Of a DNA stretch of 64,000 nucleotides, positions 1 through 64,000 are shown one piece after another. Source of the stretch: an uncultured Bacteroidia bacterium (GTDB taxonomy: Bacteria > Bacteroidota > Bacteroidia > Bacteroidales > F082). Position 1 is the stretch's first letter. The number at the start of each line of letters is the position of its first letter. The translations under genes and the position numbers were made by a program. The DNA lies in assembly GCA_902774295.1 (NCBI GenBank), contig CACYHP010000004.1:70489-134488 (forward strand), in the 5' to 3' direction. The notes beneath the pieces were generated by a model. The model made no database searches and was not told where the DNA came from. It saw only the letters and a list, made by a program, of their open reading frames with translations.

Positions 1-147
1 CCGTTGAGTATCAGTAAGTACTGCATCGGTAGGGCATTGACCGACAAGACATTGAAACAGAATCGTTTTAAGAAGAAAATTATAAAATTAGATAAACTGA
101 AAAAACTGAGAGGATATGCTATTACAAATTCCGCAACAGACATTTGA
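1..147 (+). CDS. 3' end of an upstream gene (partial); possibly a VTC/polyphosphate-polymerase-domain protein
   Basis: Frame 1 is open from the window edge to TGA at 145-147 (PLSISKYCIGRALTDKTLKQNRFKK...). The family guess rests only on the usual VTC-DUF4956 neighbourhood. Confidence 0.3.
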   Translation, partial: PLSISKYCIGRALTDKTLKQNRFKKKIIKLDKLKKLRGYAITNSATDI

Positions 148-838
148 CCCTGATATAGCCCGCGAATTCGGCGGCGATGCGTTTGAATCATCGTTTCTCG
201 GCGTGCCGCTCTACGACATGACCAGTCTGTGGACACTTTTAGTGCGTTTTGCCTTCCATTTTGTCATCTGCTGGATCATCGTGAGGTGCTTTTACTACCC
301 GAAAAGCCGCCGCAACGACTATTATTTCACGTTCATGCTCTTCGCAGTGACGATTTTCCTGCTTATCATACAGATGGACAACATGAAGATGGCGATAAGC
401 TTCGCTTTGGGACTTTTTGCCATTTTCGGGATGATCCGATACCGAACGGAGACGCTGAAAGTACGCGAGATGACGTATCTTTTCATCATCATCGGTATTT
501 CAATCATCAACGGTTTGGCACTGACGGTGAGCTATCTCGAACTTGGCGTTACTAACTTGTTGTTTATCATTGCAATATGGCTGTTCGAAAGCGATATCAT
601 CACGACGAGACGTACCGAGACAAAAATCGTTCTTTACGACAAGATTGAGAACGTGAAACATGGTCGCGAGGCTGAACTTATCGCCGATTTGAAGGAACGT
701 ACGGGCTTGGATATCATCGAGGTTCAGGTCGGTCACATCGATTTTCTGCGTGACGTGGCGTATGTGAGCGTTACTTACAAGCCGTTCGCGAAGACACAAA
801 ACATGATTAACACAGTCACAAAACTGAAAGATTTTTAA
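116..838 (+). CDS. DUF4956-like integral membrane protein
   Basis: 240-aa ORF with several hydrophobic helices followed by a soluble C-terminal domain. The pattern recalls the DUF4956 family. Its stop overlaps the next start (TAATG). Confidence 0.55.
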   Translation: MLLQIPQQTFDPDIAREFGGDAFESSFLGVPLYDMTSLWTLLVRFAFHFVICWIIVRCFYYPKSRRNDYYFTFMLFAVTIFLLIIQMDNMKMAISFALGLFAIFGMIRYRTETLKVREMTYLFIIIGISIINGLALTVSYLELGVTNLLFIIAIWLFESDIITTRRTETKIVLYDKIENVKHGREAELIADLKERTGLDIIEVQVGHIDFLRDVAYVSVTYKPFAKTQNMINTVTKLKDF

Positions 839-1530
839 TGGCTGATTGGAAAAAATATGGCGTTGCTCTGATTCTGTTGTTGGTTTTGACAGCAAATGAT
901 GCGTTTGCCCAACGCACAACGGATTTCGGTGCCATATTGCAGGCCGAATATGAGAACAATTTCGTTGGAAACTATGATGTCTGGGTGAAGGAAGACCTTC
1001 GTTTCGACCACGATTTCTCAAAATATTCACGTTCGAAGACTACTTTAGGCTTTGATTACAAGTTTGTGAGATACGGTTTCAAGATAGGCGCAGGTTTTGA
1101 TTATATCAATAAATACACGGAAAAGCGCGTTTTTAGGAATCGTTATCGTTTCTTCGTCAATGCATCGTACAAATACACTTATCAAAACTGGGATTTCGGC
1201 TATAGAATGCGTTTCATAACGCTGTATCATGACGAAAGGACTGGCTATTACAACTATACGCCGGAGTTTAGCTGGCGAAACAAGCTTTCGGTGTCGTATC
1301 AACGTCCTTACAGTAGATACAAATACACCTTATATGGTGAGCTTTATTCTGATTTTAATAAGGATAAACGATTGGAACTCAGTACTTTACTGCTTGCTGG
1401 CGAAGTCGATTACCGCTTGACACGCAGGCAGCATCTGACGTTGTTTGTAAGAGATTACAGAGATTATTATATAGAATCCGACCAATTCAGGACGGTGTTT
1501 TTCGGTCTGGGTTGGAAATATAAACATTAA
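838..1530 (+). CDS. Secreted Tyr/Arg-rich putative outer-membrane beta-barrel protein (DUF2490-like)
   Basis: N-terminal signal peptide (LILLLVLTANDAFAQ), alternating aromatic beta-strand pattern, translationally coupled to the upstream gene. Confidence 0.45.
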   Translation: MADWKKYGVALILLLVLTANDAFAQRTTDFGAILQAEYENNFVGNYDVWVKEDLRFDHDFSKYSRSKTTLGFDYKFVRYGFKIGAGFDYINKYTEKRVFRNRYRFFVNASYKYTYQNWDFGYRMRFITLYHDERTGYYNYTPEFSWRNKLSVSYQRPYSRYKYTLYGELYSDFNKDKRLELSTLLLAGEVDYRLTRRQHLTLFVRDYRDYYIESDQFRTVFFGLGWKYKH

Positions 1531-1533
1531 ACC

Positions 1534-3366
1534 ATGAAAAAACTTATTACATCTATTTGCTTGTTAATCAGTGGATTAACTATGATGGGGCAATATGCTC
1601 CGGCGGGCGACAGCCTTAAGACACGTTGGGCTGCAGAAGTTACGCCTGAAAACGTTTGGCAAGAGTATCCGCGTCCACAAATGCTGCGATATGAAAGAGA
1701 TTTAAACATATTAAATTGGCAGAATCTCAACGGATTATGGGATTATGCCATTCGTCCGAAAGGCGAAAATAACATTGGCGAGTTTGACGGCAAGATTTTA
1801 GTGCCGTTTTGCATAGAATCATCGTTGTCGGGAGTGCAGAAATATGTCGGAAAAGACAATGAACTCTGGTATCAGCGAGAATTTGAAGTGCCGTCAAAAT
1901 GGAATGGCAAACGCATTTTGTTGCACTTTGGAGCTGTCGATTGGAAATGTGATGTTTGGGTAAATGATATAAAAGTTGGCTCACATACTGGCGGTTATAC
2001 TCCATTTTCAATGGATATCACCCAAGCTTTGAAGAAAAAAGGCAATGTTTTAAAGGTGCGTGTTTGGGACCCGACCGACCAAGGCGAGCAGCCTTGCGGC
2101 AAACAACATGTAAAGCCTCATGGAATCTGGTACACACCAGTCACAGGAATTTGGCAGACTGTTTGGCTTGAGCCAGTCAATGCAAATCATATCGTTGATG
2201 TAAAAATTGTGCCGGATATTGATAATCATAAAGTTACTGTTAAACCGGAGATTGTTAATCCTTCTAATGATAACAAGATTGAGGTTGTTGTTTCAGAGTT
2301 GTTTACGGATGTGGCGAAAGCATATTCAATCAATGGAGAGGATGTTGAGGTTTCAATGCCGGCTGATGCGAAGTTGTGGTCACCGGATTATCCATTCCTA
2401 TATGAAATGAGTATTATTCTGTATCAGGGCAATAAGGAAGTTGATTGGGTGAGTTGTTATTTCGCGATGCGTAAATTCAGCACTGCAAAGGACGAGAACG
2501 GCATTGTGCGTCTGATGCTTAACAACGAGCCGATTTTCATGTTCGGCCCGCTTGATCAAGGCTGGTGGTGCGACGGCCTCTACACCGCTCCGTGCGACGA
2601 AGCTTTGAGGTACGACATTGAGAAGACAAAAGATTTTGGCTATAACATGATTCGCAAACATGTGAAAGTGGAGCCAGCACGTTGGTACTACTGGTGCGAC
2701 CGTCTCGGCATCATAGTTTGGCAGGATATGCCATCGGGCGGTCGCGGTCCAGGCTGGGTGACAGATCGTTATTTCGACGGTTCACTTAGCCGCAGAACAC
2801 CTGAATCGGAGGCAACTTACAAGAAAGAATGGAAAGAAATCATCGATTATCTCTATTCGGTGCCTTCAATTGGCGTTTGGGTGCCGTTCAACGAGTCGTG
2901 GGGACAGTTCAAAACCCCTGAAATCGTTGAATGGACCAAGAGTTACGACCCGTCACGCTTAGTGAATCCTGCATCTGGCGGCAACCACTATCCGGTAGGC
3001 GATATCCTCGACATTCACAACTATCCTGACCCTGAGATGTATTTCTATGATGCATCACGCGTCAATGTCCTCGGCGAATATGGCGGAATCGGCAGGAAAA
3101 TAGAGGGACACACTTGGGTTCCGTCGCAAGGCTGGGGCTATGTGGAATACGACACCGAGGAAAAAGTCACCGACACCTATGTGGAATATGCCAACAAGCT
3201 TCTGGATCTTATTCCACGCGGATTCTCAGGTGCTGTCTATACCCAGACCACCGACTGTGAGGTGGAATTGAACGGCCTGATGACATACGATAGGGAAGTG
3301 ATTAAACTGAATGAGGAACGATTAAGGGAAATAAACCTGAAAATCTCGAATTATTTCAAGAAATAA
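1534..3366 (+). CDS. Glycoside hydrolase family 2 protein
   Basis: Signal peptide. GH2 sugar-binding and TIM-barrel motifs (WYQREFEVP..W.GKRILLHFGAVDW..DVWVN; NMIRKHVKVEP; VWVPFNESWGQ). Confidence 0.8.
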   Translation: MKKLITSICLLISGLTMMGQYAPAGDSLKTRWAAEVTPENVWQEYPRPQMLRYERDLNILNWQNLNGLWDYAIRPKGENNIGEFDGKILVPFCIESSLSGVQKYVGKDNELWYQREFEVPSKWNGKRILLHFGAVDWKCDVWVNDIKVGSHTGGYTPFSMDITQALKKKGNVLKVRVWDPTDQGEQPCGKQHVKPHGIWYTPVTGIWQTVWLEPVNANHIVDVKIVPDIDNHKVTVKPEIVNPSNDNKIEVVVSELFTDVAKAYSINGEDVEVSMPADAKLWSPDYPFLYEMSIILYQGNKEVDWVSCYFAMRKFSTAKDENGIVRLMLNNEPIFMFGPLDQGWWCDGLYTAPCDEALRYDIEKTKDFGYNMIRKHVKVEPARWYYWCDRLGIIVWQDMPSGGRGPGWVTDRYFDGSLSRRTPESEATYKKEWKEIIDYLYSVPSIGVWVPFNESWGQFKTPEIVEWTKSYDPSRLVNPASGGNHYPVGDILDIHNYPDPEMYFYDASRVNVLGEYGGIGRKIEGHTWVPSQGWGYVEYDTEEKVTDTYVEYANKLLDLIPRGFSGAVYTQTTDCEVELNGLMTYDREVIKLNEERLREINLKISNYFKK

Positions 3367-3371
3367 AAAAT

Positions 3372-3400
3372 GTAGAGACGTCACAGTGTGGCGTCTCTAC
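3372..3400. terminator. GTAGAGACG...CGTCTCTAC hairpin (family B) between convergent genes
   Basis: 12-bp stem GTAGAGACGTCA/TGGCGTCTCTAC with a 5-nt loop, followed by GTGTTTTC. The same hairpin word recurs at 11616, 44735 and inside murB. Confidence 0.6.
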
Positions 3401-3429
3401 GTGTTTTCGATAATCTGTGTAATTATCTA

Positions 3430-3597
3430 TTAGTCCTCAACGATAGCTTCGTTAGGGCAAACGCTTGCGCATGTGCCGCATGAAACGCAGTTATCAGCGT
3501 TGATCGAATAGATGCTACCTTCTGAAATAGCGCCGACTGGGCACTCGTCGATGCAAGTACCGCAAGCTACACAGCTGTCTAAAATTTTGTATGCCAT
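3430..3597 (-). CDS. 4Fe-4S dicluster ferredoxin (55 aa)
   Basis: MAYKILDSCVACGTCIDECPVGAI...CVSCGTCASVCPNEAI carries two CxxCxxCxxxCP motifs. I moved the start to the internal ATG at 3595-3597; the longer ORF runs through the promoter. Confidence 0.85.
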   Translation of the reverse strand: MAYKILDSCVACGTCIDECPVGAISEGSIYSINADNCVSCGTCASVCPNEAIVED

Positions 3598-3623
3598 AAT
3601 ATTATAGTTTAGAAAATTTTCTG

Positions 3624-3631
3624 CAAAGATA
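3624..3631 (-). promoter_or_regulatory. Bacteroidetes -7 box (TATCTTTG) for the ferredoxin gene
   Basis: Reverse complement of CAAAGATA matches TAnnTTTG, about 27 nt upstream of the ATG. Confidence 0.45.
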
Positions 3632-3703
3632 TAGGTTTTTCTAATACACAACGCCATTTTGAAAAAATATTTTTTTTTGTTTTTTTTATCAAAAATATAT
3701 GCT

Positions 3704-3711
3704 TAATTTTG
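3704..3711 (+). promoter_or_regulatory. Bacteroidetes -7 box (TAATTTTG) for korAB
   Basis: Matches TAnnTTTG in an AT-rich divergent intergenic region upstream of 3792. Confidence 0.45.
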
Positions 3712-3791
3712 CAGAAAAATTGGGAGTCATCCCTGAGAAGAGGAAAAATAATCTAAGTTATTAAAATACAATAAATTAAATTCAATTTCTT

Positions 3792-5633
3792 ATGGCTAAC
3801 AGAACAAAAGTTGTAGAACTTGAACACGTAGTTATCCGTTTTGCGGGTGACTCTGGCGACGGTATGCAGCTGACAGGAAACCTGTTTTCTGATTCAACAG
3901 CTTTAGCAGGCAATGATTTTGCCACCTTCCCAGACTATCCTGGAGAAATCCGTCCACCACAAGGTACAGTGTCTGGCGTCTCCGGATTCCAGGTACATTT
4001 CGGACATAAACCAGTCCACACCACAGGTGACCTTTGCGATGTCCTCGTCGCAATGAACCCAGCCTCAATTAAGGCCAACATGCGCTGGCTCAAGCCGGGT
4101 ACAACAATCATCTTCGACATCGACTCGATGAACGACAAGGCTCTTGAAAAAGCCGGTTACACATCAGACCCGACACAGGATGACACCCTCAGCCAGTACA
4201 AAGTCGTCAAAGCTCCTATCACATCAATGACACTCGAGGCTTTGAAAGACTTCGGTTGGGACCGCAAGGCTATGCTCAAGTCAAAGAACATGTTCGCTCT
4301 CGGCATCGTGATGTACCTCTTCAACCGCGACATCACCATGTTGAACGGATATTTCAATACAAAATTCAAAAACAAACCAGAAGTCATCAAGGCTAACCAG
4401 ACTGTCGTTGCAGCAGGTTACAGCTACGCTGACACTATGGAAATCTTCGCCAATACATATCGTATTGAGCCGGCTAACCTCGCTAAAGGCAAATACCGTG
4501 ACATCACCGGTAACGTCGCTACAGCATGGGGTTTGATGGCAGCAGCAGAGCGTTCGGGCCGTCAGATCTTCTGCGGTTCATATCCTATCACTCCTGCTAC
4601 AGATATCCTCGCAGAGTTGGTGAAATATAAGAACTTAAAGGTTAAGGCTTTCCAGGCTGAAGATGAGATTGCAGGTATCTGCTCATCACTCGGCGCATCA
4701 TTCGCTGGCTGCTTGGCAGTGACCACAACATCAGGTCCTGGTCTTTCACTGAAGTCAGAAGCTCTCGGCCTCGCAGTAATGACAGAGCTCCCACTCGTCG
4801 TCGTCGACGTACAGCGTGGCGGCCCTTCAACAGGTCTCCCAACCAAGTCGGAACAGAGCGACCTCATGCAGGCCATCTACGGACGTAATGGTGACGCTCC
4901 TCTTATCGTCTTGGCAGCACGCAGCTCATCAGACTGCTTCTACTCAGCATACGAAGCCGCTAAGCTCGCTATGGAGCACATGACACCTGTCATCCTCCTT
5001 ACAGAAGGCGCTCTCGGCAATGGTTCTGAGATCCTCCGCATCCCAAGAGTCGCTGACCTCCCGGCTATCGTCCCGCCAATCGCAAAGGCAAACGACCCAG
5101 AATGGCAGCCTTACAAACGTGATGAGGAAAAACTCAACAGACAGTGGGCTATCCCTGGAACAGAAGGCCTCCGCCACCGCATCAGCGGCCTTGAAAAAGC
5201 CAACGGCTCAGGTAACCTCTCTCTCGACCCGAAGAACCACCAGCTCATGGTTGAACTTCGTGAAGAGAAAGTGCAGCGCGTAGCCAACTTCATCCCTGAA
5301 CAGGAAATCGTCGGTGACCCTAACGCTGACCTCCTCGTGGTGAGCTGGGGCGGCACATACGGCGTTGTCCTCTCAGTCGTCGAGAAAATGCTCGAAGAAG
5401 GCAAGTCTGTCGCTCATGCACACTTCCGCCACATCATGCCTCTGCCAAAGAACACAGCAAAGGTGTTGAGCGGTCACAAGAAAATCGTCGTCTGTGAGAA
5501 CAACAACGGTCAGTTCGTGAACTACCTCAGAGAGAAGATGCCTGACTTCAAGTATGAACAATACAACAAGATTCAGGGCCTCCCATTCCTCACAGCAGAG
5601 TTAGAAAATAAGTTTAATGACCTTTTAAAATAA
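3792..5633 (+). CDS. korA: 2-oxoacid:ferredoxin oxidoreductase, alpha subunit
   Basis: 613 aa. The N-terminal gamma-like domain (IRFAGDSGDGMQLTG) is fused to the alpha domain, and the TPP-binding beta subunit follows directly. Confidence 0.85.
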   Translation: MANRTKVVELEHVVIRFAGDSGDGMQLTGNLFSDSTALAGNDFATFPDYPGEIRPPQGTVSGVSGFQVHFGHKPVHTTGDLCDVLVAMNPASIKANMRWLKPGTTIIFDIDSMNDKALEKAGYTSDPTQDDTLSQYKVVKAPITSMTLEALKDFGWDRKAMLKSKNMFALGIVMYLFNRDITMLNGYFNTKFKNKPEVIKANQTVVAAGYSYADTMEIFANTYRIEPANLAKGKYRDITGNVATAWGLMAAAERSGRQIFCGSYPITPATDILAELVKYKNLKVKAFQAEDEIAGICSSLGASFAGCLAVTTTSGPGLSLKSEALGLAVMTELPLVVVDVQRGGPSTGLPTKSEQSDLMQAIYGRNGDAPLIVLAARSSSDCFYSAYEAAKLAMEHMTPVILLTEGALGNGSEILRIPRVADLPAIVPPIAKANDPEWQPYKRDEEKLNRQWAIPGTEGLRHRISGLEKANGSGNLSLDPKNHQLMVELREEKVQRVANFIPEQEIVGDPNADLLVVSWGGTYGVVLSVVEKMLEEGKSVAHAHFRHIMPLPKNTAKVLSGHKKIVVCENNNGQFVNYLREKMPDFKYEQYNKIQGLPFLTAELENKFNDLLK

Positions 5634-5640
5634 GATTACC

Positions 5641-6675
5641 ATGGAAAACACAAATTTAAATAATCAGGTTGTTAATCTTACTAAAGAAGATTTCGTTTGC
5701 GATCAGATAGTGAAATGGTGCCCAGGTTGCGGTGACCACGCTATTTTGAAAGTTTTACAGGACGTGTTCCCACAGCTCGGTAAGAGAAAAGAAGACATCT
5801 GCGTCGTCTCTGGTATCGGCTGCTCATCACGTTTCCCGCACTATATGAACACCTACGGATTCCACAGCATCCACGGCCGCGCTTGCGCTATCGCAACAGG
5901 CGTGAAGCTCGCAAATCCTAACCTCTCAGTTTGGGTCATCACAGGTGACGGCGACTGCACAGCTATCGGTGGTAACCACTTCATCCACGCTGTCCGCCGT
6001 AACATGGACATGAACCTCCTTCTGTTCAACAACCGTATCTACGGTATGACAAAAGGCCAGTTCTCACCATGTACATTCCGTGGCACAGTCACAAAGACTT
6101 CTCCACAAGGTACATATGAGGATCCATTCAACGTTGGTGAACTCGTTATCGGCGCTGGCGGCAAGTTCTTCGCCCGTGGCGTTGATGTCAACACAAAGGA
6201 ACTCACCGACATCTGCTTGAGAGCTAAGAATCACGACGGTATGTCAGTCATCGAGGTGCTCCAGAACTGTATGATTTTCTCGAACGGCGTTCACGAAAAC
6301 ATTACAGGCAAGGACGTCCGCGACGATATGCAGGTGAAGTGCGAACACGGCAAACCTCTCATCTTCGGTAAGGAGAGAAACAAAGGTCTGCGTCTTAACG
6401 GAAACAAACTCGAAGTCGTCACAATCGGCGAAAACGGCATCACAGAAAAGGATATCCTCGTCCACGACGAGAAGGAAGAAACTACAGGTATCCACATGAT
6501 GCTCGCCCATATGATGCCTCCTGCGTTCCCAATCGCTATCGGCGTTATCCGCAACGTGGATGCCCCGACTTACGACGACTGCCTCACCGACGTCATCGAA
6601 CGCGAATCAGCCAAGTCGAACATCAAGACTGTCGACGACTTGCTGAACAGCGGTACAACATGGGATATTAAATAA
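5641..6675 (+). CDS. korB: 2-oxoacid:ferredoxin oxidoreductase, beta (TPP-binding) subunit
   Basis: WCPGCGDH and GDGD..AIGGNH..A.RRN motifs typical of KorB/OorB. Confidence 0.85.
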   Translation: MENTNLNNQVVNLTKEDFVCDQIVKWCPGCGDHAILKVLQDVFPQLGKRKEDICVVSGIGCSSRFPHYMNTYGFHSIHGRACAIATGVKLANPNLSVWVITGDGDCTAIGGNHFIHAVRRNMDMNLLLFNNRIYGMTKGQFSPCTFRGTVTKTSPQGTYEDPFNVGELVIGAGGKFFARGVDVNTKELTDICLRAKNHDGMSVIEVLQNCMIFSNGVHENITGKDVRDDMQVKCEHGKPLIFGKERNKGLRLNGNKLEVVTIGENGITEKDILVHDEKEETTGIHMMLAHMMPPAFPIAIGVIRNVDAPTYDDCLTDVIERESAKSNIKTVDDLLNSGTTWDIK

Positions 6676-6704
6676 TGTAGGGACGTACGTCCTAACAAAA
6701 AATG

Positions 6705-6737
6705 AAAAAATCCCGTCTTCATGGCGGGATTTTTTTT
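6705..6737 (+). terminator. Rho-independent terminator after korB
   Basis: AAAAAATCCCG...CGGGATTTTTTTT hairpin with a T-run. It is preceded by the small palindrome GGACGTACGTCC at about 6681-6692. Confidence 0.65.
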
Positions 6738-6744
6738 ATTTTTG
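6737..6744 (+). promoter_or_regulatory. -7 box (TATTTTTG) just upstream of the flavin reductase gene
   Basis: Matches TAnnTTTG only 5 nt before the ATG at 6749, implying a near-leaderless mRNA or a downstream start. Confidence 0.35.
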
Positions 6745-6748
6745 CAAC

Positions 6749-7384
6749 ATGAAAAGAAGTTTTAAACCCGGAACAATGCTTTATCCACTGCCGGTGGTGA
6801 TGGTCTCGTGCGGCGACAGCCCCGAGAACTATAACATCATCACGGTGGCGTGGACAGGTATTTTATGCTCCGACCCGCCGATGTGCTACATATCGGTGAG
6901 AAAAGAACGCCACTCACATGCGATAATCTCCAGAACAAAAGAGTTTGTGATAAACCTCACGACAGATGCCTTGGCAAAAGCCACCGACTGGTGCGGCGTA
7001 CGCTCTGGAAGAGATCACAACAAGTTCAAAGAGATGCATCTCACGCCTGAGCAGGCCGAGGTGGTCAAAGCTCCTATGATAGCTGAATCGCCAGTAAATA
7101 TCGAGTGCAAAGTGGTTGATATCAAGGAGTTAGGCTCGCACGATATGTTTATGGCAGAGATAGTGGCAGTTCATGGTGACGAAAAATATTTCGACCCGAG
7201 CACAGGACTTTTCCAGCTCAATCAGGCCGAGTTGATAACATATTCGCACGGGAAATACTATTCTTTGGGCGAGAAAATAGGCAAATTCGGTTTCTCAGTA
7301 GAGAAAATTCAACATAAAAGGAAAACTTCCTCATCGTCATTTCGACCGGAGCGAAGCGTAGTGGAGAAATCTCCTAAAAAATAG
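6749..7384 (+). CDS. Flavin reductase-like (FMN-binding split-barrel) protein with a repeat-derived C-terminal tail
   Basis: YPLPVVMVSCG...NIITVAW.G...P....ISVR pattern of flavin reductase-like domains. The last ~17 aa (SSSSFRPERSVVEKSPKK) are encoded by the family A repeat. Confidence 0.75.
   Translation: MKRSFKPGTMLYPLPVVMVSCGDSPENYNIITVAWTGILCSDPPMCYISVRKERHSHAIISRTKEFVINLTTDALAKATDWCGVRSGRDHNKFKEMHLTPEQAEVVKAPMIAESPVNIECKVVDIKELGSHDMFMAEIVAVHGDEKYFDPSTGLFQLNQAELITYSHGKYYSLGEKIGKFGFSVEKIQHKRKTSSSSFRPERSVVEKSPKK
7336..7374 (+). repeat. Family A dispersed element, copy 1 (inside a CDS 3' end)
   Basis: GTCATTTCGACCGGAGCGAAGCGTAGTGGAGAAATCTCC. Confidence 0.85.
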
Positions 7385-7391
7385 ACGAAAA

Positions 7392-8009
7392 ATGGATTAC
7401 ATTAAAGTTAAAGGCTTACAAAAAGACGAAGTCATCGGTTTGGTGAAGGAATGGATCAAGTTGTATCCTCATTCTTTCAACCCGGAAGTGAATTTTTGGT
7501 TTTACGAACTCGCTGAGGATCAGGTGATTATCGGCTTGCACGATGATTTGAGCACCTTGGCGGTCAGCCTGTTGGTCATTTATCTGACTTCAGCATTGAA
7601 AGACTCCACTGAGGTCGATAATGTTGTTGCATACCTCACTGTTGATGACAACGAAATCTTGTTAAAACAGAATTACGGCCGTCGCGCAAAGATCGTGGCG
7701 AAAGGTACCGATGACGACAACACTGGCGTGATAATCCTTTTGGAAAACAACTATTGTGTCGACTATTATTTCCGTGGCAAAGCACATCAGATCAAAAATC
7801 ACGGATTTGTCTTCTTGGAACCATCACTTCCCGAATCCATTGAAAACGCTGAGAAAGACGAGATTTTTGTTGGTGACATTGTCCCGAAGAAAAAGATTGA
7901 GCAATCGCTTGAACCTGATGCGTCACCATGGAAGAAGCTGATGTGGTATGCCATCTGCACTGCTGTCGGTCTCGGCATCGGATTCCTGCTGGTTTACCTA
8001 TATTTTTAA
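7392..8009 (+). CDS. Hypothetical protein with a C-terminal transmembrane anchor
   Basis: 205-aa ORF with no motif I recognise. The C-terminal hydrophobic helix is LMWYAICTAVGLGIGFLLVYLYF. Confidence 0.45.
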   Translation: MDYIKVKGLQKDEVIGLVKEWIKLYPHSFNPEVNFWFYELAEDQVIIGLHDDLSTLAVSLLVIYLTSALKDSTEVDNVVAYLTVDDNEILLKQNYGRRAKIVAKGTDDDNTGVIILLENNYCVDYYFRGKAHQIKNHGFVFLEPSLPESIENAEKDEIFVGDIVPKKKIEQSLEPDASPWKKLMWYAICTAVGLGIGFLLVYLYF

Positions 8010-8018
8010 TGAGCTACC

Positions 8019-8055
8019 GTCATTTCGACCGAAGCGAAGCATAGTGGAGAAATCC
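8019..8055 (+). repeat. Family A dispersed element, copy 2 (intergenic)
   Basis: GTCATTTCGACCGAAGCGAAGCATAGTGGAGAAATCC, 10 nt after the stop of the preceding ORF. Confidence 0.85.
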
Positions 8056-8086
8056 TATTTAATCCAAATAAAATAAAAAAGGAAAC

Positions 8087-9478
8087 GTGTTAACAAAATT
8101 CCAGAACTACATTGAGTCAAACCACCTTATCAATAAAGGTGACCGCATCCTCGTCGCCCTGAGCGGCGGCGTCGACTCGATGGTTTTGGCGGAGTTACTT
8201 AGGCGGGGCGGCTATGACATAGCCTTTGCACACTGCAATTTCCATCTGCGTGGCAAAGAATCGGACGGCGATGAACAATTTGTCAGAGAATATGCCGAAA
8301 GGGTAGGAGTGAAACTCTTTGTACGCCAATTCGACACCTTGGAATACGTTGAAACACAAAAGGTCTCCGTTGAGATGGCCGCCCGCGAACTGCGCTACGC
8401 CTGGTTCAACGATTTGATTAACGCCAACGAACACATCAGTTCGACCGAATCGCATGTCCACCCTGTCATTTCGACCGAGCGCAGCGAGTGGAGAAATCTC
8501 CTCTTCGACAAGCTGGCTCTCGCTCATCACGCTGACGACCAAATCGAGACCTTCTTCATCAACCTTCTTCGTGGCTCCGGCATCAAAGGCTTGAAAGCGA
8601 TGCAGCCTCGTAACGGCATGTATATCAGACCTTTACTGTGGGCTTCACGTGAAGAAATCAAGAAGTTTGCAATTGAAAACAGCATCCAATGGCGCGAAGA
8701 CAGCACCAACAACGACACTGTCTATCTTCGCAATAAAATCCGTCATGAGCTGATGCCCGTTTTCGACTCGATTAAACCTGAAGCACGAGAAAAGATTCTT
8801 GAATCAGTCAATCACTTAGCCTCTGAAAATCAATTATATAGAGAACTTTTAAAAGAAAAGATATCTCAAATTGAAACCGTTGATGGCGTTTTGCACTCAA
8901 TTCCTAAACGTCATTTCGAGCGTAGCAAAGCGGAGTCGAGAAATCCTCTTGGTCTCCAACTCCTTTTTGAGTGGATTAGAAATTATGATTTCTCATATTC
9001 CCAATGCGAATCAATTTTCGCTGCTCTTGACGGAGAATCTGGCAAGGAATTTTATTCTGATGAGTATCAATTAGTTATCGAGAAAGAAACAATAGAAATT
9101 TTTCCTATTGATCCTGTACAAACAAGGCATAATTTATCCCAACGGGTGACAATACAACCAGTACGGACAAGGCATGCTTTGTCCCTGCTTATAACAGATA
9201 ATCCCAATATCGCCCAGCTTGATTACGATAAATTAAAACTGCCACTCCAAACCCGTTTTTGGCAACAAGGCGACCGCTTTCACCCTCTCGGGATGCGCGG
9301 CACAAAGCTCGTCTCCGATTTCTTTAACGATAATGATTTCACCACTTTTCAAAAGAAAAACACTCTGATTTTGACGGATAATGAAGGCGAAATCGTGTGG
9401 ATTGTCGGCTATCGCATCGACGATAGGTTTAAAATCACAGAAAAAACAAAAACCATTTATCAAATAGTTGCGGAATAA
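8087..9478 (+). CDS. tilS: tRNA(Ile)-lysidine synthetase, carrying several in-frame repeat insertions
   Basis: PP-loop SGGVDS, HCNFHLRG, AHHADDQIETF, C-terminal TilS domain. GTG start as in the ORF track. Confidence 0.85.
   Translation: MLTKFQNYIESNHLINKGDRILVALSGGVDSMVLAELLRRGGYDIAFAHCNFHLRGKESDGDEQFVREYAERVGVKLFVRQFDTLEYVETQKVSVEMAARELRYAWFNDLINANEHISSTESHVHPVISTERSEWRNLLFDKLALAHHADDQIETFFINLLRGSGIKGLKAMQPRNGMYIRPLLWASREEIKKFAIENSIQWREDSTNNDTVYLRNKIRHELMPVFDSIKPEAREKILESVNHLASENQLYRELLKEKISQIETVDGVLHSIPKRHFERSKAESRNPLGLQLLFEWIRNYDFSYSQCESIFAALDGESGKEFYSDEYQLVIEKETIEIFPIDPVQTRHNLSQRVTIQPVRTRHALSLLITDNPNIAQLDYDKLKLPLQTRFWQQGDRFHPLGMRGTKLVSDFFNDNDFTTFQKKNTLILTDNEGEIVWIVGYRIDDRFKITEKTKTIYQIVAE
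8437..8456 (+). repeat. Family A element, partial copy inside tilS
   Basis: CAGTTCGACCGAATCGCATG resembles the 5' half of the family A element. Confidence 0.45.
8465..8502 (+). repeat. Family A element, copy 3 (in-frame inside tilS)
   Basis: GTCATTTCGACCGAGCGCAGCGAGTGGAGAAATCTCC, translated as VISTERSEWRNL. Confidence 0.85.
8910..8947 (+). repeat. Family A element, copy 4 (in-frame inside tilS, different frame)
   Basis: GTCATTTCGAGCGTAGCAAAGCGGAGTCGAGAAATCC, translated as RHFERSKAESRNP. Confidence 0.8.
9116..9150 (+). repeat. Family C palindrome, degenerate copy plus CCCAACGG linker, inside tilS
   Basis: GTACAAACAAGGCATAATTTATCCCAACGGGTGAC, translated as VQTRHNLSQRV. Confidence 0.5.
9165..9184 (+). 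repeat. Family C 20-nt palindrome inside tilS
   Basis: GGACAAGGCATGCTTTGTCC (one G-T mismatch), translated within VRTRHALSLL. Confidence 0.75.
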
Positions 9479-9488
9479 GAATTTTTAT

Positions 9489-9496
9489 TATCTTTG
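9489..9496 (+). promoter_or_regulatory. -7 box (TATCTTTG) for the dsbD-like gene
   Basis: Matches TAnnTTTG about 54 nt upstream of 9550. Confidence 0.45.
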
Positions 9497-9549
9497 TAAC
9501 CCGAAATAAAACTTTAATCAATTTATAAATTATTGAAGAACAACGAGTT

Positions 9550-11592
9550 ATGAAGAAACTTACAATTATTTTAGTGGCGTTTTTCGCATTAATGATGCCT
9601 TTTGCGTCGGTTGCCCAGATTTATGATCCTGTGCAATGGAGCTTCTCGACGGAGTCGCTGGGAAATAACGAGTATAATGTTATTTTCAAGGCACAAATCG
9701 AAGCAGGATGGCACATTTATTCGCAAAATCTTAAGGGAGAAGGCCCAATCCCGACAACATTCCTGTTCGCAGAAGATTCAAAATATGAAAGAATAGGCGA
9801 GGTGACAGAGGGCGAGGCAATTGTCCATTATGACAATGCTTTCGGTATCGAATTGAATTATTTTGAGAAAGAGGCTATATTCACTCAGAAAGTGAAAGTG
9901 CTTGGAAAAGAACCGGTTGCAGTGAAAGGTGAGCTGGAATTCATGGTTTGCAACGATGGTATGTGCCTGCCTCCAACCCAAGTGGAGTTTGACATAAACC
10001 TCGATGGCGGAACTATAGCAAATGCTGAAGCTAAAGAAGGCGACAGCTTGCTTTCAATGATTCTTCAGGCAATTCTTTGGGGCTTGGCAGCATTGCTTAC
10101 TCCTTGCGTCTTCCCGATGATTCCTATGACAGTGTCGTTCTTCCTCCACGGAAGCGAGAATAAGGCTGCTGGTCGTTTCAAAGCCATTATGTACTTCGTA
10201 TTCATAGTGTTGCTTTACACTCTGCCAATCGCAGTCATCATCATGGTGACATGGCTCTTCGGCGGCGACAGCGTCACTGGCGATATCTTCAACTGGCTGT
10301 CAACACACTGGCTCCCGAATATCATCTTCTTCCTGGTGTTTATGGTGTTTGCTGCATCGTTCTTCGGAGCATTCGAAATCGTGCTTCCAAGCAGCCTTGT
10401 CAACAAATCTGATTCCAACTCTGAGAAGAAAGGTCTCGCTGGCGTGTTCTTCATGGCTCTGACGCTTGTTTTGGTGTCATTCGCCTGCACAGGTCCTATC
10501 GTCGGAACAGTACTCATCAAATCAACTTCAGGTGAGTTCTGGACCCCGATTCTCACCATGTTCTGCTATGCAGTGACATTTGCATTGCCGTTCGCACTCT
10601 TTGCGATGTTCCCGTCGATGCTGAAAAATCTGCCAAAGAGCGGTGGCTGGCTCAACACAGTGAAGGTCATCCTTGGTTTCATCGAGGTCGCTCTCGGCTT
10701 CAAGTTCTTGAGCGTCGCTGACCAGACATACCACTGGCATTTACTCGATCGTGAGGTCTATCTCGGCATCTGGATCGTGTGCTTCGCAATGCTTGGATTC
10801 TACCTTTTGGGCAAAATCAAGTTTAAAAACGACGACCCGGTCGAGCATATCAGTGTCGGCCGTTTGATATTGAGTATCATAACCTTTACATTCGTGGTTT
10901 ATATGATCCCTGGCATGTGGGGTGCACCTCTTAAGGCTCTCTCAGGCTATCTGCCGCCACAACAGACCCTCGATTTCGACCTCAAACGTATCAATCAGGA
11001 GAATGCTGACAAGGTTATCGAATATATCCAGCAGAATATGAAGGCTGCTCCTGCAGCTCAAGCCCAGCAAAATGTGGCTCAAACAAATACTGAGCTCTGC
11101 GAGTCACCACGTTTCAACGATATCTTCCATTTGCCTCACGGCTTGAAGGGATATTTCGACTATGAACAGGCTTTGGCATGCGCAAAGGCACAGAATAAGC
11201 CTCTTTACGTAGACTTCACCGGTCACGGATGCGTCAATTGCCGTGAGATGGAAGCTAACGTGTGGAGCGACCCGCGCGTCTTAAAGATGTTGCGTGAAGA
11301 TTATATCATCGTGGCGCTTTACGTCGACGACAAGACCAAGCTTCCTGAAGAAGAATGGGTCGTTGGCGGTGACGGCAAGATGAAGAAGACCATCGGTCGT
11401 AAATATGCCGACTTCCAAATCACCAAGTTCGGCACCAACGCCCAGCCATATTACTGCCTCATGGGTCACAATGGCGAGCTTCTCCACGAGCCACGCGCCT
11501 ACAACCTCGACAAAGACGGCTTCGTCCAGTTCCTCAAAGAGGGCCTCGAAAACTTCAAAAACGGGGTTTTGGTAAGAAACATTAACGAATAA
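9550..11592 (+). CDS. dsbD: Thiol:disulfide interchange protein, DsbD family
   Basis: Signal peptide, N-terminal DsbD-alpha-like domain, CcdA-like multi-TM core (LTPCVFPMIP), C-terminal thioredoxin fold with GCVNC. Confidence 0.8.
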   Translation: MKKLTIILVAFFALMMPFASVAQIYDPVQWSFSTESLGNNEYNVIFKAQIEAGWHIYSQNLKGEGPIPTTFLFAEDSKYERIGEVTEGEAIVHYDNAFGIELNYFEKEAIFTQKVKVLGKEPVAVKGELEFMVCNDGMCLPPTQVEFDINLDGGTIANAEAKEGDSLLSMILQAILWGLAALLTPCVFPMIPMTVSFFLHGSENKAAGRFKAIMYFVFIVLLYTLPIAVIIMVTWLFGGDSVTGDIFNWLSTHWLPNIIFFLVFMVFAASFFGAFEIVLPSSLVNKSDSNSEKKGLAGVFFMALTLVLVSFACTGPIVGTVLIKSTSGEFWTPILTMFCYAVTFALPFALFAMFPSMLKNLPKSGGWLNTVKVILGFIEVALGFKFLSVADQTYHWHLLDREVYLGIWIVCFAMLGFYLLGKIKFKNDDPVEHISVGRLILSIITFTFVVYMIPGMWGAPLKALSGYLPPQQTLDFDLKRINQENADKVIEYIQQNMKAAPAAQAQQNVAQTNTELCESPRFNDIFHLPHGLKGYFDYEQALACAKAQNKPLYVDFTGHGCVNCREMEANVWSDPRVLKMLREDYIIVALYVDDKTKLPEEEWVVGGDGKMKKTIGRKYADFQITKFGTNAQPYYCLMGHNGELLHEPRAYNLDKDGFVQFLKEGLENFKNGVLVRNINE

Positions 11593-11615
11593 AGTTAAAA
11601 ATAGATAAAAACAAT

Positions 11616-11644
11616 GTAGAGACGTCATAATATGGCGTCTCTAC
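11616..11644. terminator. Family B hairpin terminator between convergent genes
   Basis: GTAGAGACGTCA-taata-TGGCGTCTCTAC followed by TTTTTT. Confidence 0.7.
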
Positions 11645-11650
11645 TTTTTT

Positions 11651-11679
11651 AATCTGTGCTAATCTGTGTAATCTGTGAG
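11651..11679. repeat. Tandem AATCTGTG(nn) x3
   Basis: AATCTGTGCT AATCTGTGT AATCTGTGAG. The 12-mer AATCTGTGTAAT also follows the family B hairpin at 3412-3423. Confidence 0.8.
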
Positions 11680-11680
11680 A

Positions 11681-13045
11681 TTATTTCCCTGCGTAATGCT
11701 GATAGAACTGCACAATAGTCTCAATTCCCTTGAAGAAATGGTCGAGTCTGTAGTTTTCGTTCGGTGAGTGGATGGCGTCCTCGCCCAAACCGAATCCCAT
11801 CAGGATAGACTTTATTCCCAACACTTTCTCGAAACGAGCGATAATCGGGATACTTCCGCCGCTTCTCATCGGGATAGGCAACTTGCCGTAGGTGTCGAAA
11901 TATGCCTGCTCAGCAGCTTTGTATGCCGGAAGCTCGATAGGGCAGCCGTAAGCCTCGCCACCATGTAATGTGGTAACCTTAACTGTCACATAATCAGGAG
12001 CTATGCTCTCAAAATATTCTTTGAACAGCTTGCCAATCTTCTCGTGGTCTTGGTTAGGAACTAAACGGCACGAAATCTTGGCGTAAGCCTTCGACGGAAG
12101 CACTGTCTTCGAGCCTTCGCCTGTGTAACCGCCCCAGATTCCGCATAAATCGAAGGTCGGACGGATACCGACGCGCTCAATCTTGGTGTATCCTTTTTCG
12201 CCGCGTAATGCCTTCACACCTAATGCTTTCTTGAATTCTTCCTCGTTATATGGTGCCATATTGAGCATCTCGCGTTCTTTAGCTGATGACTCCACGACAT
12301 CGTCATAGAAATGAGGAATGGTGATGTGGTTGTTCTCGTCCATCACACCTGCCACCATCTCGCATAGTGTGTTGATAGGGTTGGCGACAGCGCCGCCGAA
12401 CAGTCCTGAATGCAAGTCGGCGTTAGGACCAGTCACTTCCACTTCCCAGTATGCCAAACCACGCAAACCCGTTGTGATAGAAGGTGTATCGTGTGATATC
12501 ATGCTGGTGTCAGATACCAAGATGACATCGGCTTTTACGAGGTCTTTGTACTCCTCAATCCACTTTGAGAGGCTGCCAGAACCTATTTCTTCCTCACCTT
12601 CGAGCATGAATTTCACGTTGCAAGGGAGGGTTCCGGTCTGCATCATTGTCTCAAATGCCTTGGCATGCATGAAAGCCTGACCTTTGTCGTCGTCAGCACC
12701 GCGAGCCCATATCTTACCGTCTTTGATGACTGGCTCAAACGGGTCGGTGTGCCACAGCTCGATAGGATCAACAGGCATCACGTCGTAATGACCGTATACC
12801 AACACTGTTGGCAATTTAGGGTCGATGATTTTCTCGCCGTAAACGATAGGGTTGCCCTCTGTCGGCATCACCTCTGCCTTGTCGGCGCCAGCCTTCAGGA
12901 TGCTGTCTCTCCAATATTCCGCAGCCTTAATCATATCCGGCTTATGTGCTGATTCCGAGCTAATAGACGGAATTCTAATCAGTCCGAACAACTCGTCCAA
13001 AAAACGCTGTTCGTTTTCCTTAATGTAACTTTGTATTTTATTCAT
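11681..13045 (-). CDS. M20-family dipeptidase (ArgE/DapE/PepV-like)
   Basis: FLDELFGLIRIPSISS, HYDVMP, GADDDKGQ, EGEEEIGS motifs. Start set at MNKIQSY (ATG at 13043-13045); the longer ORF to 13120 reads through a family A repeat. Confidence 0.8.
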   Translation of the reverse strand: MNKIQSYIKENEQRFLDELFGLIRIPSISSESAHKPDMIKAAEYWRDSILKAGADKAEVMPTEGNPIVYGEKIIDPKLPTVLVYGHYDVMPVDPIELWHTDPFEPVIKDGKIWARGADDDKGQAFMHAKAFETMMQTGTLPCNVKFMLEGEEEIGSGSLSKWIEEYKDLVKADVILVSDTSMISHDTPSITTGLRGLAYWEVEVTGPNADLHSGLFGGAVANPINTLCEMVAGVMDENNHITIPHFYDDVVESSAKEREMLNMAPYNEEEFKKALGVKALRGEKGYTKIERVGIRPTFDLCGIWGGYTGEGSKTVLPSKAYAKISCRLVPNQDHEKIGKLFKEYFESIAPDYVTVKVTTLHGGEAYGCPIELPAYKAAEQAYFDTYGKLPIPMRSGGSIPIIARFEKVLGIKSILMGFGLGEDAIHSPNENYRLDHFFKGIETIVQFYQHYAGK

Positions 13046-13076
13046 ATTATTTAATTTTAAATTGTTCATTTTTGTT

Positions 13077-13115
13077 GTCATTTCGAGTGTAGCGAAGCGA
13101 AATCGAGAAATCTCC
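13077..13115 (+). repeat. Family A element, copy 5
   Basis: GTCATTTCGAGTGTAGCGAAGCGAAATCGAGAAATCTCC. It forms an inverted pair with copy 6. Confidence 0.85.
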
Positions 13116-13131
13116 TTCAATTAATCAGTTT

Positions 13132-13923
13132 CTATTTTGCAGGAGATTTCTCCACTGCGCTCCATTTCATTTCGCTTCGGTCGAAATGACGGAGGGACAT
13201 CGTCTCACCGTCGAACTCCGCGTATGTGTAATCCCAGATCCAGTTTCCAACCACCGTTGTCACTGCGTGCTCGCCGGTTTTGTACTGCATCGGCTTGTGC
13301 TGGTGTCCGAACACAAAGAAATCTATTGTAGGGTCTTTCTGCGCCTCGGCCATCGCGTATTTGTACAGCCGTGTGTTCTCGACGTCTTTATAGAAATTGC
13401 CTTCCGACTCTTTTTTAAGCTTTTTGACTCTATGATTATGAGACCATTTCAACGCTACTCTTATTCCAAAATCAGGGTGAATATGACGGAAACACCATTG
13501 TAAGAACCTGTTTTCGAACACGCTCTTCAGGAATTTGTAGCCACCGTCGCCTTCACCACGACCGTCGCCGTGAACCAAAAAGAATTTCTTGCCCTTTAGC
13601 ACCATTATTTCTGGATCTCTATGCACCTGAATGCCAATCTCTTCCTGCAGATACGAGAATGTCCAGAGGTCGTGGTTGCCAGCAAAGAGATGCACTGGGA
13701 TGCCGCTGTCGATAAACTCGGCGAGCTTTCCAAGCAACCTTACATGACCTTTCGGAATCACCGTTTTGTACTCGTACCAGAAATCGAACAAGTCGCCCAT
13801 AAGGAAGAGCTCCTCGCAGTTTTTTTTGATGGAGTCAAGAAACTCGAGAAGCATTTTCTCCCGTCGCTGGCTGTCTTCGAGGGTCGGTACACCGAGGTGG
13901 AAATCTGTTGCAAAGTAAATCAT
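13132..13923 (-). CDS. lpxH: UDP-2,3-diacylglucosamine diphosphatase with a repeat-derived C-terminal tail
   Basis: Calcineurin-like metallophosphoesterase motifs (DFHLG, GDLFDFW, GNHD). It lies beside lpxK. The tail RHFDRSEMKWSAVEKSPAK is encoded by family A copy 6. Confidence 0.8.
   Translation of the reverse strand: MIYFATDFHLGVPTLEDSQRREKMLLEFLDSIKKNCEELFLMGDLFDFWYEYKTVIPKGHVRLLGKLAEFIDSGIPVHLFAGNHDLWTFSYLQEEIGIQVHRDPEIMVLKGKKFFLVHGDGRGEGDGGYKFLKSVFENRFLQWCFRHIHPDFGIRVALKWSHNHRVKKLKKESEGNFYKDVENTRLYKYAMAEAQKDPTIDFFVFGHQHKPMQYKTGEHAVTTVVGNWIWDYTYAEFDGETMSLRHFDRSEMKWSAVEKSPAK
13142..13190 (-). repeat. Family A element, copy 6 (longer variant, inside the lpxH 3' end)
   Basis: The reverse complement reads GTCATTTCGACCGAAGCGAAATGAAATGGAGCGCAGTGGAGAAATCTCC. 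Confidence 0.85.
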
Positions 13924-14750
13924 CAGAGTTGAATCTCGTCAAGGCGTTTAAACATCTCTTGTATAATTGCTGTCATCTTCGGTTCTGCCACATTAGCTGC
14001 GTTGAGCACCTCTTCGTGTGTGACTTCAACAGGTATCTCCTGTCCGCCAAGGTCTGTTATAACTGACACGGCAAAAACTGTAAGTCCGCAATGGCGTGCC
14101 ACTATGACCTCAGGCACCGTTGACATTCCCACGCAGTCGCCACCTATTATGCGATAGTAACGATATTCGGCAGGCGTCTCATACGAAGGACCTGAATCTG
14201 CAACGTAAACGCCGTGCTGAATATGTATATCCAACTTCTTAGCGACATCGTCGGCCAAAACAATCAATCTGTGGTCGTATGCGTCGCTCATGTCTGGGAA
14301 ACGTGTGCCTATGCGCTCGTCATTGTTGCCGATGAGCGGGTTAGGCAACAGGTTGATATGATCTGTGATGAACATAATATCGCTTACACGGAAACTCGGG
14401 TTGATGCCGCCGCTGGCGTTTGAAAGCACTAACAGCTTGGCTCCCAAATATTTAATAACTCTAATAGGGAAGGTGATAAGTGAGGTGCTGTATCCTTCAT
14501 AATAATGGAAACGGCCCTGCATGGCAACCACCTTGCGTCCACTAATAGTACCGAAAACCAGCTGTCCTTTATGGCCTTTCACTGTCGATATCGGGAAATT
14601 CGGAACTTCTGCAAACGGTATTGTATATTGAACATCCATTACATTAACCAATCCGCCCAAACCCGAACCTAAAACTATACCAATCTCCGGCTTAAAACCA
14701 TCAGTCTTAGATTTGATAAAATCTACTGTCTCAAGAATTTTTTCAAACAT
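13923..14750 (-). CDS. Purine nucleoside phosphorylase (PNP family, inosine/guanosine type)
   Basis: GSGLG, RFHYYEGY, VGMSTVPE motifs. Confidence 0.85.
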   Translation of the reverse strand: MFEKILETVDFIKSKTDGFKPEIGIVLGSGLGGLVNVMDVQYTIPFAEVPNFPISTVKGHKGQLVFGTISGRKVVAMQGRFHYYEGYSTSLITFPIRVIKYLGAKLLVLSNASGGINPSFRVSDIMFITDHINLLPNPLIGNNDERIGTRFPDMSDAYDHRLIVLADDVAKKLDIHIQHGVYVADSGPSYETPAEYRYYRIIGGDCVGMSTVPEVIVARHCGLTVFAVSVITDLGGQEIPVEVTHEEVLNAANVAEPKMTAIIQEMFKRLDEIQL

Positions 14751-15780
14751 AGTTCAAAATCAAATTGTTAAATATATCCTCTTCTATCTCGTCATTGAAA
14801 TGTACCTCGATCGGAATGGTGAATAGCGGCACATTCTCAAACCTGTTGATAAACGAAGAGTTTGTTAATCGCATTAAATCTTTTTCAGTCGTTACAATGA
14901 TTTTATTTTTGCCAATCACACTGTCGTAACCATCCAAAATAATATCAATATCATTGTCATTAAAATGATGATGGTCGTCGAAATATTTGGTAATCAATGT
15001 GTTGTATTTTCTCTTTAAATAATCTTCAAGTGGATATGGATTGGCTATGCCACAAAACAGATAAACCGATTTCATGTCCTGCAATACCGTCTCTTTTGCA
15101 GTATTGTTGACTGGCTTAAGTCCTTGAAAATCAATATAAGTGAAGAAAACTTTCTGATATGGTTTTGCATCGATTAGTTGTACCACATCGCGTTTGTCGT
15201 ATGGCAAAAGCACCCTCGGCGATTTCGTAACTATAATAATATCAGCACGTTTAGCGGCGCATTTTAAGTCACGAAGCTTTCCTGCCGGGATGAGCATATC
15301 TTTTTTGTAAATATTGTAATACTCGGTAAGAAGTACGTTGATTCCCGGTTTTATTTTTCTATGCTGATAAGCGTCATCGAGAAGTATGACATCCGGAGCC
15401 TTTTCCTGACGCATTAGACGATAAACGCCTTCGCATCTGTCTTCGTCGACAGCCACTGTTATATTGTTGAATTTCAATCTGTATTGTAGTGGTTCATCGC
15501 CAATTTGCTCTGCCGTAGAGTCTTCGTTCGCAAGGATGAAACCTTCTGTTTTTCTGCCGTAGCCTCTGCTTAATACAGCCACATTCGCTTTGTCCTTCAA
15601 AAGCCTGATAAGATATTCAGTATGAGGCGTTTTGCCAGTTCCGCCGAGCGCAAGATTTCCGATGCAGATTGTAGGAACACTGAAACTTTTCGATTTCAAT
15701 ATCCCACTGTCATATAGCCAATGGCGAATGTACAAAACAATCGCATATAGCCATGATAATGGTGCTAATAATCTGTTCAT
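14743..15780 (-). CDS. lpxK: Tetraacyldisaccharide 4'-kinase
   Basis: P-loop GNLALGGTGKTP, SRGYGRK, DDAYQH motifs. Confidence 0.85.
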   Translation of the reverse strand: MNRLLAPLSWLYAIVLYIRHWLYDSGILKSKSFSVPTICIGNLALGGTGKTPHTEYLIRLLKDKANVAVLSRGYGRKTEGFILANEDSTAEQIGDEPLQYRLKFNNITVAVDEDRCEGVYRLMRQEKAPDVILLDDAYQHRKIKPGINVLLTEYYNIYKKDMLIPAGKLRDLKCAAKRADIIIVTKSPRVLLPYDKRDVVQLIDAKPYQKVFFTYIDFQGLKPVNNTAKETVLQDMKSVYLFCGIANPYPLEDYLKRKYNTLITKYFDDHHHFNDNDIDIILDGYDSVIGKNKIIVTTEKDLMRLTNSSFINRFENVPLFTIPIEVHFNDEIEEDIFNNLILNYV

Positions 15781-15817
15781 CGGTCAATTTTAAATACAAA
15801 CGTACAAATATACAAAT

Positions 15818-15825
15818 TATTTTTG
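15818..15825 (+). promoter_or_regulatory. -7 box (TATTTTTG) for the Nif3-like gene
   Basis: Matches TAnnTTTG 45 nt upstream of the ATG at 15870. The opposite strand carries TACGTTTG/TATATTTG boxes (15797-15812) for lpxK. Confidence 0.4.
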
Positions 15826-15869
15826 ATTCGTGCATCATTATTTTTATTATTTTAGCGAAAATTTTTGAA

Positions 15870-16664
15870 ATGAATAAAGTTAGTGAAATAGTCGGATGTA
15901 TTACTGATATCGCACCTCTCAAATGGCAGGAGTCATGGGATAATGCCGGACTTCTTGTCGGTGATGCTAATATGCTGATAGACAAGGCTTTAATAACTCT
16001 TGACGTGACCGAAGCAGTTATTGACGAGGCGATAGAAAAAGGTTTTCATCTTGTGATTAGCCATCATCCGCTGATTTATCGTCCGCTGAAGCATATTTTG
16101 CCTGAAAATACGATCGAAAGAACGATTATCAAGGCGATAAAACACGACATCGCAATCGCTTGCATGCACACTAATCTCGACAACAGCTATCTCGGTGTTA
16201 GTAAATGGCTTGCAGATAAAATCGGGCTGAAAAATCTTGAGATTTTGGAGCCGATTAAGACCGATGACGACGTGTTGACCGGCGGAGGCATGGTGGGGGA
16301 GTTGGATAATGCCCTCGATGAGACCGCATTTTTGACTCTCGTGAAAAAAAATCTTAACGCAAAAGCTCTTCGCCATTCCGATTTTTTAGGTAAAAAAATT
16401 AAAAAAGTGGCGGTCTGCGGCGGCTCCGGCTTTTTCTTGCTTGATAACGTAAAGCATTGTAACGCAGACGCTTATATCACTGGCGACGTGAAATATCACG
16501 ACTTTTTCGAGGCCGATGGCAAACTCCTTCTCGTCGATGCGGGACATTATGAAACAGAACAATTTACAAAAGAATTAATTGCTGATGCTATTATTAAAAA
16601 ATTTTGTAACTTTGCAGTTTCAATTTCGAACGTTAAAACTAACTCGATAAACTATTTTGTATAA
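15870..16664 (+). CDS. Nif3-like dinuclear metal centre protein (GTP cyclohydrolase I type 2 homologue)
   Basis: WDNAGLLVGD, ISHHPLI, HTNLD, GHYETE motifs. Start moved to MNKVSEI to remove the overlap with lpxK. Confidence 0.8.
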   Translation: MNKVSEIVGCITDIAPLKWQESWDNAGLLVGDANMLIDKALITLDVTEAVIDEAIEKGFHLVISHHPLIYRPLKHILPENTIERTIIKAIKHDIAIACMHTNLDNSYLGVSKWLADKIGLKNLEILEPIKTDDDVLTGGGMVGELDNALDETAFLTLVKKNLNAKALRHSDFLGKKIKKVAVCGGSGFFLLDNVKHCNADAYITGDVKYHDFFEADGKLLLVDAGHYETEQFTKELIADAIIKKFCNFAVSISNVKTNSINYFV

Positions 16665-16682
16665 ATATTAAATTTAACATAA

Positions 16683-17471
16683 ATGGCTGATAATCAAGAA
16701 ATTAAACTCAACGAGGAAGAACAGATTGAAGTTACCGTTGAAAGAAAGTTGGTTGCACTTTACACCTTGCAACAGATTGATTCCAAGATAGATAGAATCC
16801 GCATCGTGCGCGGCGAGTTGCCTGAAGCAGTGCAAGACCTTGAAGACGAAGTCGCCGGTCTCGAAACCCGTATTGAGAATTACAACGCCGACCTGAAAAA
16901 ATTCAACACTGACGTCACAAACTACAAAATCAAAATCAAAGAAACTCAAGCTTTGATTAAAAAGTACGAAGAACAACAAAACAACGTCCGTAACAGCCGT
17001 GAATATGATTCTTTGACAAAAGAGACTGAGTATCAATCACTTGAGATTCAGCTTTGCGAAAAGAGAATCAAAGATGCGACTATCAAAATCGAGGATATCA
17101 AGACAAATCTTGAGGCTACAGAAAAGAAACTCGCAGAGCGTAAAAACGACCTCGTGGTGAAACAGTCAGAACTCAACTCAATCGTTGAAGAGACAGAAAA
17201 AGAAGAAGAGGAACTCGTCGAGAAGTCAAAGGAAAGCGAAGCTTTGATCGAAGACCGTCTGCTCGCCGCTTACAAACGCATCAGAAAAGGTGCCCGTAAC
17301 GGTTTGGCAGTCGTGAAAATCGAGCGTGATGCCTGCGGCGGATGCTTCAACAAAATCCCACCACAACACCAGCTCGATATCCGTATCCACAAGAAGATTA
17401 TCGTGTGCGAATATTGCGGCCGTATCTTGGTCGACCAAGATATCATCGACCAATACAACGCAAAGAACTGA
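16683..17471 (+). CDS. Coiled-coil protein with a C4 zinc ribbon (COG1579/DUF164-like)
   Basis: Long heptad-rich region followed by CGGCFNKIP...CEYCGRIL. This gene type is commonly found beside Nif3-like genes. Confidence 0.7.
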   Translation: MADNQEIKLNEEEQIEVTVERKLVALYTLQQIDSKIDRIRIVRGELPEAVQDLEDEVAGLETRIENYNADLKKFNTDVTNYKIKIKETQALIKKYEEQQNNVRNSREYDSLTKETEYQSLEIQLCEKRIKDATIKIEDIKTNLEATEKKLAERKNDLVVKQSELNSIVEETEKEEEELVEKSKESEALIEDRLLAAYKRIRKGARNGLAVVKIERDACGGCFNKIPPQHQLDIRIHKKIIVCEYCGRILVDQDIIDQYNAKN

Positions 17472-17476
17472 TTCTA

Positions 17477-18955
17477 TCAGTCTAATCTGAACTTGAAAGA
17501 GATGACCACCTGATTGATGTTGGTCGTCTCTTTTACTTTTGTGTCGTCAGTAAATTCATTGTTCTGACCGTACAATGCAGGATATTCAGAGTATTGCTCA
17601 TACAGTTGGTATGAGTTGTGACGCTGACTGAACACGTAAGCTAAATCAAGTGTGAAAACATGATATGTGAAGCCAAAACCGCAAGAATATGAATCCGTTC
17701 TGTAGTCTGTCTTATTCATTCCGAAAGGACTTCCGTAAAAGGCGTAACCTGCTCTGAATGCCATGGTCTGCCAACGCCATTCAGTACCCACTCTGATGTT
17801 AGATGTGGTGCTGTATGTCTTGCGGATGTAGTTGTTGAAACCCGAGTAGTTATAATCATAACTTGATGCGCGCATCAAACTGTAGTCCATGAATTCATAA
17901 TCGGCTGTAATCATTCCGAAATTGCCGAAGATGAAGGCCGCACTGGCATTCAGACGATAAGGCGTGGTCACAGTGTAAGTATATACTCCTGTAGGTGAAA
18001 TGTAGTTATAACCTGCATCGTTGAATGATGACCATGTCTCGGTGCCCCAACTTTCTTCCACTTTATATATAGTAGGTGTATGGAAGGCTGCTCCTATACG
18101 TAACCATTGAACAGGGTAGAAGATAGCTCCGATTTTGGCGTTAATACCCGTTCCTGAGTTTTTAACAACTTCTTCCTGGGCCCAGTTTCTGAAATTATCG
18201 CTGGCGTCGAGGTTAACCTCTTTATACTGCTTGGTTACCGTTTTAGTAAAATAAGGTATGTTGATAGATGCACCCAAGAAAACCTTTTCGTTGAAATTGA
18301 ATCCAGCCGCTAAGTTGAATTCACGCGATGAACCGCGCTTGCTTACGCCAAACTGCTGGTTAAGTCCACCTTGTGGAACGTCGCTGTCAATGATATTACC
18401 ATCGTAAAAATCAAGAAGATAGGTCTCCCATAATGGGAATATGCCGTTAGGAGAATAATCTTCCAAAGCATAGTCGTTGTATATGCCGTTTTGGTACAAT
18501 TCATCGATATATGCATCAATTAACGAGGTGTTGGGGTTGTCGCCATTGACGTAAGACTGGAATGTATAGTTGTTCAATTTATTGAGACCAAGAGCAAAAC
18601 TTACTGATTTAAGTGGGCTGTTGTTGTATTCCTGTGTCCATGTGAGACCAATATTGTTCACTGGCACTTTGAAAGCTCTGTCGGAGCCGTAGCTGCCTTT
18701 GTAGTCCGATTCCGTTGAAATGGAGTAGAACTCAGGTGTGAACACGAATGTCGATTTACGGAAAAGTCCTAATCCTGCCGGGTTTATCGCTATTGCTGAG
18801 AAGTCGGAGCCGACGGCGCCCATTGCGTTGCCCATTGCGGCGCTTTTTGCTGTTCCCTGATAATAAATCGAGGAGAAATCAAACATGTCGCTGTCGGTCT
18901 GCGCCATCAAAAACATTGGCGCTAATATCATTATTGTTAAAAATATCTTTTTCAT
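17477..18955 (-). CDS. Outer-membrane beta-barrel protein, FadL/OmpP1-like
   Basis: Signal peptide, N-terminal GTAKSAAMGNAMGAVGSDFSAIAINPAGLG hatch-like motif, C-terminal aromatic residue. Confidence 0.55.
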   Translation of the reverse strand: MKKIFLTIMILAPMFLMAQTDSDMFDFSSIYYQGTAKSAAMGNAMGAVGSDFSAIAINPAGLGLFRKSTFVFTPEFYSISTESDYKGSYGSDRAFKVPVNNIGLTWTQEYNNSPLKSVSFALGLNKLNNYTFQSYVNGDNPNTSLIDAYIDELYQNGIYNDYALEDYSPNGIFPLWETYLLDFYDGNIIDSDVPQGGLNQQFGVSKRGSSREFNLAAGFNFNEKVFLGASINIPYFTKTVTKQYKEVNLDASDNFRNWAQEEVVKNSGTGINAKIGAIFYPVQWLRIGAAFHTPTIYKVEESWGTETWSSFNDAGYNYISPTGVYTYTVTTPYRLNASAAFIFGNFGMITADYEFMDYSLMRASSYDYNYSGFNNYIRKTYSTTSNIRVGTEWRWQTMAFRAGYAFYGSPFGMNKTDYRTDSYSCGFGFTYHVFTLDLAYVFSQRHNSYQLYEQYSEYPALYGQNNEFTDDTKVKETTNINQVVISFKFRLD

Positions 18956-19050
18956 CTCTAATTTCTTTTCATTAATGTTAATTGTTTGTTGTCGTTTTGA
19001 GATTGTCGGGAACTTTTTTTTGTAAACAACTTAATAATTCCGTTAAACAA

Positions 19051-19097
19051 GGATTTCTCCATTTTGCTGCATTGCATTACGCTTCAGTCGAAATGAC
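19051..19097 (-). repeat. Family A element, copy 7 (intergenic, longer variant)
   Basis: GGATTTCTCCATTTTGCTGCATTGCATTACGCTTCAGTCGAAATGAC. Confidence 0.75.
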
Positions 19098-19107
19098 GGA
19101 GAGAATG

Positions 19108-20232
19108 TTATCTTCTGCCTCCACCGACACGACCGCCGCCGCCACCTATACGACCACCGCCGCCTCCAACGCTGCCCCCGCGTGAGCCTGAGTTATAACT
19201 GCCGCTGCTTCTTGGAGCGCTGGTGTTGCTTCTGGTGGTGTTAGTATTAGGTCTTGTCGTCGTGGTGTTGTTTCTCTGCGGTCTGACATATTCCGAACTT
19301 GAACGTGACTGACGGTTGCTGTTAGCCGGAGTATACGTCTTGTTCTGTGAAGACGGTCTCGTCGTCGACTGACTTGGTCTCGTTGTCGATTGACTCGGTC
19401 TGCTTGCTGACTGATTTGGTCTTGTTGTTGATTGACTTGGCCTTGTTGTCGACTGAGTCGGTCTTGTTGTCGTCTGATCCGATCTTCTTGCAGAGCTGTT
19501 CGTTGGACGTGAAATGTTGTCTGAAGAACGTCTTGAGCTCTCGCGGTTGCTTACAGCTGTATTGTTATGATGATCGGCGCTTCTTCTGCTGCTCACAGCG
19601 CTGTTTCCGCCGCCGTTATTATGACCGGATGCTCTGCGACCACTATTATTATTATAGGTGTTTATGCCACCGTGATGTGTTCCATGATGGCTGTGGTTGT
19701 AATAATTGTAATAACCTGGTCCTGGTGGATAGTATGGGTGATAAGGATAGTATGGAGGATAATATGGGTAATAGCCGCCCCATCCCCAGTAAGGATCCCA
19801 TGCATAACCCCAGTAATATGGGCTGTAGCCCCAATAAGGTCTGTATGCCGGATACCAGAACGGATCCCAGAATGGGTCCCAATAGCCGTAACCGACTCCG
19901 AATCCTACTCCAAAACCTACGCCAAAATCAACAGTTACACGGGTCTCAGGAGCCTCGTCAACGATGTAAACGGTGTCTACAACTCTGTCGATGCTATCCG
20001 TAACGGCATAATCTTTATAAATTTTGCTCGTTTTATCCTGGTTGTTGCTCTTTTCCGATTTCACTGAGTTGTTGTCAAAATAGCCGTAATTTGAGGTCAC
20101 GAGGGACTTATCGCTCTGCGAATCACTGTCGTATGGTGAATAATACGCATCGTCGTTGATAACGTTATTGCTTGATGCACAAGCAGTTAACAACACTGTT
20201 GCGGCTGCGATGATGATGAAACTCCTTTTCAT
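19108..20232 (-). CDS. Lipoprotein with extreme low-complexity regions (aromatic/Pro-rich, SQSTTRP repeats, Gly/Arg tail)
   Basis: Lipobox LLTAC|AS after MKRSFIIIAAATV (start set at the ATG at 20230-20232). See the related finding. Confidence 0.6.
   Translation of the reverse strand: MKRSFIIIAAATVLLTACASSNNVINDDAYYSPYDSDSQSDKSLVTSNYGYFDNNSVKSEKSNNQDKTSKIYKDYAVTDSIDRVVDTVYIVDEAPETRVTVDFGVGFGVGFGVGYGYWDPFWDPFWYPAYRPYWGYSPYYWGYAWDPYWGWGGYYPYYPPYYPYHPYYPPGPGYYNYYNHSHHGTHHGGINTYNNNSGRRASGHNNGGGNSAVSSRRSADHHNNTAVSNRESSRRSSDNISRPTNSSARRSDQTTTRPTQSTTRPSQSTTRPNQSASRPSQSTTRPSQSTTRPSSQNKTYTPANSNRQSRSSSEYVRPQRNNTTTTRPNTNTTRSNTSAPRSSGSYNSGSRGGSVGGGGGRIGGGGGRVGGGRR
19355..19480. repeat. Six 21-nt tandem repeats encoding (S/T)QSTTRP heptads
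   Basis: GGTCTCGTCGTCGACTGACTT-type units at 19355, 19376, 19397, 19418, 19439 and 19460. Confidence 0.85.
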
Positions 20233-20272
20233 ATTAAATTCACTTTTTATTATTACTTTGCAAAAATTTTTG

Positions 20273-20280
20273 TAATTTTG
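20273..20280 (+). promoter_or_regulatory. -7 box (TAATTTTG) for proS
   Basis: Matches TAnnTTTG 42 nt upstream of the ATG. Confidence 0.45.
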
Positions 20281-20321
20281 CACACTGAAAAACTAACAAA
20301 AATCGTACCAAACTTTTAAAA

Positions 20322-21794
20322 ATGGCAAAAGAAATTACAACACGTCAAGAAAATTATTCACAATGGTATAATGATATCGTGAATAAAGCCGAGTTGGCGG
20401 AGGGTTCCGCAGTGAGAGGTTGTATGGTGATAAAGCCTTACGGATATGCTATTTGGGAGTTTATGCATGATGCTCTCGACAAGATGTTCAAGGACACTGG
20501 TCACGTCAATGCTTATTTCCCACTTTTCATTCCAAAAAGTTTTTTCAGCAAGGAAGCCAGCCACGTTGAGGGCTTTGCTAAGGAATGCGCCGTCGTTACG
20601 CATTACCGCTTGATGAAAAACCCAGACGGACCGGGCGTTGTCGTCGATCCTGAGGCAAAACTGGAAGAAGAGTTGATAGTGCGTCCTACTTCAGAGACAA
20701 TCATTTGGGACACATATCGTAACTGGATCAAGAGCTATCGCGACCTCCCGATTTTGTGCAACCAGTGGGCTAACGTGGTGCGCTGGGAGATGCGTACACG
20801 TCTGTTCCTCCGCACAGCAGAGTTCCTGTGGCAAGAAGGTCATACCGCTCACGCCACACGTGAAGAAGCTATGGCTGAAGCCGAGAAAATGCTGGGCGTT
20901 TACGCTGATTTTGCCGAGAAATACATGGCCGTTCCGGTCATCCGCGGCATCAAATCAGCTAACGAGCGTTTCGCAGGCGCTGTCGAGACATTCTGCATCG
21001 AGGCTATGATGCAGGATGGCAAGGCATTGCAGGCCGGTACCTCACACTTCCTCGGCCAGAACTTCGCTAAGGCATTCGACGTGAAGTATCTTAATAAAGA
21101 GAATAAACTCGAATACGTATGGGCAACATCATGGGGCGTTTCAACACGTCTGATGGGTGCTTTGATTATGGCTCACTCAGATGATAACGGTCTCGTGCTG
21201 CCTCCAAAGGTCGCTCCAATCGAGGTTGTTATCGTTCCTATCTATAAGACCGACGACCAGCAGCAGGCTGTTCTCGATTACTGCGCCCAGATGAAGCAAC
21301 GTCTTGAGGCTAAAGGACTTAGAGTGAAATTCGACGACCGCGACACCCAGAAACCTGGATTCAAATTCGCTGAATGGGAGATGAAAGGCGTGCCGGTACG
21401 TCTCGCAGCAGGTCCACGCGACGTTGAGAACCAGACAGTGGAGATCGCTCGCCGCGACACCTTGACAAAACAGTCGATTTCAGAGGCTGAGATGGAAGAC
21501 CATATCCTCGGTTTGCTCGATGAGATTCAGGATAGCTTATACAACAGAGCTCTTGAATATCGTAAGGCTAACACACACCGTGTCGACACATGGGACGAGT
21601 TCAAACAAGTTATCGAAAACGGTGGATTCGCTTACGCACACTGGGACGGCACAACCGAAACAGAGCTCGCTATCAAGGAGGAGACAAAGGCTACATTACG
21701 CTGCATCCCGCTTGACGACGACTACGAAGACGGCGTCGACGTATTCTCAGGAAAACCTTCGAAGAGAAGAGTGATATTCGCCAAGGCTTACTAA
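20322..21794 (+). CDS. proS: Proline--tRNA ligase (archaeal/eukaryote-like class II form)
   Basis: 490 aa, YSQWY, class II motifs, C-terminal ProRS-C domain ending in Y. Confidence 0.9.
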
Positions 21795-21808
21795 ACCTTG
21801 ATATTTAT

Positions 21809-21885
21809 AAATTTTTAATGCCATTTGCAGAAATGCGACCTACCACAGGGTACTGTGAGCATTTCGAAAATGGCATTAAAAATTT
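21809..21885. terminator. Long nested hairpin between convergent genes
   Basis: 28-nt arms AAATTTTTAATGCCATTTGCAGAAATGC / GCATTTCGAAAATGGCATTAAAAATTT. The loop contains a second hairpin, CACAG-ggta-CTGTG. Confidence 0.6.
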
Positions 21886-22646
21886 TAATATAAAGGTAGG
21901 AGCTTCCCTTTGGCAAATTCCCCATAGGTGACCTGGATGTTTTCTGGGTCACCTTTATAATATACATTTCCGAGGTCGTTTATTGTAGCTTCAATGCCTT
22001 TGCTGGCGCTTATGAAACAGTCGCTTGCCGAATCAGTTGTCACGTTTACTGTCTCAGCATTATAGTTTCGAGCATCAATGATGCCATAACTTCTTTTATA
22101 AATTACAAAGTTTTTGTTGTTTTCCCCATGTAGGTTGACGCGACTTGTACCTTGGTGGTAAACAACACGAAAGTCATCGCAATTATTGATGTTAAGGTCG
22201 ACGTCGCCAGAGCCGCCATGTATTTCAAAACGATAAAAATCCGGTAAAACCTGCGGTCCGGTGTAGTTGTTTTTCGTTACCAAAGTACCACACGAGGCAA
22301 AGATGAAATTGGCTATATCTTTGAAATACAAGGTAACTTCAAGTTTGTAATCGTATGGTCTTAACCAGTTTAAAGTTGTTGTATTACAGATATTTAGCAC
22401 TCCGTTATTGACGTCACATGTGATATTGTCGATGATGTTTTTGCCTGTCGTGATCTCGATATAGCAAGTGTCGGAGCGTACGAGTGAGATGTTGATATTA
22501 TCATTAACATGCACTTCGCGGAAGTCGGGAAGTTCGCGGACCTCTGTCACGATTGAACCGACAGTAAGTGGTGCCTTTTTGCATGAAGAGAACGATGCAA
22601 AAGTACATAATATCAATATAATCAATAATTTACGTGTCATTTTCAA
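21885..22646 (-). CDS. Lipoprotein, DUF2807/head-GIN-domain-like
   Basis: Lipobox FSSC, repetitive beta-helix-like pattern, GSGD...Y.G.P near the C-terminus. Confidence 0.5.
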   Translation of the reverse strand: MKMTRKLLIILILCTFASFSSCKKAPLTVGSIVTEVRELPDFREVHVNDNINISLVRSDTCYIEITTGKNIIDNITCDVNNGVLNICNTTTLNWLRPYDYKLEVTLYFKDIANFIFASCGTLVTKNNYTGPQVLPDFYRFEIHGGSGDVDLNINNCDDFRVVYHQGTSRVNLHGENNKNFVIYKRSYGIIDARNYNAETVNVTTDSASDCFISASKGIEATINDLGNVYYKGDPENIQVTYGEFAKGKLLPLY

Positions 22647-23773
22647 TTAATTCTATAACCAATACCAAAACCTATATAATCTGCCCAACCATAATGGGTG
22701 GTGAGCGAAATGGTGGCGAACATGCCTTTCCAGATGCTCTGTGTCATTGCTAATTTCTGATAAACACGACCTTCGCATAAGTCTTTACCTGCGATATGGC
22801 ATCCGAAGTTGATGATGAACGAGGTGTGACCGAAAGCCAACTCGTAAGCGGCGCTGATACCTGGTTTCAATATCTCAACATCAGTAAAACCAATGCCTTT
22901 CTTACGTAGTATTTCTTTATCAGTGTAGTCGTAAACGAGGTCAAAGCCGATACCGACCTTACTCATCTCAGTGAGGCGTTTCAAAGCATTGACGTGGAAA
23001 TTGAGAACTGACCATGACCTGCCGTAGCCCAAATAATCGTCAATGTCTTTCAGTGAATAAGAAAAAGCGAATGTAAACGATAGATTTTTCTTTTCCCAGC
23101 TCTTATATTGTTGATTATCAGTTGGTTCTTTAGGGAGGCGTTGTTTTGGCTCGCAGAGGAAATATTTCACGCCGACACCAGCATGAGCAAGGTTAATACC
23201 GTTGTTTGGCGTGCGACTCGAACCATTGGAAAAATGTGTGAATCCAATAAAAGCAGACGCGCCTAAACGATTGGTAATCATATAGCTATAATCAGCGGCG
23301 ATGTTGATTGCAGCGTTAAAATGCGAGCCTATGAATGTGTTTTTGGGGTTGTCGACGACGTCGTATTTCTGTGTGAGGTAGCCTAAACCTATACCAAGTT
23401 TAAAATTGATCTGGTGTCTAGCGCTTTTCAAACAGTTGAAAGTCATGTGCGGTATGATGGCGAAAGCCCTGCCGAGCTCAGGTTGTTCGCCGAATCCGGT
23501 GTAAAGCAAACTGACACCGACAGCAGGATAATTTGACCTCGACTGCCATGATTTTCTTCCAAATGTGACTTGTTGCAGATTCAACTCGAAAAGCGGTAGA
23601 TGAGAGCTGAATATCTTCATCTCAGGGTGATGGCAAATGATGAATCCATGACTTGCACGAAACTCTATCTGAAGGTTTGGTTTGATGATAGTATCATTGG
23701 TTTTTGCTGATAAATTATTGATAATCAACAAAAAAGACAAGGATAATATAGCGTATTTAAAAAAGTTTTTCAT
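22643..23773 (-). CDS. Acyloxyacyl hydrolase / lipid A deacylase (PagL-like) outer-membrane protein
   Basis: Signal peptide, HFSNGSSRTPNNGINL motif, terminal beta-barrel signature. Start set at MKNFFKY. Confidence 0.6.
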   Translation of the reverse strand: MKNFFKYAILSLSFLLIINNLSAKTNDTIIKPNLQIEFRASHGFIICHHPEMKIFSSHLPLFELNLQQVTFGRKSWQSRSNYPAVGVSLLYTGFGEQPELGRAFAIIPHMTFNCLKSARHQINFKLGIGLGYLTQKYDVVDNPKNTFIGSHFNAAINIAADYSYMITNRLGASAFIGFTHFSNGSSRTPNNGINLAHAGVGVKYFLCEPKQRLPKEPTDNQQYKSWEKKNLSFTFAFSYSLKDIDDYLGYGRSWSVLNFHVNALKRLTEMSKVGIGFDLVYDYTDKEILRKKGIGFTDVEILKPGISAAYELAFGHTSFIINFGCHIAGKDLCEGRVYQKLAMTQSIWKGMFATISLTTHYGWADYIGFGIGYRIN

Positions 23774-23810
23774 GGCGCAAAAATAATAAAAAACAAGACG
23801 AAAATAATTG

Positions 23811-23818
23811 TAAATTTG
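23811..23818 (+). promoter_or_regulatory. -7 box (TAAATTTG) for mazG
   Basis: Matches TAnnTTTG 15 nt upstream of the ATG. Confidence 0.4.
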
Positions 23819-23832
23819 CAAAAATTTTAATC

Positions 23833-24609
23833 ATGGACAAACGCTTAGAGGCTTTTAAGAGACTTTTGGATATCATGGACGACTTGCGTAAAGGCTGCCC
23901 ATGGGACAAAAAACAGACTATTGAGAGTTTGCGTCATCTTACGATTGAAGAGACGTATGAGTTGAGTGAGGCGATTTTAGCTTCTGATTATCAAGATGTT
24001 AAAAAAGAACTCGGTGATTTGATTATGCACATTGTTTTTTATGCAAGAATTGCCGACGAACGTGGACTGTTTGACATTTCAGACGTGATAAACAGCATCT
24101 GCGACAAGCTTATCATCCGCCATCCGCATATTTACGGTGACGTGAAGGTGGAATCGGCTGAGGAAGTGCTTGAAAACTGGGAGAAGATAAAGATAAAAAA
24201 AGAGGGAAACAAGAGCGTTTTGGGTGGTGTCCCCGCTGGTTTGCCGCCACTTTTGAAGGCTTACCGCATGACCGACAAGGCTTCGGGCGTTGGTTTCGAC
24301 TGGCCGAACAAAGAGGAGTGTTGGGAGAAGGTTCTCGAAGAGATGAACGAGCTGCAGGAAGAGGTGAAAAACGACGGACCAATAGAACGGAAAGACGAGG
24401 AATTTGGCGACCTTCTGTTCGCTCTCGTGAACTATTCAAGATTCATCAAAGTGAATGCCGACACAGCGCTGGAACATGCCAATGCCAAGTTTAAAAAGCG
24501 GTTTACGTATATTGAGGAGAAGGCGAGAGAACTTGGTAAAAGTGTAGCTGATATGACACTTGATGAAATGGAGGCACTGTGGCAGGAGGCGAAGAGAGTT
24601 AAGAGTTAA
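23833..24609 (+). CDS. mazG: Nucleoside triphosphate pyrophosphohydrolase
   Basis: Tandem MazG domains (CPWDKKQT..SL...IEETYEL; ELGDLL). Confidence 0.85.
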   Translation: MDKRLEAFKRLLDIMDDLRKGCPWDKKQTIESLRHLTIEETYELSEAILASDYQDVKKELGDLIMHIVFYARIADERGLFDISDVINSICDKLIIRHPHIYGDVKVESAEEVLENWEKIKIKKEGNKSVLGGVPAGLPPLLKAYRMTDKASGVGFDWPNKEECWEKVLEEMNELQEEVKNDGPIERKDEEFGDLLFALVNYSRFIKVNADTALEHANAKFKKRFTYIEEKARELGKSVADMTLDEMEALWQEAKRVKS

Positions 24610-24651
24610 GAGTGTAGAGTTAAGAGTGTAGTTAGAAGTAGAAAAGTGTAT
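24596..24651 (+). repeat. Degenerate heptanucleotide array, (GAGTTAA/GAGTGTA) x about 8
   Basis: Units start at 24596, 24603, 24610, 24617, 24624, 24631, 24638 and 24645. The array contains the mazG stop codon. Confidence 0.75.
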
Positions 24652-24678
24652 ATTTTTTGTTGATAGAATAAAAATTTG

Positions 24679-24686
24679 TATATTTG
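24679..24686 (+). promoter_or_regulatory. -7 box (TATATTTG) for cdsA-psd
   Basis: Matches TAnnTTTG 21 nt upstream of the ATG at 24707. Confidence 0.45.
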
Positions 24687-24706
24687 CAGGTTAAAATGAT
24701 GTAAAA

Positions 24707-25510
24707 ATGAGTAACTTGGCGAAAAGAACGGTGTTTGGAAGTTTGTTTGTGATCGTGGTGATCGGAAGCATACTTTTGAATTATTGGGCTTTTTTCGCAG
24801 TGATGTTTGTGACGGTATCCATTGGTTCTCAAGAAGTTAGCAAGCTGATGCTAAAAGAAGAAAAAAACACTTTGACACCATGGGTTATCATTCTTCCAAC
24901 GCTGTTTTTCGCGTTGAGCGTCATTTTCCCGTCGATTGCACACGTCTTGCAAGTGATTCTGCTATTGGTACCTGTTTTAATAGCATTATTCTCGACAAAA
25001 TATTCGTTTGAAAAAGTTGTCGTAAGTTGTTGGACTGCAATGTTTTTCGTTGCATTGCCCTGCATCTTGATGATGAAACTGTATAGAAATGCGCCAGTCG
25101 ACACAATCGCTGGTAAGTATTTGATAATCATGCTATTCTGCTTGATATGGATAAACGATATTTTTGCATATTTAACAGGAATGGCTATTGGAAAGCATAA
25201 GCTTTTTGAGCGTATATCTCCGAAAAAAACCATTGAAGGCAGCATGGGAGGTTTGATAATGACGATTTTAACTGCGTTTTTTGTCAACCATTATTGGTTA
25301 AAGATGATGGATGACTGGAAAATGATGGGAATGGCAATGGTTGTTGTTGTTTTCGGCAGTTTGGGTGATTTGTGCGAGTCGATGATGAAGCGTCAGGCCG
25401 GGGTGAAGGATTCCGGCAATGTGATTCCTGGGCATGGCGGCATACTCGACAGATTCGATGCCACGTTTTTGGCGGTTCCGTTTGTTTATTGTTATTTGAT
25501 ATTATTGTAA
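24707..25510 (+). CDS. cdsA: Phosphatidate cytidylyltransferase
   Basis: Multi-TM protein with the CDS signature SMMKRQAGVKDSGNVIPGHGGILDRFD. Confidence 0.85.
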   Translation: MSNLAKRTVFGSLFVIVVIGSILLNYWAFFAVMFVTVSIGSQEVSKLMLKEEKNTLTPWVIILPTLFFALSVIFPSIAHVLQVILLLVPVLIALFSTKYSFEKVVVSCWTAMFFVALPCILMMKLYRNAPVDTIAGKYLIIMLFCLIWINDIFAYLTGMAIGKHKLFERISPKKTIEGSMGGLIMTILTAFFVNHYWLKMMDDWKMMGMAMVVVVFGSLGDLCESMMKRQAGVKDSGNVIPGHGGILDRFDATFLAVPFVYCYLILL

Positions 25511-25523
25511 ATCAATATATTAT

Positions 25524-26201
25524 ATGTATATACACAAAAAAGGTTATGGTGTTATTGCGACGGTTTTCACGGTTATCGTTCTGGTAATTGTGTCTGCTGC
25601 GATGTTGCTTAACGCTGTTTTTGAAAATAACCATTGGATGATATTGGCCGGACTTATTATAATAGGTGTAATTGTTGTTGTTTGGTCAATCACATTTTTC
25701 AGGGTTCCTACGAATCGGAAAATCACGCATGAGGCAAATGCTGTTGTCTCTTCCGCTGACGGTGAAATCGTTGCCATTGAGGAGGTTGAGGAGAAAGAGT
25801 ATTTTCACGATAAGAGGATTCAGATATCGGTTTTCATGTCGGCTTATGACGTGCATGTGAACTGGTTCCCGATTGACGGTGTGGTGAGTTATGTGAAATA
25901 TCATCCGGGCAAAAAAATGTTTGCCATTAATCCTAAATCATCTGAGTTGAACGAGCGAAACTCTATGGCTGTCAGGGATGAAAAGGGTAGGGAGGTCTTG
26001 TTCAGACAGGTGGCAGGTGTCATGGCGCGAAGAATTGTTTGTAATGTCAAAGAAGGCGACAAGGCGGAGGTTGGCAAGGAATTTGGTATGATAAAATTCG
26101 GTTCGCGTGTTGATTTTTTCTTACCTCTTGACGCTGATATTCAGGTGGAGATGGGCGATGACATTACAGGACAGGTTTCTGTTTTGGCATATTTGAAATA
26201 A
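25524..26201 (+). CDS. psd: Phosphatidylserine decarboxylase (short Bacteroidetes-type proenzyme)
   Basis: Follows cdsA. N-terminal TM helices and an FGSRVD self-cleavage-type motif. Confidence 0.8.
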   Translation: MYIHKKGYGVIATVFTVIVLVIVSAAMLLNAVFENNHWMILAGLIIIGVIVVVWSITFFRVPTNRKITHEANAVVSSADGEIVAIEEVEEKEYFHDKRIQISVFMSAYDVHVNWFPIDGVVSYVKYHPGKKMFAINPKSSELNERNSMAVRDEKGREVLFRQVAGVMARRIVCNVKEGDKAEVGKEFGMIKFGSRVDFFLPLDADIQVEMGDDITGQVSVLAYLK

Positions 26202-26241
26202 AAAAACTAAAAAAAAGATAGTGTAATTAAAAAAAACTTGT

Positions 26242-26249
26242 TATATTTG
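26242..26249 (+). promoter_or_regulatory. -7 box (TATATTTG) for the 26313 T9SS cargo gene
   Basis: Matches TAnnTTTG. Confidence 0.45.
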
Positions 26250-26312
26250 CAAACTCAAAATGAATAACAAATTAGGAATTTGAAATTAATGTTTAACTAA
26301 ATTTTAATCAAC

Positions 26313-28166
26313 ATGAAAAAAGTATCTTTACTTTCATTGCTTCTCGTTTTATTCGGAAGCTTAATGGCTCAAGAACCACAGGTTCTTATTAGTGATGGTT
26401 TCGAGGAATACGAAACCGGTAGCAAGATTGCTGTTGCATCACAGGCAGCAGGTCACGACTGGTGGACAACATGGAGCCAGCAACCAGGCTCAGCCGAAGA
26501 CGGTGTCGTTGCTGAATACAACGGCTCAAAATGCGGTTATTTGACCTATGGCGTTGACCAGGTTTTGCTCCTTGGTGACGAACAAAACGGTGTTTATGAC
26601 CTCGAATTCGACATCATGGTTCCTCAGGGTAAGAACGGTTACTTCAACATTCTCCATGACTTCAACGGTCAAGGAAGTACATGGGCTTTGGAAAGCTATC
26701 TGCACATGTCAGGCAGCAGCACATCAGCTCCTGGAACAGCAGTTATCCACGCTGGTGGTTCCAATGCAGCTACATTCAGCGTAATTTATGACGACTGGAT
26801 GCACTTCCGTTTGCATGTTGACACCGATGCTGACGTTGCTGAGTACTACTACACAGCACCAGGTGAGTCAGAGGTTTTGATTCACACATGGACATGGAGC
26901 CTTAACAGCCAGGGTACTGCTACAGTAGGTAGAAAACTTGCTGCTATGGACTTCTTCCCACCAATGAATGCTTCGACTTCAGAGTATTATCTTGATAACT
27001 TCAGCTTCACAAAGGTTAGCGGTGACACAGCTCCAGCTCTTACCTTCAACGTTGATCAAATCGATGCAGTTGTAGCAGAAGATGATGCAACAGCAACAGA
27101 GATTGTTATCAGCAACGCAGAAGGCACATCATTTGGTGACTGGTCAGCATGGGTTGACTTTGGAACAAGCACAGGTGGCTCAAATACATCAGTTCTTTAC
27201 TATGGTGCAGACCCATCACAAAACGCTAGCCTGGTTGGCTACGACTGGGAAGAGCCAAAATTGGTTGAAGTAGCAGCTATGTTCCCGGGTTCAACATACG
27301 CCGGCTCAGCAATGGGTGCCAACATCGTAAGTGTTGAATATTTTGCAGTTGATTCACAATCAGGTTGCGGTTTCGAAACAAACACTCCTCTTACATTCCG
27401 TGTTTACAAACAGGGTATGTATGGCCAGCCAGGTGAAGTTCTTGCTGAAAAGATTGTCCCTTACAACCAGATTAACCATACAGACTGGACAACCGCAACA
27501 TTTGACACTCCTGTCGCTATTACAGGTTACAATGTTTGGATTGCTTGCGAATACACACAGGCAGTTGGCGGCTACGCAATGGCATTTGACGGTGGTTCAT
27601 ACCTTCCTAACAGTGGTTTCGTCCGCGTTGGTGGTGGTGGCGCATTCGAATCAGCAGGTCCTGACAACATGAGCCAAGACTATGGCTGCATGGCAATCCG
27701 CGCAAACGTACAGGGAGCTCCTGTTTCAGCAACATGGGCTAACTTGAGCAAATCAGAAGGCTCAATCCCAATGGGTGGAATAGATGAAGTTTCAGTTAAC
27801 GTTAACGCTATCGGTCTCTCAGCAGGCGATGTGAAGACAGCTAACATTATCTTCGTCACAAACGATCCTGAGAATCCAGAAGTTACTATCCCACTGACAC
27901 TTACAGTCACTGGTGATAATGTTAATGAGACAGCAGCTAACGCATTCAACATCTATCCTAACCCAACAACAGGTATGGTGACAGTTGAAGGCGAGAATAT
28001 CAACGTTGTTTCTATCTACAACGCAGCTGGTCAGCTCGTGAACATCGTCCGCGCAAACGACTCGAACGTGAATGTTGACTTGAGCAGCTACGGCACAGGT
28101 GTCTACTTCCTCAACGTTATCGACAACGAAAACAACACAACAGTTCAGAGAGTCGTTGTGAAGTAA
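26313..28166 (+). CDS. Secreted protein with a T9SS C-terminal sorting domain
   Basis: Signal peptide. The C-terminus FNIYPNPTTGMVTVEG...VSIYNAAGQLV...GVYFLNV...TVQRVVVK is typical of a type A CTD. Confidence 0.7.
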   Translation: MKKVSLLSLLLVLFGSLMAQEPQVLISDGFEEYETGSKIAVASQAAGHDWWTTWSQQPGSAEDGVVAEYNGSKCGYLTYGVDQVLLLGDEQNGVYDLEFDIMVPQGKNGYFNILHDFNGQGSTWALESYLHMSGSSTSAPGTAVIHAGGSNAATFSVIYDDWMHFRLHVDTDADVAEYYYTAPGESEVLIHTWTWSLNSQGTATVGRKLAAMDFFPPMNASTSEYYLDNFSFTKVSGDTAPALTFNVDQIDAVVAEDDATATEIVISNAEGTSFGDWSAWVDFGTSTGGSNTSVLYYGADPSQNASLVGYDWEEPKLVEVAAMFPGSTYAGSAMGANIVSVEYFAVDSQSGCGFETNTPLTFRVYKQGMYGQPGEVLAEKIVPYNQINHTDWTTATFDTPVAITGYNVWIACEYTQAVGGYAMAFDGGSYLPNSGFVRVGGGGAFESAGPDNMSQDYGCMAIRANVQGAPVSATWANLSKSEGSIPMGGIDEVSVNVNAIGLSAGDVKTANIIFVTNDPENPEVTIPLTLTVTGDNVNETAANAFNIYPNPTTGMVTVEGENINVVSIYNAAGQLVNIVRANDSNVNVDLSSYGTGVYFLNVIDNENNTTVQRVVVK

Positions 28167-28195
28167 TATTTGAGAATTAATAAACGAGCAGAAAA

Positions 28196-28227
28196 AGAAA
28201 GGGCTCCGATAGGGGTCCTTTCTTTTT
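28196..28227 (+). terminator. Rho-independent terminator
   Basis: AGAAAGGGCTCC-gata-GGGGTCCTTTCT followed by TTTT. Confidence 0.7.
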
Positions 28228-28228
28228 G

Positions 28229-28284
28229 GTTTACTGTTTACCGTTTACCGTTTACTGTTTACTGTTTACTGTTTAGCGTTTATT
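28229..28284. repeat. Heptanucleotide array, (GTTTACT/GTTTACC) x 8
   Basis: Units every 7 nt from 28229. On the minus strand they read (AGTAAAC)n and supply the last codons and stop of the TrmH-family gene. Confidence 0.85.
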
Positions 28285-28790
28285 TGCTGGCGGTACCATT
28301 CGAAGAGGGCTACGGAGGCGGCGTGGGAGACATTGAGTGAGCGGGTGGGACCTGGGATAGGGATGTAAACAACCATATCGCATTGATTTAAGATTTCCTC
28401 GTGGATTCCATGGCTCTCGTTGCCTACGATGAAGGCGGCATCAGCAGGAAGCTCGGTCTCGTAGATGTTTGTCGCATTCGTCGCAGTTTCTATAGCGACG
28501 ATTTTTTTATTTGATGGTACCAGTTTACGCAGATCATTCTCCTCGGTGAAATACCATTTTATGTTGTCTTTACTTGAAGCGGCGCATTTTCTCACCCTGC
28601 TGAGGCTGTGCGTGGGCTCCGTGCCGAGAAATATCATCTCTGAAGCCCCGATATTGTCGGAAAGACGAATCATCGAGCCCATGTTGTCGGGCGTAAGGAG
28701 ATTGTCGGCAAGGATGATGGGGCGGGGAATAGAATTGTATAGAGACTCGGGATGAGATTCTTCAAAAAGCTGGTTTGATTTGATATACAT
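28266..28790 (-). CDS. TrmH/SpoU-family RNA 2'-O-methyltransferase
   Basis: SpoU motifs (NMGSMIRLSDN.G; VGNESHG; IPIPG...SLNVSHAASVALFEW). Start set at MYIKSNQ to avoid overlap with the upstream gene. Confidence 0.7.
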   Translation of the reverse strand: MYIKSNQLFEESHPESLYNSIPRPIILADNLLTPDNMGSMIRLSDNIGASEMIFLGTEPTHSLSRVRKCAASSKDNIKWYFTEENDLRKLVPSNKKIVAIETATNATNIYETELPADAAFIVGNESHGIHEEILNQCDMVVYIPIPGPTRSLNVSHAASVALFEWYRQQINAKQ

Positions 28791-28794
28791 AGTA

Positions 28795-29739
28795 TTAGGA
28801 TAAAGAGGATAAGTATTTTTTTCCTTGATAAGTGTTACGTTCTTCGAGGCGTTTTTCAATTAATGAAAGCACTTGGTCGTAGCGGAGGTTGAGCCAAGGC
28901 TTTGAGACCAGATAACGAGGCGGCACTTCGCCAGCGAAACGCTCGATGACGAGGCCGGGATTCAGACGTTCTATGAAGTCGATGACGAACTCAATATAAT
29001 CATCAAGTGTAAACAGGTGAAAATCAGAAGGGTTGGCGATATATTCATCAGCCATTTTCGTGTCTTTAAATATCTGTAGCTGGTGAAACTTCACTGATGT
29101 GAGTGGCAGTTCGGATATGATGTCGGCGGTATGCAGCATCATCTCGCGCGTTTCACCAGGCAGACCGAATATGAAGTGCCCACCGCAGTGAAATCCATAT
29201 TTGTGAGTGATTTCGATGGCTTTTTTTGCCGTGGCGAAGTCATGGCCGCGGTTTACACGTGTTAATGTGTGGTCGTAGACCGACTCAACCCCATATTCGA
29301 GTATGACCGTGGCGTCTAGACTTTTCAGCATATCCAGTGTTTCCTCGTTGATGCAGTCAGGGCGGGTTCCGATGACGAGGCCGATAACACCATCAACTGA
29401 TAAGGCTTCGCGATAGAGTTTTTTGAGCTCGTCGAGAGGCTTGTATGTGTTGCTAAATGCCTGAAAATAAGCAAGATACGACTTTGCGCGACGATAGCGG
29501 CGCTGATGGAATTCAATGCCTTCCTCAATTTGTTTGCGGATACTCTTTTCCGGATGGCAGTACGACGGGTTGAAAGCGTCGTTACGGCAGAAGGTACAGC
29601 CTCCAGTGCTTATCTTTCCATCACGATTAGGGCAAGAGAAGCCTGCGTCGATGCTTATTTTCTGCACGCGGCTTCCGAACTCACGTGTGAAATACGAGGA
29701 ATAGCTGTTGAAACGTCGGTTATCACCCCAGGGAAACAT
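28795..29739 (-). CDS. Radical SAM protein, TIGR01212-like
   Basis: SIDAGFSCPNRDGKISTGGCTFC cluster motif and the length typical of this family. Confidence 0.75.
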   Translation of the reverse strand: MFPWGDNRRFNSYSSYFTREFGSRVQKISIDAGFSCPNRDGKISTGGCTFCRNDAFNPSYCHPEKSIRKQIEEGIEFHQRRYRRAKSYLAYFQAFSNTYKPLDELKKLYREALSVDGVIGLVIGTRPDCINEETLDMLKSLDATVILEYGVESVYDHTLTRVNRGHDFATAKKAIEITHKYGFHCGGHFIFGLPGETREMMLHTADIISELPLTSVKFHQLQIFKDTKMADEYIANPSDFHLFTLDDYIEFVIDFIERLNPGLVIERFAGEVPPRYLVSKPWLNLRYDQVLSLIEKRLEERNTYQGKKYLSSLS

Positions 29740-29744
29740 GTGGC

Positions 29745-30824
29745 TTATTTTTCTTTTATCATCACATCGATAGCCCCGACGCCGAATCTCGAGATCGAAG
29801 CCATTCTGTTGGAAGTGTTTTCGTAATGCTTGAGCTCCTCAATAATGGCGTTTTTCAAGACGCCGTTGCCGACGCCGTGTATAAACGTCACCTTGGAATA
29901 ATCGTTTTCAATTGCGCTGTCAAGCATTTTCTTGAAATAATTGATCTGAACCCTGAAAATATCGTTGCTCGACATTCCGAGGATATTGTCAACCAGTTCG
30001 CCAATATGAAGGTCGACTATCGCTTCGCCTGGCTGTGTTTGGTGTTTGTCGATTTCTGCAGCTTTTTTTACGATGTCTTTATTTGCCTTAGGCTGCATCA
30101 CCCCGTCTTTCATCAGCTTGGTGTAATCGGTCTCCGATCCTTTCAAAGCGGTGGCGGTTGATAGGCAGACCATCAAGGCTTTCTCACCCAGAAGTCCCGA
30201 TTCGACGAAGCTTCCGTCTTTGAAGAAACGGCTGGTGCGCAACGAGAACGGTGCATGCAGCGGATGATAAACGAAGTCGATGTCATCCTGACAGAGCACC
30301 ACCTGTATCACGCCTTCGCACCAATGTTCAATATCATCGCGCGAGATAGCTTCCACCACCACTTTAGAAAATGGTGCAATGCTACCGTAGTCGATATTAG
30401 AATATTTCTCGTCTTCTTTAAGATTAAAGCTGTACAAAGCGTCGGCAGGAGTGTTGTTTACCACAGCAACGTCAATAAGTCCTGTCAACAGCCACTGTTG
30501 GTCGTGCGGAATAAAGGCGAGGTAGATACCTTCTTCCTCCGAATTTCGGGCAAACCGTCTCAACTCACTGCGGCGAGCTTCGTTTTTCGTCTCTTCTTCT
30601 ATAATCTGTTGATTCTTAATCTCTTTCTGCACGTTGTCGACCATTTGCTGTTGCCTTGTCGGCTGTGCTCTGAAATCCAAGACCAAGTCGCTCATCAAAA
30701 CCGGGACATTGAAGCCGTCTTCAATCTCAACCTCAACCATACGGGTGTCTATAATCTTTCTAATAACTCCTCCACCTTTGTCATTCAAGAAGTTAACTCT
30801 ATCGCCTACTTTAAAAGTTTCCAT
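29745..30824 (-). CDS. Smr-domain protein (DUF2027 N-terminal region)
   Basis: C-terminal Smr signature VDLHIGELV...FIHGVGNGVLK. Confidence 0.65.
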   Translation of the reverse strand: METFKVGDRVNFLNDKGGGVIRKIIDTRMVEVEIEDGFNVPVLMSDLVLDFRAQPTRQQQMVDNVQKEIKNQQIIEEETKNEARRSELRRFARNSEEEGIYLAFIPHDQQWLLTGLIDVAVVNNTPADALYSFNLKEDEKYSNIDYGSIAPFSKVVVEAISRDDIEHWCEGVIQVVLCQDDIDFVYHPLHAPFSLRTSRFFKDGSFVESGLLGEKALMVCLSTATALKGSETDYTKLMKDGVMQPKANKDIVKKAAEIDKHQTQPGEAIVDLHIGELVDNILGMSSNDIFRVQINYFKKMLDSAIENDYSKVTFIHGVGNGVLKNAIIEELKHYENTSNRMASISRFGVGAIDVMIKEK

Positions 30825-30851
30825 TTTTAAATATTATTTTGCAAAAAAAAG

Positions 30852-30923
30852 TGACCCCGCCGGGATTCGAACCCGGACCGAAGGAACCGGAATCCTTAAT
30901 TCTATCCATTAGACTACGGGGCC
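30852..30923 (-). tRNA. tRNA-Arg (anticodon CCG)
   Basis: I folded the cloverleaf by hand. Acceptor GGCCCCG/CGGGGTC, anticodon arm AAGGA-TTCCGGT-TCCTT, T-arm CCGGG-TTCGAAT-CCCGG. CCA is not encoded. Confidence 0.9.
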
Positions 30924-30979
30924 ATTTTTTATACGGTGCAAAAATACGAACATTTTTCCATACACTGCCATATTTTTCG

Positions 30980-30987
30980 TATTTTTG
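30980..30987 (+). promoter_or_regulatory. -7 box (TATTTTTG) for the AraC-type regulator
   Basis: Matches TAnnTTTG 17 nt upstream of the ATG at 31004. Confidence 0.4.
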
Positions 30988-31003
30988 CGGTATAAAATTT
31001 TTT

Positions 31004-32713
31004 ATGGCAAGACATTTTTTATCAATAAAACTGGCCTTATGTCTGATGCTGGTGTTTTCTGTGATGAGCATGACTGGTCAGGACTCGCGTTATACCGAAT
31101 CGTCGGCGATGAGTCGTCACCGCACTGAGCCTGAGCGTGCTTTGGTGATGATTGATTCGGCTGTTTTGGTGGGTAACATCAGCTGGCAGCGTGGTGAATA
31201 TTTGAAAGCTGTGACACAATATGGCGGGCTTCATGACTTGCCGTTGGCTGCTCAGACCTGTCTCAACATGTTGGAGAAGGGGGATGTTTTGACAGACACT
31301 GTCACTATTGAGCGCACTTATATGCTTTTGGCGGGCATTGAATACACTTTGGGCAACCATCCTGCCATTATCCGATACGCCACTGAGGCTTCGCGTTTGG
31401 CTCACATCCTTAATCAGCCAGGCGAGGTTGGGAAGGCGGCGGGTCTCATTGCTCAGTCGATGGCGCAGACTGGTAAGACCGACGAGGGGATAGAGCTTCT
31501 TAACGGCACTATATCGGAACTTAGAGATCTTAACACTTTTGAAGGTGTGACGGCATACCACGAGGCTTCGAAGAAGCTGATTCGTATTTATATAGACAAT
31601 CTGCGTTTCGCCGATGTTGTACCAGTTTGTGAGGCGGATTTGGCACGCATCGACAAACTCGACAGTCATCCCGAGCGTTTTAACTTGAACGAAGGCTTCG
31701 ACCCGTCGGAGTTTGTCGATTACGCACGCGGTCAGGCATTGGCGTACCTCACCATAGCATACGCCAGGATGGAGGATATCCCGAAGGCGCGTGAGACCAT
31801 GAACGAGGTGCTCAAAACCAATTGGAGCCACAGTGTTGACTGCGACAAAATCATGTCGGCGGCGTATCTCTACATGGGCGAGTTCGACCGTTTCGAAAAG
31901 GCGATGCAGCGTTTCGAGCATTCATATCCCGACACCATCAACCCCAACTACGTAATCTGCCTTGAGCAGCGTTTTGCCGCTGCCAGGATGCAGGGGCATA
32001 CCGACGAGGCTATCGACTACATGCAGCGTATCCACATCATTCGTGACAGCCTTGACGCACGTAACCAGCGTGAACGGCTTCATGAGCTTGCCACCCAATA
32101 TCACCTGCAGGAAGAACAGTTCATCCGGCAGCAGAAAGAGGCCGAGGCTGAGCGCGCACGCATCATCATCATCACCTTGACGATTGGACTTTTGGTGACG
32201 GCATGCTTCCTCTTGTGGTTCTTCCGCCAGGAACGCCTGATGAAAAAGAAAAACAAGGTGTTGGCGAGAGAGATTGCCGATGCCATCACCTATAAGGAGA
32301 AATATCTGGAGAGTTTGAAGCAGGATACGGAATCTGGGGCTCGGCAGGCGCCTTCAGATGATGTGTCCGATAAAGACCCTGATGTCATGCTGTTCAACCA
32401 GATCCAGGACCTCGTGGCAGGCGAGAAACTCTTCCTTGATCCAAACCTTGACCGTCAGATGCTCGTCGACCGCCTGGGAGTGTCGAAAGAACGTGTCGGC
32501 GCCGCCTTCGCCAAGGGCAGCCCATATAAGTCGCTCATCGAGTACCTGAACGACTGCCGTTTGCCGTACGCCGCCAAGCTCTTGACAGAACGCCCCGACC
32601 TCAGTGTCGCTGACGTGGCACACGAGAGCGGTTTCGCCAATGCCGACACCCTGGGCCGTAATTTTAAAGTCAAATACGCTCTTACACCAACGGAATACAG
32701 AGAACAACAGTAA
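31004..32713 (+). CDS. Membrane-anchored AraC-family regulator (signal/TPR-like sensor region, TM helix, coiled coil, C-terminal HTH)
   Basis: Start moved to MARHFLSIKLALCLMLVF; the longer ORF translates the antisense of tRNA-Arg. TM helix IIIITLTIGLLVTACFLLWFF. The AraC HTH is ...VADVAHESGFANADTLGRNFKVKYALTPTEYR. Confidence 0.7.
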   Translation: MARHFLSIKLALCLMLVFSVMSMTGQDSRYTESSAMSRHRTEPERALVMIDSAVLVGNISWQRGEYLKAVTQYGGLHDLPLAAQTCLNMLEKGDVLTDTVTIERTYMLLAGIEYTLGNHPAIIRYATEASRLAHILNQPGEVGKAAGLIAQSMAQTGKTDEGIELLNGTISELRDLNTFEGVTAYHEASKKLIRIYIDNLRFADVVPVCEADLARIDKLDSHPERFNLNEGFDPSEFVDYARGQALAYLTIAYARMEDIPKARETMNEVLKTNWSHSVDCDKIMSAAYLYMGEFDRFEKAMQRFEHSYPDTINPNYVICLEQRFAAARMQGHTDEAIDYMQRIHIIRDSLDARNQRERLHELATQYHLQEEQFIRQQKEAEAERARIIIITLTIGLLVTACFLLWFFRQERLMKKKNKVLAREIADAITYKEKYLESLKQDTESGARQAPSDDVSDKDPDVMLFNQIQDLVAGEKLFLDPNLDRQMLVDRLGVSKERVGAAFAKGSPYKSLIEYLNDCRLPYAAKLLTERPDLSVADVAHESGFANADTLGRNFKVKYALTPTEYREQQ

Positions 32714-32728
32714 CCGGACCTTACTGAA

Positions 32729-32766
32729 AAATACACGGAGAATAAAAAAATACATGGAGAATAAAA
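32729..32766 (+). repeat. Tandem 19-nt motif x2 (AAATACAYGGAGAATAAAA)
   Basis: Units at 32729-32747 and 32748-32766 differ at one position. A closely related motif follows the second AraC gene at 42361. Confidence 0.85.
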
Positions 32767-32785
32767 TCCAGGAAAAAACAATGTT

Positions 32786-32822
32786 TCCGTGAATTCGTCT
32801 GTTGACGTCCGTGAATACGTCT
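32786..32822 (+). promoter_or_regulatory. Direct repeat TCCGTGAAT(T/A)CGTCT x2 with 22-nt spacing; candidate AraC-type operator
   Basis: Repeats at 32786-32800 and 32808-32822, ending 30 nt upstream of the -7 box at 32852. Confidence 0.4.
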
Positions 32823-32851
32823 AAGCTATTGCACAGTCTGAATATTGACTA

Positions 32852-32859
32852 TATTTTTG
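32852..32859 (+). promoter_or_regulatory. -7 box (TATTTTTG) for the 1772-aa T9SS gene
   Basis: Matches TAnnTTTG 26 nt upstream of the ATG at 32885. Confidence 0.45.
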
Positions 32860-32884
32860 CATCAAAATTACAAAATTTTAGTCG

Positions 32885-35800
32885 ATGAAAAAACTCGTAT
32901 TCTTCCTTAGCATCGTTTTATCTGCTGTTTTTTCGGCAATTGCCCAAAGTCCTGACCCGATTATGGCGGGCTACACTGTCACTTCAGGCACAGCAGGAGT
33001 CAACAATGAAGAAAACTATGACAAGCTGTTAGATGGCAGAAATTTCACCAAATGGTGTATTCTTGACATTGGTGATTGCGCCTATGTTGAGTTTCACGTC
33101 GTCTTTCCTTTTATTCCTACCGGCTACGTCATGACCACAGCTAACGACGTCAGCACATACCCGGGCCGCAACCCAAAAGACTGGGTTATTAAGGCAAAAC
33201 TGAATCTTGAAGACGAGTGGACTACCATAGCCAGTGTTACTGACGACAATGTGCTGCAATTTGAGAATAAGACCAACTATAGTTTTGAGATTTCCAACGA
33301 CCAACTATACAAATATTTCCGTTTCGAAGTCACAGCGGTGTGGGGAGGAGGACAATTTCAACTTGGTGAGTTGATGCTCAGAGGATCAGTAAATGAAAAC
33401 CCGGATATTGTTGTTGTCACAGACTACAACCCCAAAGCTGGTACGGAGGGCGCCAGTAGCAATGAAAACTATCAGAAATTGGTGGATGACGATCCAAACA
33501 CGAAATGGTATGTCAATAGTTTGACGGATACAACATTTATAGAATTCCATCATGGCAGTCCATTCATTCCTACCGGCTACATCCTGACCACAGGCAATGA
33601 CAACAGCTCACACCATGGCCGCAATCCCAAAGACTGGGTCATCAAGGCAAAGCTGAATCAAGAAGACGAGTGGACCACCATCGCCACCGTCACCAACGAC
33701 AACGTGTTACAAGACGTCAATAATACTGACTTTGAGTTTGGTATCGACAACAACGCAAAATACAAATTCTTCCGTTTTGAAATCTTGTCGGTACAGAACG
33801 GTAGCAAGTTCCAACTCGGTGAGTTCAAGTTCAAAGGGAGGTCTGTGCTGAACACTGACCCGATTATCGCTGGTTTTATGCTCGTAGATGCCGCTTATTC
33901 CTCTAATCCCCAAAATCTTGTAGATAACAACAGAAATAATTATTGGGATTGCCGTAGTCAGGATCATTATTACTATGTGGACTTTTACAGCGACAAAGCT
34001 ATCATCCCCACAGCCTATATTATGACAACAGTCCAGGATTTTGGCCCCTTCTGGGGGTGTAACCCGAAAGCATGGAGTATCGAAGCAAAAATGAGCTTTG
34101 ATGACGAATGGCAATGTATTACCCAAGGTTACGACCTTATCCCGAATGAGACCGGAAATGACTTCGAGTTTAGCATCAACAACGACAAAGCCTATCGCTA
34201 TTTCCGTTTCGCCGCAACAGCAGTAAACTACGAATTAATGGAGGTGTTCAGGCTCTCCGAGTTACGACTTAGAGGCCGTGTTGTCGATGACTACACTTAT
34301 TATGTCAAGGACGTGATGCTTATCGGTGGCTCCGAGACCGAGGTAAACGACCTGAAAAAGTCATATCGAAAACAGGGTTGGAAGAGTTATGACTATGACC
34401 TTAACAAAGGCTGCGGCAGCAGTAGCGACTGGATTTACTTACTCTATAAAGACGAGTATAATCCAAGTCTCGTGAACAAAGGCTATGCTACTGACTTTTA
34501 TTTATGGACACAAAACTCAAGTGCTACCGAAACTCGTACCTACGACGGAAGGACCTATTATCTTGTGCCTTACGATGGCGGCGAGCATTTCAAAAATGTC
34601 AAAGGCGACCTGAACAGCCATGCCGGCGGTTCTGACATACATCTGTATTACACCAGAGAGGCTTTTCCAGACCATCGCAGTGTTGACAATATCTACTTCA
34701 ACTCGACAAAAAGCGGAGCTTTAGGCTCAGGAGGCAGCTCTTCCGGTTATGACTTGAACTCTGGTGCAGGCGGCGATTATATATATATGCACTTCACCAC
34801 TTCACAAACAATCGGCACCATGCCAGTGGGAATATTGAACGAAAGTGTTGTCGGCTACGGCTCCATAAACATCTCGGGCACAGCTTATGATTCCGACGAT
34901 TTGTCTGCAAGTGTACCTTTACATGCCTGTCTTTACAAAGAAGACGGCGTCACTTTATACGTACAAAAGGATTTTCTTGCAGACCTGCCTAACAATGGCT
35001 TTTCCAAAAACTTGTTTGGCATCCTTCCTGGCACTTATAAACTTAAGCTCCTTGCCACCGACATTGATGGGTATGGCGATATCCAGATTGGAAACATTCA
35101 GACCATCACTGTGACACAAGGCCCTGAAATCATAGAGGTTGGCCATGGCGATACAGAAAGTTTTTTCCCTATGTATCATTTATACCAATATAGCATGTCT
35201 CAACAAATCTACAGGGCGAACGAACTACAAAGTGCTGGCACTATATCAGGTATCGCATATTATTATAAACCTTACGCTGGTGTCGGACCCTATGAGATGA
35301 ACAACGTGCAGATTTATATGCAACATACCGACAAAGATTATTTTGAAGACGATAATGACATCATTCCCATTGATTTAAGTCAAAAGGTGTTTGAGGGCAC
35401 TGTCGTGGCAGAGAACAAAGGTTGGGTGGAATTTTCATTTGATACACCTTTCGAATATGACGGGATACATAATATCCTGATCAGTTTCAACGACCCTGCA
35501 CCCGAATACTACCAGAGTGGTTGGGGGCATCGATTCCGTATCAATCGCTCACCTAATACGACACATCTATACTTGTCGAGAACCAATCCTATCGATTTGG
35601 AAAACTGGACCGACTACCACTTCGTCGATTCGCGTAGGAACGACCTCCAGTTTTTTATCAAACCATCAGGTAGCCCCAAACCCGCCAACTTAAGGTTAGC
35701 CACATGTACCGCAGATATGACGGAAATTGCTTGGAACGCCCCAGCAACCAACCAGAGCATATATGGCTACCTATATCAATTCAAGAGAGGAGATGAGCCA

Positions 35801-38203
35801 TGGAGCACCGCTGTTGAGACATTCAACAAAACCGTATCCTTTGATGATCTGGTAAACGACATTGATTATAGATTCCGCGTGAAGACACTCTATAACAACA
35901 ACGAGACAAGCATTTTCTCTGAAATATCGTTTAGACTACCGACAGATTTACCATTTGAAAACAACTTTGAAGAGGATTATGATGGCATGACCGTGTTAAG
36001 TATCGATTGGGAACATGGTGGAATACAAACCAGAGAAAGTTATTCCGGTAATAAAAGCTTTAATTTTATGGCCCTCTCAGATGGATACAGTCCTCAATAC
36101 TTGATATCTCCGTGTTTTCCAAACACCGAGAAGATCGCGATGTCGTTCTATTTCAAAGGACCAACTTCTAATGATGAAAGAATAGTTTTAGGGTATTCAA
36201 CCTACGACAACAACATTGGTTCGTTTACGTGGCTCGATGATATTGGTACCCGCACAGAGACCTGGACCTATTATAGGAGCACATTCCCAGTCGGCACGAG
36301 ATATATAGCCATAAAATATGTAACCGTTGGTCCTGTTGGCACCTATATAGACGACATCCGTTTCGAAAAAGCTACAACTCATAAGATGCCGACAAACTTA
36401 ACCGCAAGCGATCTTACCCCTAACAGCGCCACAATAACATGGAAGGCTCCACTAGGGGAGACACCTATTGGCTATGGATATCAAATCATGAAAACCAGCG
36501 ATGCAATATGGAGCGCTGATATGGGTGTCGTGGAGGAAAATATGGTTTCTTTGGCCCACTTGCTTCCTGACACCGAGTATGATATCCGTGTTAAAGCGTT
36601 GTATGATAACGGAGAAAGCAGCTACTTTGTAAGATACAGGTTTATGACTGATGCCAAGCCTGTAATATTGCCAATCTACCAAGGCTTCGAAAACGGCATG
36701 AATGGTTGGCGTGTCGTAGACGGACAACGACACACGGAGATTATGCGTTACATAAATCCACATGGAGGCGGTTACACATTTTATTTCGATGATGAGGAAA
36801 ATGAACCACAATATTTGATTTCTCCTGAATTCATTAGTATCGAAGACGTGTATTTGAGCCTCTTTTATAAAAGCTATCAAATAGATGATAACAGTAGTGT
36901 CGTCTCATTCTTTTATGTGGGATACTCTACCACCACTAATGATATTGACTCCTTCATTTGGAGTGAAAGAATGGCAGCCCTGGGAAATTGGGCAGAGTAC
37001 ACAGCCACCTATCCGACGGACACCAAATACATCGCCATCAAATGGGAACAATTATGTTATCTTTACATTGACGACGTCTCCATCTGGACAACTATGAGTC
37101 ATCCGATAGCAAAAGCCACTAACTGGGACGAGCCTTCTCGCCCTATCGACGGATGGAATTTCATTGCTTCACCCGTTGATGGAAGTGTCGCACCTATTGA
37201 TGTGAAAAAACTCATCTTTAGCATCAACGATATTCCGTATGTCAATTCCGGAGAATATGACCTCTACCGTCTCAACAACACCACTTGGGAGAACTTCAAA
37301 GCCCATCAAAATGGCTTTATGCTTGAAAACGGAAAGGGTTATCTTTATGCCACAGCAGCAGATGTTACAATCCAGTTCATCGGCCCTATCTACGAAGGTG
37401 ACACCAAGACCGTAAACATTAGCCAAGGCAACAACCTTGTAGGCAATCCGTTCTTTGCCGATGCATACATCGACAGACCTTATTATAAAATGAACGCTGC
37501 CGGCACCGATATCGAGGCCGTCACGGATTACATCAACAATCCTATCCCTAAATTCACCGGCGTGGTGGTGACAGCCGATGACAACGAGACCGTCACCTTC
37601 AGCAAGGAACAACCTGCGACGACAACATTTAACAATGGAAGCATACAGATGACCTTGATGAAAGCCAATGTGCGCGGCGACGCTGTGCAAGACAAGGCGA
37701 TAGTGAGCTTCAACGAAGACACTAAACTCGAGAAGTTCATCTTCAACGACAACCATGCCAAACTCTACATCCCACAATCGGGCGAAGACTATGCCATAGC
37801 ATTCTCCAACCGTCATGGAGAGATACCGCTGCATTTCAAAGCTAACGAGCCGGGCAGATACACCATCGCCTTCGATGGCGACATGAGAGGCGCCACACTT
37901 ATCGATAAGATTGAAGACACGACAATAGACCTCGGCGCTAACGACAGCTACACCTTTGTGGGCTCGCCTGCCGACAAGAAAGACAGGTTCGTGATTGCGT
38001 TCGCGTCAGCATCTGACACCTTCGCTTATCAGGATGGTAACGACATTATCGTCACCGGTGAAGGCGAACTACAAGTGTTCGATATCATGGGACGCATGGT
38101 GATGACACAGCACGTCAACGGTATCCAATCGATAAACACAATGCAACAAGGCATTTATGTCTTTAAGCTGAATGGCATGACACAGAAGATGGTTGTCAGA
38201 TAG
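32885..38203 (+). CDS. Giant T9SS-sorted surface protein (3 discoidin-like repeats, beta-prism-like triple repeat, Fn3 and choice-of-anchor-J-like modules, type A CTD)
   Basis: Signal peptide. Three ~150-aa repeats (NYDKLLDG..TKW..., FIPTGY..TT.ND...GRNPKDWVIKAKL). Fn3-like PANLRLA.../PTNLTAS... segments. C-terminus ELQVFDIMGRMVMTQ...GIYVFKLNGMTQKMVVR. Confidence 0.75.
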   Translation: MKKLVFFLSIVLSAVFSAIAQSPDPIMAGYTVTSGTAGVNNEENYDKLLDGRNFTKWCILDIGDCAYVEFHVVFPFIPTGYVMTTANDVSTYPGRNPKDWVIKAKLNLEDEWTTIASVTDDNVLQFENKTNYSFEISNDQLYKYFRFEVTAVWGGGQFQLGELMLRGSVNENPDIVVVTDYNPKAGTEGASSNENYQKLVDDDPNTKWYVNSLTDTTFIEFHHGSPFIPTGYILTTGNDNSSHHGRNPKDWVIKAKLNQEDEWTTIATVTNDNVLQDVNNTDFEFGIDNNAKYKFFRFEILSVQNGSKFQLGEFKFKGRSVLNTDPIIAGFMLVDAAYSSNPQNLVDNNRNNYWDCRSQDHYYYVDFYSDKAIIPTAYIMTTVQDFGPFWGCNPKAWSIEAKMSFDDEWQCITQGYDLIPNETGNDFEFSINNDKAYRYFRFAATAVNYELMEVFRLSELRLRGRVVDDYTYYVKDVMLIGGSETEVNDLKKSYRKQGWKSYDYDLNKGCGSSSDWIYLLYKDEYNPSLVNKGYATDFYLWTQNSSATETRTYDGRTYYLVPYDGGEHFKNVKGDLNSHAGGSDIHLYYTREAFPDHRSVDNIYFNSTKSGALGSGGSSSGYDLNSGAGGDYIYMHFTTSQTIGTMPVGILNESVVGYGSINISGTAYDSDDLSASVPLHACLYKEDGVTLYVQKDFLADLPNNGFSKNLFGILPGTYKLKLLATDIDGYGDIQIGNIQTITVTQGPEIIEVGHGDTESFFPMYHLYQYSMSQQIYRANELQSAGTISGIAYYYKPYAGVGPYEMNNVQIYMQHTDKDYFEDDNDIIPIDLSQKVFEGTVVAENKGWVEFSFDTPFEYDGIHNILISFNDPAPEYYQSGWGHRFRINRSPNTTHLYLSRTNPIDLENWTDYHFVDSRRNDLQFFIKPSGSPKPANLRLATCTADMTEIAWNAPATNQSIYGYLYQFKRGDEPWSTAVETFNKTVSFDDLVNDIDYRFRVKTLYNNNETSIFSEISFRLPTDLPFENNFEEDYDGMTVLSIDWEHGGIQTRESYSGNKSFNFMALSDGYSPQYLISPCFPNTEKIAMSFYFKGPTSNDERIVLGYSTYDNNIGSFTWLDDIGTRTETWTYYRSTFPVGTRYIAIKYVTVGPVGTYIDDIRFEKATTHKMPTNLTASDLTPNSATITWKAPLGETPIGYGYQIMKTSDAIWSADMGVVEENMVSLAHLLPDTEYDIRVKALYDNGESSYFVRYRFMTDAKPVILPIYQGFENGMNGWRVVDGQRHTEIMRYINPHGGGYTFYFDDEENEPQYLISPEFISIEDVYLSLFYKSYQIDDNSSVVSFFYVGYSTTTNDIDSFIWSERMAALGNWAEYTATYPTDTKYIAIKWEQLCYLYIDDVSIWTTMSHPIAKATNWDEPSRPIDGWNFIASPVDGSVAPIDVKKLIFSINDIPYVNSGEYDLYRLNNTTWENFKAHQNGFMLENGKGYLYATAADVTIQFIGPIYEGDTKTVNISQGNNLVGNPFFADAYIDRPYYKMNAAGTDIEAVTDYINNPIPKFTGVVVTADDNETVTFSKEQPATTTFNNGSIQMTLMKANVRGDAVQDKAIVSFNEDTKLEKFIFNDNHAKLYIPQSGEDYAIAFSNRHGEIPLHFKANEPGRYTIAFDGDMRGATLIDKIEDTTIDLGANDSYTFVGSPADKKDRFVIAFASASDTFAYQDGNDIIVTGEGELQVFDIMGRMVMTQHVNGIQSINTMQQGIYVFKLNGMTQKMVVR

Positions 38204-38244
38204 TTTGCCGATTATATTTTGCATAAAAATAAAACATTTAGTCG

Positions 38245-38490
38245 ATGAGAAAAATATTATTATCAATCAGCTTGATTATCACATTGGCTTTTGGCGCCAA
38301 TGCGCAAAATGACGCATTCTTCAAATGGAATGATTCGTATGATGACGCCTTCAGATCTGTTGATTATTACAGTTTGGCTTTGCCTACGTCACATGGTGCC
38401 AATAATGACTATCAGGCACCTCTCGGAAATGGCCTGCTGATACTTGCGGCGTTAGGTGTAGGATATGTACGGAAGCGTAGCAAGCAATAA
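38245..38490 (+). CDS. Small secreted protein with a PEP-CTERM-like tail
   Basis: Signal peptide MRKILLSISLIITLAFGANAQ. The tail is APLGNG-LLILAALGVGYV-RKRSKQ (motif, hydrophobic helix, basic cluster). Confidence 0.5.
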   Translation: MRKILLSISLIITLAFGANAQNDAFFKWNDSYDDAFRSVDYYSLALPTSHGANNDYQAPLGNGLLILAALGVGYVRKRSKQ

Positions 38491-38496
38491 AAACAA

Positions 38497-38532
38497 TAAG
38501 GCATTGATGATCAAATAAATATCAGTGCCTTA
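38497..38532 (+). terminator. Hairpin terminator after the small ORF
   Basis: TAAGGCATTGAT...ATCAGTGCCTTA, a 12-bp stem with one G-U pair, followed by TCTTGTTT. Confidence 0.55.
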
Positions 38533-38584
38533 TCTTGTTTCGTTTGTAGATTTTCAAGGTTCGTCATCGCCTTGATTTTGTGTC

Positions 38585-38985
38585 TGGTGGAGCTGGAGGG
38601 AGTCGAACCCTCGTCCAAACAAGGAACAATTATGCTTTCTACATACTTATTCTGTTGTTGGTTTTCGAGTTGTGCAAGGAAACAGACATCCTAATCGCAA
38701 CCTTATCTCCTTGAGTTTCACGACGTTGCCGGAGTTTCCGCGTCGCTATCCCGAAATTGCTGAGCACCTCGTTGTCGGACCGGAATCGGGAGGCTCCATC
38801 CGCGAGATGTCTCGTCCTCTCACCTTGTGAAAGGATAAAGCTTCAATCTACTGTGCTTCGATTAAGCAGCGAGAGCGTAAGTATTTTCGCCAATTAATTT
38901 TTTGCAGTCAAGATTTACGAGCGTCACTGCGAGGCTCGGTATGCTTACATAACCCTTCTACAAGCTGTCAAAACCGGTCAGCCCC
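38585..38985 (-). ncRNA. ssrA: tmRNA (transfer-messenger RNA)
   Basis: 5' end GGGGCTGACCGGTTTTGACAGC. 3' end GGACGAGGGTTCGACTCCCTCCAGCTCCACCA. The tag reading frame GGCGAAAATACTTACGCTCTCGCTGCTTAA encodes GENTYALAA* at 38862-38891. Confidence 0.92.
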
Positions 38986-39020
38986 AGATGTTATGCTGAT
39001 TTCTATTATCAAAAATCGTG

Positions 39021-39028
39021 CAAAAGTA
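39021..39028 (-). promoter_or_regulatory. -7 box (TACTTTTG) upstream of ssrA
   Basis: Reverse complement of CAAAAGTA, 36 nt upstream of the mature tmRNA 5' end. Confidence 0.4.
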
Positions 39029-39044
39029 GTAAAATTTTCCGAAT

Positions 39045-40193
39045 TTAGACGTATTTTTTTACATCTTCGTCAGAAATGGTTGAGCCACAGAGTATTACGA
39101 GGCGTCCTACGACGTTTTGCAGCTCGCGTATATTACCGCTCCAGTGTTGTTTTTTCAGTTCTTCGATGGCAGAGTCGGTGAAAACAGGGATAGGTTTGCC
39201 CATTTCGTTTGCAGATTTCACGACGAAGCTATTAATTAACAAAGGTATGTCGTCGAGGCGTTCGCGTAGAGGTGGCACGCGCATGATTATCATGCTGATG
39301 CGGTGGTATAGGTCTTCGCGGAAGTTGCCTTTTGCTATCTCATCCTGAAGGTTTTTGTTAGTAGCTGCGATGACTCTTACATCAACTTTTATCTCTTCTT
39401 CGCCGCCCACACGTGTGATTTTGTTTTCTTGCAGCGCGCGCAGCACCTTGGCTTGGGCGGCGAGACTCATGTCGCCGATTTCGTCGAGGAACAATGTGCC
39501 GTTGTCGGCAAGCTCGAAGTCGCCTTTTTTCTGTTTGATGGCCGAGGTAAATGCTCCTTTTTCGTGTCCAAACAGTTGACTCTCAATAAGTTCTGATGGG
39601 ATGGCGGCGCAGTTGACCTCGATGAATGCGCCATTGTTGCGCGGGCTCATCTCATGCAGCTGCCGAGCCACGAGTTCTTTACCTGTGCCGTTTTCGCCGA
39701 GTATGAGGACGCGGGCATTGGTTGGTGCCACACATTCAATCATTTTATTTAACTCGTTCATTGCCTGTGAGTTACCGACCATCTCGTATTGTTTGCTGAC
39801 CACGTTTCGGAGTTTCTTTGTCTCGTTGACGAGTCGGTTTTTATCCAAGGCGTTGCGAAGTGTGATAAGCATTCTGTTGAGGTCCATCGGTTTCTCGATG
39901 AAGTCGTAGGCGCCTTTTTTGATGGCGTCGACGGCGATGTCGATGGTGCCGTGGCCTGAGATGATGATTATCGGCGCATCGGTGAGCGTTTTAGCTTTCT
40001 CAAGGAACTCGATGCCGTCCATCTGGGGCATTTTTATGTCGCAGAATATGGCATCAAACACGTTGTCGTTGAGCATAGGTATCGCCTCGACGGCTGACGC
40101 CGCCTCGGCGATAGCATATCCTTCGTTTTCAAGGATGCCGTGCATAGCTCTGCGGATGGCAGGCTCGTCGTCGATGATAAGAACTCTTGACAT
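39045..40193 (-). CDS. Sigma-54-dependent response regulator (REC plus AAA+), with no C-terminal DNA-binding domain visible
   Basis: REC domain (LIIDDE...D..MP.MDG), Walker A GENGTGKE, GAFTSA loop. The ORF ends about 20 aa after the AAA+ module. Confidence 0.8.
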   Translation of the reverse strand: MSRVLIIDDEPAIRRAMHGILENEGYAIAEAASAVEAIPMLNDNVFDAIFCDIKMPQMDGIEFLEKAKTLTDAPIIIISGHGTIDIAVDAIKKGAYDFIEKPMDLNRMLITLRNALDKNRLVNETKKLRNVVSKQYEMVGNSQAMNELNKMIECVAPTNARVLILGENGTGKELVARQLHEMSPRNNGAFIEVNCAAIPSELIESQLFGHEKGAFTSAIKQKKGDFELADNGTLFLDEIGDMSLAAQAKVLRALQENKITRVGGEEEIKVDVRVIAATNKNLQDEIAKGNFREDLYHRISMIIMRVPPLRERLDDIPLLINSFVVKSANEMGKPIPVFTDSAIEELKKQHWSGNIRELQNVVGRLVILCGSTISDEDVKKYV

Positions 40194-40897
40194 TAGAAGT
40201 TAGGTTTAAGTTCAGATTTCTTATAGAATTCGTCGATAATCTCCACTGCTTTGTCAACGTCGTCAACCACATGGAAAATTTCGAAATCCTCCTCGCTTAT
40301 CATTTTCTCTTTGAGAAGCGTGTGTTTAAACCAGTCTACGAGAGGGTTCCAGAACTCTGATCCGAACATCACGATAGGGAAGTCGGCGATTTTGTCGGTC
40401 TGCATGAGAGTGAGAGCCTCCGACAGTTCGTCGAGGGTGCCGAATCCGCCGGGGAACGCTATGAAACCTTGTGCATAGCGTGTAAACATCGTCTTGCGGA
40501 TATAGAAATAATCGAAATTAAGGCATTTGTCCTGGTCGATGTACGGGTTGGAATGCTGTTCATGTGGCAGCAGAATGTTGAGTCCCACGCTCTTGCCGCC
40601 GGCTTCGTGGGCGCCTTTGTTACCGGCCTCCATGATGCCAGGGCCGCCACCTGTGACAATGCCGAAGCCTCTTTCAACGAGTTTCGCGCCGGTCTCCACA
40701 GCTTTTTGATAGTATGGGCTGTCTTCTCTGATGCGGGCAGAGCCGAAAATAGCGACGCAAGGGCCGATTCGTGACAGTGTCTCGTATCCGTTGACAAACT
40801 CTGACATTATCTTAAACACCGACCAGGAGTCGTTGGCCTTGATATAGTTCCATTTTCTGTCGTCGATGATTTTCTTTAAAATTTCTGAAGAATCCAT
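40193..40897 (-). CDS. LOG-family (TIGR00730) Rossmann-fold nucleotide-binding protein
   Basis: GGGPGIMEA and PGGFGTLDE motifs. Start set at MDSSEIL. The stop overlaps the sigma-54 regulator start (TAATG). Confidence 0.8.
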   Translation of the reverse strand: MDSSEILKKIIDDRKWNYIKANDSWSVFKIMSEFVNGYETLSRIGPCVAIFGSARIREDSPYYQKAVETGAKLVERGFGIVTGGGPGIMEAGNKGAHEAGGKSVGLNILLPHEQHSNPYIDQDKCLNFDYFYIRKTMFTRYAQGFIAFPGGFGTLDELSEALTLMQTDKIADFPIVMFGSEFWNPLVDWFKHTLLKEKMISEEDFEIFHVVDDVDKAVEIIDEFYKKSELKPNF

Positions 40898-40916
40898 GAT
40901 AATTAAGTATTTTTTG

Positions 40917-40924
40917 CAAAGATA
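40917..40924 (-). promoter_or_regulatory. -7 box (TATCTTTG) for the LOG/sigma-54-regulator operon
   Basis: Reverse complement of CAAAGATA, 20 nt upstream of the ATG at 40897. Confidence 0.45.
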
Positions 40925-40932
40925 CAAATAAA

Positions 40933-40960
40933 GTTTATTGGTTATAGTTTATTGTTTATA
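40933..40960. repeat. Heptanucleotide array, (GTTTATT/GGTTATA) x 4
   Basis: Units at 40933, 40940, 40947 and 40954. Confidence 0.7.
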
Positions 40961-41000
40961 GAAATTTTTACAAAAAAGTTTTGTGGAATGAAATTTTTTG

Positions 41001-41008
41001 TATCTTTG
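41001..41008 (+). promoter_or_regulatory. -7 box (TATCTTTG) for the tRNA-Gly/tRNA-Val operon
   Basis: Matches TAnnTTTG 20 nt upstream of tRNA-Gly. Confidence 0.5.
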
Positions 41009-41027
41009 CACGCTGAAAAACGGTATT

Positions 41028-41100
41028 GCGGATTTAGCTCAGCTGGCAGAGCGGAAGCTTCCCAAGCTTCAGGTCGCGGGTTCGAGCCCCGTAATCCGCT
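41028..41100 (+). tRNA. tRNA-Gly (anticodon CCC)
   Basis: Acceptor GCGGATT/AATCCGC, anticodon arm GAAGC-TTCCCAA-GCTTC, T-loop TTCGAGC. Confidence 0.9.
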
Positions 41101-41112
41101 CTTTCAGTCGAC

Positions 41113-41187
41113 GGAAGCTTAGCTCAGTTGGTTCAGAGCGCCTGCCTTACAAGCAGGAGGTCGCTGGTTCGAACCCAGCAGTTTCCA
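41113..41187 (+). tRNA. tRNA-Val (anticodon TAC); CCA encoded at 41188-41190
   Basis: Acceptor GGAAGCT/AGTTTCC, anticodon arm CCTGC-CTTACAA-GCAGG, T-loop TTCGAAC. Confidence 0.9.
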
Positions 41188-41192
41188 CCACG

Positions 41193-41227
41193 AGAATCCT
41201 GTTGAGGATGACAGGATTCTTTTTTTG
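41193..41227 (+). terminator. Rho-independent terminator of the tRNA operon
   Basis: AGAATCCTGT-tgaggatg-ACAGGATTCT followed by TTTTTTT. Confidence 0.8.
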
Positions 41228-41252
41228 TATTCTATGAAGAGAATAGAGATTT

Positions 41253-42377
41253 ATGGTAATTGATACTGTAACGATAGTATTGTACTCTGTAAACCTGGTT
41301 TATATCACGACATGTCTTTACGGCGGGCTCTTGAAGAGTTTTTATGTCCCGGATGCATATAAAGAGGTTTTTGGAGAACTCTATCCTGCTCATAATGCGT
41401 TGGCTAACATATATATGATGCAGGTTCTCGAATTGCCGTTTGTCTTTACTATATACAAGCCAGAAGTCTTATTCTGCGTGAACGGAGCCTCAATGATGTT
41501 CATCATTTCGTATATGGTGGTTCTCATAAAGGGATACTTCTTCCTTGATTTTGTACCCCCTAAAAAGCTATTTGTTTTCCAACTGCCTGCGTTTTTGTGC
41601 TGGTTGGGTTTGCTGCTTCCTGTCTTTGGAATTATAGAATTTACTACATTGTATAAAACGATTACCAGTGTCGTGGTAATGATGGTCGTTTTATGGTATA
41701 TTTATCTGCTCGACAAATGCCGATTGAAGCTTGTGGGCAATATTCGTGACATTGACGAGAACGAATACTCCAACGACAGCGATTTCCCCGTACAATTTGC
41801 CAAGAGTGTGCAGTACCATCCTCTTGTGATTTGTTTGGTTCTTATAGCGAGTTTTCTTATCAATGCTCCAATAGCGAAGATTGTGCGCGATGTGATTTTG
41901 ATTTTGACAAATGTGTGGCTGGCATTTTACACATTGAATCCACACCGCAATTCAAAAAAACTGCCTCAGGATTTGAAAAAGAAAGACGATGCTGAGGTTG
42001 CTGAGACTCCTACTAAATACCGACTGTCGGAAAAATACTGCAGGGAGACCGAACAGAAGCTTGTTGAGATCATCCGCAGCAAGGGTCTGTATCTTGAGGA
42101 GCATATCACCATGAACGACCTTATCGACATAATGCATATCAACAGGAATTATCTCAGTGAGGTTATAGCTCGCAGCAAATACCAATCATTTTATAAGCTC
42201 ATCAACACTATGCGTATCGAGCATGCATGTGAAATGCTCAAGACAGACAGCACTGCGAAGCTTGAACAGATCGCTATCAGCTCTGGTTTTTCATCAGGAA
42301 GTGCATTCTCGCAGGTTTTCAAGCGTATAATGGATATTTCACCCAAAGAATACATCCTTCAAATACACGCAGAGTAA
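41253..42377 (+). CDS. Polytopic-membrane AraC-family regulator
   Basis: About 6 predicted TM helices in the first 220 aa. The C-terminal AraC HTH is LEQIAISSGFSSGSAFSQVFKRIMDISPKEY. Confidence 0.65.
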   Translation: MVIDTVTIVLYSVNLVYITTCLYGGLLKSFYVPDAYKEVFGELYPAHNALANIYMMQVLELPFVFTIYKPEVLFCVNGASMMFIISYMVVLIKGYFFLDFVPPKKLFVFQLPAFLCWLGLLLPVFGIIEFTTLYKTITSVVVMMVVLWYIYLLDKCRLKLVGNIRDIDENEYSNDSDFPVQFAKSVQYHPLVICLVLIASFLINAPIAKIVRDVILILTNVWLAFYTLNPHRNSKKLPQDLKKKDDAEVAETPTKYRLSEKYCRETEQKLVEIIRSKGLYLEEHITMNDLIDIMHINRNYLSEVIARSKYQSFYKLINTMRIEHACEMLKTDSTAKLEQIAISSGFSSGSAFSQVFKRIMDISPKEYILQIHAE

Positions 42378-42398
42378 AATTTTACACGCAAAATAAAA
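42361..42398 (+). repeat. Tandem 19-nt motif x2, related to 32729-32766
   Basis: AAATACACGCAGAGTAAAA followed by TTTTACACGCAAAATAAAA. The first unit contains the regulator's stop codon. Confidence 0.8.
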
Positions 42399-42421
42399 TT
42401 AATTACCTTTAGAATAAAACG

Positions 42422-42440
42422 ATTTACACGCAAAATAAAA
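42422..42440 (+). repeat. Third copy of the 19-nt motif
   Basis: ATTTACACGCAAAATAAAA. Confidence 0.8.
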
Positions 42441-42460
42441 CGTTTGTCGTATTGTTGTTA

Positions 42461-42468
42461 TATTTTTG
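42461..42468 (+). promoter_or_regulatory. -7 box (TATTTTTG) with no intact downstream gene
   Basis: Matches TAnnTTTG. It is followed by short ORFs and a strong plus-strand terminator at 42759. Confidence 0.35.
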
Positions 42469-42758
42469 CGCGTCTAAAAGATGATGAAAGTAATGAGCAG
42501 AAATATAAACAATATAAGAAAGATGAAGAAAAAACATATTAACCATTTCAATAATACTAATGACGTGCGTGAGCGTCAGCGCACAGGGGAGAAATGACGT
42601 ATTAATCATGATTGGGGCGGAGGTAAATACTCCGACCCAATCAACCCAGGATAGATTGATGCTTTGTCATCATTATTTAGTGCAGGTTATGCAGTAACTT
42701 GCAAATTAAAAAAGAACTAGAGAATAGTTATAAATAGTAAAGTTAAAAAAGTAGTAGT

Positions 42759-42798
42759 GAGAAAGGGATGCCGCCCGGCATCCCTTCTCTTTTTTTTT
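42759..42798 (+). terminator. Strong GC hairpin terminator
   Basis: GAGAAAGGGATGCCG..CGGCATCCCTTCTC followed by T9. Confidence 0.75.
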
Positions 42799-42819
42799 AA
42801 CAATAAACTATTAGTTCTA

Positions 42820-44665
42820 TTATCTGACGATTTTTCTCACTATGGTCTTGCCACTTGTTGTCACACCTTTCACGATGTAAATACCTTGGCTCAACTCATT
42901 GATGTTTTTGGTCTTGACAATCTGTCCGTTGATGTTATGAATCTCAACGATGTTGACGATTGTCTCGTATTCGATTTCCGAAACTGAGGTATGATCAGGG
43001 AGTTCGATGAAGACATAGTCGTCGCCGTTTGGTGTAAGAGCATAGTCTGACTCGCAATCTTCATAAACTGCTGTAAGTTTGAAGACATAATCGCCTGGTT
43101 CAAGCTCTTGATAGTATGAGGTGTAGATTCCGTCTATTTGGATGATTTCCCTTATGCTTTCGCAGTAGAGGTAGTAATAGAGCGGCTGATTTTCTGGTGC
43201 TGTCCAAGATAATACAGCAGCGCTCACATCTGATTCAGGGTTGTAATATGCTTCGCCTTCGAAGTTTGATGGAGCGTAACATGGTGTTGGTGGGGTAGGA
43301 GGTGTCACTTCGCCCATCTCGCCGTTCTGACCGATATTCTGTCCGTACATTCCGCCAGGGCCGCCGCCGGTTGAACCCGTTGAGTTTATCCAGGTGATAA
43401 TGTTCTTTGCTATATGTGCTGGAGCTCATCTGTGTGTTCCAAATTGTGTTTCCGTTCATGTCGAAACCTTCAGCCTCAACAGTTGCCTGGCTTCCGCTTG
43501 TCTGGCTAAGACCTTTGAAATATGTCACAGCGAAACCGCCACCATACTCAAAAGCATCGATCAAATAACCTCCACAAGGTGTTGTGCCGTTGTCGAGCAC
43601 GAGGATTCCGTCGTTCCACAATCTTTCTCCTTCAGGTGTGATGCGGTTTATATAAAGCTTGCATTGTGCCTGATAAGCATCGTCGGTCTGCTCATAGAAG
43701 AGTATGATATCGTGTGTGACAGGGTCCACTGTGGCATCTGCACTGATGTATAAATTGTTGCCGTCTGGTGAGTGTACAGGGACACCATTGGTGTCCATGA
43801 TGGTTGAGGCACCGTTTTGGTTGTAGTGGAACACGTAAACATTGAAGTTGTAAAAGGCTGGATGCCAGATGTAAACGTAGCCGCCTCCCATACCGTCGGA
43901 AATGGCTGAATGGATATATGTCGACTGGAATGTCTGTTCCGCCATCAACAATGTCTCTGGACTGAATTGTGTGCCATCCTGATTATAGCCTGCCACATAT
44001 ATCGATTTGTTGGTGTACATGCCGCTTCCGACCTTTTCGTATGTAACGAAAACTTTGTTGTCGGTGCCCAAAGTGAGCTGTCCGAACATGCATTTCAATC
44101 CGGTATTGTCGGAGATAGTAATGACCGGGCCTGATGTCGCGTTGACATATTGCAGATAGAGGTTGTTGTAGTCGAATCCCAGTGCCCAGATGCCGCCATC
44201 GTCGGTGGCGATGACTTCTGCGCGTGAGAACCCGAGTCCGCCGAAGAGCTGTAAGCCTTGTTCGCCCCATGGGAATGTGCCGTCAGGGTTGATTTTCACT
44301 GCGTAGGTGTGGCCATCATAAGCAGCGAAGCAGCTGACAACGCCGCCATCGGTGGTTGTAGTCATCGAAACGCCTTCAGACATTGTTGAGAACTCATGAG
44401 CAGCGATGTGGATGCCGTTTTCACCCCATTGTGGCTCGCCTGCAAAGTTGAGACGCTGCAAGTTTGGTGACCATCCGTTGCCTCCCACGAAACTCATCCA
44501 TTGGATGTAGGTGTCGCCGGTATTTTGGTTGGTGGCCATGTAAATCTCACCAGCATCAGTCGAGGTGTTGACAATAAATGTGTTGGTAGAAGGGTCGTTG
44601 ACCCATTGGGCTTTAACAGCAAATGTAACTGCCAAAGCGATGACAGAAAATAAAAGTTTTTTCAT
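42820..44665 (-). pseudogene. Frameshifted gene for a T9SS-sorted secreted protein
   Basis: ORF 43235-44665 (signal peptide, repeat-rich body) degenerates into an Arg-rich out-of-frame tail. ORF 42820-43350 continues in another frame and ends in a CTD (IVEIHNINGQIV...GIYIVKGVTTSGKTIVRKIVR). The downstream frame is open back to a TGA at 43426-43428. Confidence 0.65.
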
Positions 44666-44734
44666 ATTGAGTAGTTTTTAACATCGCAAAGTTAGAGAAT
44701 GGAAATGAAAAAATCAAGAAAAAAATAAAAAAAA

Positions 44735-44761
44735 TAGAGACGCCATAGTATGACGTCTCTA
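44735..44761 (-). terminator. Family B hairpin terminator for the MFS gene
   Basis: TAGAGACGCCA-tagta-TGACGTCTCTA, with a T-run on the minus strand. Confidence 0.7.
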
Positions 44762-44783
44762 TAATTATTAATAGGAATTCTTA

Positions 44784-46403
44784 TTATTCCTTGATGTTTG
44801 GCTCTTCCAAGCCAAGGTGTTTCTTCTTGTCAACGACCTTGAGGTAGAGACCGATGAGCAATGCTGCGATGCCGAGGCATGCGAGCATGATTAAAGCCCA
44901 TGTGTAGTTGAGCTCGTCTGGGTTTGTGCCGACAGGGTTGGTGTTTTCAAGAACCTTACCGATGAGCAATGGGAACAGCCACAGACCGATGTTCTGGATC
45001 CAGAAGATCAGAGCGTAAGCTGAACCGATGATCTTTTCGTCGACGAGCTTCGGAACGCTTGGCCACAAAGCTGCGGGGACCAATGAGAATGAGGCTCCGA
45101 GCACCAAGATTGTGATGTAAGCCACAATTGTGCCGCCTGCTGCGCTGCCTTTGAACAATGGCAGGATGAAAGCGAATGTCAAGTGGCAGATAACCAGCAG
45201 GATAGAGCCGATCATAAGCATTGAAGCGGCTTTTCCTTTGTGGTCGACGTAGCTGCCGAGGATAGGGGTGATAGCCACTGCGAGGAGCGGGAACACTGCG
45301 AAGATCGTCTCAGCGGTGCCGCGCATGTAACCCATGTAGCAATAGATAACGAGGGCTACGACAGCGAAAGCCATCAAACCGAATTTCAGACTTTTCTTCT
45401 TTGAGAAGTTGCTTGCGAATGAGCAGACAGCGACGAGCAGCATCACGATGTACTGCACGATGGTCACTGAGCTGCCGCCCCAGAATGTGTTAGGGTCAGC
45501 CTCGACGAGTGTGAGGTTGCATTGGAGCATGTTAACAGCATATTTCTGGAATGGGAAGATTGCTGAGTAGTAAAGCACGCAGAGCAAAGCCACGAGCCAG
45601 AAACCGAGGCTTGACAAAATCTTGCCTATATCGCTGACTTTGAAAGGCTCGTCAACAGCTTCAGCCTCGCCTGTCTGTGAGTCGAGCTTCTTATCCATGA
45701 AGAAATAAACCACAAACATGATGAGGGCGATGCAGAGAAGCACCACACCGAATGCCACTGAACGGCTCACGTTGATGGTTCCGCCGAGTTTTGCGAAGTA
45801 AGGTGAGAAAATCATACATGTGGCGACGCCGAGACGTGCCAAAGCCATCTCTGAACCCATTGCCAATGCTGTTTCACGACCTTTGAACCATTTCACGATA
45901 CCGCGGCTGACAGTGATACCTGCCATCTCAGCGCCGCAGCCGAAAATCATGAAGCCGACAGCTGCCATCTTTGCTGAAGCAGGCATGCCTCTGTAGAACG
46001 GAGAAACGCCAAGTTCTTCAAAAACCGGGATGTAGTTGAGGTTTTCGGTGAACCATTTTTCAAGACCGCTGCCAAAGAAACTCTCGCTGATGGCGTAATA
46101 TTTGATCAAGCCGCCGACGAGCATCACAGCGCCTGACAAAACTGCTGTGAAACGAACTCCCATCTTGTCGAGGATGATACCTGCGAAGATGAGGAAGAAA
46201 ACGAACACGTTTAGGAAGGTCTCAGAACCCTGCATTGTTCCGAATGCGAGGCTGTCCCAACCACGCTGTGTCTGCATCAAGTCTTTGATAGGGGACAAGA
46301 TGTCCATGAAAATGTAGGCGCAGAACATTGCCAACGCCAACAGCAGCAAAGCGATCCATCTCATGGCCGCATTGTCGCGTAAAGTCTGAATTTTTTCTGT
46401 CAT
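44784..46403 (-). CDS. MFS transporter
   Basis: 539 aa, about 12-14 TM helices, MFS-like loop motifs. Confidence 0.7.
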   Translation of the reverse strand: MTEKIQTLRDNAAMRWIALLLLALAMFCAYIFMDILSPIKDLMQTQRGWDSLAFGTMQGSETFLNVFVFFLIFAGIILDKMGVRFTAVLSGAVMLVGGLIKYYAISESFFGSGLEKWFTENLNYIPVFEELGVSPFYRGMPASAKMAAVGFMIFGCGAEMAGITVSRGIVKWFKGRETALAMGSEMALARLGVATCMIFSPYFAKLGGTINVSRSVAFGVVLLCIALIMFVVYFFMDKKLDSQTGEAEAVDEPFKVSDIGKILSSLGFWLVALLCVLYYSAIFPFQKYAVNMLQCNLTLVEADPNTFWGGSSVTIVQYIVMLLVAVCSFASNFSKKKSLKFGLMAFAVVALVIYCYMGYMRGTAETIFAVFPLLAVAITPILGSYVDHKGKAASMLMIGSILLVICHLTFAFILPLFKGSAAGGTIVAYITILVLGASFSLVPAALWPSVPKLVDEKIIGSAYALIFWIQNIGLWLFPLLIGKVLENTNPVGTNPDELNYTWALIMLACLGIAALLIGLYLKVVDKKKHLGLEEPNIKE

Positions 46404-46422
46404 ATCAATATTTATTTAAATG

Positions 46423-49230
46423 TTATTTGTCGGATGGTAATTGAACGATTTCCTTCTTGTATCCCTTCAAAACCTCTTTTGCGAAGTCGGCAATGGTCTG
46501 AGGAGTGATGCTCTTCACGATTTCGTCGTATTCAGCCACGATGTTGACATGGTCTTCTTCGAATTTGTCGAGAGCGTCAAGCCAAAAGCCGTTTTCTTCA
46601 AGATTTTCGGCGCGTTTCTTATAGAGGTTTTCAACGACCTTTGTCAAGTCTTCCTGAGCAGGACCGTTCTGTGCAATATCGTTGAGGCCTTCGTAAACTT
46701 TGTTGATGAGTTTCTCGTGCATTTCCTTGTTTGTGTCGAAAGCGATAAGGAACAAGTAGGCGTTCTTTGGCTTGTCAGTGACCTGACCCATGACGCCGAC
46801 GCCGTATGTGCCGCCTTCTTCCTCACGGATGGTACGTGTGTAGTAGATGTCCATGACATCGCTCAAAGCATTCATATACAACTGGTTACGATAGCTGTAT
46901 TCCATGGTGCCGTTGATAATCATATAAACGGTTGCCTTTGGATTCTGCATATCTTTTTCATATTTGCAGATGTAGTCGTTTTCAGGAATGCTGAGGTTGA
47001 TGTCTTTCCAGCTCTCTTTGCGTTTGTTTTTCTTCATAGATGCCAGATACTGTTCTACTAATGGCTTGAAAGCGTCTTCATCGATGTTTCCTACGAAGTA
47101 GAATATGAAGTTGTTAGGATCGCTGAAGCGGTCTTTGTAGAGCTCCATTGATTTAGCGTAATCAATCTTGTCGATGTCTTCAGCTTTCATTCTCATGCGG
47201 AGCGGATGGTTGTTGTACATGACCTTTACAAGGGAATCAGAGAATGTTATCATTGGGTTGAGTTCTTGATTCTCGAGAGCAGCCTTGTTGCGCTGAGCAT
47301 ACGATTGGAATGCCTCTTCATCTGCGCGAGGTGCTGTGAAGTACAAGTAGATGAGCTGCATCATTGTCTCGAGATCTTTCGGTGAGCAGCTTCCGCTCAT
47401 GCCTTCCGAATAGTTACCGACGTATGGATACACGTGCACTTTCTTGCCTGCGAGCACTTTCGGGAGGTCGGTGGCACTGAAGTTGCCAACGCCGCCGAGT
47501 GTGATGACGTCGTCAAGGTTCTTAAGAGTGATGAAGTCTTCCTGTTTGAGTGCTGAGAGGCCGCCCCAGCTGTTAGCTGTGAAACGGATCTCGTCTTCTT
47601 TGAAGTTGGTCTTCTTATAGAAAACTCTCATGCCATTGCTGAGTGTCAATATCTTGGCGTCGAATGCCGGGCAGTCCACTTCTTTCTTGATTTTGCCAGG
47701 TTTTGGCATGTTCTCGACCATCGGGCCATCGAATGTCTCTTCTTCATAAGGCTCTACAGCCATAGCGTTTGCTGCAGTATAAACTGCAAGAATCTCCTCA
47801 ACTGTCGGGAGAGTCTCACCGTCTTTCTTAGGAGCTGTCACAGTGATGACGAGGTTGTCGTCGTGGATGAGCTGCTGAGCGAACATGTTGATAACTTCAA
47901 GCGGAATGCTCGGGATAATCTGCTGATAGAGAGCATATTCTGTCTCGATGCCCATCATAGGCTCGTTGCTGAGGAAGTTGTTAAGGCATTCGTCGACATA
48001 TTGGTCGTTGTTGGTGTTGTTTCTTTCGTTGTATTGGCTTTCAATCTGTTTGAGGAAGTCGGCTTTTGCTCTTTCATATTCTGAATTTGTGAAACCGAAC
48101 TGGGCCATGCGGTTATTCTCGGTCACGAGAGCTGTGAGAGCCTCGTCGATGCCGGCAGCGTCTTTAGCCATTGCCACGCTGGTCCATGCGTCCTCGGTAG
48201 GAGCGATGTAGTAGTTTGAATAATAGCTGTAACCGTAAACGAATGGAGGGTTGGCTTTTTGCGTGATTTCCTGCAAACGTTTGATTTCCATGCTGCTGAC
48301 GATGCCCATAGCATATTGTCCAATCCAGTAGTTGATGTCGTTTTTCAATGAGTCAGGAGTTGCTTCTGTCTTATAATAAAGGTTGACTCTGTAGTTTGTT
48401 GCCTCTGGATCTGAAGCGATTGCCACGATAGGTTCTTCGTTATCTTCAATCATGAACTGCGGTCTTGGAGCCGGGTTGACTGGGGTCGGGATATCGGTGT
48501 ACATCTCTTTGATGCGTGCCTCGATGGCGTCGACGTCGATGTCACCGACGATGATGATGCCCTGGAGGTCAGGACGATACCATTTGTGATAGTAGTCGCG
48601 GAGTGTCTGATACTCGAAGTTGGCGACGACTTCCGGGAGTCCGCCTGGCAGACGGTTAGCGTAAGGGCTGTTAGGATACATCACAGGAAGGATCTCTTTC
48701 ATGATACGCTCGCTGGCGTCTTCACGTGTGCGGAGCTCTTCAAGGATCACACCGCGTTCGTTGTCAATCTCAGCTTCTTCAAGAGCGATGAAGCTTGACC
48801 AGTCGTGGAGGATGAGCAAGCATGTGTCGACGAGACCAGGGATGTTGGTAGGGACGTTGGTCACCATGTAGACTGTCTGGTCGATGCCGGTGCCTGCATT
48901 GAGGTTTTCACCGAATTTGATACCACGGCTCTGGAGGTATTCGCGTAGTGTCATTCCCGGAAGGTTTGTAGTTCCGTTGAATGCCATGTGCTCGAGGAAG
49001 TGGGCGAGACCGCGTTGGCTCTCTTCTTCAAGGACTGAACCGACCTTCTGTGCGATGTAGAAATCGGCACGCTGGGCTGGTTTCTCGTTGTGACGGATGT
49101 AGTAAGTCATGCCGTTGTCAAGTTTACCGACTCTTACGTTCGGGTCCATCGGACACGGCATCGCCTGCTGGGCGAAACTTGTCACTGCCATTGCGGCAAC
49201 GAACAAGACTGATAAGAATAACTTTTTCAT
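46423..49230 (-). CDS. M16-family (insulinase/pitrilysin-like) zinc peptidase, double-length
   Basis: Signal peptide and the HFLEHMAFNGT inverted zincin motif. 935 aa is consistent with two M16 halves. Confidence 0.85.
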   Translation of the reverse strand: MKKLFLSVLFVAAMAVTSFAQQAMPCPMDPNVRVGKLDNGMTYYIRHNEKPAQRADFYIAQKVGSVLEEESQRGLAHFLEHMAFNGTTNLPGMTLREYLQSRGIKFGENLNAGTGIDQTVYMVTNVPTNIPGLVDTCLLILHDWSSFIALEEAEIDNERGVILEELRTREDASERIMKEILPVMYPNSPYANRLPGGLPEVVANFEYQTLRDYYHKWYRPDLQGIIIVGDIDVDAIEARIKEMYTDIPTPVNPAPRPQFMIEDNEEPIVAIASDPEATNYRVNLYYKTEATPDSLKNDINYWIGQYAMGIVSSMEIKRLQEITQKANPPFVYGYSYYSNYYIAPTEDAWTSVAMAKDAAGIDEALTALVTENNRMAQFGFTNSEYERAKADFLKQIESQYNERNNTNNDQYVDECLNNFLSNEPMMGIETEYALYQQIIPSIPLEVINMFAQQLIHDDNLVITVTAPKKDGETLPTVEEILAVYTAANAMAVEPYEEETFDGPMVENMPKPGKIKKEVDCPAFDAKILTLSNGMRVFYKKTNFKEDEIRFTANSWGGLSALKQEDFITLKNLDDVITLGGVGNFSATDLPKVLAGKKVHVYPYVGNYSEGMSGSCSPKDLETMMQLIYLYFTAPRADEEAFQSYAQRNKAALENQELNPMITFSDSLVKVMYNNHPLRMRMKAEDIDKIDYAKSMELYKDRFSDPNNFIFYFVGNIDEDAFKPLVEQYLASMKKNKRKESWKDINLSIPENDYICKYEKDMQNPKATVYMIINGTMEYSYRNQLYMNALSDVMDIYYTRTIREEEGGTYGVGVMGQVTDKPKNAYLFLIAFDTNKEMHEKLINKVYEGLNDIAQNGPAQEDLTKVVENLYKKRAENLEENGFWLDALDKFEEDHVNIVAEYDEIVKSITPQTIADFAKEVLKGYKKEIVQLPSDK

Positions 49231-49242
49231 TTTTTTTATAAA

Positions 49243-49282
49243 TTAAACTATTAAACTATTAAGCTATAAAACTATTAAGCTA
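49243..49282. repeat. Octanucleotide array, (TTAAACTA/TTAAGCTA) x 5
   Basis: Units at 49243, 49251, 49259, 49267 and 49275. The array includes the rsmG stop. Positions 49248-49267 are the exact reverse complement of 51050-51069. Confidence 0.85.
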
Positions 49283-49906
49283 AAACAAATGAATCACATA
49301 CTTCTCCACAAAATACGACTCCTCATACCATTTCGTAATCGACGTGCTCTTGCGTTTCCAGTTTTTCGGCACGTTGCGGAGCTCTTCCTCGATGTCTCCA
49401 CCTTTTAAATATAAGATGCCACCAGCCTCGATGTCGTTGGTGACACGCAGTTTGTTGTTGCACCATTTCACAAAGTCGGGCAGCTGCGTAACGGCACGGC
49501 TCACTATCACATCGAACTTCTCTTTGATATTCTCGGCACGTTCCTGAATGGCTGTAACATTCTGTAAATCAAGCTGTTCCTTGACATCTTGAACCACTTT
49601 TATCTTTTTGCCGATGCTGTCGACAAGCAAAAAGTTAGTCTGTGGAAACATTATAGCGAGTGGAATGCCAGGGAAGCCGCCTCCAGTGCCAATGTCGATG
49701 ACTTTCATGCCTGGAAGAAGTTCGAAATATTTCGCTATTGCTAAGGAATGAAGGACATGATGCTCGTAAAAATTGTCCATGTCCTTCCTCGAGATGAGGT
49801 TTATTTTGCTGTTCCAGTCACTATAGAGAGGCGCAAGGCGTTCATACTGAGCCATCTGCGTCTCAGTCAGAGCTGGAAAATATTTTTTTATAATCTGACT
49901 ATTCAT
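49280..49906 (-). CDS. rsmG: 16S rRNA (guanine527-N7)-methyltransferase
   Basis: GidB-like: NLISR, DIGTGGGFPGIPLAI. Confidence 0.85.
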   Translation of the reverse strand: MNSQIIKKYFPALTETQMAQYERLAPLYSDWNSKINLISRKDMDNFYEHHVLHSLAIAKYFELLPGMKVIDIGTGGGFPGIPLAIMFPQTNFLLVDSIGKKIKVVQDVKEQLDLQNVTAIQERAENIKEKFDVIVSRAVTQLPDFVKWCNNKLRVTNDIEAGGILYLKGGDIEEELRNVPKNWKRKSTSITKWYEESYFVEKYVIHLF

Positions 49907-49997
49907 AGTTTAATAATCTGGCAAAGATACAAAAAATAATTTATTTTAATAAATTATGTCAAAATAATTTGTAATTTTACACGTTTTTATTTCACCA

Positions 49998-51053
49998 ATG
50001 GCGAGCAAATTCAGATATATTGTATTGTTGGTGCTGTTAATCGGCAGTCTTTTTTCCCATTCCCAAAATACACAGAGGAAGAAGGAAACGCTTGATTATA
50101 TAGACAGATACAAAGATATCGCCATGACCGAGATGGTGAAATACAAAATCCCGGCATCGATAACTCTGGCGCAGGGAATTTTGGAATCCGGTAACGGGAA
50201 AAGCAAACTTGCGACAAAAGGCAACAACCATTTCGGGATAAAATGCCACAACGACTGGAAAGGCAAGACGATGCGGCAAGATGACGATGCTCCGCAAGAG
50301 TGTTTCAGGGTTTATAAAAATGCGGAGGAGTCATATAACGATCACTCAAAATTTTTGAAAAACAGTCCGCGTTATGCATCACTCTTCAAGCTTGAAATCA
50401 CCGATTACAAAGGCTGGGCGAAAGGTTTGAAAAAGGCTGGATACGCTACATCTCCCGTGTATGCCAATGCATTGATAAATCTTATTGAGGACTATGATCT
50501 TCAGCAATATGACCAAATGGTCGTGAAGAAGAAATTCAAGCCTCATAAGAAGAACAAGGAAGAGGTGAAGCCGGCGAAAAAAGAAGAACCGGTGCAGGAG
50601 ATGAAGCCAGCAAAGAAAGCTAAATCAAAGAAAATCAAGAAGAATAAGGCTGTCGTAAACGCAGCGCCAGTCCCAGTGCTGGGAGAATGCATGGTGGTTG
50701 GCATGACTCCAGATCATCATTATATCAGAGAGAATTTCGGCGTGAAGTTCGTTTTGACAAAAGATGGCGACAATCTGGATAATCTTGCTAAGGAATTGAA
50801 AATCAGCAAGAGACAGCTTGTAAAATACAATAATCTTGGAACTAAGACGAAGTTTTCAAGCAACGAGGTGCTTTATATCGGACCGAAACGAAACAAAGCC
50901 GCATCAGGCTATAAGGTTCACGTGATTCAACCGGGAGAGACGCTGTCGCAGGTGTCGCGTCTTTATGCAGTGAAACTTGAGAGACTGTTTAAGATGAATG
51001 GGCTTGACGAGAATTCAGTACTTAGTGTGGGGCAGGAGATTAGGTTAAGATAG
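49998..51053 (+). CDS. Glucosaminidase-domain protein with a Lys-rich linker and C-terminal LysM
   Basis: PASITLAQGILESGNGKS...NNHFGIK matches a mannosyl-glycoprotein endo-beta-N-acetylglucosaminidase domain. The LysM is HVIQPGETLSQVSRLY...L...N. Confidence 0.75.
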   Translation: MASKFRYIVLLVLLIGSLFSHSQNTQRKKETLDYIDRYKDIAMTEMVKYKIPASITLAQGILESGNGKSKLATKGNNHFGIKCHNDWKGKTMRQDDDAPQECFRVYKNAEESYNDHSKFLKNSPRYASLFKLEITDYKGWAKGLKKAGYATSPVYANALINLIEDYDLQQYDQMVVKKKFKPHKKNKEEVKPAKKEEPVQEMKPAKKAKSKKIKKNKAVVNAAPVPVLGECMVVGMTPDHHYIRENFGVKFVLTKDGDNLDNLAKELKISKRQLVKYNNLGTKTKFSSNEVLYIGPKRNKAASGYKVHVIQPGETLSQVSRLYAVKLERLFKMNGLDENSVLSVGQEIRLR

Positions 51054-51085
51054 CTTAATAGTTTAATAGATTAGTAGATTAAAGT
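51050..51085. repeat. Octanucleotide array in inverted orientation, (AGCTTAAT/AGTTTAAT/AGATTAGT/AGATTAAA)
   Basis: Units from 51052. The array spans both the TAG of the glucosaminidase gene and the TAA of uvrA. Confidence 0.85.
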
Positions 51086-53922
51086 TCGGTTTTTAGGTAT
51101 TTGGCGGTGTAACCGACTGCTTTTTTTACAATTTCTTCAGGTGTTCCGCAACTTAAAATCATTCCGCCTCTTTCGCCGCCTTCAGGTCCCATGTCGATGA
51201 TGTAATCAGCCATTTTGATGACGTCCATGTTATGCTCGATGATGAGCACGGTATTGCCTTTGTTTACGAGCTTATTCAGCACTTCCATCAATATCTTGAT
51301 ATCTTCGAAATGCAAGCCTGTCGTAGGCTCGTCGAGGATGTACAAGGTCTTTCCAGTGTCGCGTTTTGACAACTCGGTGGCAAGTTTCACACGTTGTGCC
51401 TCGCCGCCGGAAAGGGTGGTTGAAGGCTGTCCTAAGGTGATATATCCCAATCCGACATCCTGTAATGTCTTGATTTTCTGTAAGATGCTCGGGAAGTTCT
51501 CGAAGAATACTACAGCCTCGTCGATTGTCAGGTTAAGCACGTCGTTTATGGATTTACCTTTGAAGCGCACCTCAAGGGTCTCGCGGTTGTAGCGTTTGCC
51601 TTGGCATGTCTCGCATTGCACATGTACGTCAGGCAGGAAATTCATCTCGATGACGCGCACTCCGGCGCCTTGACAGGTCTCGCAGCGGCCGCCTTTCACA
51701 TTGAACGAGAATCGTCCTGATTTATAGCCTCTGATCTTAGATTCAGGCAGCTCGCCGTAAAGCTTTCTGATATCGTCGAACACCTTTGTATATGTCGCAG
51801 GATTCGAGCGCGGTGTCTTTCCGATAGGCGCCTGGTCTATTTCTATGACTTTATCAATAAATTCAAGGCCTTCGATGCGGTCGTAAGGCAACGGGTTCTT
51901 CTCAGAACGATAGAAATGTTTGCTCAGGATAGGGTAGAGCGTCTCGTTGATGAGCGTGGATTTTCCTGAGCCGGAAACGCCTGTCACACAGACCATTACG
52001 CCGAGCGGAAGGTCTAAATCGACGTTTTTGAGGTTGTGTCCTGAAGCGTTGAACAGCTTAAGATGCTGTCCCTCTAATGGCTTACGTCTCGTTGCCGGCA
52101 CTTCGATGCGTTTCTTGCCTCTCAGATAGTCGCAAGTGAGCCCTTTGCCATGCATCGCTTCTTTCGGAGTGCCTTGAAACACTACGTTTCCTCCGTTCAC
52201 GCCTGCACCCGGACCGATGTCGATGAGATGGTCGGCTGCGAGCATGGTGTCTTTGTCGTGCTCCACCACGATGATGCTGTTTCCGATGTCTCGCAACTCT
52301 TTCAACGACTCGATAAGTCTGTGATTATCACGCTGATGCAAGCCAATGGAAGGCTCGTCGAGGATGTATAATATGCCTGTCAGCTGTGAGCCTATCTGTG
52401 TCGCAAGACGAATACGTTGCGCCTCGCCGCCCGAGAGACTCTTTGCTGGACGGTTCATGTTGAGATAATCGATGCCCACGTTGAGTAGGAAGCTGATTCG
52501 TTTCTTGATTTCATTGAGGATATCGTGCGAAATCTCCTTCTGTTTCTCGTCGAGATGCTTCGGGAGGTCATCGAGCCATTTTGAGAGCGAGTTGACGTCC
52601 ATGTCGGCGAGTTCCGCTATGTTTTTGCCGTTAAGACGGAAATAAAGCGCTTCTTTTTTGAGTCTTTGTCCATGACATTCAGGGCATTCGGTCTCGTTCA
52701 TGAAGCTGTTTGCCCATTTCACTATGGATGCGGGCGCATTCTCCTCGTTTTGCTTCTTTATCACGTTGACGACGCCTTCGAAAGGCATTGAGTATGTTGA
52801 GCTTGTGCCAAGATACTCCTTCGTCACTGTGAAGGACTCGTTGCTACCGTAGAGGATTATGCTCATGGCGTTTTCTGGGATTTCGCTGATAGGAGTGTCA
52901 AGTGTAAATCCATATCTTGTTCCGATAGCTTCGAGCTGGTTGAAAACCCAGTTGTTCTTATATTCTCCGAGAGGGGCGAGGCCTCCTTTGCGCAGACTCA
53001 GGCTCGGGTCGGGGATGATTTTTTTCATGTCAACCTGGATGACAGTGCCGAGACCGTTGCATTTCGGGCAGGCGCCGTATGGTGAGTTGAAACTGAAGGT
53101 GTTGGGTTCGGGATCTTGGTATGCGATGCCGGTTGTCGGGCACATCAGCAGCTTGCTGAAATAATGCACGTTGCTGCCGCCTTCTTCGAGAACCATCAAC
53201 ATGCCCTTGCCTCGACGGAAAGCCGTCTCGACCGATTTCACAATCCTATCTTTAAAGTCATCATGGACGACAAGCCGGTCGATAACTATCTCAATATCAT
53301 GGGTTTTGTAACGGTCGAGCTGCATACCGAAGGTGAGTTCGCGAATTTCGCCATCGACACGCACCTTAATATATCCTTGCTGACGGATTTGTTCGAACAA
53401 ATCTCTGTAATGACCCTTTCTGCCTCTCACTACAGGAGCTAACACATTGATTCTCTTGTCTTTGTATTGCTCCATTATCATCTGGGTGATCTGCTCTTCC
53501 GAGTAACGCACCATTTTCTCGCCAGTGTTGTACGAGTAGGGTATTGCTGCTCGCGCATACAGAAGTCGCATGAAGTCATATATTTCAGTGATGGTTCCGA
53601 CGGTTGAGCGCGGGTTGCGGTTCACCGATTTCTGTTCGATGGAGATGACAGGGGAGAGGCCGCGAATCTCATCGACATCAGGGCGTTCCATGCTGCCGAT
53701 AAACTGACGGGCGTATGCCGAAAACGACTCCATATAACGGCGTTGACCCTCGGCATAGATAGTCTCGAAAGCCAACGACGACTTACCCGAGCCACTCAAA
53801 CCGGTTATCACCACGAGTTTGTCACGAGGAATGCGCAAGTCGATGTTTTTCAAGTTGTTCTCACGCGCCCCGTAAATCTCGATGAACTCGTCTTCAGCAA
53901 TATTTCTGTTTTTCTCCGTCAT
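51079..53922 (-). CDS. uvrA: Excinuclease ABC subunit A
   Basis: 947 aa, two ABC ATPase modules ([20 protein letters not shown]) and zinc-finger cysteines. Confidence 0.95.
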
Positions 53923-53927
53923 CTAAA

Positions 53928-54944
53928 CTATTTTAAATCTTCAGCGATAGTGTCGTTGTCAAACTCAATCAAAGCGCCGCCAGTCGCCTCGTTGCAATAG
54001 TCGGCAGTAAGGTCGAAAGGCCTCTTCGGAATCTTAATCTCATAGACTTCTCCGTGCTTGATTTTTAATGAGTTAGAACGTAGCCAAGGATTGAAAATCT
54101 TTAAAAGCTTGTATGTTATATCATGCTCGATGGCAAAATCCGCCCAGTTGTCGACGCTTTTGTCGACTACGACGACTTTGTATCTAAACGGCTGATATTC
54201 AAGGTCTTTACTGACATAAATACCATATTTCTCCGGATTGCTTAAGATGGTTTTGAATGCTAGAATCCTGAAAATGTATCGTTCTGTCTCGTCAGCCATG
54301 AGCAAGTCGTAATATGAATGAACTTTCTGTTCTTTCAGAAACTTGTTCAGGCGTCGTGTTCCAGCGTTGAACGATGCCGCCACGAGCGTCCAGTTATGGT
54401 AAATCTCATACGATTTAAGGAAATAACGGCATGCCGCCTCTGTCTCGAGTTCAACATTATATCGCATGTCGACGTCTTTGTTGATTTCGAGACCGAATTC
54501 TTTGGCGGTGCGTTCCATAAACTGCCAGAAACCTACAGCTCCGGCGGGTGAGACGGCGTTAGAGAGGGTGCTCTCTGCCACGCACAGATACTTGAAATCG
54601 TCGGGGATGCCATATTTCGCAAGGATTGGCTCAATCACCGGAAACCAGCGTGACGAACGTTTCACGAGCAGCATTGTGTTGCTGTGAAAATAGCATGTCG
54701 ACAGCAGTTCGCGTTCGTATCGCTCCCTGATGTTGAACATCTCCAAAGGCACACGCTCACCGGCGAAAGTGATATCGTCGGTGAACTCGATATCGTTGCT
54801 GCGTAGTGCAATCTGTTCTAAGGAAACAGGGCGTTTCTCTGCAATTCTAAGCGCCCTGATACCCAATATGCATGCTGCTATTGCAGCTAATCCTACTATT
54901 ACAACGACTATCTGAAGTGTCAGTAAAACCTTCTTGTTATCCAT
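53928..54944 (-). CDS. Lytic transglycosylase-domain protein (membrane-anchored)
   Basis: N-terminal TM helix. SLT catalytic region ESTLSNAVSPAGAVGFWQFM. Confidence 0.7.
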   Translation of the reverse strand: MDNKKVLLTLQIVVVIVGLAAIAACILGIRALRIAEKRPVSLEQIALRSNDIEFTDDITFAGERVPLEMFNIRERYERELLSTCYFHSNTMLLVKRSSRWFPVIEPILAKYGIPDDFKYLCVAESTLSNAVSPAGAVGFWQFMERTAKEFGLEINKDVDMRYNVELETEAACRYFLKSYEIYHNWTLVAASFNAGTRRLNKFLKEQKVHSYYDLLMADETERYIFRILAFKTILSNPEKYGIYVSKDLEYQPFRYKVVVVDKSVDNWADFAIEHDITYKLLKIFNPWLRSNSLKIKHGEVYEIKIPKRPFDLTADYCNEATGGALIEFDNDTIAEDLK

Positions 54945-56335
54945 TACAGATGAACTACTTCGCCGTATGCTGCCGCTGCAGCTTCCATGATGGCTTCCGA
55001 CATTGTTGGATGCGGGAAGATGTTCTCAATGATGTCGCGGCCTTCAGCGCCGAGTTCGCGTGCCAACACTGCTGTTGCGACCATCTCGGTGACGTTTTCG
55101 CCCACCATGTGGCAGCCTAACCATTTGTTGGTCTTGGCATCGAACACCACCTTGATGAAACCGTCTTTATTGCCTGCTGCTGCTGCCTTTCCTGATGCTG
55201 TGAATGGGAACTTGCCGATTCTCACCTCATAGCCTGCGGCGATAGCTTTAGCTTCGCTCAGACCTACTGAAGCGATTTCAGGAGTGATGTATGTGCAGCC
55301 AGGGATGTTGTTGTAGTTCAATGGCTTAGGATTCAATCCGCAGAACTTCTCAACGCAGATGATAGCCTCGTGTGATGCCTTATGTGCCAATGCCGGTCCG
55401 TGGACGATGTCGCCGATAGCGTAAACGCCCGGTACATTGGTGCGGTAGTAGTCGTCAACGGTGATCTTGCCACGTTCGTTGGCGATGCCGAGGTTCTCAA
55501 GACCGAGGTCTTCGAGGTTGGTCTGTACGCCGACAGCTGAGAGAACGATGTCAGCTTCAACGACTTTCTCGCCTTTCTTGGTATCGATAGTGCAGATGCA
55601 TTTCTCGCCTGTTGTGTCTACTTTTGTCACTGATGCCTCAGTCATCACAGTCATCTTCAGCTTCTTGAAGCAACGCTCGACCTGTTTTGAGACCTCTTCG
55701 TCTTCGTTAGGGACGACGTTTGGCAAGAACTCCACCAATGTCACTTTCACGCCCATTGAGGTGAAGAAGAAGGCGAATTCAGAGCCGATAGCGCCTGAAC
55801 CGACGACCACCATGCTTTCTGGAAGCTTATCCAGCATCAGAGCCTGACGATAGCTGATGATTTTCTTGCCGTCGATAGGCATTGCCGGCAGCTGACGCAC
55901 GCGAGAACCTGTTGCGAGGATGATGTGGTCGGCCTCATATTCTGTTGTATTACCCTCAGCGTCAACGACTTTCACTGTTTTGTTTGCTGTGAGTGAGCCG
56001 AGACCCGGGATCAGTTCAACGTTGTTTTTCTTAAAGAGGTATTGCACGCCTTTGCTCATGCCGTCAGCGACGCCACGGCTGCGAGCGACCACGGCCTCCA
56101 TGTCTGGATGGACCTCGCCCTCGAGCTTAATGCCATAATTCTCAGCGTGTTGCATATATGTATAGACAGCTGCACTCTTCAGCAGAGCCTTGGTCGGGAT
56201 GCAGCCCCAGTTGAGGCATGTGCCGCCAATTTCAGCTTTTTCTACTACTCCAACTTTCTTGCCGAGCTGTGAAGCTCTGATAGCTGCGACGTAACCGCCA
56301 GGACCGCTACCAATTACAATAACATCGTACTTCAT
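54944..56335 (-). CDS. lpdA: Dihydrolipoyl dehydrogenase
   Basis: GSGPGGY, redox-active GGTCLNWGCIPTK, C-terminal HPTMSE. Start set at MKYDVIVIG. Confidence 0.9.
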   Translation of the reverse strand: MKYDVIVIGSGPGGYVAAIRASQLGKKVGVVEKAEIGGTCLNWGCIPTKALLKSAAVYTYMQHAENYGIKLEGEVHPDMEAVVARSRGVADGMSKGVQYLFKKNNVELIPGLGSLTANKTVKVVDAEGNTTEYEADHIILATGSRVRQLPAMPIDGKKIISYRQALMLDKLPESMVVVGSGAIGSEFAFFFTSMGVKVTLVEFLPNVVPNEDEEVSKQVERCFKKLKMTVMTEASVTKVDTTGEKCICTIDTKKGEKVVEADIVLSAVGVQTNLEDLGLENLGIANERGKITVDDYYRTNVPGVYAIGDIVHGPALAHKASHEAIICVEKFCGLNPKPLNYNNIPGCTYITPEIASVGLSEAKAIAAGYEVRIGKFPFTASGKAAAAGNKDGFIKVVFDAKTNKWLGCHMVGENVTEMVATAVLARELGAEGRDIIENIFPHPTMSEAIMEAAAAAYGEVVHL

Positions 56336-56415
56336 GATTATCAATGATTTATGTTTATTTTTAATATATTTTCACTTAATTGTGCTTTAGAGTGCGAAAT
56401 TACAAAAAATTTTAT

Positions 56416-56423
56416 TATCTTTG
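56416..56423 (+). promoter_or_regulatory. -7 box (TATCTTTG) upstream of the orphan ORF
   Basis: Matches TAnnTTTG 92 nt upstream of 56515. Confidence 0.35.
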
Positions 56424-56514
56424 CAACATTGTTAGTGGAGAATTTTCTTCATGTTAATATTTGCCCAAAAGCAATTTTCTTTACATTTTTTTGTTCCTTT
56501 AAATTATTTAAATT

Positions 56515-56943
56515 ATGCAAGCCGATTATTCCAATAGTCCGCTTATGCCATTTAAATGGTATGAGGTGGCGTGTACTAAGGAGAAATGTCTCTTTACGAA
56601 ACTTGATGTGTTTATGTATCTGTCTGCTGCTCATGACAATTCATTTGAGCTTCTTTATGTTTCAATAGATGAAATAAGTCGTCGTTTAACGAGATGCTAT
56701 CATGGAAAATTTGTCGTCAGAATGCGAAATAACTATTTGATTATTAGAAATGGCCTTTGGAGAAAGAAATATCTCGTCATCGAATATGACGAATCTTCAG
56801 GTATTTTAATACTTGCAAACAGAAGAAAATCAAAATGTTGGATTCTGACAAAGAAATTGCCCTATGACAAATCGGTTTTGGAAAAACTTCTCAAATCAGT
56901 TGAAAAACAAGGTGTTGACGTGTCTAATATTGTGTTTTTCTAA
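56515..56943 (+). CDS. Hypothetical protein (orphan, AT-rich)
   Basis: 142-aa ORF in an AT-rich spacer between lpdA and purB, with no motif I recognise. Confidence 0.35.
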   Translation: MQADYSNSPLMPFKWYEVACTKEKCLFTKLDVFMYLSAAHDNSFELLYVSIDEISRRLTRCYHGKFVVRMRNNYLIIRNGLWRKKYLVIEYDESSGILILANRRKSKCWILTKKLPYDKSVLEKLLKSVEKQGVDVSNIVFF

Positions 56944-57040
56944 GTTTGAAATTAGAATATTTATAATATGATAATTCAATGTAAAAATCCTTGTGTTGAA
57001 ATTTGCTAAAATAATTTTTTATATATAAAGATTTTCTTCC

Positions 57041-57048
57041 TATATTTG
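57041..57048 (+). promoter_or_regulatory. -7 box (TATATTTG) for purB
   Basis: Matches TAnnTTTG 29 nt upstream of the ATG. Confidence 0.45.
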
Positions 57049-57076
57049 CAAGTTTGAACGACAAGATTTTTTAAAG

Positions 57077-58432
57077 ATGAATATATCAGAATTAACAGCT
57101 ATTTCACCTATCGACGGTCGTTATCGCAAGAAAGTTGAGCGACTGGACGAGTATTTTTCAGAATTTGGACTGATCCGCGCCAGAGTGATGGTGGAGGTCG
57201 AGTATTTTATTGCACTTTGCCAGCTGCCATTGCCTCAACTTGCAAGTTTTGACCCAAAATATTTCCGTAAGTTGAGAAATATCGTCAAAAACTTTAAAGT
57301 CGCTGATGCTCAAGAGATTAAAGAAATTGAAAAGACCACAAACCACGACGTGAAGGCTGTGGAATATTTCCTGAAACGCCGTTTCGACGAGATGAATCTG
57401 AGCCAGTTCAAGGAATTTATCCACTTTGGACTTACGTCACAGGATATCAACAACAGCGCTGTGCCTTTCACGATGAAAGAGGCAAACAGAGAGCTCGTTA
57501 TCCCTGCTATCGAAAAGATTATCAATAGATTAGCTGAGCTTGCAAACGAATGGCGTAATGTCCCGATGTTGGCACATACCCACGGTCAACCGGCGAGCCC
57601 TACACATCTCGGAAAAGAGATTTATGTGTTTGTCGAGCGTCTTGAAAACCAGTTGAATGAGCTGAAAAGACTTCCGTTTGAGAACAAATTCGGTGGAGCC
57701 ACGGGTAATATGAATGCTCATAAAGTGGCGTATCCGCAGTTCGATTGGAAAGAGTTTGCAGCTAAATTCAGCAAGAGAATCGGACTGAAACGTCAGGAAA
57801 CGACAACGCAGATTGAGCATTACGACGTGATGGCGGAGTATTTTGATACCATCAAACGCATCAATACGATATTGATTGATTTGTCGCGCGACATCTGGAT
57901 GTATATCTCGATGGATTACTTCAAACAGAAGATTAAAGCCGGCGAGGTTGGTTCTTCAGCTATGCCGCATAAAGTGAATCCTATCGATTTCGAGAATGCG
58001 GAAGGCAACCTCGGAATGGCAAACGCCATCTTTGAGCATCTCAGCCGCAAGCTCCCGATCAGCCGCATGCAACGCGACCTTACCGACTCGACGGTGACAC
58101 GTAACATCGGAGTGCCGTTAGCTCACACTTTGATCGCAACAAGTTCATTATCAAAAGGTTTGGATAAGCTGATTCTTAACGAGACGAAGCTTCGTGCAGA
58201 CCTGCAAAACAACTACGCTGTTGTCGCGGAAGCGATCCAGACTATTCTCCGTCGCGAACAGGTTGAAGGCGCCTACGAGCTTCTCAAAGGTCTCACCCGT
58301 ACCAACGAGAAGGTGACTCGTGAGTCAATCGATGCATTTATCGACCAACTGCCTGTCAGCCAATCAGTTAAGAAGGAGATGCATGCTATAACACCGGAAA
58401 ATTACACCGGTTTTAACTATGTAAACGATTAA
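57077..58432 (+). CDS. purB: Adenylosuccinate lyase
   Basis: SPIDGRY, TSQDINN, fumarate-lyase signature GSSAMPHKVNP. Confidence 0.9.
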   Translation: MNISELTAISPIDGRYRKKVERLDEYFSEFGLIRARVMVEVEYFIALCQLPLPQLASFDPKYFRKLRNIVKNFKVADAQEIKEIEKTTNHDVKAVEYFLKRRFDEMNLSQFKEFIHFGLTSQDINNSAVPFTMKEANRELVIPAIEKIINRLAELANEWRNVPMLAHTHGQPASPTHLGKEIYVFVERLENQLNELKRLPFENKFGGATGNMNAHKVAYPQFDWKEFAAKFSKRIGLKRQETTTQIEHYDVMAEYFDTIKRINTILIDLSRDIWMYISMDYFKQKIKAGEVGSSAMPHKVNPIDFENAEGNLGMANAIFEHLSRKLPISRMQRDLTDSTVTRNIGVPLAHTLIATSSLSKGLDKLILNETKLRADLQNNYAVVAEAIQTILRREQVEGAYELLKGLTRTNEKVTRESIDAFIDQLPVSQSVKKEMHAITPENYTGFNYVND

Positions 58433-58435
58433 AAA

Positions 58436-60283
58436 ATGGATAAAAAAAGAAATTTTCGCAGGATATTACATTATGTCAAGCCGTACTGGTTTAGCATCTT
58501 GATGAACATTGTTTTCAATATTCTAGCAATAGTGTTCTCATTGTTCTCATTCTCGATGATTGTGCCGTTTTTGAACCTTTTGTTCAATCCCGACAACCTC
58601 ACTACAATCAAGCCGGAATTTGCACTCGACACCGATTCGCTGCTTGCGTTGCTTGACTATTATGTGAGTTATATCATCATTCTGAAAGGACAGGCTGCGG
58701 CGTTGGTTTTCATCTGCCTGTTGCTTGTCATAGCTTTCTTCCTGCGAAATATTACGACTTATTTTGCCTTGTATTTTATGGTCGGGGCGCGAGCCGGCAC
58801 CATAAAGGATATCCGCAACGATTTGTACAAGAAAATCATGATTTTACCGCTGTCGTTCTACAGCAAACATAAAAAAGGCGACATCATGGCTCGTATCACC
58901 ACCGATGTGCAGGAAATCGAGGTGTCAATCATCAGTTATCTCGACGTTTTCATCAAGTCGCCACTGACAATAGCGGCATATTTCGCATATATGCTGGGTG
59001 TGAGCTGGCGTCTGACGCTCTTTGTGGTGTTGCTGCTCCCAATCGGCGGTCTCATCATCGGCTGGATTGGAAAATCATTGAAGAAAGACTCTCTCGACGG
59101 ACAGAACCGATTCGCCGGGATGCTTGCCACCATTGAGGAAACCATCGGCGGGCTGCGTATCATCAAGGCTTTCAACGCCATCGATTATTCGAGTGAAAAA
59201 TTCAACGAGCAGAATGGCCGTTACACTCGAGTGATAAAATTCGTGAACCGCAAGCGTGACCTCAGCTCCCCGATGAGCGAGTTCCTTTCATCTATCATCA
59301 TCGCTATCGTGATATGGTTTGGCGCTACCCTTATTTTGGATGCAGCCAAGAATCCTGAGGCGGTGTCGAGCATCACAGCGGCTAATTTCATAGCATATAT
59401 CGTGGTGTTCTCACAGATTATATCTCCGGCCAAGTCATTCTCGCAAGGTTTCTACAGCCTTCAGAAAGGAATGGCATCAGCCGACCGTATCTTCGAAGTG
59501 CTTGATGCTGAAGAAGTTATAGTTGAGAAACAAGATGCATTGCCATTGCCTGATTTCAAGAATTCCATTGTTTATAATAATGTGAGTTTCCATTATAATG
59601 AGGTTAATGTGTTGAAAAACATTGACTTAACCATTCCGAAAGGCAAGATGATAGCGCTCGTTGGCGAAAGCGGCGGCGGTAAGTCCACATTGGTCGACCT
59701 GCTTCCTCGTTTTTATGATGTCAGTGAGGGTCATATTCTCATTGACGGTATTGACGTGCGTGATTTCAAGATTTGTGATGTGCGCGGCTTGATGGGCATC
59801 GTCTCGCAGGAGAGCATCTTATTTAACGACACCGTATTTAATAATATAGCGTTCGGACTTGAGCACGCTACACGTGAAGCGGTCATCGAGGCGGCTAAGA
59901 TCGCCAATGCACACGATTTCATCATGGAGATGGAAGACGGATACGACACATATATCGGCGACCGTGGAATGAATCTCTCCGGCGGTCAGCGCCAGAGAAT
60001 CAGCATTGCAAGAGCGGTCCTGAAAAACCCTCCGATTCTCATCCTCGACGAAGCGACCTCGTCACTCGATACCGAAAGCGAACGCCTTGTGCAGGAAGCA
60101 CTCGCAAAGGTTATGACAAACCGTACGTCTATCGTCATCGCACACCGTCTGTCGACAATTCAGAATGCCGACGAGATCCTGGTGATGGTGAAAGGTCAGA
60201 TCGTGGAACGAGGCAAACACGAGGAACTCATCGAAAAAGGTGGCGTTTACAAGCGTTTGACCGATCTGCAGTCATTTAATTAA
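58436..60283 (+). CDS. ABC transporter, fused permease/ATPase (MsbA-like exporter)
   Basis: Six-TM domain. Walker A GESGGGKST, signature LSGGQRQR, Walker B ILILDEATS. Confidence 0.85.
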   Translation: MDKKRNFRRILHYVKPYWFSILMNIVFNILAIVFSLFSFSMIVPFLNLLFNPDNLTTIKPEFALDTDSLLALLDYYVSYIIILKGQAAALVFICLLLVIAFFLRNITTYFALYFMVGARAGTIKDIRNDLYKKIMILPLSFYSKHKKGDIMARITTDVQEIEVSIISYLDVFIKSPLTIAAYFAYMLGVSWRLTLFVVLLLPIGGLIIGWIGKSLKKDSLDGQNRFAGMLATIEETIGGLRIIKAFNAIDYSSEKFNEQNGRYTRVIKFVNRKRDLSSPMSEFLSSIIIAIVIWFGATLILDAAKNPEAVSSITAANFIAYIVVFSQIISPAKSFSQGFYSLQKGMASADRIFEVLDAEEVIVEKQDALPLPDFKNSIVYNNVSFHYNEVNVLKNIDLTIPKGKMIALVGESGGGKSTLVDLLPRFYDVSEGHILIDGIDVRDFKICDVRGLMGIVSQESILFNDTVFNNIAFGLEHATREAVIEAAKIANAHDFIMEMEDGYDTYIGDRGMNLSGGQRQRISIARAVLKNPPILILDEATSSLDTESERLVQEALAKVMTNRTSIVIAHRLSTIQNADEILVMVKGQIVERGKHEELIEKGGVYKRLTDLQSFN

Positions 60284-60336
60284 AAGAATTTGGACAACAT
60301 TTAGAATTATATTATTAGGAAAATTTAAATTGAATT

Positions 60337-60891
60337 ATGGATTTAAGTAAAGTTGTAGCCATTTCTGGCAAACCAGGTCTGTTCCTCGTCACAACCAACG
60401 GCGGAGGAAAGCTTATTGTTGAGTCATTGTTGGACGGAAAGCGTATCCCAGCTTTCGCAAACGACAAAATCAGTTCTTTGGAGGAAATAAGCATATTCAC
60501 AACAGGTGAAGACAAGCCTTTGAAGGAAGTTTTCGTGAGCATTCATGAGAAAATAGGTGACAAACTCGATTTCGATCCTAAGAAGGCATCACCGGTCGAG
60601 CTGAGAGAGAAGTTCATGCTCGTATTGCCTGAATACGACGAAGACGCTGTGTATCAGTCAGATATGAAGAAGGTGTTCCAGTGGTATCAGCTTCTTAACG
60701 ATAAGGGCATCCTCGATTTCAACGTGGAAGAGAAGAAAGAGGAGGAGAAGCCAGAGGAAGCAACGGCTGAGAAAAAAGCTGTGAAGAAGGCTCCTGCAAA
60801 GAAAGCCGCACCAAAAGCAGCAGCAAAGGAAAACGTGAAAGCCGCTGCCGCTCCAGCAACAAAGTCAACAAAGAAACCGAAAAAAGTGTAA
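60337..60891 (+). CDS. DUF5606-like protein with a histone H1-like Lys/Ala-rich tail
   Basis: The N-terminal ~130 aa are globular. The tail is EKKAVKKAPAKKAAPKAAAKENVKAAAAPATKSTKKPKKV. Confidence 0.55.
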   Translation: MDLSKVVAISGKPGLFLVTTNGGGKLIVESLLDGKRIPAFANDKISSLEEISIFTTGEDKPLKEVFVSIHEKIGDKLDFDPKKASPVELREKFMLVLPEYDEDAVYQSDMKKVFQWYQLLNDKGILDFNVEEKKEEEKPEEATAEKKAVKKAPAKKAAPKAAAKENVKAAAAPATKSTKKPKKV

Positions 60892-60894
60892 ATA

Positions 60895-61038
60895 AATGTG
60901 CTGCTTTGCAGAATGTGCTGCTACGCAGAATATGTTGCTGCGCAAAATGTGTGGCCTGCGGCCAATGGGCGAAGCCCACACATTCCGCGAAACGGCACAT
61001 TTCACGAAGTGAACCACATTCTGCGAAGCAGCAAATTT
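60895..61038. repeat. Array of eight 17-19-nt units, four direct then four inverted, each with a 4-bp mini-hairpin
   Basis: Direct units: AATGTGCTGCTTTGCAG, AATGTGCTGCTACGCAG, AATATGTTGCTGCGCAA, AATGTGTGGCCTGCGGC. Inverted units after the centre: GGCGAAGCCCACACATT, CCGCGAAACGGCACATT, TCACGAAGTGAACCACATT, CTGCGAAGCAGCAAATTT. Confidence 0.85.
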
Positions 61039-61042
61039 AAAT

Positions 61043-61798
61043 ATGAAAATTATTGATTTTATCATTGTAGAAAAGCAATCATTTCAGCGTGCTGCGTTGT
61101 TGAAACTGAAATCAGCGACGCAGTTGCCTGAGATAGCCGGCGGTCAGTTTGTGAACGTGCGCGTCGACGGCTGCGATAAAGCCTATCTGCGTCGTCCGAT
61201 CTCCATCCACGACGTTGATTATCAGAATAATACCATCGACCTGCTGATTCAGGAGAAGCACGAAGGCACAAAGAAACTGTGTGCCTTGCCGGTAGGAGCC
61301 AAGGTGAACGTGGTTTTGCCTCTTGGCAACGGCTTCACCATGCCTGCCAAAGACGACAATATTCTGTTGGTCGGCGGTGGAATAGGAATTGCGCCTTTGC
61401 TTTATTTTGCTAAGAAATGCAATTATCTGCCAAACGTGAATTTCCTTTTGGGCGGTCGCACGCAGTCCGACCTGATGCTTCTTGATCGTTTCCGTAATGA
61501 GGGTGACGTATTCATCACCACCAACGACGGCTCGATGGGCGAGAAAGGCTTCGTGACGGAGCATTCGCTTTGGAATACGATGGAAATCAATAAGATATAC
61601 GCCTGCGGCCCGATGCCTATGATGAAAGCAGTGGCAAAGGTCGCAAGAGAAAAAGGCATCTGGTGCGAGGTGTCGCTCGAAAACCAGATGGCATGCGGCA
61701 TCGGCGCCTGCCTGTGCTGCGTTGAGAACACCAAAGAAGGTAATCTGTGCGTTTGTAAAGAAGGTCCGGTATTTAATATTGAGAGGCTGCTATGGTAA
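61043..61798 (+). CDS. pyrK: Dihydroorotate dehydrogenase B, electron-transfer subunit
   Basis: RRPISI FAD-binding motif, [10 protein letters not shown]-terminal 2Fe-2S cysteines (C..GIGAC..C...C). Confidence 0.85.
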
Positions 61799-62703
61799 AG
61801 ACTGAGATAAAACTTAAGGGCTTGACCCTTAAAAACCCCGTCATGACGGCGTCAGGCACGTTTGGCTACGGCGAGGAATACGCTGATTTTGTTGACCTTT
61901 CAGAACTCGGCGGCATCATAGTGAAAGGCACTACCTTGCATCACCGTGAGGGAAATCCTTACCCGAGAATGGCTGAAACGCCAATGGGAATGCTTAATTG
62001 TGTAGGTCTTCAAAACAAAGGCGTAGATTACTTCATTGAAACGATTTATCCGAGAATCAGACATTTCGACACTAATGTTATTGTTAACGTAAGTGGCTCA
62101 AACATAGACGATTACGTTGCTGCTGCCGCTAAGATTGACGCACTTGACGACATCCCGGCTATCGAGCTTAACGTGTCATGCCCTAATGTGAAACAAGGTG
62201 GAATGGCGTTCGGTGTGACATGTTCGGGCATCGAGCAGGTGACTAAGGCGGTGCGTGAGGTCTATCACAAACACCTGATGGTGAAGCTTTCGCCAAATGT
62301 GACCAACATAGCTGAGATAGCTCTTGCTGCTGAGGCTGCTGGTGCCGATTCCGTCTCTTTAATTAATACGTTGCTCGGAATGGCTATCGATGCGGAGACA
62401 AGAAAGCCGGTGCTGTCGATGGTGACTGGCGGCTTGTCTGGCGCTTGCGTGAAGCCTGTGGCGTTGCGCATGGTCTGGCAGGTGTCGAAAGCCGTGAAGA
62501 TCCCTGTAATAGGCTTAGGAGGCATCTCATCAGCCACAGACGCTATAGAATTCTTACTTGCGGGTGCATCGGCAATACAGATTGGCACAGCAAACTTCAT
62601 CGACCCCGCAATCTCCGCAAAGGTCGCAAAAGGCATTGTGGAATACTGTGAGAGACAGGGAGTGGGGGATGTCAACGAATTAATCGGAGGGTTGGTTATA
62701 TAA
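61792..62703 (+). CDS. pyrD: Dihydroorotate dehydrogenase (class 1B catalytic subunit)
   Basis: [41 protein letters not shown]. Confidence 0.9.
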
Positions 62704-63880
62704 TATTCACCTCCGGCTTTATCTCAATTCCAAATTTTTGGTATACTGAATCCTGGATTTTTCGCATAAGATCCAGGATTTCTTGTGGTTTGCCGCCACC
62801 ATAATGCACCAAGACTAGCGCTTGCTTGTCCCATACGCCGACGTGGTTTTCACGGTAGCCTTTCCAGCCGGCACGGTCGATGAGCCATCCTGAAGGGATT
62901 TTGACCTCACTCGAAATGACGGTCTCTCGTTTGTCATTTCGACCGACCGTAGGGAGCGGAGAAATCTCAACTGGATAAGACGGCACATCTGGATATAATT
63001 CCTTGATTTCCATATATTTATCCGTTGTTACTATCGCATTCTGGAAGAAACTTCCGACACTGCCGACGACACCTACCTCGGGCAGCTTCTCGGCACGAAT
63101 CGTTTTTACCGTCGTTGCCACATCCTGCAATGTCGGATTGGTGATGTTTTTGCTTGCCAAATAATTGCGAATGTTGCCGTAATCCAATTTCAATTCACCA
63201 TGTTTTTTTAATACAAAATCAACGGCGAAAATCAATGGATATCCATCAATTTTGTACAAGGCATGCCTTGTACCTACGGATAATGATTTGTCATCCCGTT
63301 GGGACAACGCATGCGTTGTCCGGTTGGAAATCAATTCTTTAAAAACCGAATTCCGATATGAAAACCGGCATTCCTCATTGCTGAAAATCTTGGTTTGTCC
63401 TGTCGCCAAATCAATCGTATGCACATGATAAATAGTGTCTTTCACTTCGGCACCGTAGGCTCCGATGTTCTGAACCGGTGCCGCTCCGACCTTGCCTGGG
63501 ATGTCGGCGAGATTCTCCAAACCATAGAGGTTTTTCGAGATGGTGTAGTCGACGAAATCTTTCCAAACCTCACCGCTATAACAACGGATTTTCACTGTCT
63601 CGCCGGTCTCTTCAAGCGTCTCGATGCCTTTTATGTTAGGGTAGACCACGAAACCATCGAAAAACTCAGAGGAGAAAAGTATGTTGCTGCCGCCACTTAA
63701 GATTAGGATGCGAGACGTGTTGCCGTTGGGACGTGACACTGTCGCGTCTCTACATGCGATAAAATCAGGATTTTGCAATAAATCGCTGATATCTTCCAAA
63801 GATTTTACCTCTTGAAAAAACCTCGTCTTAACATCAAAACCGAATGTGTTGAGCTCACGCAACGAAAAATTCTTCTCCAT
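62696..63880 (-). CDS. murB: UDP-N-acetylmuramate dehydrogenase, carrying several in-frame repeat insertions
   Basis: [28 protein letters not shown] and SAGWLID-like ([13 protein letters not shown]) motifs. Start set at MEKNFSL. At 394 aa it looks longer than MurB proteins as I remember them. Confidence 0.8.
62908..62968 (+). repeat. Family A element, copy 8, with a 13-nt inverted fragment (inside murB, read antisense)
   Basis: CTCACTCGAAATGAC...GTCATTTCGACCGACCGTAGGGAGCGGAGAAATCTC, translated on the minus strand as [21 protein letters not shown]. Confidence 0.8.
63254..63273. repeat. Family C perfect 20-nt palindrome inside murB
   Basis: GTACAAGGCATGCCTTGTAC. Confidence 0.85.
63302..63321. 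repeat. Family C perfect 20-nt palindrome inside murB
   Basis: GGACAACGCATGCGTTGTCC, preceded by the linker CCGTTGGG. Confidence 0.85.
63712..63754 (-). repeat. Family B-like hairpin element inside murB
   Basis: The minus strand reads TGTAGAGACGCGACAGTGTCACGTCCCAACGGCAACACGTCTC. It shares TGTAGAGACG.CACAGTGT with the terminator at 3371 and the linker CCCAACGG with tilS and the other murB insert. Confidence 0.65.
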
Positions 63881-64000
63881 TTCTGAAATTTTTTTCAAAA
63901 ATAAAGAAAATTTGCAAACGACAACAGAAAATTCTGTAATTTTATAGCTTGAAATTTTGACCACTTTGAAACGTGTTATCGTATCGGTAATCAATGACTT

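Follow-up and report, generated by a model that had tools for sequence, protein, structure and literature searches.

CGTC-tagged REPs form a superfamily described by Di Nocera, De Gregorio, and Rocco (2013, BMC Genomics 14:522; PMC3733652), which includes dRS3 of Neisseria and RPE-4 and RPE-6 of Rickettsia, contains in-frame copies, and has no known transposase. The unpaired 5' tag of the superfamily is CGTC or, alternatively, TGTC or CCTC, and the four published families share a continuous stem of 8-9 bp, a loop of 4-5 nt, and a CCA tail (PMC3733652). Their hosts belong to five phyla and are mostly Alphaproteobacteria, with no Bacteroidales; Bacteroidetes proper is represented by Gramella forsetii only, besides two Chlorobi listed under Bacteroidetes/Chlorobi (PMC3733652). 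The Rickettsia palindromic elements (RPE) go back to Ogata et al. (2000/2002, as cited in PMC3733652). In addition, Quentin et al. (2018) reported "atypical secondary structures" near RAYT genes of subclass 2.6 (Bacteroidetes) and class 3 (Planctomycetes, Acidobacteria), and no link between these structures and the element described below could be made.

The window analyzed here, a stretch of 64,000 nucleotides from an uncultured Bacteroidia bacterium, contained eight full and two partial copies of YGTCATTTCGA…GAGAAATCY, for which the chance expectation was 0-1. The tag was CGTC in five copies and TGTC in three. The sequence TCATTTCGA occurred nine times against 1.3 expected, and none of 100 dinucleotide shuffles reached nine. 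The two-ended pattern GTC-N5-GA…GA-rc(N5) had eight matches, whereas shuffled windows had 0-1. All nine copies recognized in a first-pass annotation were found in place, and its five intragenic readings (flavin reductase, TilS twice, LpxH-like, and MurB in antisense) were correct. The copy that it had called partial, at 8437-8456, is present but is better placed at 8435-8464 as a 30-nt tandem unit, and one further partial copy was added at 62889-62920 on the minus strand, forming an inverted pair with 62933-62968. The copies were as follows.

7336..7374, plus strand: full copy with a CGTC tag, a C-terminal extension of flavin reductase (PF01613), read SFRPERSVVEKSP; stop codon at 7382-7384
8019..8055, plus strand: full intergenic copy, sense, 10 nt past the stop codon of a 205-aa ORF and upstream of tilS
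8435..8464, plus strand: partial 30-nt unit, 3'-truncated, ATCAGTTCGACCGAATCGCATGTCCACCCT, stacked upstream of the next copy; TilS reading ISSTESHVHP
8465..8502, plus strand: full copy in tilS, site 1, read VISTERSEWRNL
8910..8947, plus strand: full copy in tilS, site 2, read RHFERSKAESRNP
13077..13115, plus strand: full intergenic copy, located before the start of the M20 peptidase; antisense member of an inverted pair
13142..13190, minus strand: full copy, exceeding the others by 10 nt, the C-terminal tail of an LpxH-like metallophosphoesterase, RHFDRSEMKWSAVEKSP
19051..19097, minus strand: full copy, sense, 10 nt downstream of the stop codon of ORF 19108-20283 (minus strand)
62889..62920, minus strand: truncated partner copy in murB, sense, reading VISSE…, tags inside with 62933-62968
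62933..62968, plus strand: full copy in murB, antisense to the gene, read [12 protein letters not shown]

Five copies lie inside ORFs, including the essential genes tilS and murB, and the frames and orientations in which they are read differ. The copy at 13077-13115 falls within a mechanical ORF only; the real start of the M20 peptidase is further downstream (relatives of 453-455 aa).

The copies follow one design. GTC leads into a 5-bp foot, a GA dinucleotide stands on either side of a variable apical hairpin, and the complementary foot and a C close the element. The foot is ATTTC/GAAAT in the window; the Y-GTC tag is unpaired, the tail is C-Y, and the apex is often a mini-hairpin of the GCGAAGC type. 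The foot covaried, with at least nine variants, while GTC and both GA dinucleotides stayed fixed. Among the variants were ATTCC/GGAAT (compensated copies in the close relatives L126 and L128), ATCTC/GAGAT, ATCCT/AGGAT, ATGTT/AACAT, ACCTC/GAGGT, and the G·U variant ATTTT/GAAAT; the covarying feet all begin with A, and T is second in most. When scanned without bias, that is, with complementarity not required, all five foot positions were paired in 37 of 59 distinct hits, against approximately 0.4 expected by chance on our own estimate. The covariation indicates that the foot is base-paired. The internal loop was GA/GA or GA/A, and GA/TC was never seen. Across 162 copies, position -1 was T in 116, C in 41, A in 5, and G in none, giving YGTC in 97%, and the 3' tail was C followed by T (133) or C (24) with a mixed position +2, a pyrimidine tail and not CCA.

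The element carries an unpaired CGTC/TGTC tag at its 5' end, and its stem begins with A-T followed by T-A, both as in the CGTC-tagged REPs; its short pyrimidine tail may be a further likeness. It differs from them in its 5-bp foot, GA/GA or GA/A internal loop, variable apex, length of 26-60 nt (10-40 nt between the feet), and CT/CC tail. We consider it probable, at roughly 0.7, that the element belongs to this YGTC ("CGTC")-tagged superfamily as a non-autonomous REP-type repeat.

When single window copies were folded as DNA, the minimum free energy was -1.7 to -8.1 kcal/mol with z-scores of -2.4 to +0.9, mostly near 0. In single copies, the fold competed with small local hairpins (for example, GGAG-AAAT-CTCC), and interiors alone had a median z of 0. 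Nearest-neighbor energies thus predict no stable hairpin in single window copies; this counts against the REP-type reading, but it is weak evidence either way because G·A pairs are not given full weight in the energy calculation. The two GA dinucleotides would form a tandem sheared G·A pair, and if they do, only the GTC…-strand would be able to fold in this manner. For the 13077-13190 doublet, with its tags outside, the fold reached -46.6 kcal/mol (z = -6.7). Approximately 40% of copies occurred in inverted doublets with a spacer of ~24 nt; by arrangement, 104 doublets had the tags outside, 28 had them inside, and 14 were tandem (median spacer, 24 nt). Mostly inverted doublets with tags outside (HH), a location close behind ORFs, and some in-frame copies are likewise features of the CGTC-tagged REPs.

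Comparison of orthologous sites revealed that copies are gained, lost, tandem-expanded, and decaying in place between close relatives. Among orthologues of TilS (427-518 aa) and of MurB (335-447 aa), at 70-98% identity, the differences fell exactly at the element sites, indicating that the peptides are insertions and not protein motifs. Empty, single, inverted-pair, tandem-expanded, and decayed states were found at these sites and in syntenic DNA, and the TilS and MurB reading frames were intact across every insertion state. At TilS site 1, L001 and L125 had no copy, and L127 and L229 had a decayed one. The flanking codons of this site changed along with presence or absence between the window and L001. 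The 30-nt unit at 8435 corresponds to four such units in L126 (GTCATTTCGAACGAATCGCATGCCCACCCT), and similar stacked units were also found in other phyla. At TilS site 2, the full element was present in the window, L001, L126, and L127, with an inverted pair in L126; L003, L125, and L229 had no insertion, and the copy in L128 was independent, lay in a different frame, and had ATTCC/GGAAT as its compensated foot.

For the flavin reductase, L127 and L128 were without the element (184 aa), L125 was without it by a clean 39-nt difference, and L126 had stacked partial units. The 8019 copy occurred in L001, L126, and L127 and was missing from L003 and L125; L128 had a variant with the foot ATTCC. The MurB relatives P0125, P0140, P0160, P0222, and P0239 lacked the 62933-62968 copy, and the second MurB copy was complete (VISSEVEKSP) in P0122, P0132, P0133, and P0156. 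The 13077/13142 pair (~115 nt) was absent from L001, L125, L126, and L127; LpxH-like relatives terminate in …DGNEMTLKYYKN followed by the stop codon. L127 had no copy at the 19051-19097 site, and a different GC palindrome was in its place. Some of the presence/absence differences, such as the one at TilS site 1, go along with altered flanking codons and look like allelic replacement or deletion and not fresh insertion.

Similar peptides recur in several proteins, which could suggest a conserved protein motif or domain with a secondary likeness of the DNA. This reading, which the first-pass annotation had itself raised, is refuted: the identical DNA is translated in three sense frames as well as in antisense and is found between genes too, and close TilS and MurB orthologues lack the residues. 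TilS site 1 is a 3-residue linker in the Aquifex TilS structure 1WY5, solved TilS structures lack the inserted segment, and Pfam sees the TilS PP-loop domain as two separate stretches. The AlphaFold model (mean pLDDT 51.5) was too poor to inform on insertion tolerance. The source genome and most matches are metagenome-assembled genomes (MAGs), which would speak for assembly or binning artefacts; assembly artefacts had likewise been raised earlier. The window TilS sequence was found on seven contigs, with the same insertions in independent assemblies from different samples, reading frames were preserved, and isolate genomes carry the element, namely Pedobacter (including a complete chromosome), Mucilaginibacter, Croceitalea, Flavivirga, and Fodinibius; an artefact has next to no chance of being the explanation. 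The original proposal of a dispersed repeat that is gained, lost, and tolerated when translated is thus borne out by the TilS and MurB site states, the structures, and the intergenic and multi-frame copies.

As for a mobilizer, no HUH-Y1 motif or RAYT gene was detected in the window or in ~2 Mb of flanks (8-20 kb each), and no neighboring protein family recurred across 220 loci or the window. As with the CGTC-tagged REPs, no transposase gene flanked by repeats was seen in the window and the 220 loci. Flank matches of 3-6 nt were found in 32/162 copies versus 17/162 with shuffled partners, and none formed a consistent target-site duplication. No pair of identical copies existed at different loci in the window. 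Active transposition is therefore putative.

The lack of a target-site duplication and of a linked transposase would also agree with transposase-free copying, in which a nascent strand switches template at a foot-like sequence or short-patch conversion takes place, and hairpin slippage yields tandem partial units. Seven of the eight full window copies fall within 12 kb, and several phyla have head-to-tail stacks of units in which the 5' foot is preserved. Moreover, the "empty" TilS site-2 alleles, equal in length, grade toward the 5' foot with likeness rising from CGTAATTGTGAAAAACAA (L229) through CATCAGTTCGAAAAACAG (L003) to CGTCATTTCGACCGCCAG (L125). However, such sites could be relics of deleted copies, and the case of L128 and the window, in which one protein site received independent insertions that differ in their feet, also fits simple loop tolerance. 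The fixed tag, GA dinucleotides, and foot in ~16 phyla would be left unexplained, and we regard this account as tentative and rather unlikely.

The position of the copies relative to genes bears on another alternative, an RNA-level 3'-end module, that is, an mRNA hairpin blocking 3' exonucleases or attenuating read-through and kept by selection, with accidental intragenic copies. In Bacteroidales loci, single copies were always sense and started 2-11 nt past the stop codon (8019 and 19097 in the window, 13443 in L001, 13423 in L125, and 13557 in L128). Copy orientation followed gene direction within 5 kb, from plus-strand genes at 7-9 kb to minus-strand genes at 13-19 kb. The sense strand was the better RNA fold in 198 versus 42 of 243 distinct copies, with twice the G·U pairs (258 versus 120 on the other strand). 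In other genomes, 72 of 155 copies lay at most 150 nt downstream of a stop codon and some lay within ORFs. Di Nocera et al. argue for the same role for REPs (PMC3733652). However, a cis-acting hairpin needs no invariant 18-nt foot across phyla, and the origin of the copies is left unexplained. Outside Bacteroidales loci, 37 copies downstream of stops were sense but 22 were antisense (n = 59, crude ORF calls), a moderate orientation bias. No T-run follows the stem directly in the window 3' flanks CTCCTAAAAAA, CCTATTTAATCC, and CCTTGTTTAACG or in most other copies, which speaks against an intrinsic terminator. Compared with Rfam, the window had no hit at gathering score, and none overlapped a copy at E ≤ 1 or even E ≤ 10. 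A 3'-end module is possible but doubtful as the main explanation.

Stop codons were counted per frame in 250 distinct copies. The sense frames had 49, 55, and 77 and the antisense frames 107, 109, and 96, compared with ~57 and ~113 per frame for shuffled interiors, revealing no stop-codon depletion in these copies. The earlier remark that TAG is out of frame or substituted where copies are translated is correct but trivial. The open frames are survivorship of copies that happen to be open, and TAG avoidance is not design. With no such depletion, translation of the copies has the look of a by-product that is tolerated.

Beyond the window, the exact 18-nt foot was encountered in ~16 phyla as well as in viral contigs. 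The element is thus not specific to Bacteroidales, the setting in which it was first viewed, and one identical foot in ~16 phyla contrasts with the five phyla published for the CGTC-tagged REPs. Classical members with a perfect stem and a CCA tail co-occur at some loci, for example CGTCATTCCTGCGAAGGCAGGAATCCA in L008. The first-pass annotation had known of no formal description of such a system in Bacteroidales; the superfamily, including in-frame copies, is described, with no Bacteroidales among its hosts (PMC3733652). The parallel that it drew with RPE holds and is closer than first noted, with the YGTC tag and A-T stem start of the superfamily that includes RPE-4 and RPE-6 (PMC3733652). Going by their description, RPE also lie in-frame in many unrelated functional genes, at linker or loop positions, and are polymorphic between relatives, whereas RPE-1 is ~100-150 bp and found in Rickettsia only, and the present element is 26-60 nt and found in many phyla.

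REPIN families are usually lineage-specific. GTAG REPs and REPINs are mobilized by RAYT (TnpA-REP) Y1 transposases, and in a REPtron the cognate single-copy RAYT gene is flanked by the repeats. The element resembles them in being a short hairpin repeat whose foot bears an unpaired tetranucleotide, in its inverted doublets, and in its location behind genes, and single-strand recognition is plausible in both. Unlike them, its foot is common to many phyla, and the guide tag GT[AG]G is not present, YGTC standing in its place. Similar to MITEs (e.g., Correia/NEMIS) and attC, it is small, non-autonomous, and dispersed, with conserved ends and a variable center, but unlike a MITE it has "terminal repeats" of only 5 bp and no target-site duplication consistent over the 162 copies. 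With integron attC it shares an imperfect single-strand hairpin located 3' of genes in sense; however, there are no RYYYAAC/GTTRRRY core sites and no integrase, and the neighbors are syntenic housekeeping genes.

For a REP-type repeat of the YGTC-tagged superfamily, copies would be made in trans from the folded single strand. This may occur by an HUH/Y1-type nuclease encoded elsewhere in the genome, or through foot-like sequences at which template switching or short-patch conversion begins. Insertions would survive only where they are harmless, either behind genes, so that the hairpin comes to lie in the 3' region of the mRNA, or in frame within surface linkers of proteins, and their translation would be a side effect and not the function. 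Compared with the described CGTC-REP families, the interrupted stem and the variable apex are new.

Every copy that the first-pass annotation had listed was present in the window sequence where it had been placed, and the one it called partial also exists, with a different position and extent, as a 30-nt unit at 8435-8464. The 9-mer TCATTTCGA occurred nine times in the window against 1.3 expected, and none of 100 shuffles reached nine. A two-ended scan of the window (GTC, any five bases, GA, 4-50 bases, GA, and the reverse complement of the five) returned exactly eight full copies, compared with 0-1 in shuffled windows, and seven of the eight were located in the 7.3-19.1 kb region. The finding is real, and its first reading is essentially right. 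The element and one further copy, beyond the earlier list, are as follows.

Element sequence, top strand: GTCATTTCGACGAGCGAAGCGAGGAGAAATCT
62889-62920, minus strand: truncated extra copy

The setting is the ordinary chromosome of an uncultured Bacteroidales bacterium, with genes including those for flavin reductase, TilS, DsbD, an M20 peptidase, an LpxH-like phosphoesterase, LpxK, ProRS, tmRNA, PyrD, and MurB. The tmRNA gene and three tRNA genes, at 38585-38985 (-), 30852-30923 (-), and 41028-41187 (+), are ordinary and bear no relation to the element.

The common plan of the element is Y, the tag GTC, the foot ATTTC, GA, an apical stem-loop, GA, GAAAT, C, and Y, with an apex ranging from a GCGAAGC-type mini-hairpin up to GC stems of 8-10 bp. 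Sister copies in the same loci carry other complementary feet (ATTCC/GGAAT, ATCTC/GAGAT, ATCCT/AGGAT, and ACCCT/AGGGT, as well as ATGTT/AACAT, ACCTC/GAGGT, and ATTCT/AGAAT), and when complementarity was not required in the scan, all five foot positions were still paired in 37 of 59 distinct matches. No variation occurs in the GTC, in the first A-T pair, or in either GA dinucleotide. In the internal loop, GA stands opposite GA in all copies and opposite TC in none, indicating a strand-specific fold and not a duplex palindrome. In line with this, 198 of the 243 distinct copies had a GTC-bearing strand that folded better than the opposite one, and the GTC-bearing strand had twice as many G·U pairs. 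However, nearest-neighbour folding of single window copies was no better than that of shuffles, which counts against a strand-specific fold. The doublet at 13070-13197 folded strongly (z = -6.7), as expected of any inverted duplication. In general, two 5'-GA-3' steps that face each other pair as tandem sheared G·A, and the sequence d(GCGAAGC) makes a mini-hairpin of unusual stability; by analogy with general nucleic-acid structure, the element may adopt both features.

The first-pass annotation had taken the translated copies for insertions and not for a conserved protein motif, and this reading holds, as orthologue lengths vary at the element sites of TilS and MurB and solved TilS structures lack the segment. 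Among TilS relatives (73-100% identity), lengths run from 427 to 518 aa, and the entire length variation in their alignment falls at three hot spots, two of which are the element sites. Site 1, with a single copy in the window (8465-8502), is empty in the relatives P0012, P0030, P0046, and P0084, and four additional 10-residue units (VISNESHAHP) are found there in P0048. Site 2, also with a single copy in the window (8910-8947), is empty in P0028, P0046, P0067, and P0084 and holds an inverted pair in P0011, P0025, P0036, and P0048. These insertion states were confirmed at the nucleotide level in syntenic DNA from seven other assemblies, in which locus L127 has a decayed copy at site 1 (e.g., GGCGTTTCGAACGAGCGTAGCGAGTGGAACAGTCTCC) and the site 2 insertion of locus L128 is independent, being in another frame and having a compensated foot (GTCATTCCGACCGATGGGAGGAATCTC). 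Because the predicted TilS structure (AlphaFold, shallow alignment) had a mean pLDDT of 51.5, too poor for placing insertions, they were placed by alignment to solved structures: window residues 113-139 align to three residues of 1WY5, the Aquifex TilS structure, where a helix gives way to the following strand. At site 2, alleles of equal length without the insertion grade towards the 5' foot of the element, reading RNCEK (L229), HQFEK (L003), and RHFDR (L125); this gradation may stem from a target preference, from short-patch conversion, or from copies that were deleted and left relics.

The flavin reductase has a base length of 184 aa, and its tail in the window is supplied by the element. 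In four relatives, the C-terminus of the LpxH-like protein reads …DGNEMTLKYYKN, at a place where the window has an inverted pair of ~115 nt. MurB relatives are between 335 and 447 aa long; where the shortest have …PSYPV-D-NNF-VKIPSGW, the window has a string of 21 residues, and others contain the complete pair EISPLPSVGRND…VISSEVEKSP. Predicted junction peptides of the element-bearing proteins include …HPVISTERSEWR, …HFERSK, and a further string of 10 residues. The preserved reading frames suggest that the inserted segments are translated. Stop codons are not depleted in the element, so that the adaptation to translation which such depletion might have signalled is not supported.

Two further repeat families, likewise predicted to be translated, were observed in the window. 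The first consists of GC-rich, perfect palindromes with a GTAG/GTAC-type tag (GTACGGACAAGGCATGCTTTGTCC, GTAG-GTACAAGGCATGCCTTGTAC, GGACAACGCATGCGTTGTCC), and the other was found near the MurB N-terminus.

9163-9186: GTAG/GTAC palindrome, with a degenerate partner at about 9117-9140
63254-63273: GTAG/GTAC palindrome
63302-63321: GTAG/GTAC palindrome
63713-63760, minus strand: third repeat, GTAGAGACGCGACAGTGTCACG…CGTCTC

The palindromes read VRTRHALSL in TilS and NRTTHALSQ…VGTRHALY in MurB, and are absent from loci L126 and L127 and from the MurB relatives P0140, P0159, P0222, and P0239. The third repeat reads as 15 residues in MurB and is absent from P0126, P0142, P0222, and P0239. Jointly, the three families account for ~59 aa (15%) of MurB, which is 394 aa long here compared with 335 aa. 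At ~20735-20790, L127 has a different GC palindrome (GGACGGACGCGGTCCGTCC) where the window (18955-19108) has the copy 19051-19097; thus, the same intergenic spot hosts different repeat families by lineage.

The distribution was surveyed with the pattern GTCATTTCGA-N(10-40)-GAGAAATC in a 596-Gb collection with one genome per species, which gave at least 120 stretches with at least 155 copies; by our own estimate, about 500 chance matches are expected in the whole collection. Among the matches listed, a pyrimidine was present at -1 and at +1 in 97% and the centre was self-complementary in most, indicating that nearly all matches are family members. Isolate carriers among them, by record title, included Pedobacter, Mucilaginibacter, Croceitalea, and Flavivirga (Bacteroidota) and Fodinibius (Balneolota); one carrier with a complete chromosome is Pedobacter sp. 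R-06 (NZ_CP183977.1). Carriers among the listed matches that are metagenome-assembled genomes (MAGs) included ones labelled Clostridia, Chloroflexota, Planctomycetota, Acidobacteriota, Nitrospirota, Desulfobacterota, Alpha-, Beta-, and Gammaproteobacteria, Verrucomicrobia, Ignavibacteria, Calditrichota, Chthonomonas, Bdellovibrionales, Coriobacteriia, Uhrbacteria, and Saccharibacteria; such labels may be wrong, yet many matches lie on contigs of 0.1-6 Mb. An identical 18-nt foot occurs, among the matches listed, in about 16 phyla and in viral contigs, and IMG/VR contigs contain typical copies, up to seven a contig. About 20 of the viral matches (IMG/VR loci, e.g., L129, L134, L138, and L151) share GTCATTTCGAGCTGCTTGGTAGCTGAGAAATC with identical flanks in one conserved phage gene, which is probably a coding coincidence inherited by descent and not the element.

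By crude ORF calls on the 155 copies among the matches listed, 72 lay within 150 nt downstream of a stop codon (37 in sense and 22 in antisense orientation, with 13 between convergent genes), and 22 occupied the middle part of long ORFs. Single copies in the Bacteroidales loci were all in sense orientation and started 2-11 nt past the stop. Doublets in the set of 485 copies with all feet had their tags outside in 104 cases, inside in 28, and in tandem in 14, with a median spacer of 24 nt. The 14 nt upstream of single copies were G-poor (15% G) and rich in CCCT, CCTT, and CCAC. In several phyla, units with the 5' foot only formed head-to-tail stacks ahead of full copies, on their upstream side; they consist of GTCATTTCGA plus 1-4 nt and then a C/T-rich tract of 8-12 nt, with a period of 16-32 nt, and were seen in L015, L018, L027, L034, L069, L126, L165, and L225. 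The interval between DsbD and the M20 peptidase contains variable cargo in relatives that is absent from the window (L001 13528-14704 vs. window 11592-11681), including an AbiEii/HTH pair (L001 and L002), AAA_14/DUF4143 (L125 and L128), and an FGE-sulfatase protein (L126). In L001, L125, and L128, DsbD is directly followed by a copy of the element.

Di Nocera et al. assigned Neisseria dRS3 and Rickettsia RPE-4/-6 to a CGTC-tagged REP superfamily (PMC3733652), which the element matches in its tag, A-T-initiated stem, pyrimidine tail, tags-outside doublets, position behind ORFs, in-frame copies, and lack of a flanked transposase in the window and 220 loci. Unlike the four CGTC-REP families described there, the element has an interrupted stem, a fixed GA loop, a variable apex, and a CT tail, and Bacteroidales are missing from the host list (PMC3733652). 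Since the element belongs with a superfamily already on record, it does not represent a new kind of phenomenon. No description of the GA-looped architecture, the Bacteroidales host, the scale of essential-gene invasion, or the cross-phylum foot identity was found in the literature searched, nor any paper printing the DNA or peptide strings of the element. Quentin et al. reported atypical hairpins adjoining RAYT subclass 2.6 and class 3 (PMC6006769); the element motif was absent from the supplements of that 2018 paper, and we make no connection to those hairpins. Rfam gave nothing in the window at gathering score and nothing on any copy at permissive E-values. By inspection, readings as a hammerhead ribozyme, k-turn, attC site, or terminator were dropped because CUGAUGA, a 3-nt bulge, RYYYAAC/GTTRRRY, and a T-run, respectively, were absent. 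Classical perfect-stem CGTC REPs with CCA or similar tails (e.g., CGTCATTCCTGCGAAGGCAGGAATCCA and CGTCATGCTGAATTTATTTCAGCATC) occur in the same 8-kb stretches as the GA-looped type in L008 (a Nitrospirota MAG), L109, L022, and L074.

The element is a family of single-strand-type hairpin repeats whose copies are gained, lost, expanded, and decayed between relatives and persist behind genes and in protein linkers. Neither a transposase, which had been proposed as a check, nor an integrase was found by Pfam among 28 window ORFs, and no target-site duplications were found at the copies. When ORFs from 120 and later 220 loci were compared all against all by BLASTP, no protein family recurred beside the element; the large clusters came from a single phage family with a coding coincidence in common. 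HUH…Y motifs, sought with a regular expression, had no match in the window or in about 2 Mb of flanks, and GC skew gave no usable signal of replication direction. We infer that copies would be produced in trans from the folded strand. One route would be an HUH/Y1-like nuclease encoded elsewhere; the other would be template switching or short-patch conversion seeded at foot-like sequences, which is suggested by the equal-length 'empty' alleles at TilS site 2 (CGTAATTGTGAAAAACAA, CATCAGTTCGAAAAACAG, and CGTCATTTCGACCGCCAG) and also by the stacking of partial units. Given the sense bias behind genes, the hairpin may also have a role in the 3' end of mRNA, or at least do no harm there, and translation would be a by-product.

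Few non-coding features of bacterial genomes are as common as REP-like repeats, which are normally lineage-specific; no copying agent is known for the CGTC-tagged half of them. If REP families were passed on vertically and stayed within lineages, one foot common to many phyla and viral contigs would not be expected. In a more speculative joint reading, with a probability of roughly 0.3, GTC-foot-GA-hairpin-GA-foot'-C may be one pan-bacterial element class, whose invariant strand-specific core may be read by a putative partner that is widely distributed or horizontally mobile, possibly an RNA-binding factor or else a nuclease or recombinase with single-stranded DNA as its substrate. Such a partner, if real, would explain the 18-nt foot in ~16 phyla and viral contigs. 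In this Bacteroidales lineage, the element, together with the GTAG-type palindromes, may also have become a steady source of new peptide segments in essential enzymes, reaching ~15% of MurB length. Being a sharply defined variant with fixed and covarying positions, the element lends itself to searches of any genome, and its occurrence could be compared with gene content to seek the putative partner. In practical terms, such repeats produce recurrent peptide strings of 'hypothetical proteins' and inflate orthologue lengths. The series of empty, filled, expanded, and decayed sites in the essential genes tilS and murB illustrates how selfish hairpins turn into protein sequence outside Rickettsia.

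Follow-up and report, generated by a model that had tools for sequence, protein, structure and literature searches.

Results

Repeats in and around tilS

The window, that is, the whole stretch of 64,000 nucleotides analysed, comes from an uncultured Bacteroidales bacterium (GenBank assembly GCA_902774295.1, contig CACYHP010000004.1). In its tilS gene, a mosaic, repeat modules of two different families, A and C, stand in-frame at three sites:

8087 to 9478, plus strand: tilS, coding for tRNA(Ile)-lysidine synthetase; uninterrupted ORF with a GTG start, 463 aa
8435 to 8464, plus strand: site 1, 30 nt that partly duplicate the family A 5' half, encoding ISSTESHVHP (read directly)
8464 to 8503, plus strand: site 1, full family A copy with a TGTC tag and the stem ATTTCGACCG...TGGAGAAAT, in the frame P-VISTERSEWRNLL
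8909 to 8947, plus strand: site 2, CGTC-tagged copy of family A, sub-type A2, in the frame RHFERSKAESRNP, one frame over from site 1
9116 to 9145, minus strand: site 3, family C module 1, a REP in decay with a GTAG/GTTG tag, running antisense to tilS
9158 to 9190, minus strand: site 3, family C module 2, an inverted repeat; REP with an 8-bp stem and a 4-nt loop

The earlier note had placed one and a half family A copies, a further family A copy in another frame and two joined family C modules in this gene. All of them are there (family A at 8435-8503 and 8909-8947, the family C pair at 9116-9190), and the ORF translation confirms the change of frame between sites 1 and 2. The supposed linker between the family C modules, CCCAACGG, is instead the tag of module 1 with its flank; on the other strand it reads CCGTTGGG, as found in the murB copy. 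Peptides that span the insert junctions read ...NEHISSTESHVHPVISTER... and ...HFERSKAESR....

Further copies lie elsewhere in the window:

7334 to 7377, plus strand: family A copy that makes up the C-terminal tail (SFRPERSVVEKSPKK, then stop) of the upstream flavin-reductase-like gene; 41 nt are absent from the related locus L003
8010 to 8087, plus strand: 78-nt intergenic insertion directly upstream of tilS, seen in the DNA alignment, with a family A copy at 8018-8058
13076 to 13191, no strand assigned: head-to-head family A dimer, one unit forming the C-tail of the LpxH-like ORF, the other lying in the spacer before a dipeptidase gene
13132 to 13923, minus strand: LpxH-like ORF, with its C-terminal tail from one unit of the dimer
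62696 to 63880, minus strand: murB, 394 aa, with in-frame repeats; insert-free orthologues have about 335-340 aa
62932 to 62970: family A copy in-frame in murB, antisense
63241 to 63331: family C pair in-frame in murB
63725 to 63756: family B copy in-frame in murB

With the 78-nt insertion, the overlapping ATG start of tilS in L003 has given place to the GTG start in the window. The murB repeats, in the window and in orthologues, follow a pattern of the same kind as in tilS. In other metagenomes in-frame copies occur also in secA, ksgA and a DNA methylase gene, and the scan of the remaining window ORFs for stems of at least 9 bp gave no convincing REP-like hairpin. A census of ORF context over 144 metagenome copies is qualitative only, because its 'internal' class is over-counted in GC-rich contigs.

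The nature of the repeats

The family A pattern, CATTTCGA and GAGAAATC separated by 10-30 nt, occurs eight times in the window, compared with 0.02 expected from shuffled sequences. All eight copies, and 22 copies in related loci, begin with (C/T)GTC-ATTTCGA. The stem opens with A-T and T-A pairs and is broken by a tandem G.A mismatch (ATTTC-GA-CCG / CGG-AG-GAAAT); it encloses an interior of 11-30 nt, and CTCC makes up the tail. Of 135 minimum-free-energy folds, 85 contain the outer stem; the short forms gave no significant RNA structure in the fold test. Head-to-head dimers are found at 13076-13191 and at site 2 of L005 and L011, and the doublets have inverted CGTCATTYCGA ends. Family A is a CGTC/TGTC-tagged REP-like hairpin. 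It departs from the canonical CGTC REP (8-9-bp stem, 4-5-nt loop, CCA tail), and no copy fits the published SRM string HGTCWYN(0-2)YYVSBRHN(0-5)WNVSBRGN(0-2)RNCYNB, which the Neisseria, Azospirillum and Sphingobium controls do fit.

On the opposite strand, family C reads as a probable GTAG-tagged REP. The copies have GTAG-GGACAACGCATGCGTTGTCC in L010, GTAG-GGACAAGGCATACCCTGTCC in L006 and GTAG-GTACAAGGCATGCCTTGTAC in murB; the tilS copies of the window have GCAG (module 2, the copy with GTAG in L010 and L006) and GTTG instead. Module 2 folds at -13.6 kcal/mol (z = -3.2), and between L010 and L012 it stands as 39 nt in place of 30 native nt. Module 1 forms a much better palindrome in its orthologous copy in L003/L008 (GGACAATGCATGCCTTGTCC). 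Families B and C would both be GTAG-tagged hairpins. The search of Rfam (gathering thresholds over the whole window; E <= 1 on 7200-9600) found tmRNA and tRNAs and no match at the repeats.

Integrity of the gene

The protein matches the PP-loop domain ATP_bind_3 (PF01171, E = 1.3e-46) and TilS_C (PF11734, E = 4e-9). SGGVDS occupies residues 26-31, its residues are invariant in the 145 sequences compared, and the other invariant TilS residues are also intact. The backbone dN/dS of tilS is 0.03-0.10, from which the gene is under strong purifying selection. The exact 463-aa protein is present on seven contigs and in one NCBI MAG, and 463-aa alleles that are identical or 97-98% identical occur in several independent assemblies. 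By these evolutionary criteria (dN/dS, invariant residues, repeated alleles) the insert-bearing tilS looks functional.

That tilS is a decaying pseudogene, or the mosaic an assembly artefact, we find hardly credible. Only 64 kb of the genome are at hand, which leaves room for a paralogue elsewhere; the low dN/dS nonetheless argues that tilS is not a pseudogene, about 120 orthologues have an unbroken ORF, synteny is conserved, and the same protein recurs on the contigs and in the MAG mentioned above.

The gene had been thought functional with about 60 extra residues. The first part of this claim agrees with the dN/dS; the second has to be reduced. Although about 62 residues are repeat-encoded, the net gain is 35 aa relative to a 428-aa orthologue and 38 aa relative to 425-aa outgroups, because the modules at site 3 stand in place of about 20 residues of native linker; this is an exchange for a stretch of similar length rather than a plain insertion.

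Orthologues and turnover of the inserts

At sites 1 and 2 the syntenic loci L003 and L001 and 13 outgroup loci have a short native sequence. The full site-1 copy is missing from L001, L003 and all outgroups; at site 2, L003 is 33 nt shorter and the outgroups read KSELEDNLQLLFEW. The segments, taken for insertions in the earlier note, are thus not common to all orthologues and, since syntenic orthologues and outgroups lack them, are on this comparison derived and not ancestral. We considered L001 (P0012) as a clean 'empty site' and rejected it: the native FDK is missing there too, and this allele is therefore an imprecise deletion or a recombinant.

All three sites are hypervariable among about 120 close orthologues, through decay, nesting, tandem expansion by 30 nt and deletion. 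Decayed copies are seen in L007, L013, L014, L016 and L027, a nested insert in L011, and a 110-nt inverted doublet in L005 and L011. The 30-nt unit of site 1 is present in 2-5 tandem copies in such orthologues as P0009, P0036 and P0048, and closely related alleles at 93% identity carry no insert at all; the length of site 3 is roughly constant. The 119 close TilS orthologues have 427-518 aa (sd 22.7), compared with 439-457 aa (sd 3.5) for other Bacteroidota TilS.

The supposition of several independent insertions was borne out at site 2, where the copy in L017 is of sub-type A2 and is read in frame c, and those in L018 and L015 are of sub-type A1, are read in frame b and have another left junction; these alleles clearly point to at least two independent insertions. 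It did not hold for site 1. Many independent insertions there are contradicted by the derived prefix WFNDLINAN, common to all insert-bearing and secondarily deleted alleles, and the site-1 alleles fit a single old insertion with later decay, duplication, nesting and deletion.

Between lineages with a backbone divergence of 10-21% overall and 23-43% at third positions, the intact REP cores, chosen by eye for this comparison, show 0-3 differences in 37 nt. Cores are much better conserved than the neighbouring synonymous sites, an observation that plain 'tolerated junk' does not predict. One could suppose that intragenic REPs are kept for a function in DNA or RNA, as sites of REP-specific nucleases (in recombination or transformation) or as ribosome-pausing mRNA hairpins at domain boundaries, the peptides being a by-product. 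Apart from the cores, this agrees with the 42-nt identity between the window and L013 in the copy at the flavin-reductase tail, with the position of sites 2 and 3 at or near domain junctions, and with the modulation of transformation by Ssn/NTS pairs in Neisseria (PMC11893778). However, the same copies are decayed or deleted in many lineages at no visible cost, the short family A forms lack a significant fold, and the conservation is bimodal and not uniform, which re-seeding by an active family or gene conversion fits better than constraint. Besides the choice of copies by eye, these points make us regard such a function as unlikely.

Protein structure

In the AlphaFold model of TilS (mean pLDDT 76) the values fall below 50 solely at residues 115-131, 283-285, 343-358 and 362-364, all of them coil. 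These segments are the three insert sites and lie between secondary-structure elements, the low pLDDT being due in part to gapped alignment columns. A previous model built from 40 close homologues (mean pLDDT 63) was too poor and was set aside. PDB TilS chains match the protein by sequence, and the best Foldseek matches of the model are 3a2k_A, 1wy5_A, 2e89 and 1ni5. Site 1 lies within a turn of 3-6 residues that separates residues 122 and 126 of Aquifex TilS. The model therefore agrees with the proposal that the insertion sites are permissive loops.

An adaptive role of the inserted peptides, for example as new tRNA-contacting or regulatory loops with a selected amino-acid sequence, seems to us very unlikely. 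Many orthologues do share the motif VISTERSEWRNL, and the steady length of site 3 could be read in the same sense. Against this, the same element appears in four reading frames across different genes, three of them sense and one antisense, synonymous positions are conserved along with the peptide, the insert segments are predicted to be coil at low confidence, and insert-free alleles exist at 93% identity.

It had also been suggested that the elements are under selection to stay open. We see no sign of it: the 135 metagenome copies have on average 4.16 stop-free frames each, and 4.10 when the interiors alone are shuffled, so that selection for open frames was rejected as an explanation. The repeats are open because their termini are fixed, and survivorship in an essential gene explains what remains.

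Discussion

We consider it quite probable that non-autonomous REPs of two kinds were copied into tilS at three loop-coding positions, were filtered there by purifying selection and have turned over fast. Short palindromic repeats without a transposition apparatus of their own would have been copied into these positions; the survivors would be those copies that keep the reading frame, contain no stop and fall in tolerant loops or linkers of an essential enzyme. Together such copies would account for about 62 translated residues, probably in disordered loops. Once resident, they would turn over quickly by decay, duplication in 30-nt steps, nested insertion, imprecise deletion, and refreshment or replacement by the same family.

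By analogy, the GTAG REPs may be mobilised by RAYT tyrosine transposases, and CGTC-type hairpins are substrates of small GIY-YIG Ssn nucleases, which act on single strands. We infer the insertion step itself from this analogy, since no insertion event was observed and the four filled-versus-empty junctions have no target-site duplication of at least 3 nt. The window and 16 related loci contain no ssn gene. In loci outside the window's own genome (L122, L195, L152 and L175), small GIY-YIG genes are flanked by inverted family A copies; the ssn-like gene of L122 has three upstream and two downstream. The products of these genes are of the cd10448 type and match Pfam GIY-YIG with E = 1e-13 to 1e-16. 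When ten GIY-YIG loci were picked by protein alone, eight had inverted CGTC-REP flanks (species-specific CGTC REPs, ten genera). The association of GIY-YIG genes with CGTC REPs is not new: it has been published as the Ssn family (PMC11893778).

One may go further and propose, though we find it rather doubtful, that these codon-level positions in tilS and murB are landing pads, where Ssn (for CGTC) or RAYT (for GTAG) repeatedly breaks the resident copy and repair from other copies re-seeds, swaps, expands or deletes it. If true, this would account for intact cores conserved far beyond synonymous sites, for different sub-families between identical flanks, for the missing target-site duplications, and for protein length variation of up to 90 aa among near-identical strains.

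The in-frame REPs in tilS are a further case of an already documented phenomenon (Ogata 2000; Di Nocera 2013). REPs of the GTAG and CGTC types that lie in-frame inside genes were described by Di Nocera, De Gregorio & Rocco (2013, BMC Genomics 14:522; PMC3733652), who also report CGTC repeats from Bacteroidetes. Like ours, those are short tagged hairpins, mostly intergenic or at ORF 3' ends; some stand in-frame within conserved genes, single or as a dimer and sometimes twice per ORF, and encode 20-80 aa; head-to-head dimers are common to both. Family A differs from them in its stem of ten positions with a tandem G.A/A.G mismatch and in its long interior. The host here is an uncultured rumen Bacteroidales clade, the targets are tilS and murB in place of mostly repair and replication genes, and repeats return to the same three codon-level sites, which are polymorphic clade-wide.

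The Rickettsia palindromic elements (RPE; Ogata et al. 2000 Science 290:347; Ogata et al. 2002), of which RPE-4 and RPE-6 are CGTC REPs (PMC3733652), are likewise selfish palindromes in-frame in housekeeping genes, translated and at fold-compatible positions, as the tilS inserts are. In contrast to RPE-1 (about 100-150 bp, Rickettsia-specific), our units have 24-45 nt, and the likeness drawn here is one of description; the host is free-living and gut-associated, not obligate intracellular.

Ssn nucleases cut ssDNA beside CGTC hairpins (Chenal et al. 2025 Nat Commun 16:2388; PMC11893778). Their NTS/SRM repeats resemble family A in that a hairpin comes after an oriented H-GTC-W-Y tag, in numbering hundreds per genome, and in the repeat-ssn-repeat layout with inverted flanks recovered in the four loci above. 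The differences are that family A falls outside the degenerate SRM string, that the window has no ssn gene and that intragenic or in-frame copies are not mentioned in PMC11893778. With REPIN/RAYT systems (Bertels & Rainey 2011; Nunvar et al. 2010) families B and C would have in common the GTAG-tagged hairpin, and the inverted doublets and the lack of target-site duplication at the junctions compared are shared as well; a difference is that REPINs are described as extragenic.

To Rickettsia, Opitutus and a few proteobacteria, the finding adds rumen Bacteroidales, which are abundant and free-living, as bacteria whose proteins are 'decorated' with REPs. In-frame inserts of this kind inflate protein-length variation and spawn spurious small ORFs, and they can mislead MAG annotation in orthology, start-codon and pseudogene calls. 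For tilS and for murB, about 120 natural alleles each are present in public metagenomes, and they differ mainly in which repeat occupies which loop. This set is a natural experiment on loop tolerance in two enzymes of the drug-target class, and it bears on the speed at which selfish hairpins make and erase disordered protein segments.

Results

The earlier note, made from the sequence alone, described tilS as a mosaic of in-frame repeat modules. This observation is confirmed: the modules of family A (a CGTC/TGTC-tagged REP-like hairpin) and family C (a GTAG-type REP, as is family B) lie where it placed them, in one open ORF.

8087-9478 (+), tilS, one uninterrupted ORF of 463 aa with a GTG start
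8435-8464, site 1, 30-nt partial family A copy
8464-8503, site 1, full family A copy directly after the partial one
8909-8947, site 2, second family A copy, in a frame different from that of site 1
9116-9145 and 9158-9190, site 3, two family C palindromes, antisense to tilS

For family A, the pattern CATTTCGA-N(10-30)-GAGAAATC is present at 8 places in the window; shuffles give an expectation of 0.02.

The view that tilS is still functional is upheld. Its product contains the Pfam domains ATP_bind_3 (PP-loop, E = 1e-46) and TilS_C (E = 4e-9) and matches by sequence the solved TilS chains 1wy5, 3a2k and 1ni5, which are also the best Foldseek matches of the structural model. Every residue invariant across 145 TilS sequences is retained, and dN/dS for the backbone is 0.03-0.10 with dS up to 1-2 (window against 11 ingroup orthologues). 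The identical 463-aa protein is found on 7 contigs and in one NCBI MAG; other assemblies hold 463-aa alleles with 97-98% identity to it. The insert-bearing tilS can be regarded as a living gene.

The host clade comprises uncultured ruminant-gut Bacteroidales, with RUG079 as the closest species representative (TilS 88% identical), and the gene order POR - TPP enzyme - flavin reductase - 205-aa gene - tilS - dsbD is common to the orthologous loci. In a DNA alignment with L003, an orthologous locus with a 428-aa TilS, the window has four specific blocks: 41 nt that supply the flavin reductase with its C-terminal tail; 78 REP-containing nt between the 205-aa gene and tilS (8010-8087), which swap the overlapping TAATG (ATG) start of L003 tilS for the GTG start; and, within tilS, about 75 nt at site 1 and 33 nt at site 2. 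The 13 outgroup loci (TilS 45-62% identical) have native sequences WFDELLKNQGFHKLAVAHH, KSELEDNLQLLFEW and FPIDLHDENPKLVQNVFAKTPDFKIEKSNPD at sites 1, 2 and 3, respectively; therefore, sites 1 and 2 are true gains (+24/25 aa for the former, +10/11 aa for the latter). At site 3, the net gain is +5 aa, and in the pair of loci L010/L012 one site-3 module swaps 30 nt for 39 nt between identical flanks. On this comparison, the tilS inserts are derived. The estimate of about 60 extra residues holds for what the REPs encode (about 62 residues); however, the net lengthening relative to insert-free relatives is only 35-38 aa, as the two site-3 modules stand in place of about 20 native linker residues.

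The proposal that the insert sites are permissive loops agrees with the structural model. A first model from 40 close homologues was poor; the one used was built from 145 sequences and has a mean pLDDT of 76. Values below 50 are found only at residues 115-131, 283-285, 343-358 and 362-364, which are exactly the three insert sites, with the caveat that gapped alignment columns alone lower pLDDT; all these segments are modelled as coil between helices or strands. Site 1 corresponds to a 3-6-residue turn joining helix 4 and the LALAHH strand (residues 122-126 in Aquifex TilS and 117-123 in Geobacillus TilS); considering the Rossmann-like topology, this turn would lie at the N-terminal strand end, on the side opposite the active site. 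Site 3 immediately precedes the segment that aligns with the last domain of Geobacillus TilS (residues 377-440).

TilS length is 427-518 aa (sd 22.7) in 119 close orthologues (75-100% identity) versus 439-457 aa (sd 3.5) in 120 other Bacteroidota TilS selected by profile, and practically all variation among the close orthologues is confined to sites 1-3. Site 1 is empty or holds one unit or up to five tandem 10-aa (30-nt) units (VISxESHAHP); there are decayed copies in L007, L013, L014, L016 and L027, a nested second hairpin in L011, and other element types in some alleles (CRDARPCVST). Insert-free site-1 alleles that keep the derived WFNDLINAN prefix also miss the native FDK and are therefore secondary, imprecise deletions. 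At site 2, L017 carries family A sub-type A2 in frame c, and L018 and L015 carry sub-type A1, which is in frame b and has another left junction. The suggestion of several independent insertions stands here, where at least two occurred. L005 and L011 have a 110-nt inverted doublet at site 2, several further elements are also found there, and the "empty" ingroup alleles retain GTCATTTCGAC (KRHFD), which is a remnant. A sister clade from horse faeces (L021, L022, L025) has at site 3, in-frame, a related CGTC repeat GTCATTGCGACC...GGAGCAATC and 2-5 tandem 33-nt units (SGAIPETSSEST).

Intact REP cores in tilS show 0-3/37 nt differences between lineages whose tilS backbones have diverged by 10-21% (all positions) and 23-43% (third positions); under the third-position rate, P = 1e-4 to 1e-6 per pair for intact copies picked by eye. 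The same copies are decayed in other lineages (e.g., 9/37 mismatches in L014). Because the conservation is bimodal, re-seeding or gene conversion from an active family would fit better than uniform constraint.

Family A is read in three sense frames (twice in tilS, and in the flavin reductase and LpxH-like genes) and antisense in murB. The idea that the elements are under selection to stay open is rejected: frames free of stop codons average 4.16 over 135 distinct copies versus 4.10 with only the interiors shuffled. The openness is a product of the fixed termini, and survivorship explains the genic copies.

All family A copies begin with a (C/T)GTC tag followed by ATTTCGACCG, which is able to pair with CGG/TGG-AGAAAT in a 10-position stem with a tandem G.A/A.G mismatch around an interior that varies. 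The outer stem forms on folding in 85/135 distinct copies. RNA structure is significant in long forms and head-to-head doublets but not in short forms (z about 0). Family C, on the strand opposite tilS, reads GTAG-GGACAAGG-CATG-CCTTGTCC in L010, L006 and the murB copy, and its tags have drifted to GCAG and GTTG in the two window tilS copies. Family B (GTAGAGACG...CGTCTCTAC) forms a strong hairpin of the GTAG type (z = -7), found in the window three times between genes and once inside murB.

Other genes of the window also carry repeats:

62696-63880 (-), murB, 394 aa (insert-free orthologues about 335-340 aa)
62932-62970, in-frame family A in murB, antisense
63241-63331, in-frame family C in murB, two hairpins
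63725-63756, in-frame family B hairpin in murB
6749-7384, flavin-reductase-like ORF; REP-encoded C-terminal tail (family A, 7334-7377), absent from L003
13132-13923 (-), LpxH-like ORF; REP-encoded C-terminal tail (family A, 13141-13191)

The three murB sites are each polymorphic for repeat presence among orthologues, and MurB length is 335-447 aa (68% identity or more). The two tailed ORFs take their final 13-19 codons and their stop codon from family A. All six internal sites fall in 2 of about 47 window genes; placement in proportion to gene length would be very unlikely to give this (roughly 1e-5 by simple arithmetic).

Further elements were observed. A Ser/Thr/Gly/Tyr-rich, secreted-looking protein with a Gly-rich C-terminus (19108-20283, -) contains repeats at 19355-19490 and 19117-19164, among them 21-nt (7-aa, TRPSQST-like) tandem repeats, with a family A copy just downstream (19048-19098). 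Intergenic tandem arrays lie at 60895-60951 (17-nt AATGTGCTGCTACGCAG x3.4), 28229-28282 (7-nt GTTTACT x7) and 49242-49286 (8/16-nt ATTAAACT). Within a 1772-aa ORF (32885-38203), a 279-nt unit is repeated at 33106-33837 with 72% identity and 453-nt spacing, which looks like a repeated protein domain. A tmRNA and three tRNA genes are at 38585-38985 (-), 41028-41187 (+) and 30852-30923 (-) (Rfam gathering hits).

Among the metagenome matches listed, family A termini occur on contigs of 27-71% GC. Clear in-frame cases, with family A present singly or as a head-to-head dimer in a conserved gene of an unrelated contig, are secA (L096), ksgA/rsmA (L159) and a DNA methylase (L117). Among these matches, only one protein family recurrently adjoins family A: a GIY-YIG nuclease of 95 aa with inverted copies on either side. 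Small GIY-YIG (Ssn-type) genes have inverted CGTC/TGTC/CCTC-tagged hairpins on both sides, tags outward (loci L122, L195, L152, L175, L186; L205-L214). In loci chosen by the GIY-YIG protein alone, 8/10 genera show this arrangement, each with CGTC/TGTC/CCTC hairpins of its own. The unit of Azospirillum lipoferum lies between sufB and sufC.

Discussion

The window repeats fit the two REP super-families described by Di Nocera et al. 2013 (PMC3733652); family A breaks the stem, loop and tail rules of those REPs. The association of GIY-YIG genes with CGTC hairpins is already published for the Ssn family of site-specific ssDNA nucleases (Chenal et al. 2025, PMC11893778). Family A is not matched by the degenerate Ssn-related motif (SRM) string of that study, which also misses the flanking repeats of Spirosoma and Planktothrix and therefore under-counts the family.

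The earlier note was for the most part right about mosaicism, function and permissive loops, and wrong about net size and selection for openness. The tilS case is of a known kind, in which proteins are decorated in-frame by REP/RPE elements (Ogata 2000; PMC3733652); what is new is the host clade and the genes. It offers an unusually rich natural allele series together with a possible signal of DNA-level maintenance.

Follow-up and report, generated by a model that had tools for sequence, protein, structure and literature searches.

Palindromic REP-type repeats probably inserted in frame into murB of a gut Bacteroidales bacterium

Introduction

Rickettsia palindromic elements (RPE-1 and its relatives) are selfish palindromes that are tolerated in essential genes and translated as an extra surface segment of the protein; RPE-1 measures approximately 100–150 nt and resides in an obligate intracellular alphaproteobacterium. 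The RayT (TnpA-REP) enzymes, for their part, act on single-stranded hairpin DNA. GTAG 'double-foot' REPs, accompanied by TnpA-REP/RayT of subclass 2.4 (Bertels group 4), have been described in Cyanobacteria and Bacteroidetes (Quentin et al. 2018, PMC6006769). Intragenic REPs tagged with GTAG or CGTC are also known, among them RPE-4 and RPE-6 of Rickettsia conorii and the GTAG REPs of Opitutus terrae (Di Nocera et al. 2013, PMC3733652); in that survey GTAG repeats were found in Proteobacteria, Cyanobacteria, Chloroflexi and the PVC group, and none in Bacteroidetes. REPINs are REP doublets mobilised by RAYTs of groups 2 and 3, and are extragenic elements of Gammaproteobacteria (Bertels and Rainey 2011, PMC3116915), and the QMITEs of Coxiella burnetii and other bacterial MITEs can extend or interrupt ORFs (PMC5896051; review PMC10969869).

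Here we analyse a 64-kb stretch of DNA from an uncultured Bacteroidales bacterium of the rumen (the window), in which an original prediction had placed three different repeat families in frame within murB. Our comparison with orthologues bears this out: the three segments are repeat-derived insertions that are patchily filled or empty, not conserved features of the protein.

Results

An intact murB gene with three repeat-derived blocks

The gene and its blocks are as follows.

62696 to 63880, minus strand: murB CDS (UDP-N-acetylenolpyruvoylglucosamine reductase), 394 aa, ATG at 63880
63716 to 63760, minus strand: site-1 block, a decayed family C GTAG 'double-foot' REP, 15 codons in place of 2 in empty alleles
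63236 to 63337, minus strand: site-2 block, a REP dimer, 34 codons in place of 5
62906 to 62966, minus strand: site-3 block, a family A inverted-doublet remnant, 61 nt in place of 10 nt of the empty allele (net gain of 17 codons)

The homologues retrieved by protein search are PF01565+PF02873 proteins, and the window MurB matches the PDB MurB structures 4JAY and 7ORZ at E = 1e-63. Its true start, the ATG at 63880, lies inside a 432-aa ORF, in which we recovered both the 24-letter peptide originally assigned to the palindromes and the 15-letter peptide of the GAGACG element. The ORF is unbroken and retains the catalytic motifs YRNS, GSFFQN and PEVN, which rules out a pseudogene. Together the blocks add 59 residues relative to the 335-aa orthologues that have none of the three, and all of them fall at gaps when the protein is aligned with the solved MurB of Pseudomonas aeruginosa. 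An AlphaFold2 model of the window MurB, a poor one (pLDDT 62.7, low because the alignment was shallow) that served solely for noting low-confidence coil at the inserts, shows them as unstructured.

Filled and empty alleles

The close MurB orthologues (68–93% identity), encoded in Bacteroidales MAGs of the rumen and hindgut, vary in length between 335 and 447 aa. Among them the filling of each site is patchy: none of the three blocks is present in P0102 or P0119, and in P0020 and P0040 only site 1 is filled. The state of each site is also patchy on a gene tree of 34 genomic loci. The alignment and length comparison proposed with the original prediction thus does reveal insert-free orthologues of 335 aa. 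That prediction was to fall if the segments were conserved at the protein level or if the palindromes occurred nowhere else; it stands on both counts, because the inserts are patchy and the palindromes also turn up in tilS, in other genes in relatives and across at least 120 metagenome contigs.

Pairwise identity profiles show that the murB alleles are recombination mosaics, with breakpoints near sites 2 and 3. Independent MAG projects (RUG, RGIG, red deer, ENA and JGI) yielded the same filled alleles, and an assembly artefact was therefore rejected. In other lineages the same sites of murB and tilS are filled by other, unrelated repeats. Each murB block substitutes a few codons and is not a pure insertion, and its junctions share microhomology with the element ends; because of this replacement of codons, and because the comparators are too divergent, the exact insertion edges and any target duplications at the three murB sites could not be defined.

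Anatomy of the three sites

The site-2 block consists of four parts.

63302 to 63321, minus strand as in murB: palindrome B2, 20 nt, perfect, GGACAACGCATGCGTTGTCC
63274 to 63301: 28-nt linker between B2 and B1
63254 to 63273: palindrome B1, 20 nt, perfect, GTACAAGGCATGCCTTGTAC, preceded on the coding strand by GTAG
63236 to 63253: extra 18-nt insertion encoding KIDGYP

Both palindromes are perfect, as had been proposed, and shuffled sequences are expected to yield 0 such matches; their sole other match within the window is at 9165–9184 in tilS. The feet are partly lost in murB: B1 keeps its 5' GTAG, B2 has no GTAG and carries a 3' CAAC variant, and the right foot and arm of site 1 are decayed. 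The site-2 dimer is also able to fold as one hairpin. Site 2 is empty in seven of the compared loci (L004, L009, L013, L014, L016, L017 and L024). The insertion at 63236–63253 is a fourth small palindromic insertion, overlooked by the original prediction.

At site 1, a remnant, GTAGAGACGCGACAGTGTCACGTCCCAAC, occupies 63725–63753, with a second CACGTCTC foot after it. By a count made by eye, 21 of 25 bases match the intergenic hairpin at 3370. The GAGACG...CGTCTC element originally described here as a hairpin is indeed present; it is, in fact, a decayed copy that folds no better than shuffled sequence (z = 0.05). Its alleles are empty in L005, L014, L016, L017 and L029, shortened in L003 and L015, and intact in L024, in which the hairpin reads GTAGAGACGCGACATTGTCACGTCTCTAC.

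Site 3 combines a complete unit with a partial one.

62932 to 62968, plus strand: full family A unit, antisense in murB (12-letter peptide)
62923 to 62931: spacer
62906 to 62922: truncated inverted unit

The full unit shares 89% identity with the tilS copy at 8464–8500. The site is empty in L001 and L004 (GTTGACATCAATTCCGTCAAAATC), holds a full doublet in L002, L008, L011 and L013, and carries the element in the opposite orientation in L016. The antisense copy had been read correctly; the inverted fragment had been given as 13 nt, and its perfect arms, TCGAAATGAC and GTCATTTCGA, are 10 nt long (62911–20 and 62933–42).

The shared linker words do lie next to the hairpins, CCGTTGGGAC at 63296 and 63723 and CCCAACGGG at approximately 9139 in tilS. 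The modular composite built on the CCCAACGG linker survives in part: site 2 is a REP dimer in which CAACGGG is a variant REP 3' foot and outer stem, but at site 1 the word GTCCCAAC is merely a decayed CGTCTCTAC arm. The string GTCC-CAACG(G/C)GAT also occurs 3' of the hairpin in L145 and L171, and the CAACGGG of L145 pairs with an upstream CCCGTTG. As stand-alone evidence for a composite element the shared 10-mer was rejected, two occurrences within 1.3 kb being compatible with chance and another exact 10-mer pair existing.

Double-foot REPs of families B and C

The 20-nt palindromes (family B) and the GAGACG hairpin (family C) are, judged by sequence, GTAG...CTAC 'double-foot' REPs. The family B consensus, gtag-GGACAAGGCATGCCTTGTCC-ctac, is present in most of 127 copies, with complementary outer stems that vary, and the core GGACAAGGCATGCCTTGTCC was found in at least 120 metagenome contigs, mainly between genes; the family C pattern is GTAGAGACG...CGTCTCTAC. 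Both families form the stem-loops of 20–40 nt that define REPs, as perfect 10+10 palindromes in one case and as intergenic hairpins with 13–15 pairs in the other, and the feet 5' GT[AG]G and 3' C[TC]AC are present in the family consensus and partly kept in murB. The window holds four family B hairpins, all of them genic, and four family C copies, three of them intergenic.

Across metagenomes, 103 of the 127 copies are not deep within long ORFs. Genic copies are filtered by reading frame, only the two stop-free frames being used: among the 24 copies deep in ORFs of at least 200 aa, 16 read VGTRHALSL, 8 read RDKACLVPT and 0 lie in the TAG-containing frame. All ten of the host ORFs tested are real genes. 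In relatives, copies of the same repeat families were found within the genes for a methyltransferase and a TPM-domain protein and within a pyrK-like gene. A search of Rfam at the gathering threshold returned tmRNA and tRNAs only and no match for the repeats, and full-text literature searches with the repeat or peptide strings returned primers at most.

tilS, a second decorated gene

Families A and B meet again in one further gene of the window.

8087 to 9478, plus strand: tilS, with family A units at 8463–8500 and 8909–8946 and a decaying REP dimer at 9117–9184

The dimer is read in the TRHALS frame, as in murB. The PP-loop domain match is split, and TilS has 24 extra residues relative to Aquifex TilS; its homologues range from 427 to 518 aa, with the sites filled or empty.

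Family A, a CGTC/TGTC-tagged element

Outside murB and tilS, family A occurs in the window as follows.

13076 to 13190: inverted doublet (units 13076–13113, plus strand, and 13144–13190, minus strand), one long hairpin of -48.6 kcal/mol
7335 to 7374, plus strand: unit at the 3' end of a flavin-reductase gene, lengthening the C-terminal tail
8018 to 8055, plus strand: intergenic unit just upstream of tilS
19051 to 19097, minus strand: intergenic unit

The family pattern is GTCATTTCGA...GAGAAATC. Its tag is CGTC in 17 of 28 copies and TGTC in 11 of 28, followed by ATTTC in each, which agrees with the terminal CGTC/TGTC and the AT at the first two stem positions of the CGTC superfamily. The body between ATTTC and GAAAT spans approximately 20–30 nt, at variance with the 8–9-bp stem and 4–5-nt loop of CGTC-tagged REPs, and single units fold at the level of shuffled sequence (z = -1.4 to +0.9). 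Because of this long body and the unfolded single units, we do not file family A under CGTC-1 to CGTC-4, which it resembles only in its tag. The functional unit is probably the inverted doublet, and single units do not fold; inverted pairs were found at 13077/13144 in the window and in L002, L004, L010, L018 and L024. A metallophosphoesterase ORF takes its C-terminal tail from the unit at 13144–13190. Compared with L181, the unit at 7335–7374 is a clean insertion of approximately 40 nt with no target-site duplication, in the only clean filled/empty pair, and the unit at 8018–8055 is absent from L181, in which the upstream TAA and the tilS ATG overlap (TAATG).

RayT-like genes beside the repeats

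An E. coli RayT query was used as a lead only, and NCBIfam, Pfam and PDB were consulted to verify its matches. In 9 of 120 palindrome-selected loci a RayT-like ORF includes the palindrome or lies 0–140 nt from it; at a tenth locus, L141, the pattern-matching palindrome is approximately 7 kb away and variant hairpins lie inside the gene and 44 nt from it. One such ORF was present among 60 murB-selected loci. Against NF047646, 'REP-associated tyrosine transposase', these ORFs give E-values of 1e-13 to 9e-21 and scores of 51–74 bits, which fall under the NCBIfam equivalog cut-off of 80; they come only near the cut-off of Pfam Y1_Tnp, and their top PDB match is 4ER8, TnpA-REP. In other genomes the RayT-like genes are flanked by the same repeats, of family B in L150, L129, L073, L141, L083, L106 and L171, and of the family C type (GTAGAGACG) in L041, a more distant hindgut Bacteroidales MAG with a MurB approximately 53% identical. 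The NHIH, WQ and YIxNNP motifs, the double-foot REPs and the presence of REPs inside the transposase gene agree with subclass 2.4 (PMC6006769). Neither the 64-kb window nor any of the 29 closest murB loci contains a RayT-like gene; the link between REPs and RayT is shown in other genomes, and we infer it for the source genome. A query with IS200 TnpA matched solely an ordinary IS200-like gene in L047.

Hairpins at gene ends

The three intergenic family C copies lie at gene ends.

3370 to 3402, plus strand: family C REP, 4 nt past the stop codon of the gene at 1534–3366, terminator-like (folding z = -8.3)
11616 to 11644, plus strand: family C REP between convergent genes, terminator-like
44734 to 44762, minus strand: family C REP downstream of the minus-strand gene at 44784–46403, terminator-like

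All three are GTAGAGACG...CGTCTCTAC copies in which a GC-rich hairpin is followed by a T-run, in agreement with the proposal that the hairpin word of murB serves as an intergenic terminator (near 3372, 11616 and 44735). Within murB no T-run follows any of the hairpins and a terminator pattern scan flags none of them, so the intragenic copies were rejected as intrinsic terminators.

Discussion

We consider it probable (about 0.82) that the murB segments are small non-autonomous REP-type palindromic repeats that landed in the gene, that filled and empty alleles have since recombined and that the peptides are by-products. The REP-type copies would have been inserted at three tolerant sites and would have survived because they add whole codons in a stop-free frame at sites tolerating 13–29 extra residues. 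Those of families B and C may have been moved by a RayT/TnpA-REP tyrosine (HUH-Y1) transposase of subclass 2.4, presumed for the source genome. The absence of a target-site duplication in the one clean pair (the family A unit at 7335–7374 and L181) is consistent with a Y1-type mechanism rather than with a DDE MITE. Homologous recombination would then have shuffled filled and empty murB alleles among related species, with the inserted copies afterwards keeping their palindromic arms or decaying. The encoded peptides would be by-products of repeat DNA, not selected protein features, and outside genes the same hairpins at gene ends could act as terminators.

The intragenic hairpins might instead be selected RNA or DNA elements, such as pause sites, murB attenuators, determinants of RNase action or stability, or RayT-targeted sites of allelic exchange. 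In favour of this reading, the site-2 dimer folds at -30.9 kcal/mol (z = -4.25), 98% of its hairpin cells are paired with 3 compensatory pairs, its arms are 82–100% conserved against approximately 55–57% for the linker (57%) and third codon positions, the family is terminator-like between genes and alleles have recombined close to sites 2 and 3. Such conservation and compensatory change would be unexpected for a purely neutral passenger, unless the element spread recently or underwent gene conversion, and the high identity, shared by the flanks, fits recent recombinational spread. The pausing or premature termination suggested in the original prediction finds no support because the intragenic copies have no T-run; moreover, the site-1 hairpin is degenerate, close relatives with an intact murB dispense with each element and the same REP recurs in many unrelated genes. 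The tilS dimer has decayed differently in the window and in L181, and in other lineages the murB and tilS sites are taken by different, unrelated repeats. On balance we regard selection on the hairpins as unlikely. The same low standing applies to a related proposal, that the arms are maintained, by selection or by RayT-dependent gene conversion, and promote allelic exchange in a homing-like manner or tune murB and tilS by pausing at domain boundaries; if the arms are actively maintained in genes, the role of REPs there becomes a question in its own right.

A local origin of the palindromes, by template switching or quasi-palindrome correction, or their creation in the assembly of metagenome bins, seems very improbable. 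The 18-nt insertion at 63236–63253 does resemble a local palindromic duplication of its flank, and the junction microhomology with element ends would suit such an event, but identical 20–28-nt sequences, GTAG/CTAC feet included, are shared by tilS, other genes and at least 120 unrelated contigs, the identical filled alleles come from independent MAG projects, and the ORFs are intact. Least credible is the view that the segments are lineage-specific MurB loops under protein selection (for example, interaction surfaces) with incidental palindromes, which is already largely refuted: the reading frame is kept throughout and the CRDA... and THALSQRD motifs recur in many orthologues, but peptide selection is not expected to yield perfect 20-nt DNA palindromes, the same DNA lies between genes and in unrelated genes in two different frames, the site-3 element occurs in both orientations (L016 versus the others) with unrelated peptides, the sites are empty in close relatives and the linker peptide is unconserved.

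If the murB segments are inserted REP-type repeats, MurB, which is essential and a drug target, and TilS may be able to absorb approximately 15% extra residues from selfish DNA, and the natural filled and empty alleles provide a map of insertion-tolerant sites. In-frame REP/RPE insertions would be extended to the abundant free-living gut Bacteroidales, and a nearly invariant 20-nt REP core would be tied to a Bacteroidota-wide RayT family. The peptides VGTRHALSL, RDKACLVPT, EISPLP..GRND and SFRPERS..EKS can serve as signatures of repeat DNA; in metagenome annotation, repeat-coded peptides inflate variation in protein length, break up domain matches and can give rise to spurious ORFs or spurious homology.

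Among described systems, those of subclass 2.4 share with ours the 5' GTAG and 3' CTAC feet and, in the RayT-like genes of other genomes, the NH[IFV]H, WQ and YIxNNP motifs, the flanking repeats and the in-frame REPs within the transposase gene itself; unlike them, the copies described here occupy three sites of an essential housekeeping gene and have partly lost their feet. As in the survey of tagged REPs (PMC3733652), we find short tagged palindromes, often dimers coding for 20–30 residues, in frame and sometimes two per ORF, and family A shares with the CGTC REPs the frequent change of CGTC to TGTC and stems that start with AT; unlike CGTC-1 to CGTC-4 (stem of 8–9 bp, loop of 4–5 nt), its body is much longer and its single units are unfolded. 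Inverted doublets that fold into one long hairpin (13076–13190, and site 3 in L002, L008, L011 and L013) recall REPINs, whereas family A lacks GTAG and is not linked to any known RAYT. QMITEs and other MITEs are similar in being small non-autonomous repeats that add protein residues; DDE-derived MITEs differ in their terminal inverted repeats and target-site duplications, the latter being absent from our clean pair, a single case, the murB junctions being ambiguous. Intrinsic terminators are matched by the intergenic family C copies, with their GC-rich hairpin and T-run, and not by the murB copies. Like the RPEs, the murB repeats are in-frame insertions in an otherwise intact protein gene, but they differ from RPE-1 in their 20–40-nt units, their presumably unrelated sequence, their host, a free-living gut anaerobe, and their recombination-exchanged alleles, and in this Bacteroidales host we treat RPEs as no more than a functional analogue. 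In summary, the phenomenon itself is already known, and the murB inserts, a clean case at the population level, would be a Bacteroidales counterpart of the palindromic elements in Rickettsia genes.

Repeat blocks in murB

The murB gene encodes UDP-N-acetylenolpyruvoylglucosamine reductase, with homologues that carry PF01565 and PF02873 and a match to P. aeruginosa MurB at E = 1e-63. Every murB feature listed in the original prediction was found to be present: two perfect 20-nt palindromes (family B; 63254-63273 and 63302-63321), for which shuffles gave 0 expected matches; a unit of family A, the CGTC/TGTC-tagged repeat (62932-62968), 89% identical to the tilS copy and with a perfect 10-nt inverted fragment opposite; a GAGACG...CGTCTC segment (family C; 63712-63750), whose coding-strand 5' part shares 21 of 25 bases, by eye, with the intergenic hairpin at 3370; and the shared 10-mer CCGTTGGGAC. 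The sole further match to the palindromes within the window lies in tilS. The pair of palindromes has a folding energy of -30.9 kcal/mol (z = -4.25), and the 63712-63750 segment has lost any folding advantage over shuffled sequence (z = 0.05).

The best 120 MurB homologues are 68-93% identical and range from 335 to 447 aa, and protein alignments, together with a codon-level alignment of 34 genomic loci, showed a tightly conserved protein except at three variable sites.

Repeat-derived blocks of murB in the window allele
62696-63880, minus strand: murB, 394 aa counted from ATG
63716-63760: site 1, 15 codons in place of 2 (net +13)
63236-63337: site 2, 34 codons in place of 5 (net +29)
62906-62966: site 3, 61 nt in place of 10 nt (net +17)

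The summed gain of 59 residues equals the difference between 394 aa and the 335 aa of homologues that lack all three blocks (P0102, P0119). In the closest genome (L001, nucleotide backbone 93% identical), sites 1 and 2 are filled and site 3 is empty; in its sister, L004, site 2 is empty. All three blocks fall on gaps when aligned to P. aeruginosa MurB, and they appear as low-confidence coil in an AlphaFold model of poor quality. The murB sites hold different repeat families in different lineages, and the element at site 3 is found in both orientations; this is what insertion followed by purifying selection would predict, and not what selection for the encoded peptides would predict.

Empty alleles resemble element ends, both at murB site 3 (GTTGACATC in L001 versus GTTGAGATTTC in the window) and at the tilS insertion site T2 (window 8901-8960; CGTCATTTCGACCGC in the locus L181 versus a full family A unit in the window); this likeness could reflect a deletion remnant or microhomology-guided insertion. 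A fourth repeat type (GAGTTTGGAGTTTGAAG-like), encoding GVWSLKCEV or NFKLQTSN according to strand, occupies the permissive murB site 2 in L007 and L029 and the tilS site T3 in the homologues P0287, P0288, P0327 and P0353, and in a horse-gut clade (L020-L028) murB site 2 holds hairpin-like inserts of still other kinds. Adjoining the site-2 dimer is an extra in-frame 18-nt insertion (63236-63253; coding strand AAAATTGATGGATATCCA, peptide KIDGYP), present only in the window, in L001 and in the closest proteins; together with the flanking backbone (63228-63253) it makes a 26-nt near-palindrome, suggestive of a local palindromic duplication.

A second decorated gene and family A

8087-9478: tilS, decorated gene 54 kb from murB

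This gene behaves like murB. Its PP-loop domain is split, its product carries 24 additional residues compared with Aquifex TilS, and homologues of 427-518 aa have three sites, each of them empty, filled once or twice, or expanded in tandem. At the site matching window 8425-8500, five homologues (P0288, P0276, P0287, P0265 and P0249) carry a 27-nt (9-aa) family A piece, VIS(T/N)ESHAHP, in up to ~5 tandem repeats preceding a complete family A unit; the family A repeat thus also grows by local tandem duplication within the gene.

Family A reads GTCATTTCGA...GAGAAATC; among 28 copies, the leading tag is CGTC in 17 and TGTC in 11. This tag is that of the CGTC superfamily, Rickettsia RPE-4 and RPE-6 included (PMC3733652). 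Single units do not fold, and inverted doublets do (-48.6 kcal/mol). Family A thus resembles the superfamily, yet it does not match any of the four families described there.

Among relatives, family C hairpins lie in frame within a Methyltransf_32 gene and a pyrK-like gene, and a TPM-domain ORF has a family B hairpin 32 nt in, which may be its 5' leader (L007 660, L008 2328, L010 2800, L011 2283; L006 6545; L001 6192, L004 5684, L009 6197, L011 5721, L029 6216).

Families B and C are GTAG-tagged REPs

Scanning metagenome contigs for GKACAASGCATGCSTTGTMC yielded at least 120 loci. At the palindrome loci listed, copies are overwhelmingly gtag-GGACAAGGCATGCCTTGTCC-ctac, with outer stems that are variable yet complementary, on contigs of 28-56% GC; family C copies read GTAGAGACG...CGTCTCTAC. 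Families B and C are GTAG-tagged REPs (small palindromic repeats), and they share the 'double-foot' architecture known for subclass 2.4 of TnpA-REP/RayT, the REP-associated tyrosine transposases, in Cyanobacteria and Bacteroidetes (PMC6006769). The linker CCCAACGG, proposed earlier to accompany the hairpins, is at site 2 a variant of the REP 3' foot plus outer stem, and at site 1 proved to be a decayed CGTCTCTAC arm. As at murB site 2, GTCC-CAACG(G/C)GAT is found after the hairpin of L145 and of L171, and in L145 this foot and outer stem pairs with an upstream CCCGTTG.

Of the 120 loci listed, which were selected by palindrome alone, 9 have a RayT-like ORF adjoining or surrounding the palindrome; only 1 of 60 murB-selected loci contains such an ORF, and no RayT was found within the 64-kb window. 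In a further palindrome-selected locus, L141, a RayT-like ORF is ~7 kb from the pattern-matching palindrome, with variant hairpins within the gene and 44 nt away from it. The RayT-like gene of L041, a hindgut Bacteroidales MAG that is a more distant member of the murB set (MurB ~53% identical), has GTAGAGACGTATCAC repeats on both flanks. The RayT-like ORFs contain the motifs NHIH, WQ and YIxNNP, match the NCBIfam 'REP-associated tyrosine transposase' with E-values from 1e-13 to 9e-21 (under the equivalog cut-off) and have E. coli TnpA-REP (4ER8) as top PDB match; their nearest relatives are annotated in many Bacteroidota, several being called RayT by JGI. Several of the genes themselves contain in-frame REPs, located between the HUH and Tyr motifs (L171 614-659, L150 8216-8307, L073 and L106); that of L171 encodes an 11-residue peptide, and this gene has the THALSQRD variant seen in murB. 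This matches the REPs within tnpA-REP genes reported as a peculiarity of subclass 2.4 (PMC6006769).

Reading frame, insertion and fate

Deep intragenic copies (at least 90 nt within an ORF of at least 200 aa) number 24 of the 127 palindrome copies listed. The VGTRHALSL frame is used by 16 and the RDKACLVPT frame by 8; the remaining frame, in which the GTAG foot reads TAG, is used by none. All 10 palindrome-bearing ORFs tested are bona fide genes, including those for PFOR, radical SAM, HsdS (three copies), peptidase U32, a Mur ligase, PolI 5'-3' exonuclease, class II aaRS and TIR-NB-ARC-WD40. Of the filled/empty pairs, the cleanest is at the 3' end of the flavin-reductase gene, where the window differs from L181 by a 40-nt insertion that shows no target duplication. 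This, too, is as insertion followed by purifying selection would predict; judged from this single case, the event fits Y1-type 'peel and paste' and not a DDE MITE.

Three intergenic family C copies directly follow gene ends and are terminator-like. Premature termination at the intragenic hairpins, raised in the original prediction, is unsupported by the sequence because none of them has a T-run and close relatives can do without each one.

In sliding-window comparisons, identity between murB alleles is mosaic: window and L001 are ~100% identical over two long tracts and ~85% elsewhere, and L001 and L004 are 98-100% identical save for the tract with site 2. The patchy distribution in close relatives therefore stems largely from homologous exchange of filled and empty segments. 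The identity switches (~100% to ~85%; window versus L001, L004) fall near the REP-bearing sites 2 and 3.

The arms of the site-2 dimer are 98% paired, with three compensatory pairs, and their identity stays at 82-100%, against ~55-57% for the linker and for third codon positions. In tilS, the equivalent dimer is decaying, along different lines in the window and L181, and the murB site-1 copy has decayed too. Constraint, gene conversion or recent spread may account for the upkeep of the site-2 arms.

Other features of the window

38585-38985, minus strand: tmRNA (Rfam)
30852-30923, 41028-41100 and 41113-41187: three tRNA genes (Rfam)

Approximately seven tandem 21-nt repeats (CGGTCTCGTCGTCGACTGACT-like; 19354-19500), unrelated to the REP families, lie in ORF 19108-20283 (minus strand). 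In the 1772-aa ORF 32885-38203, an internal repeat of 279 nt (72% identity, spaced by 453 nt; 33106-33837 and 34180-34224) points to a repeated-domain protein. Runs of the GTTTAC(T/C) heptamer occur in intergenic DNA (28229-28289, 40933-40958), and several genes are preceded by recurring promoter motifs of the Bacteroidetes type (TTTG...TAnnTTTG).

Comparison with known systems

The repeat strings were absent from papers in a full-text literature search. RPE-1 is the classic analogue of in-frame intragenic repeats. In-frame intragenic REPs have been documented in Opitutus terrae and Rickettsia conorii (PMC3733652). To these precedents, our analysis adds a Bacteroidales case in which one essential gene carries three repeat families, another decorated gene at a distance of 54 kb, both filled and empty alleles over dozens of rumen and hindgut MAGs, and a near-invariant 20-nt core tied to a Bacteroidota-wide RayT family.
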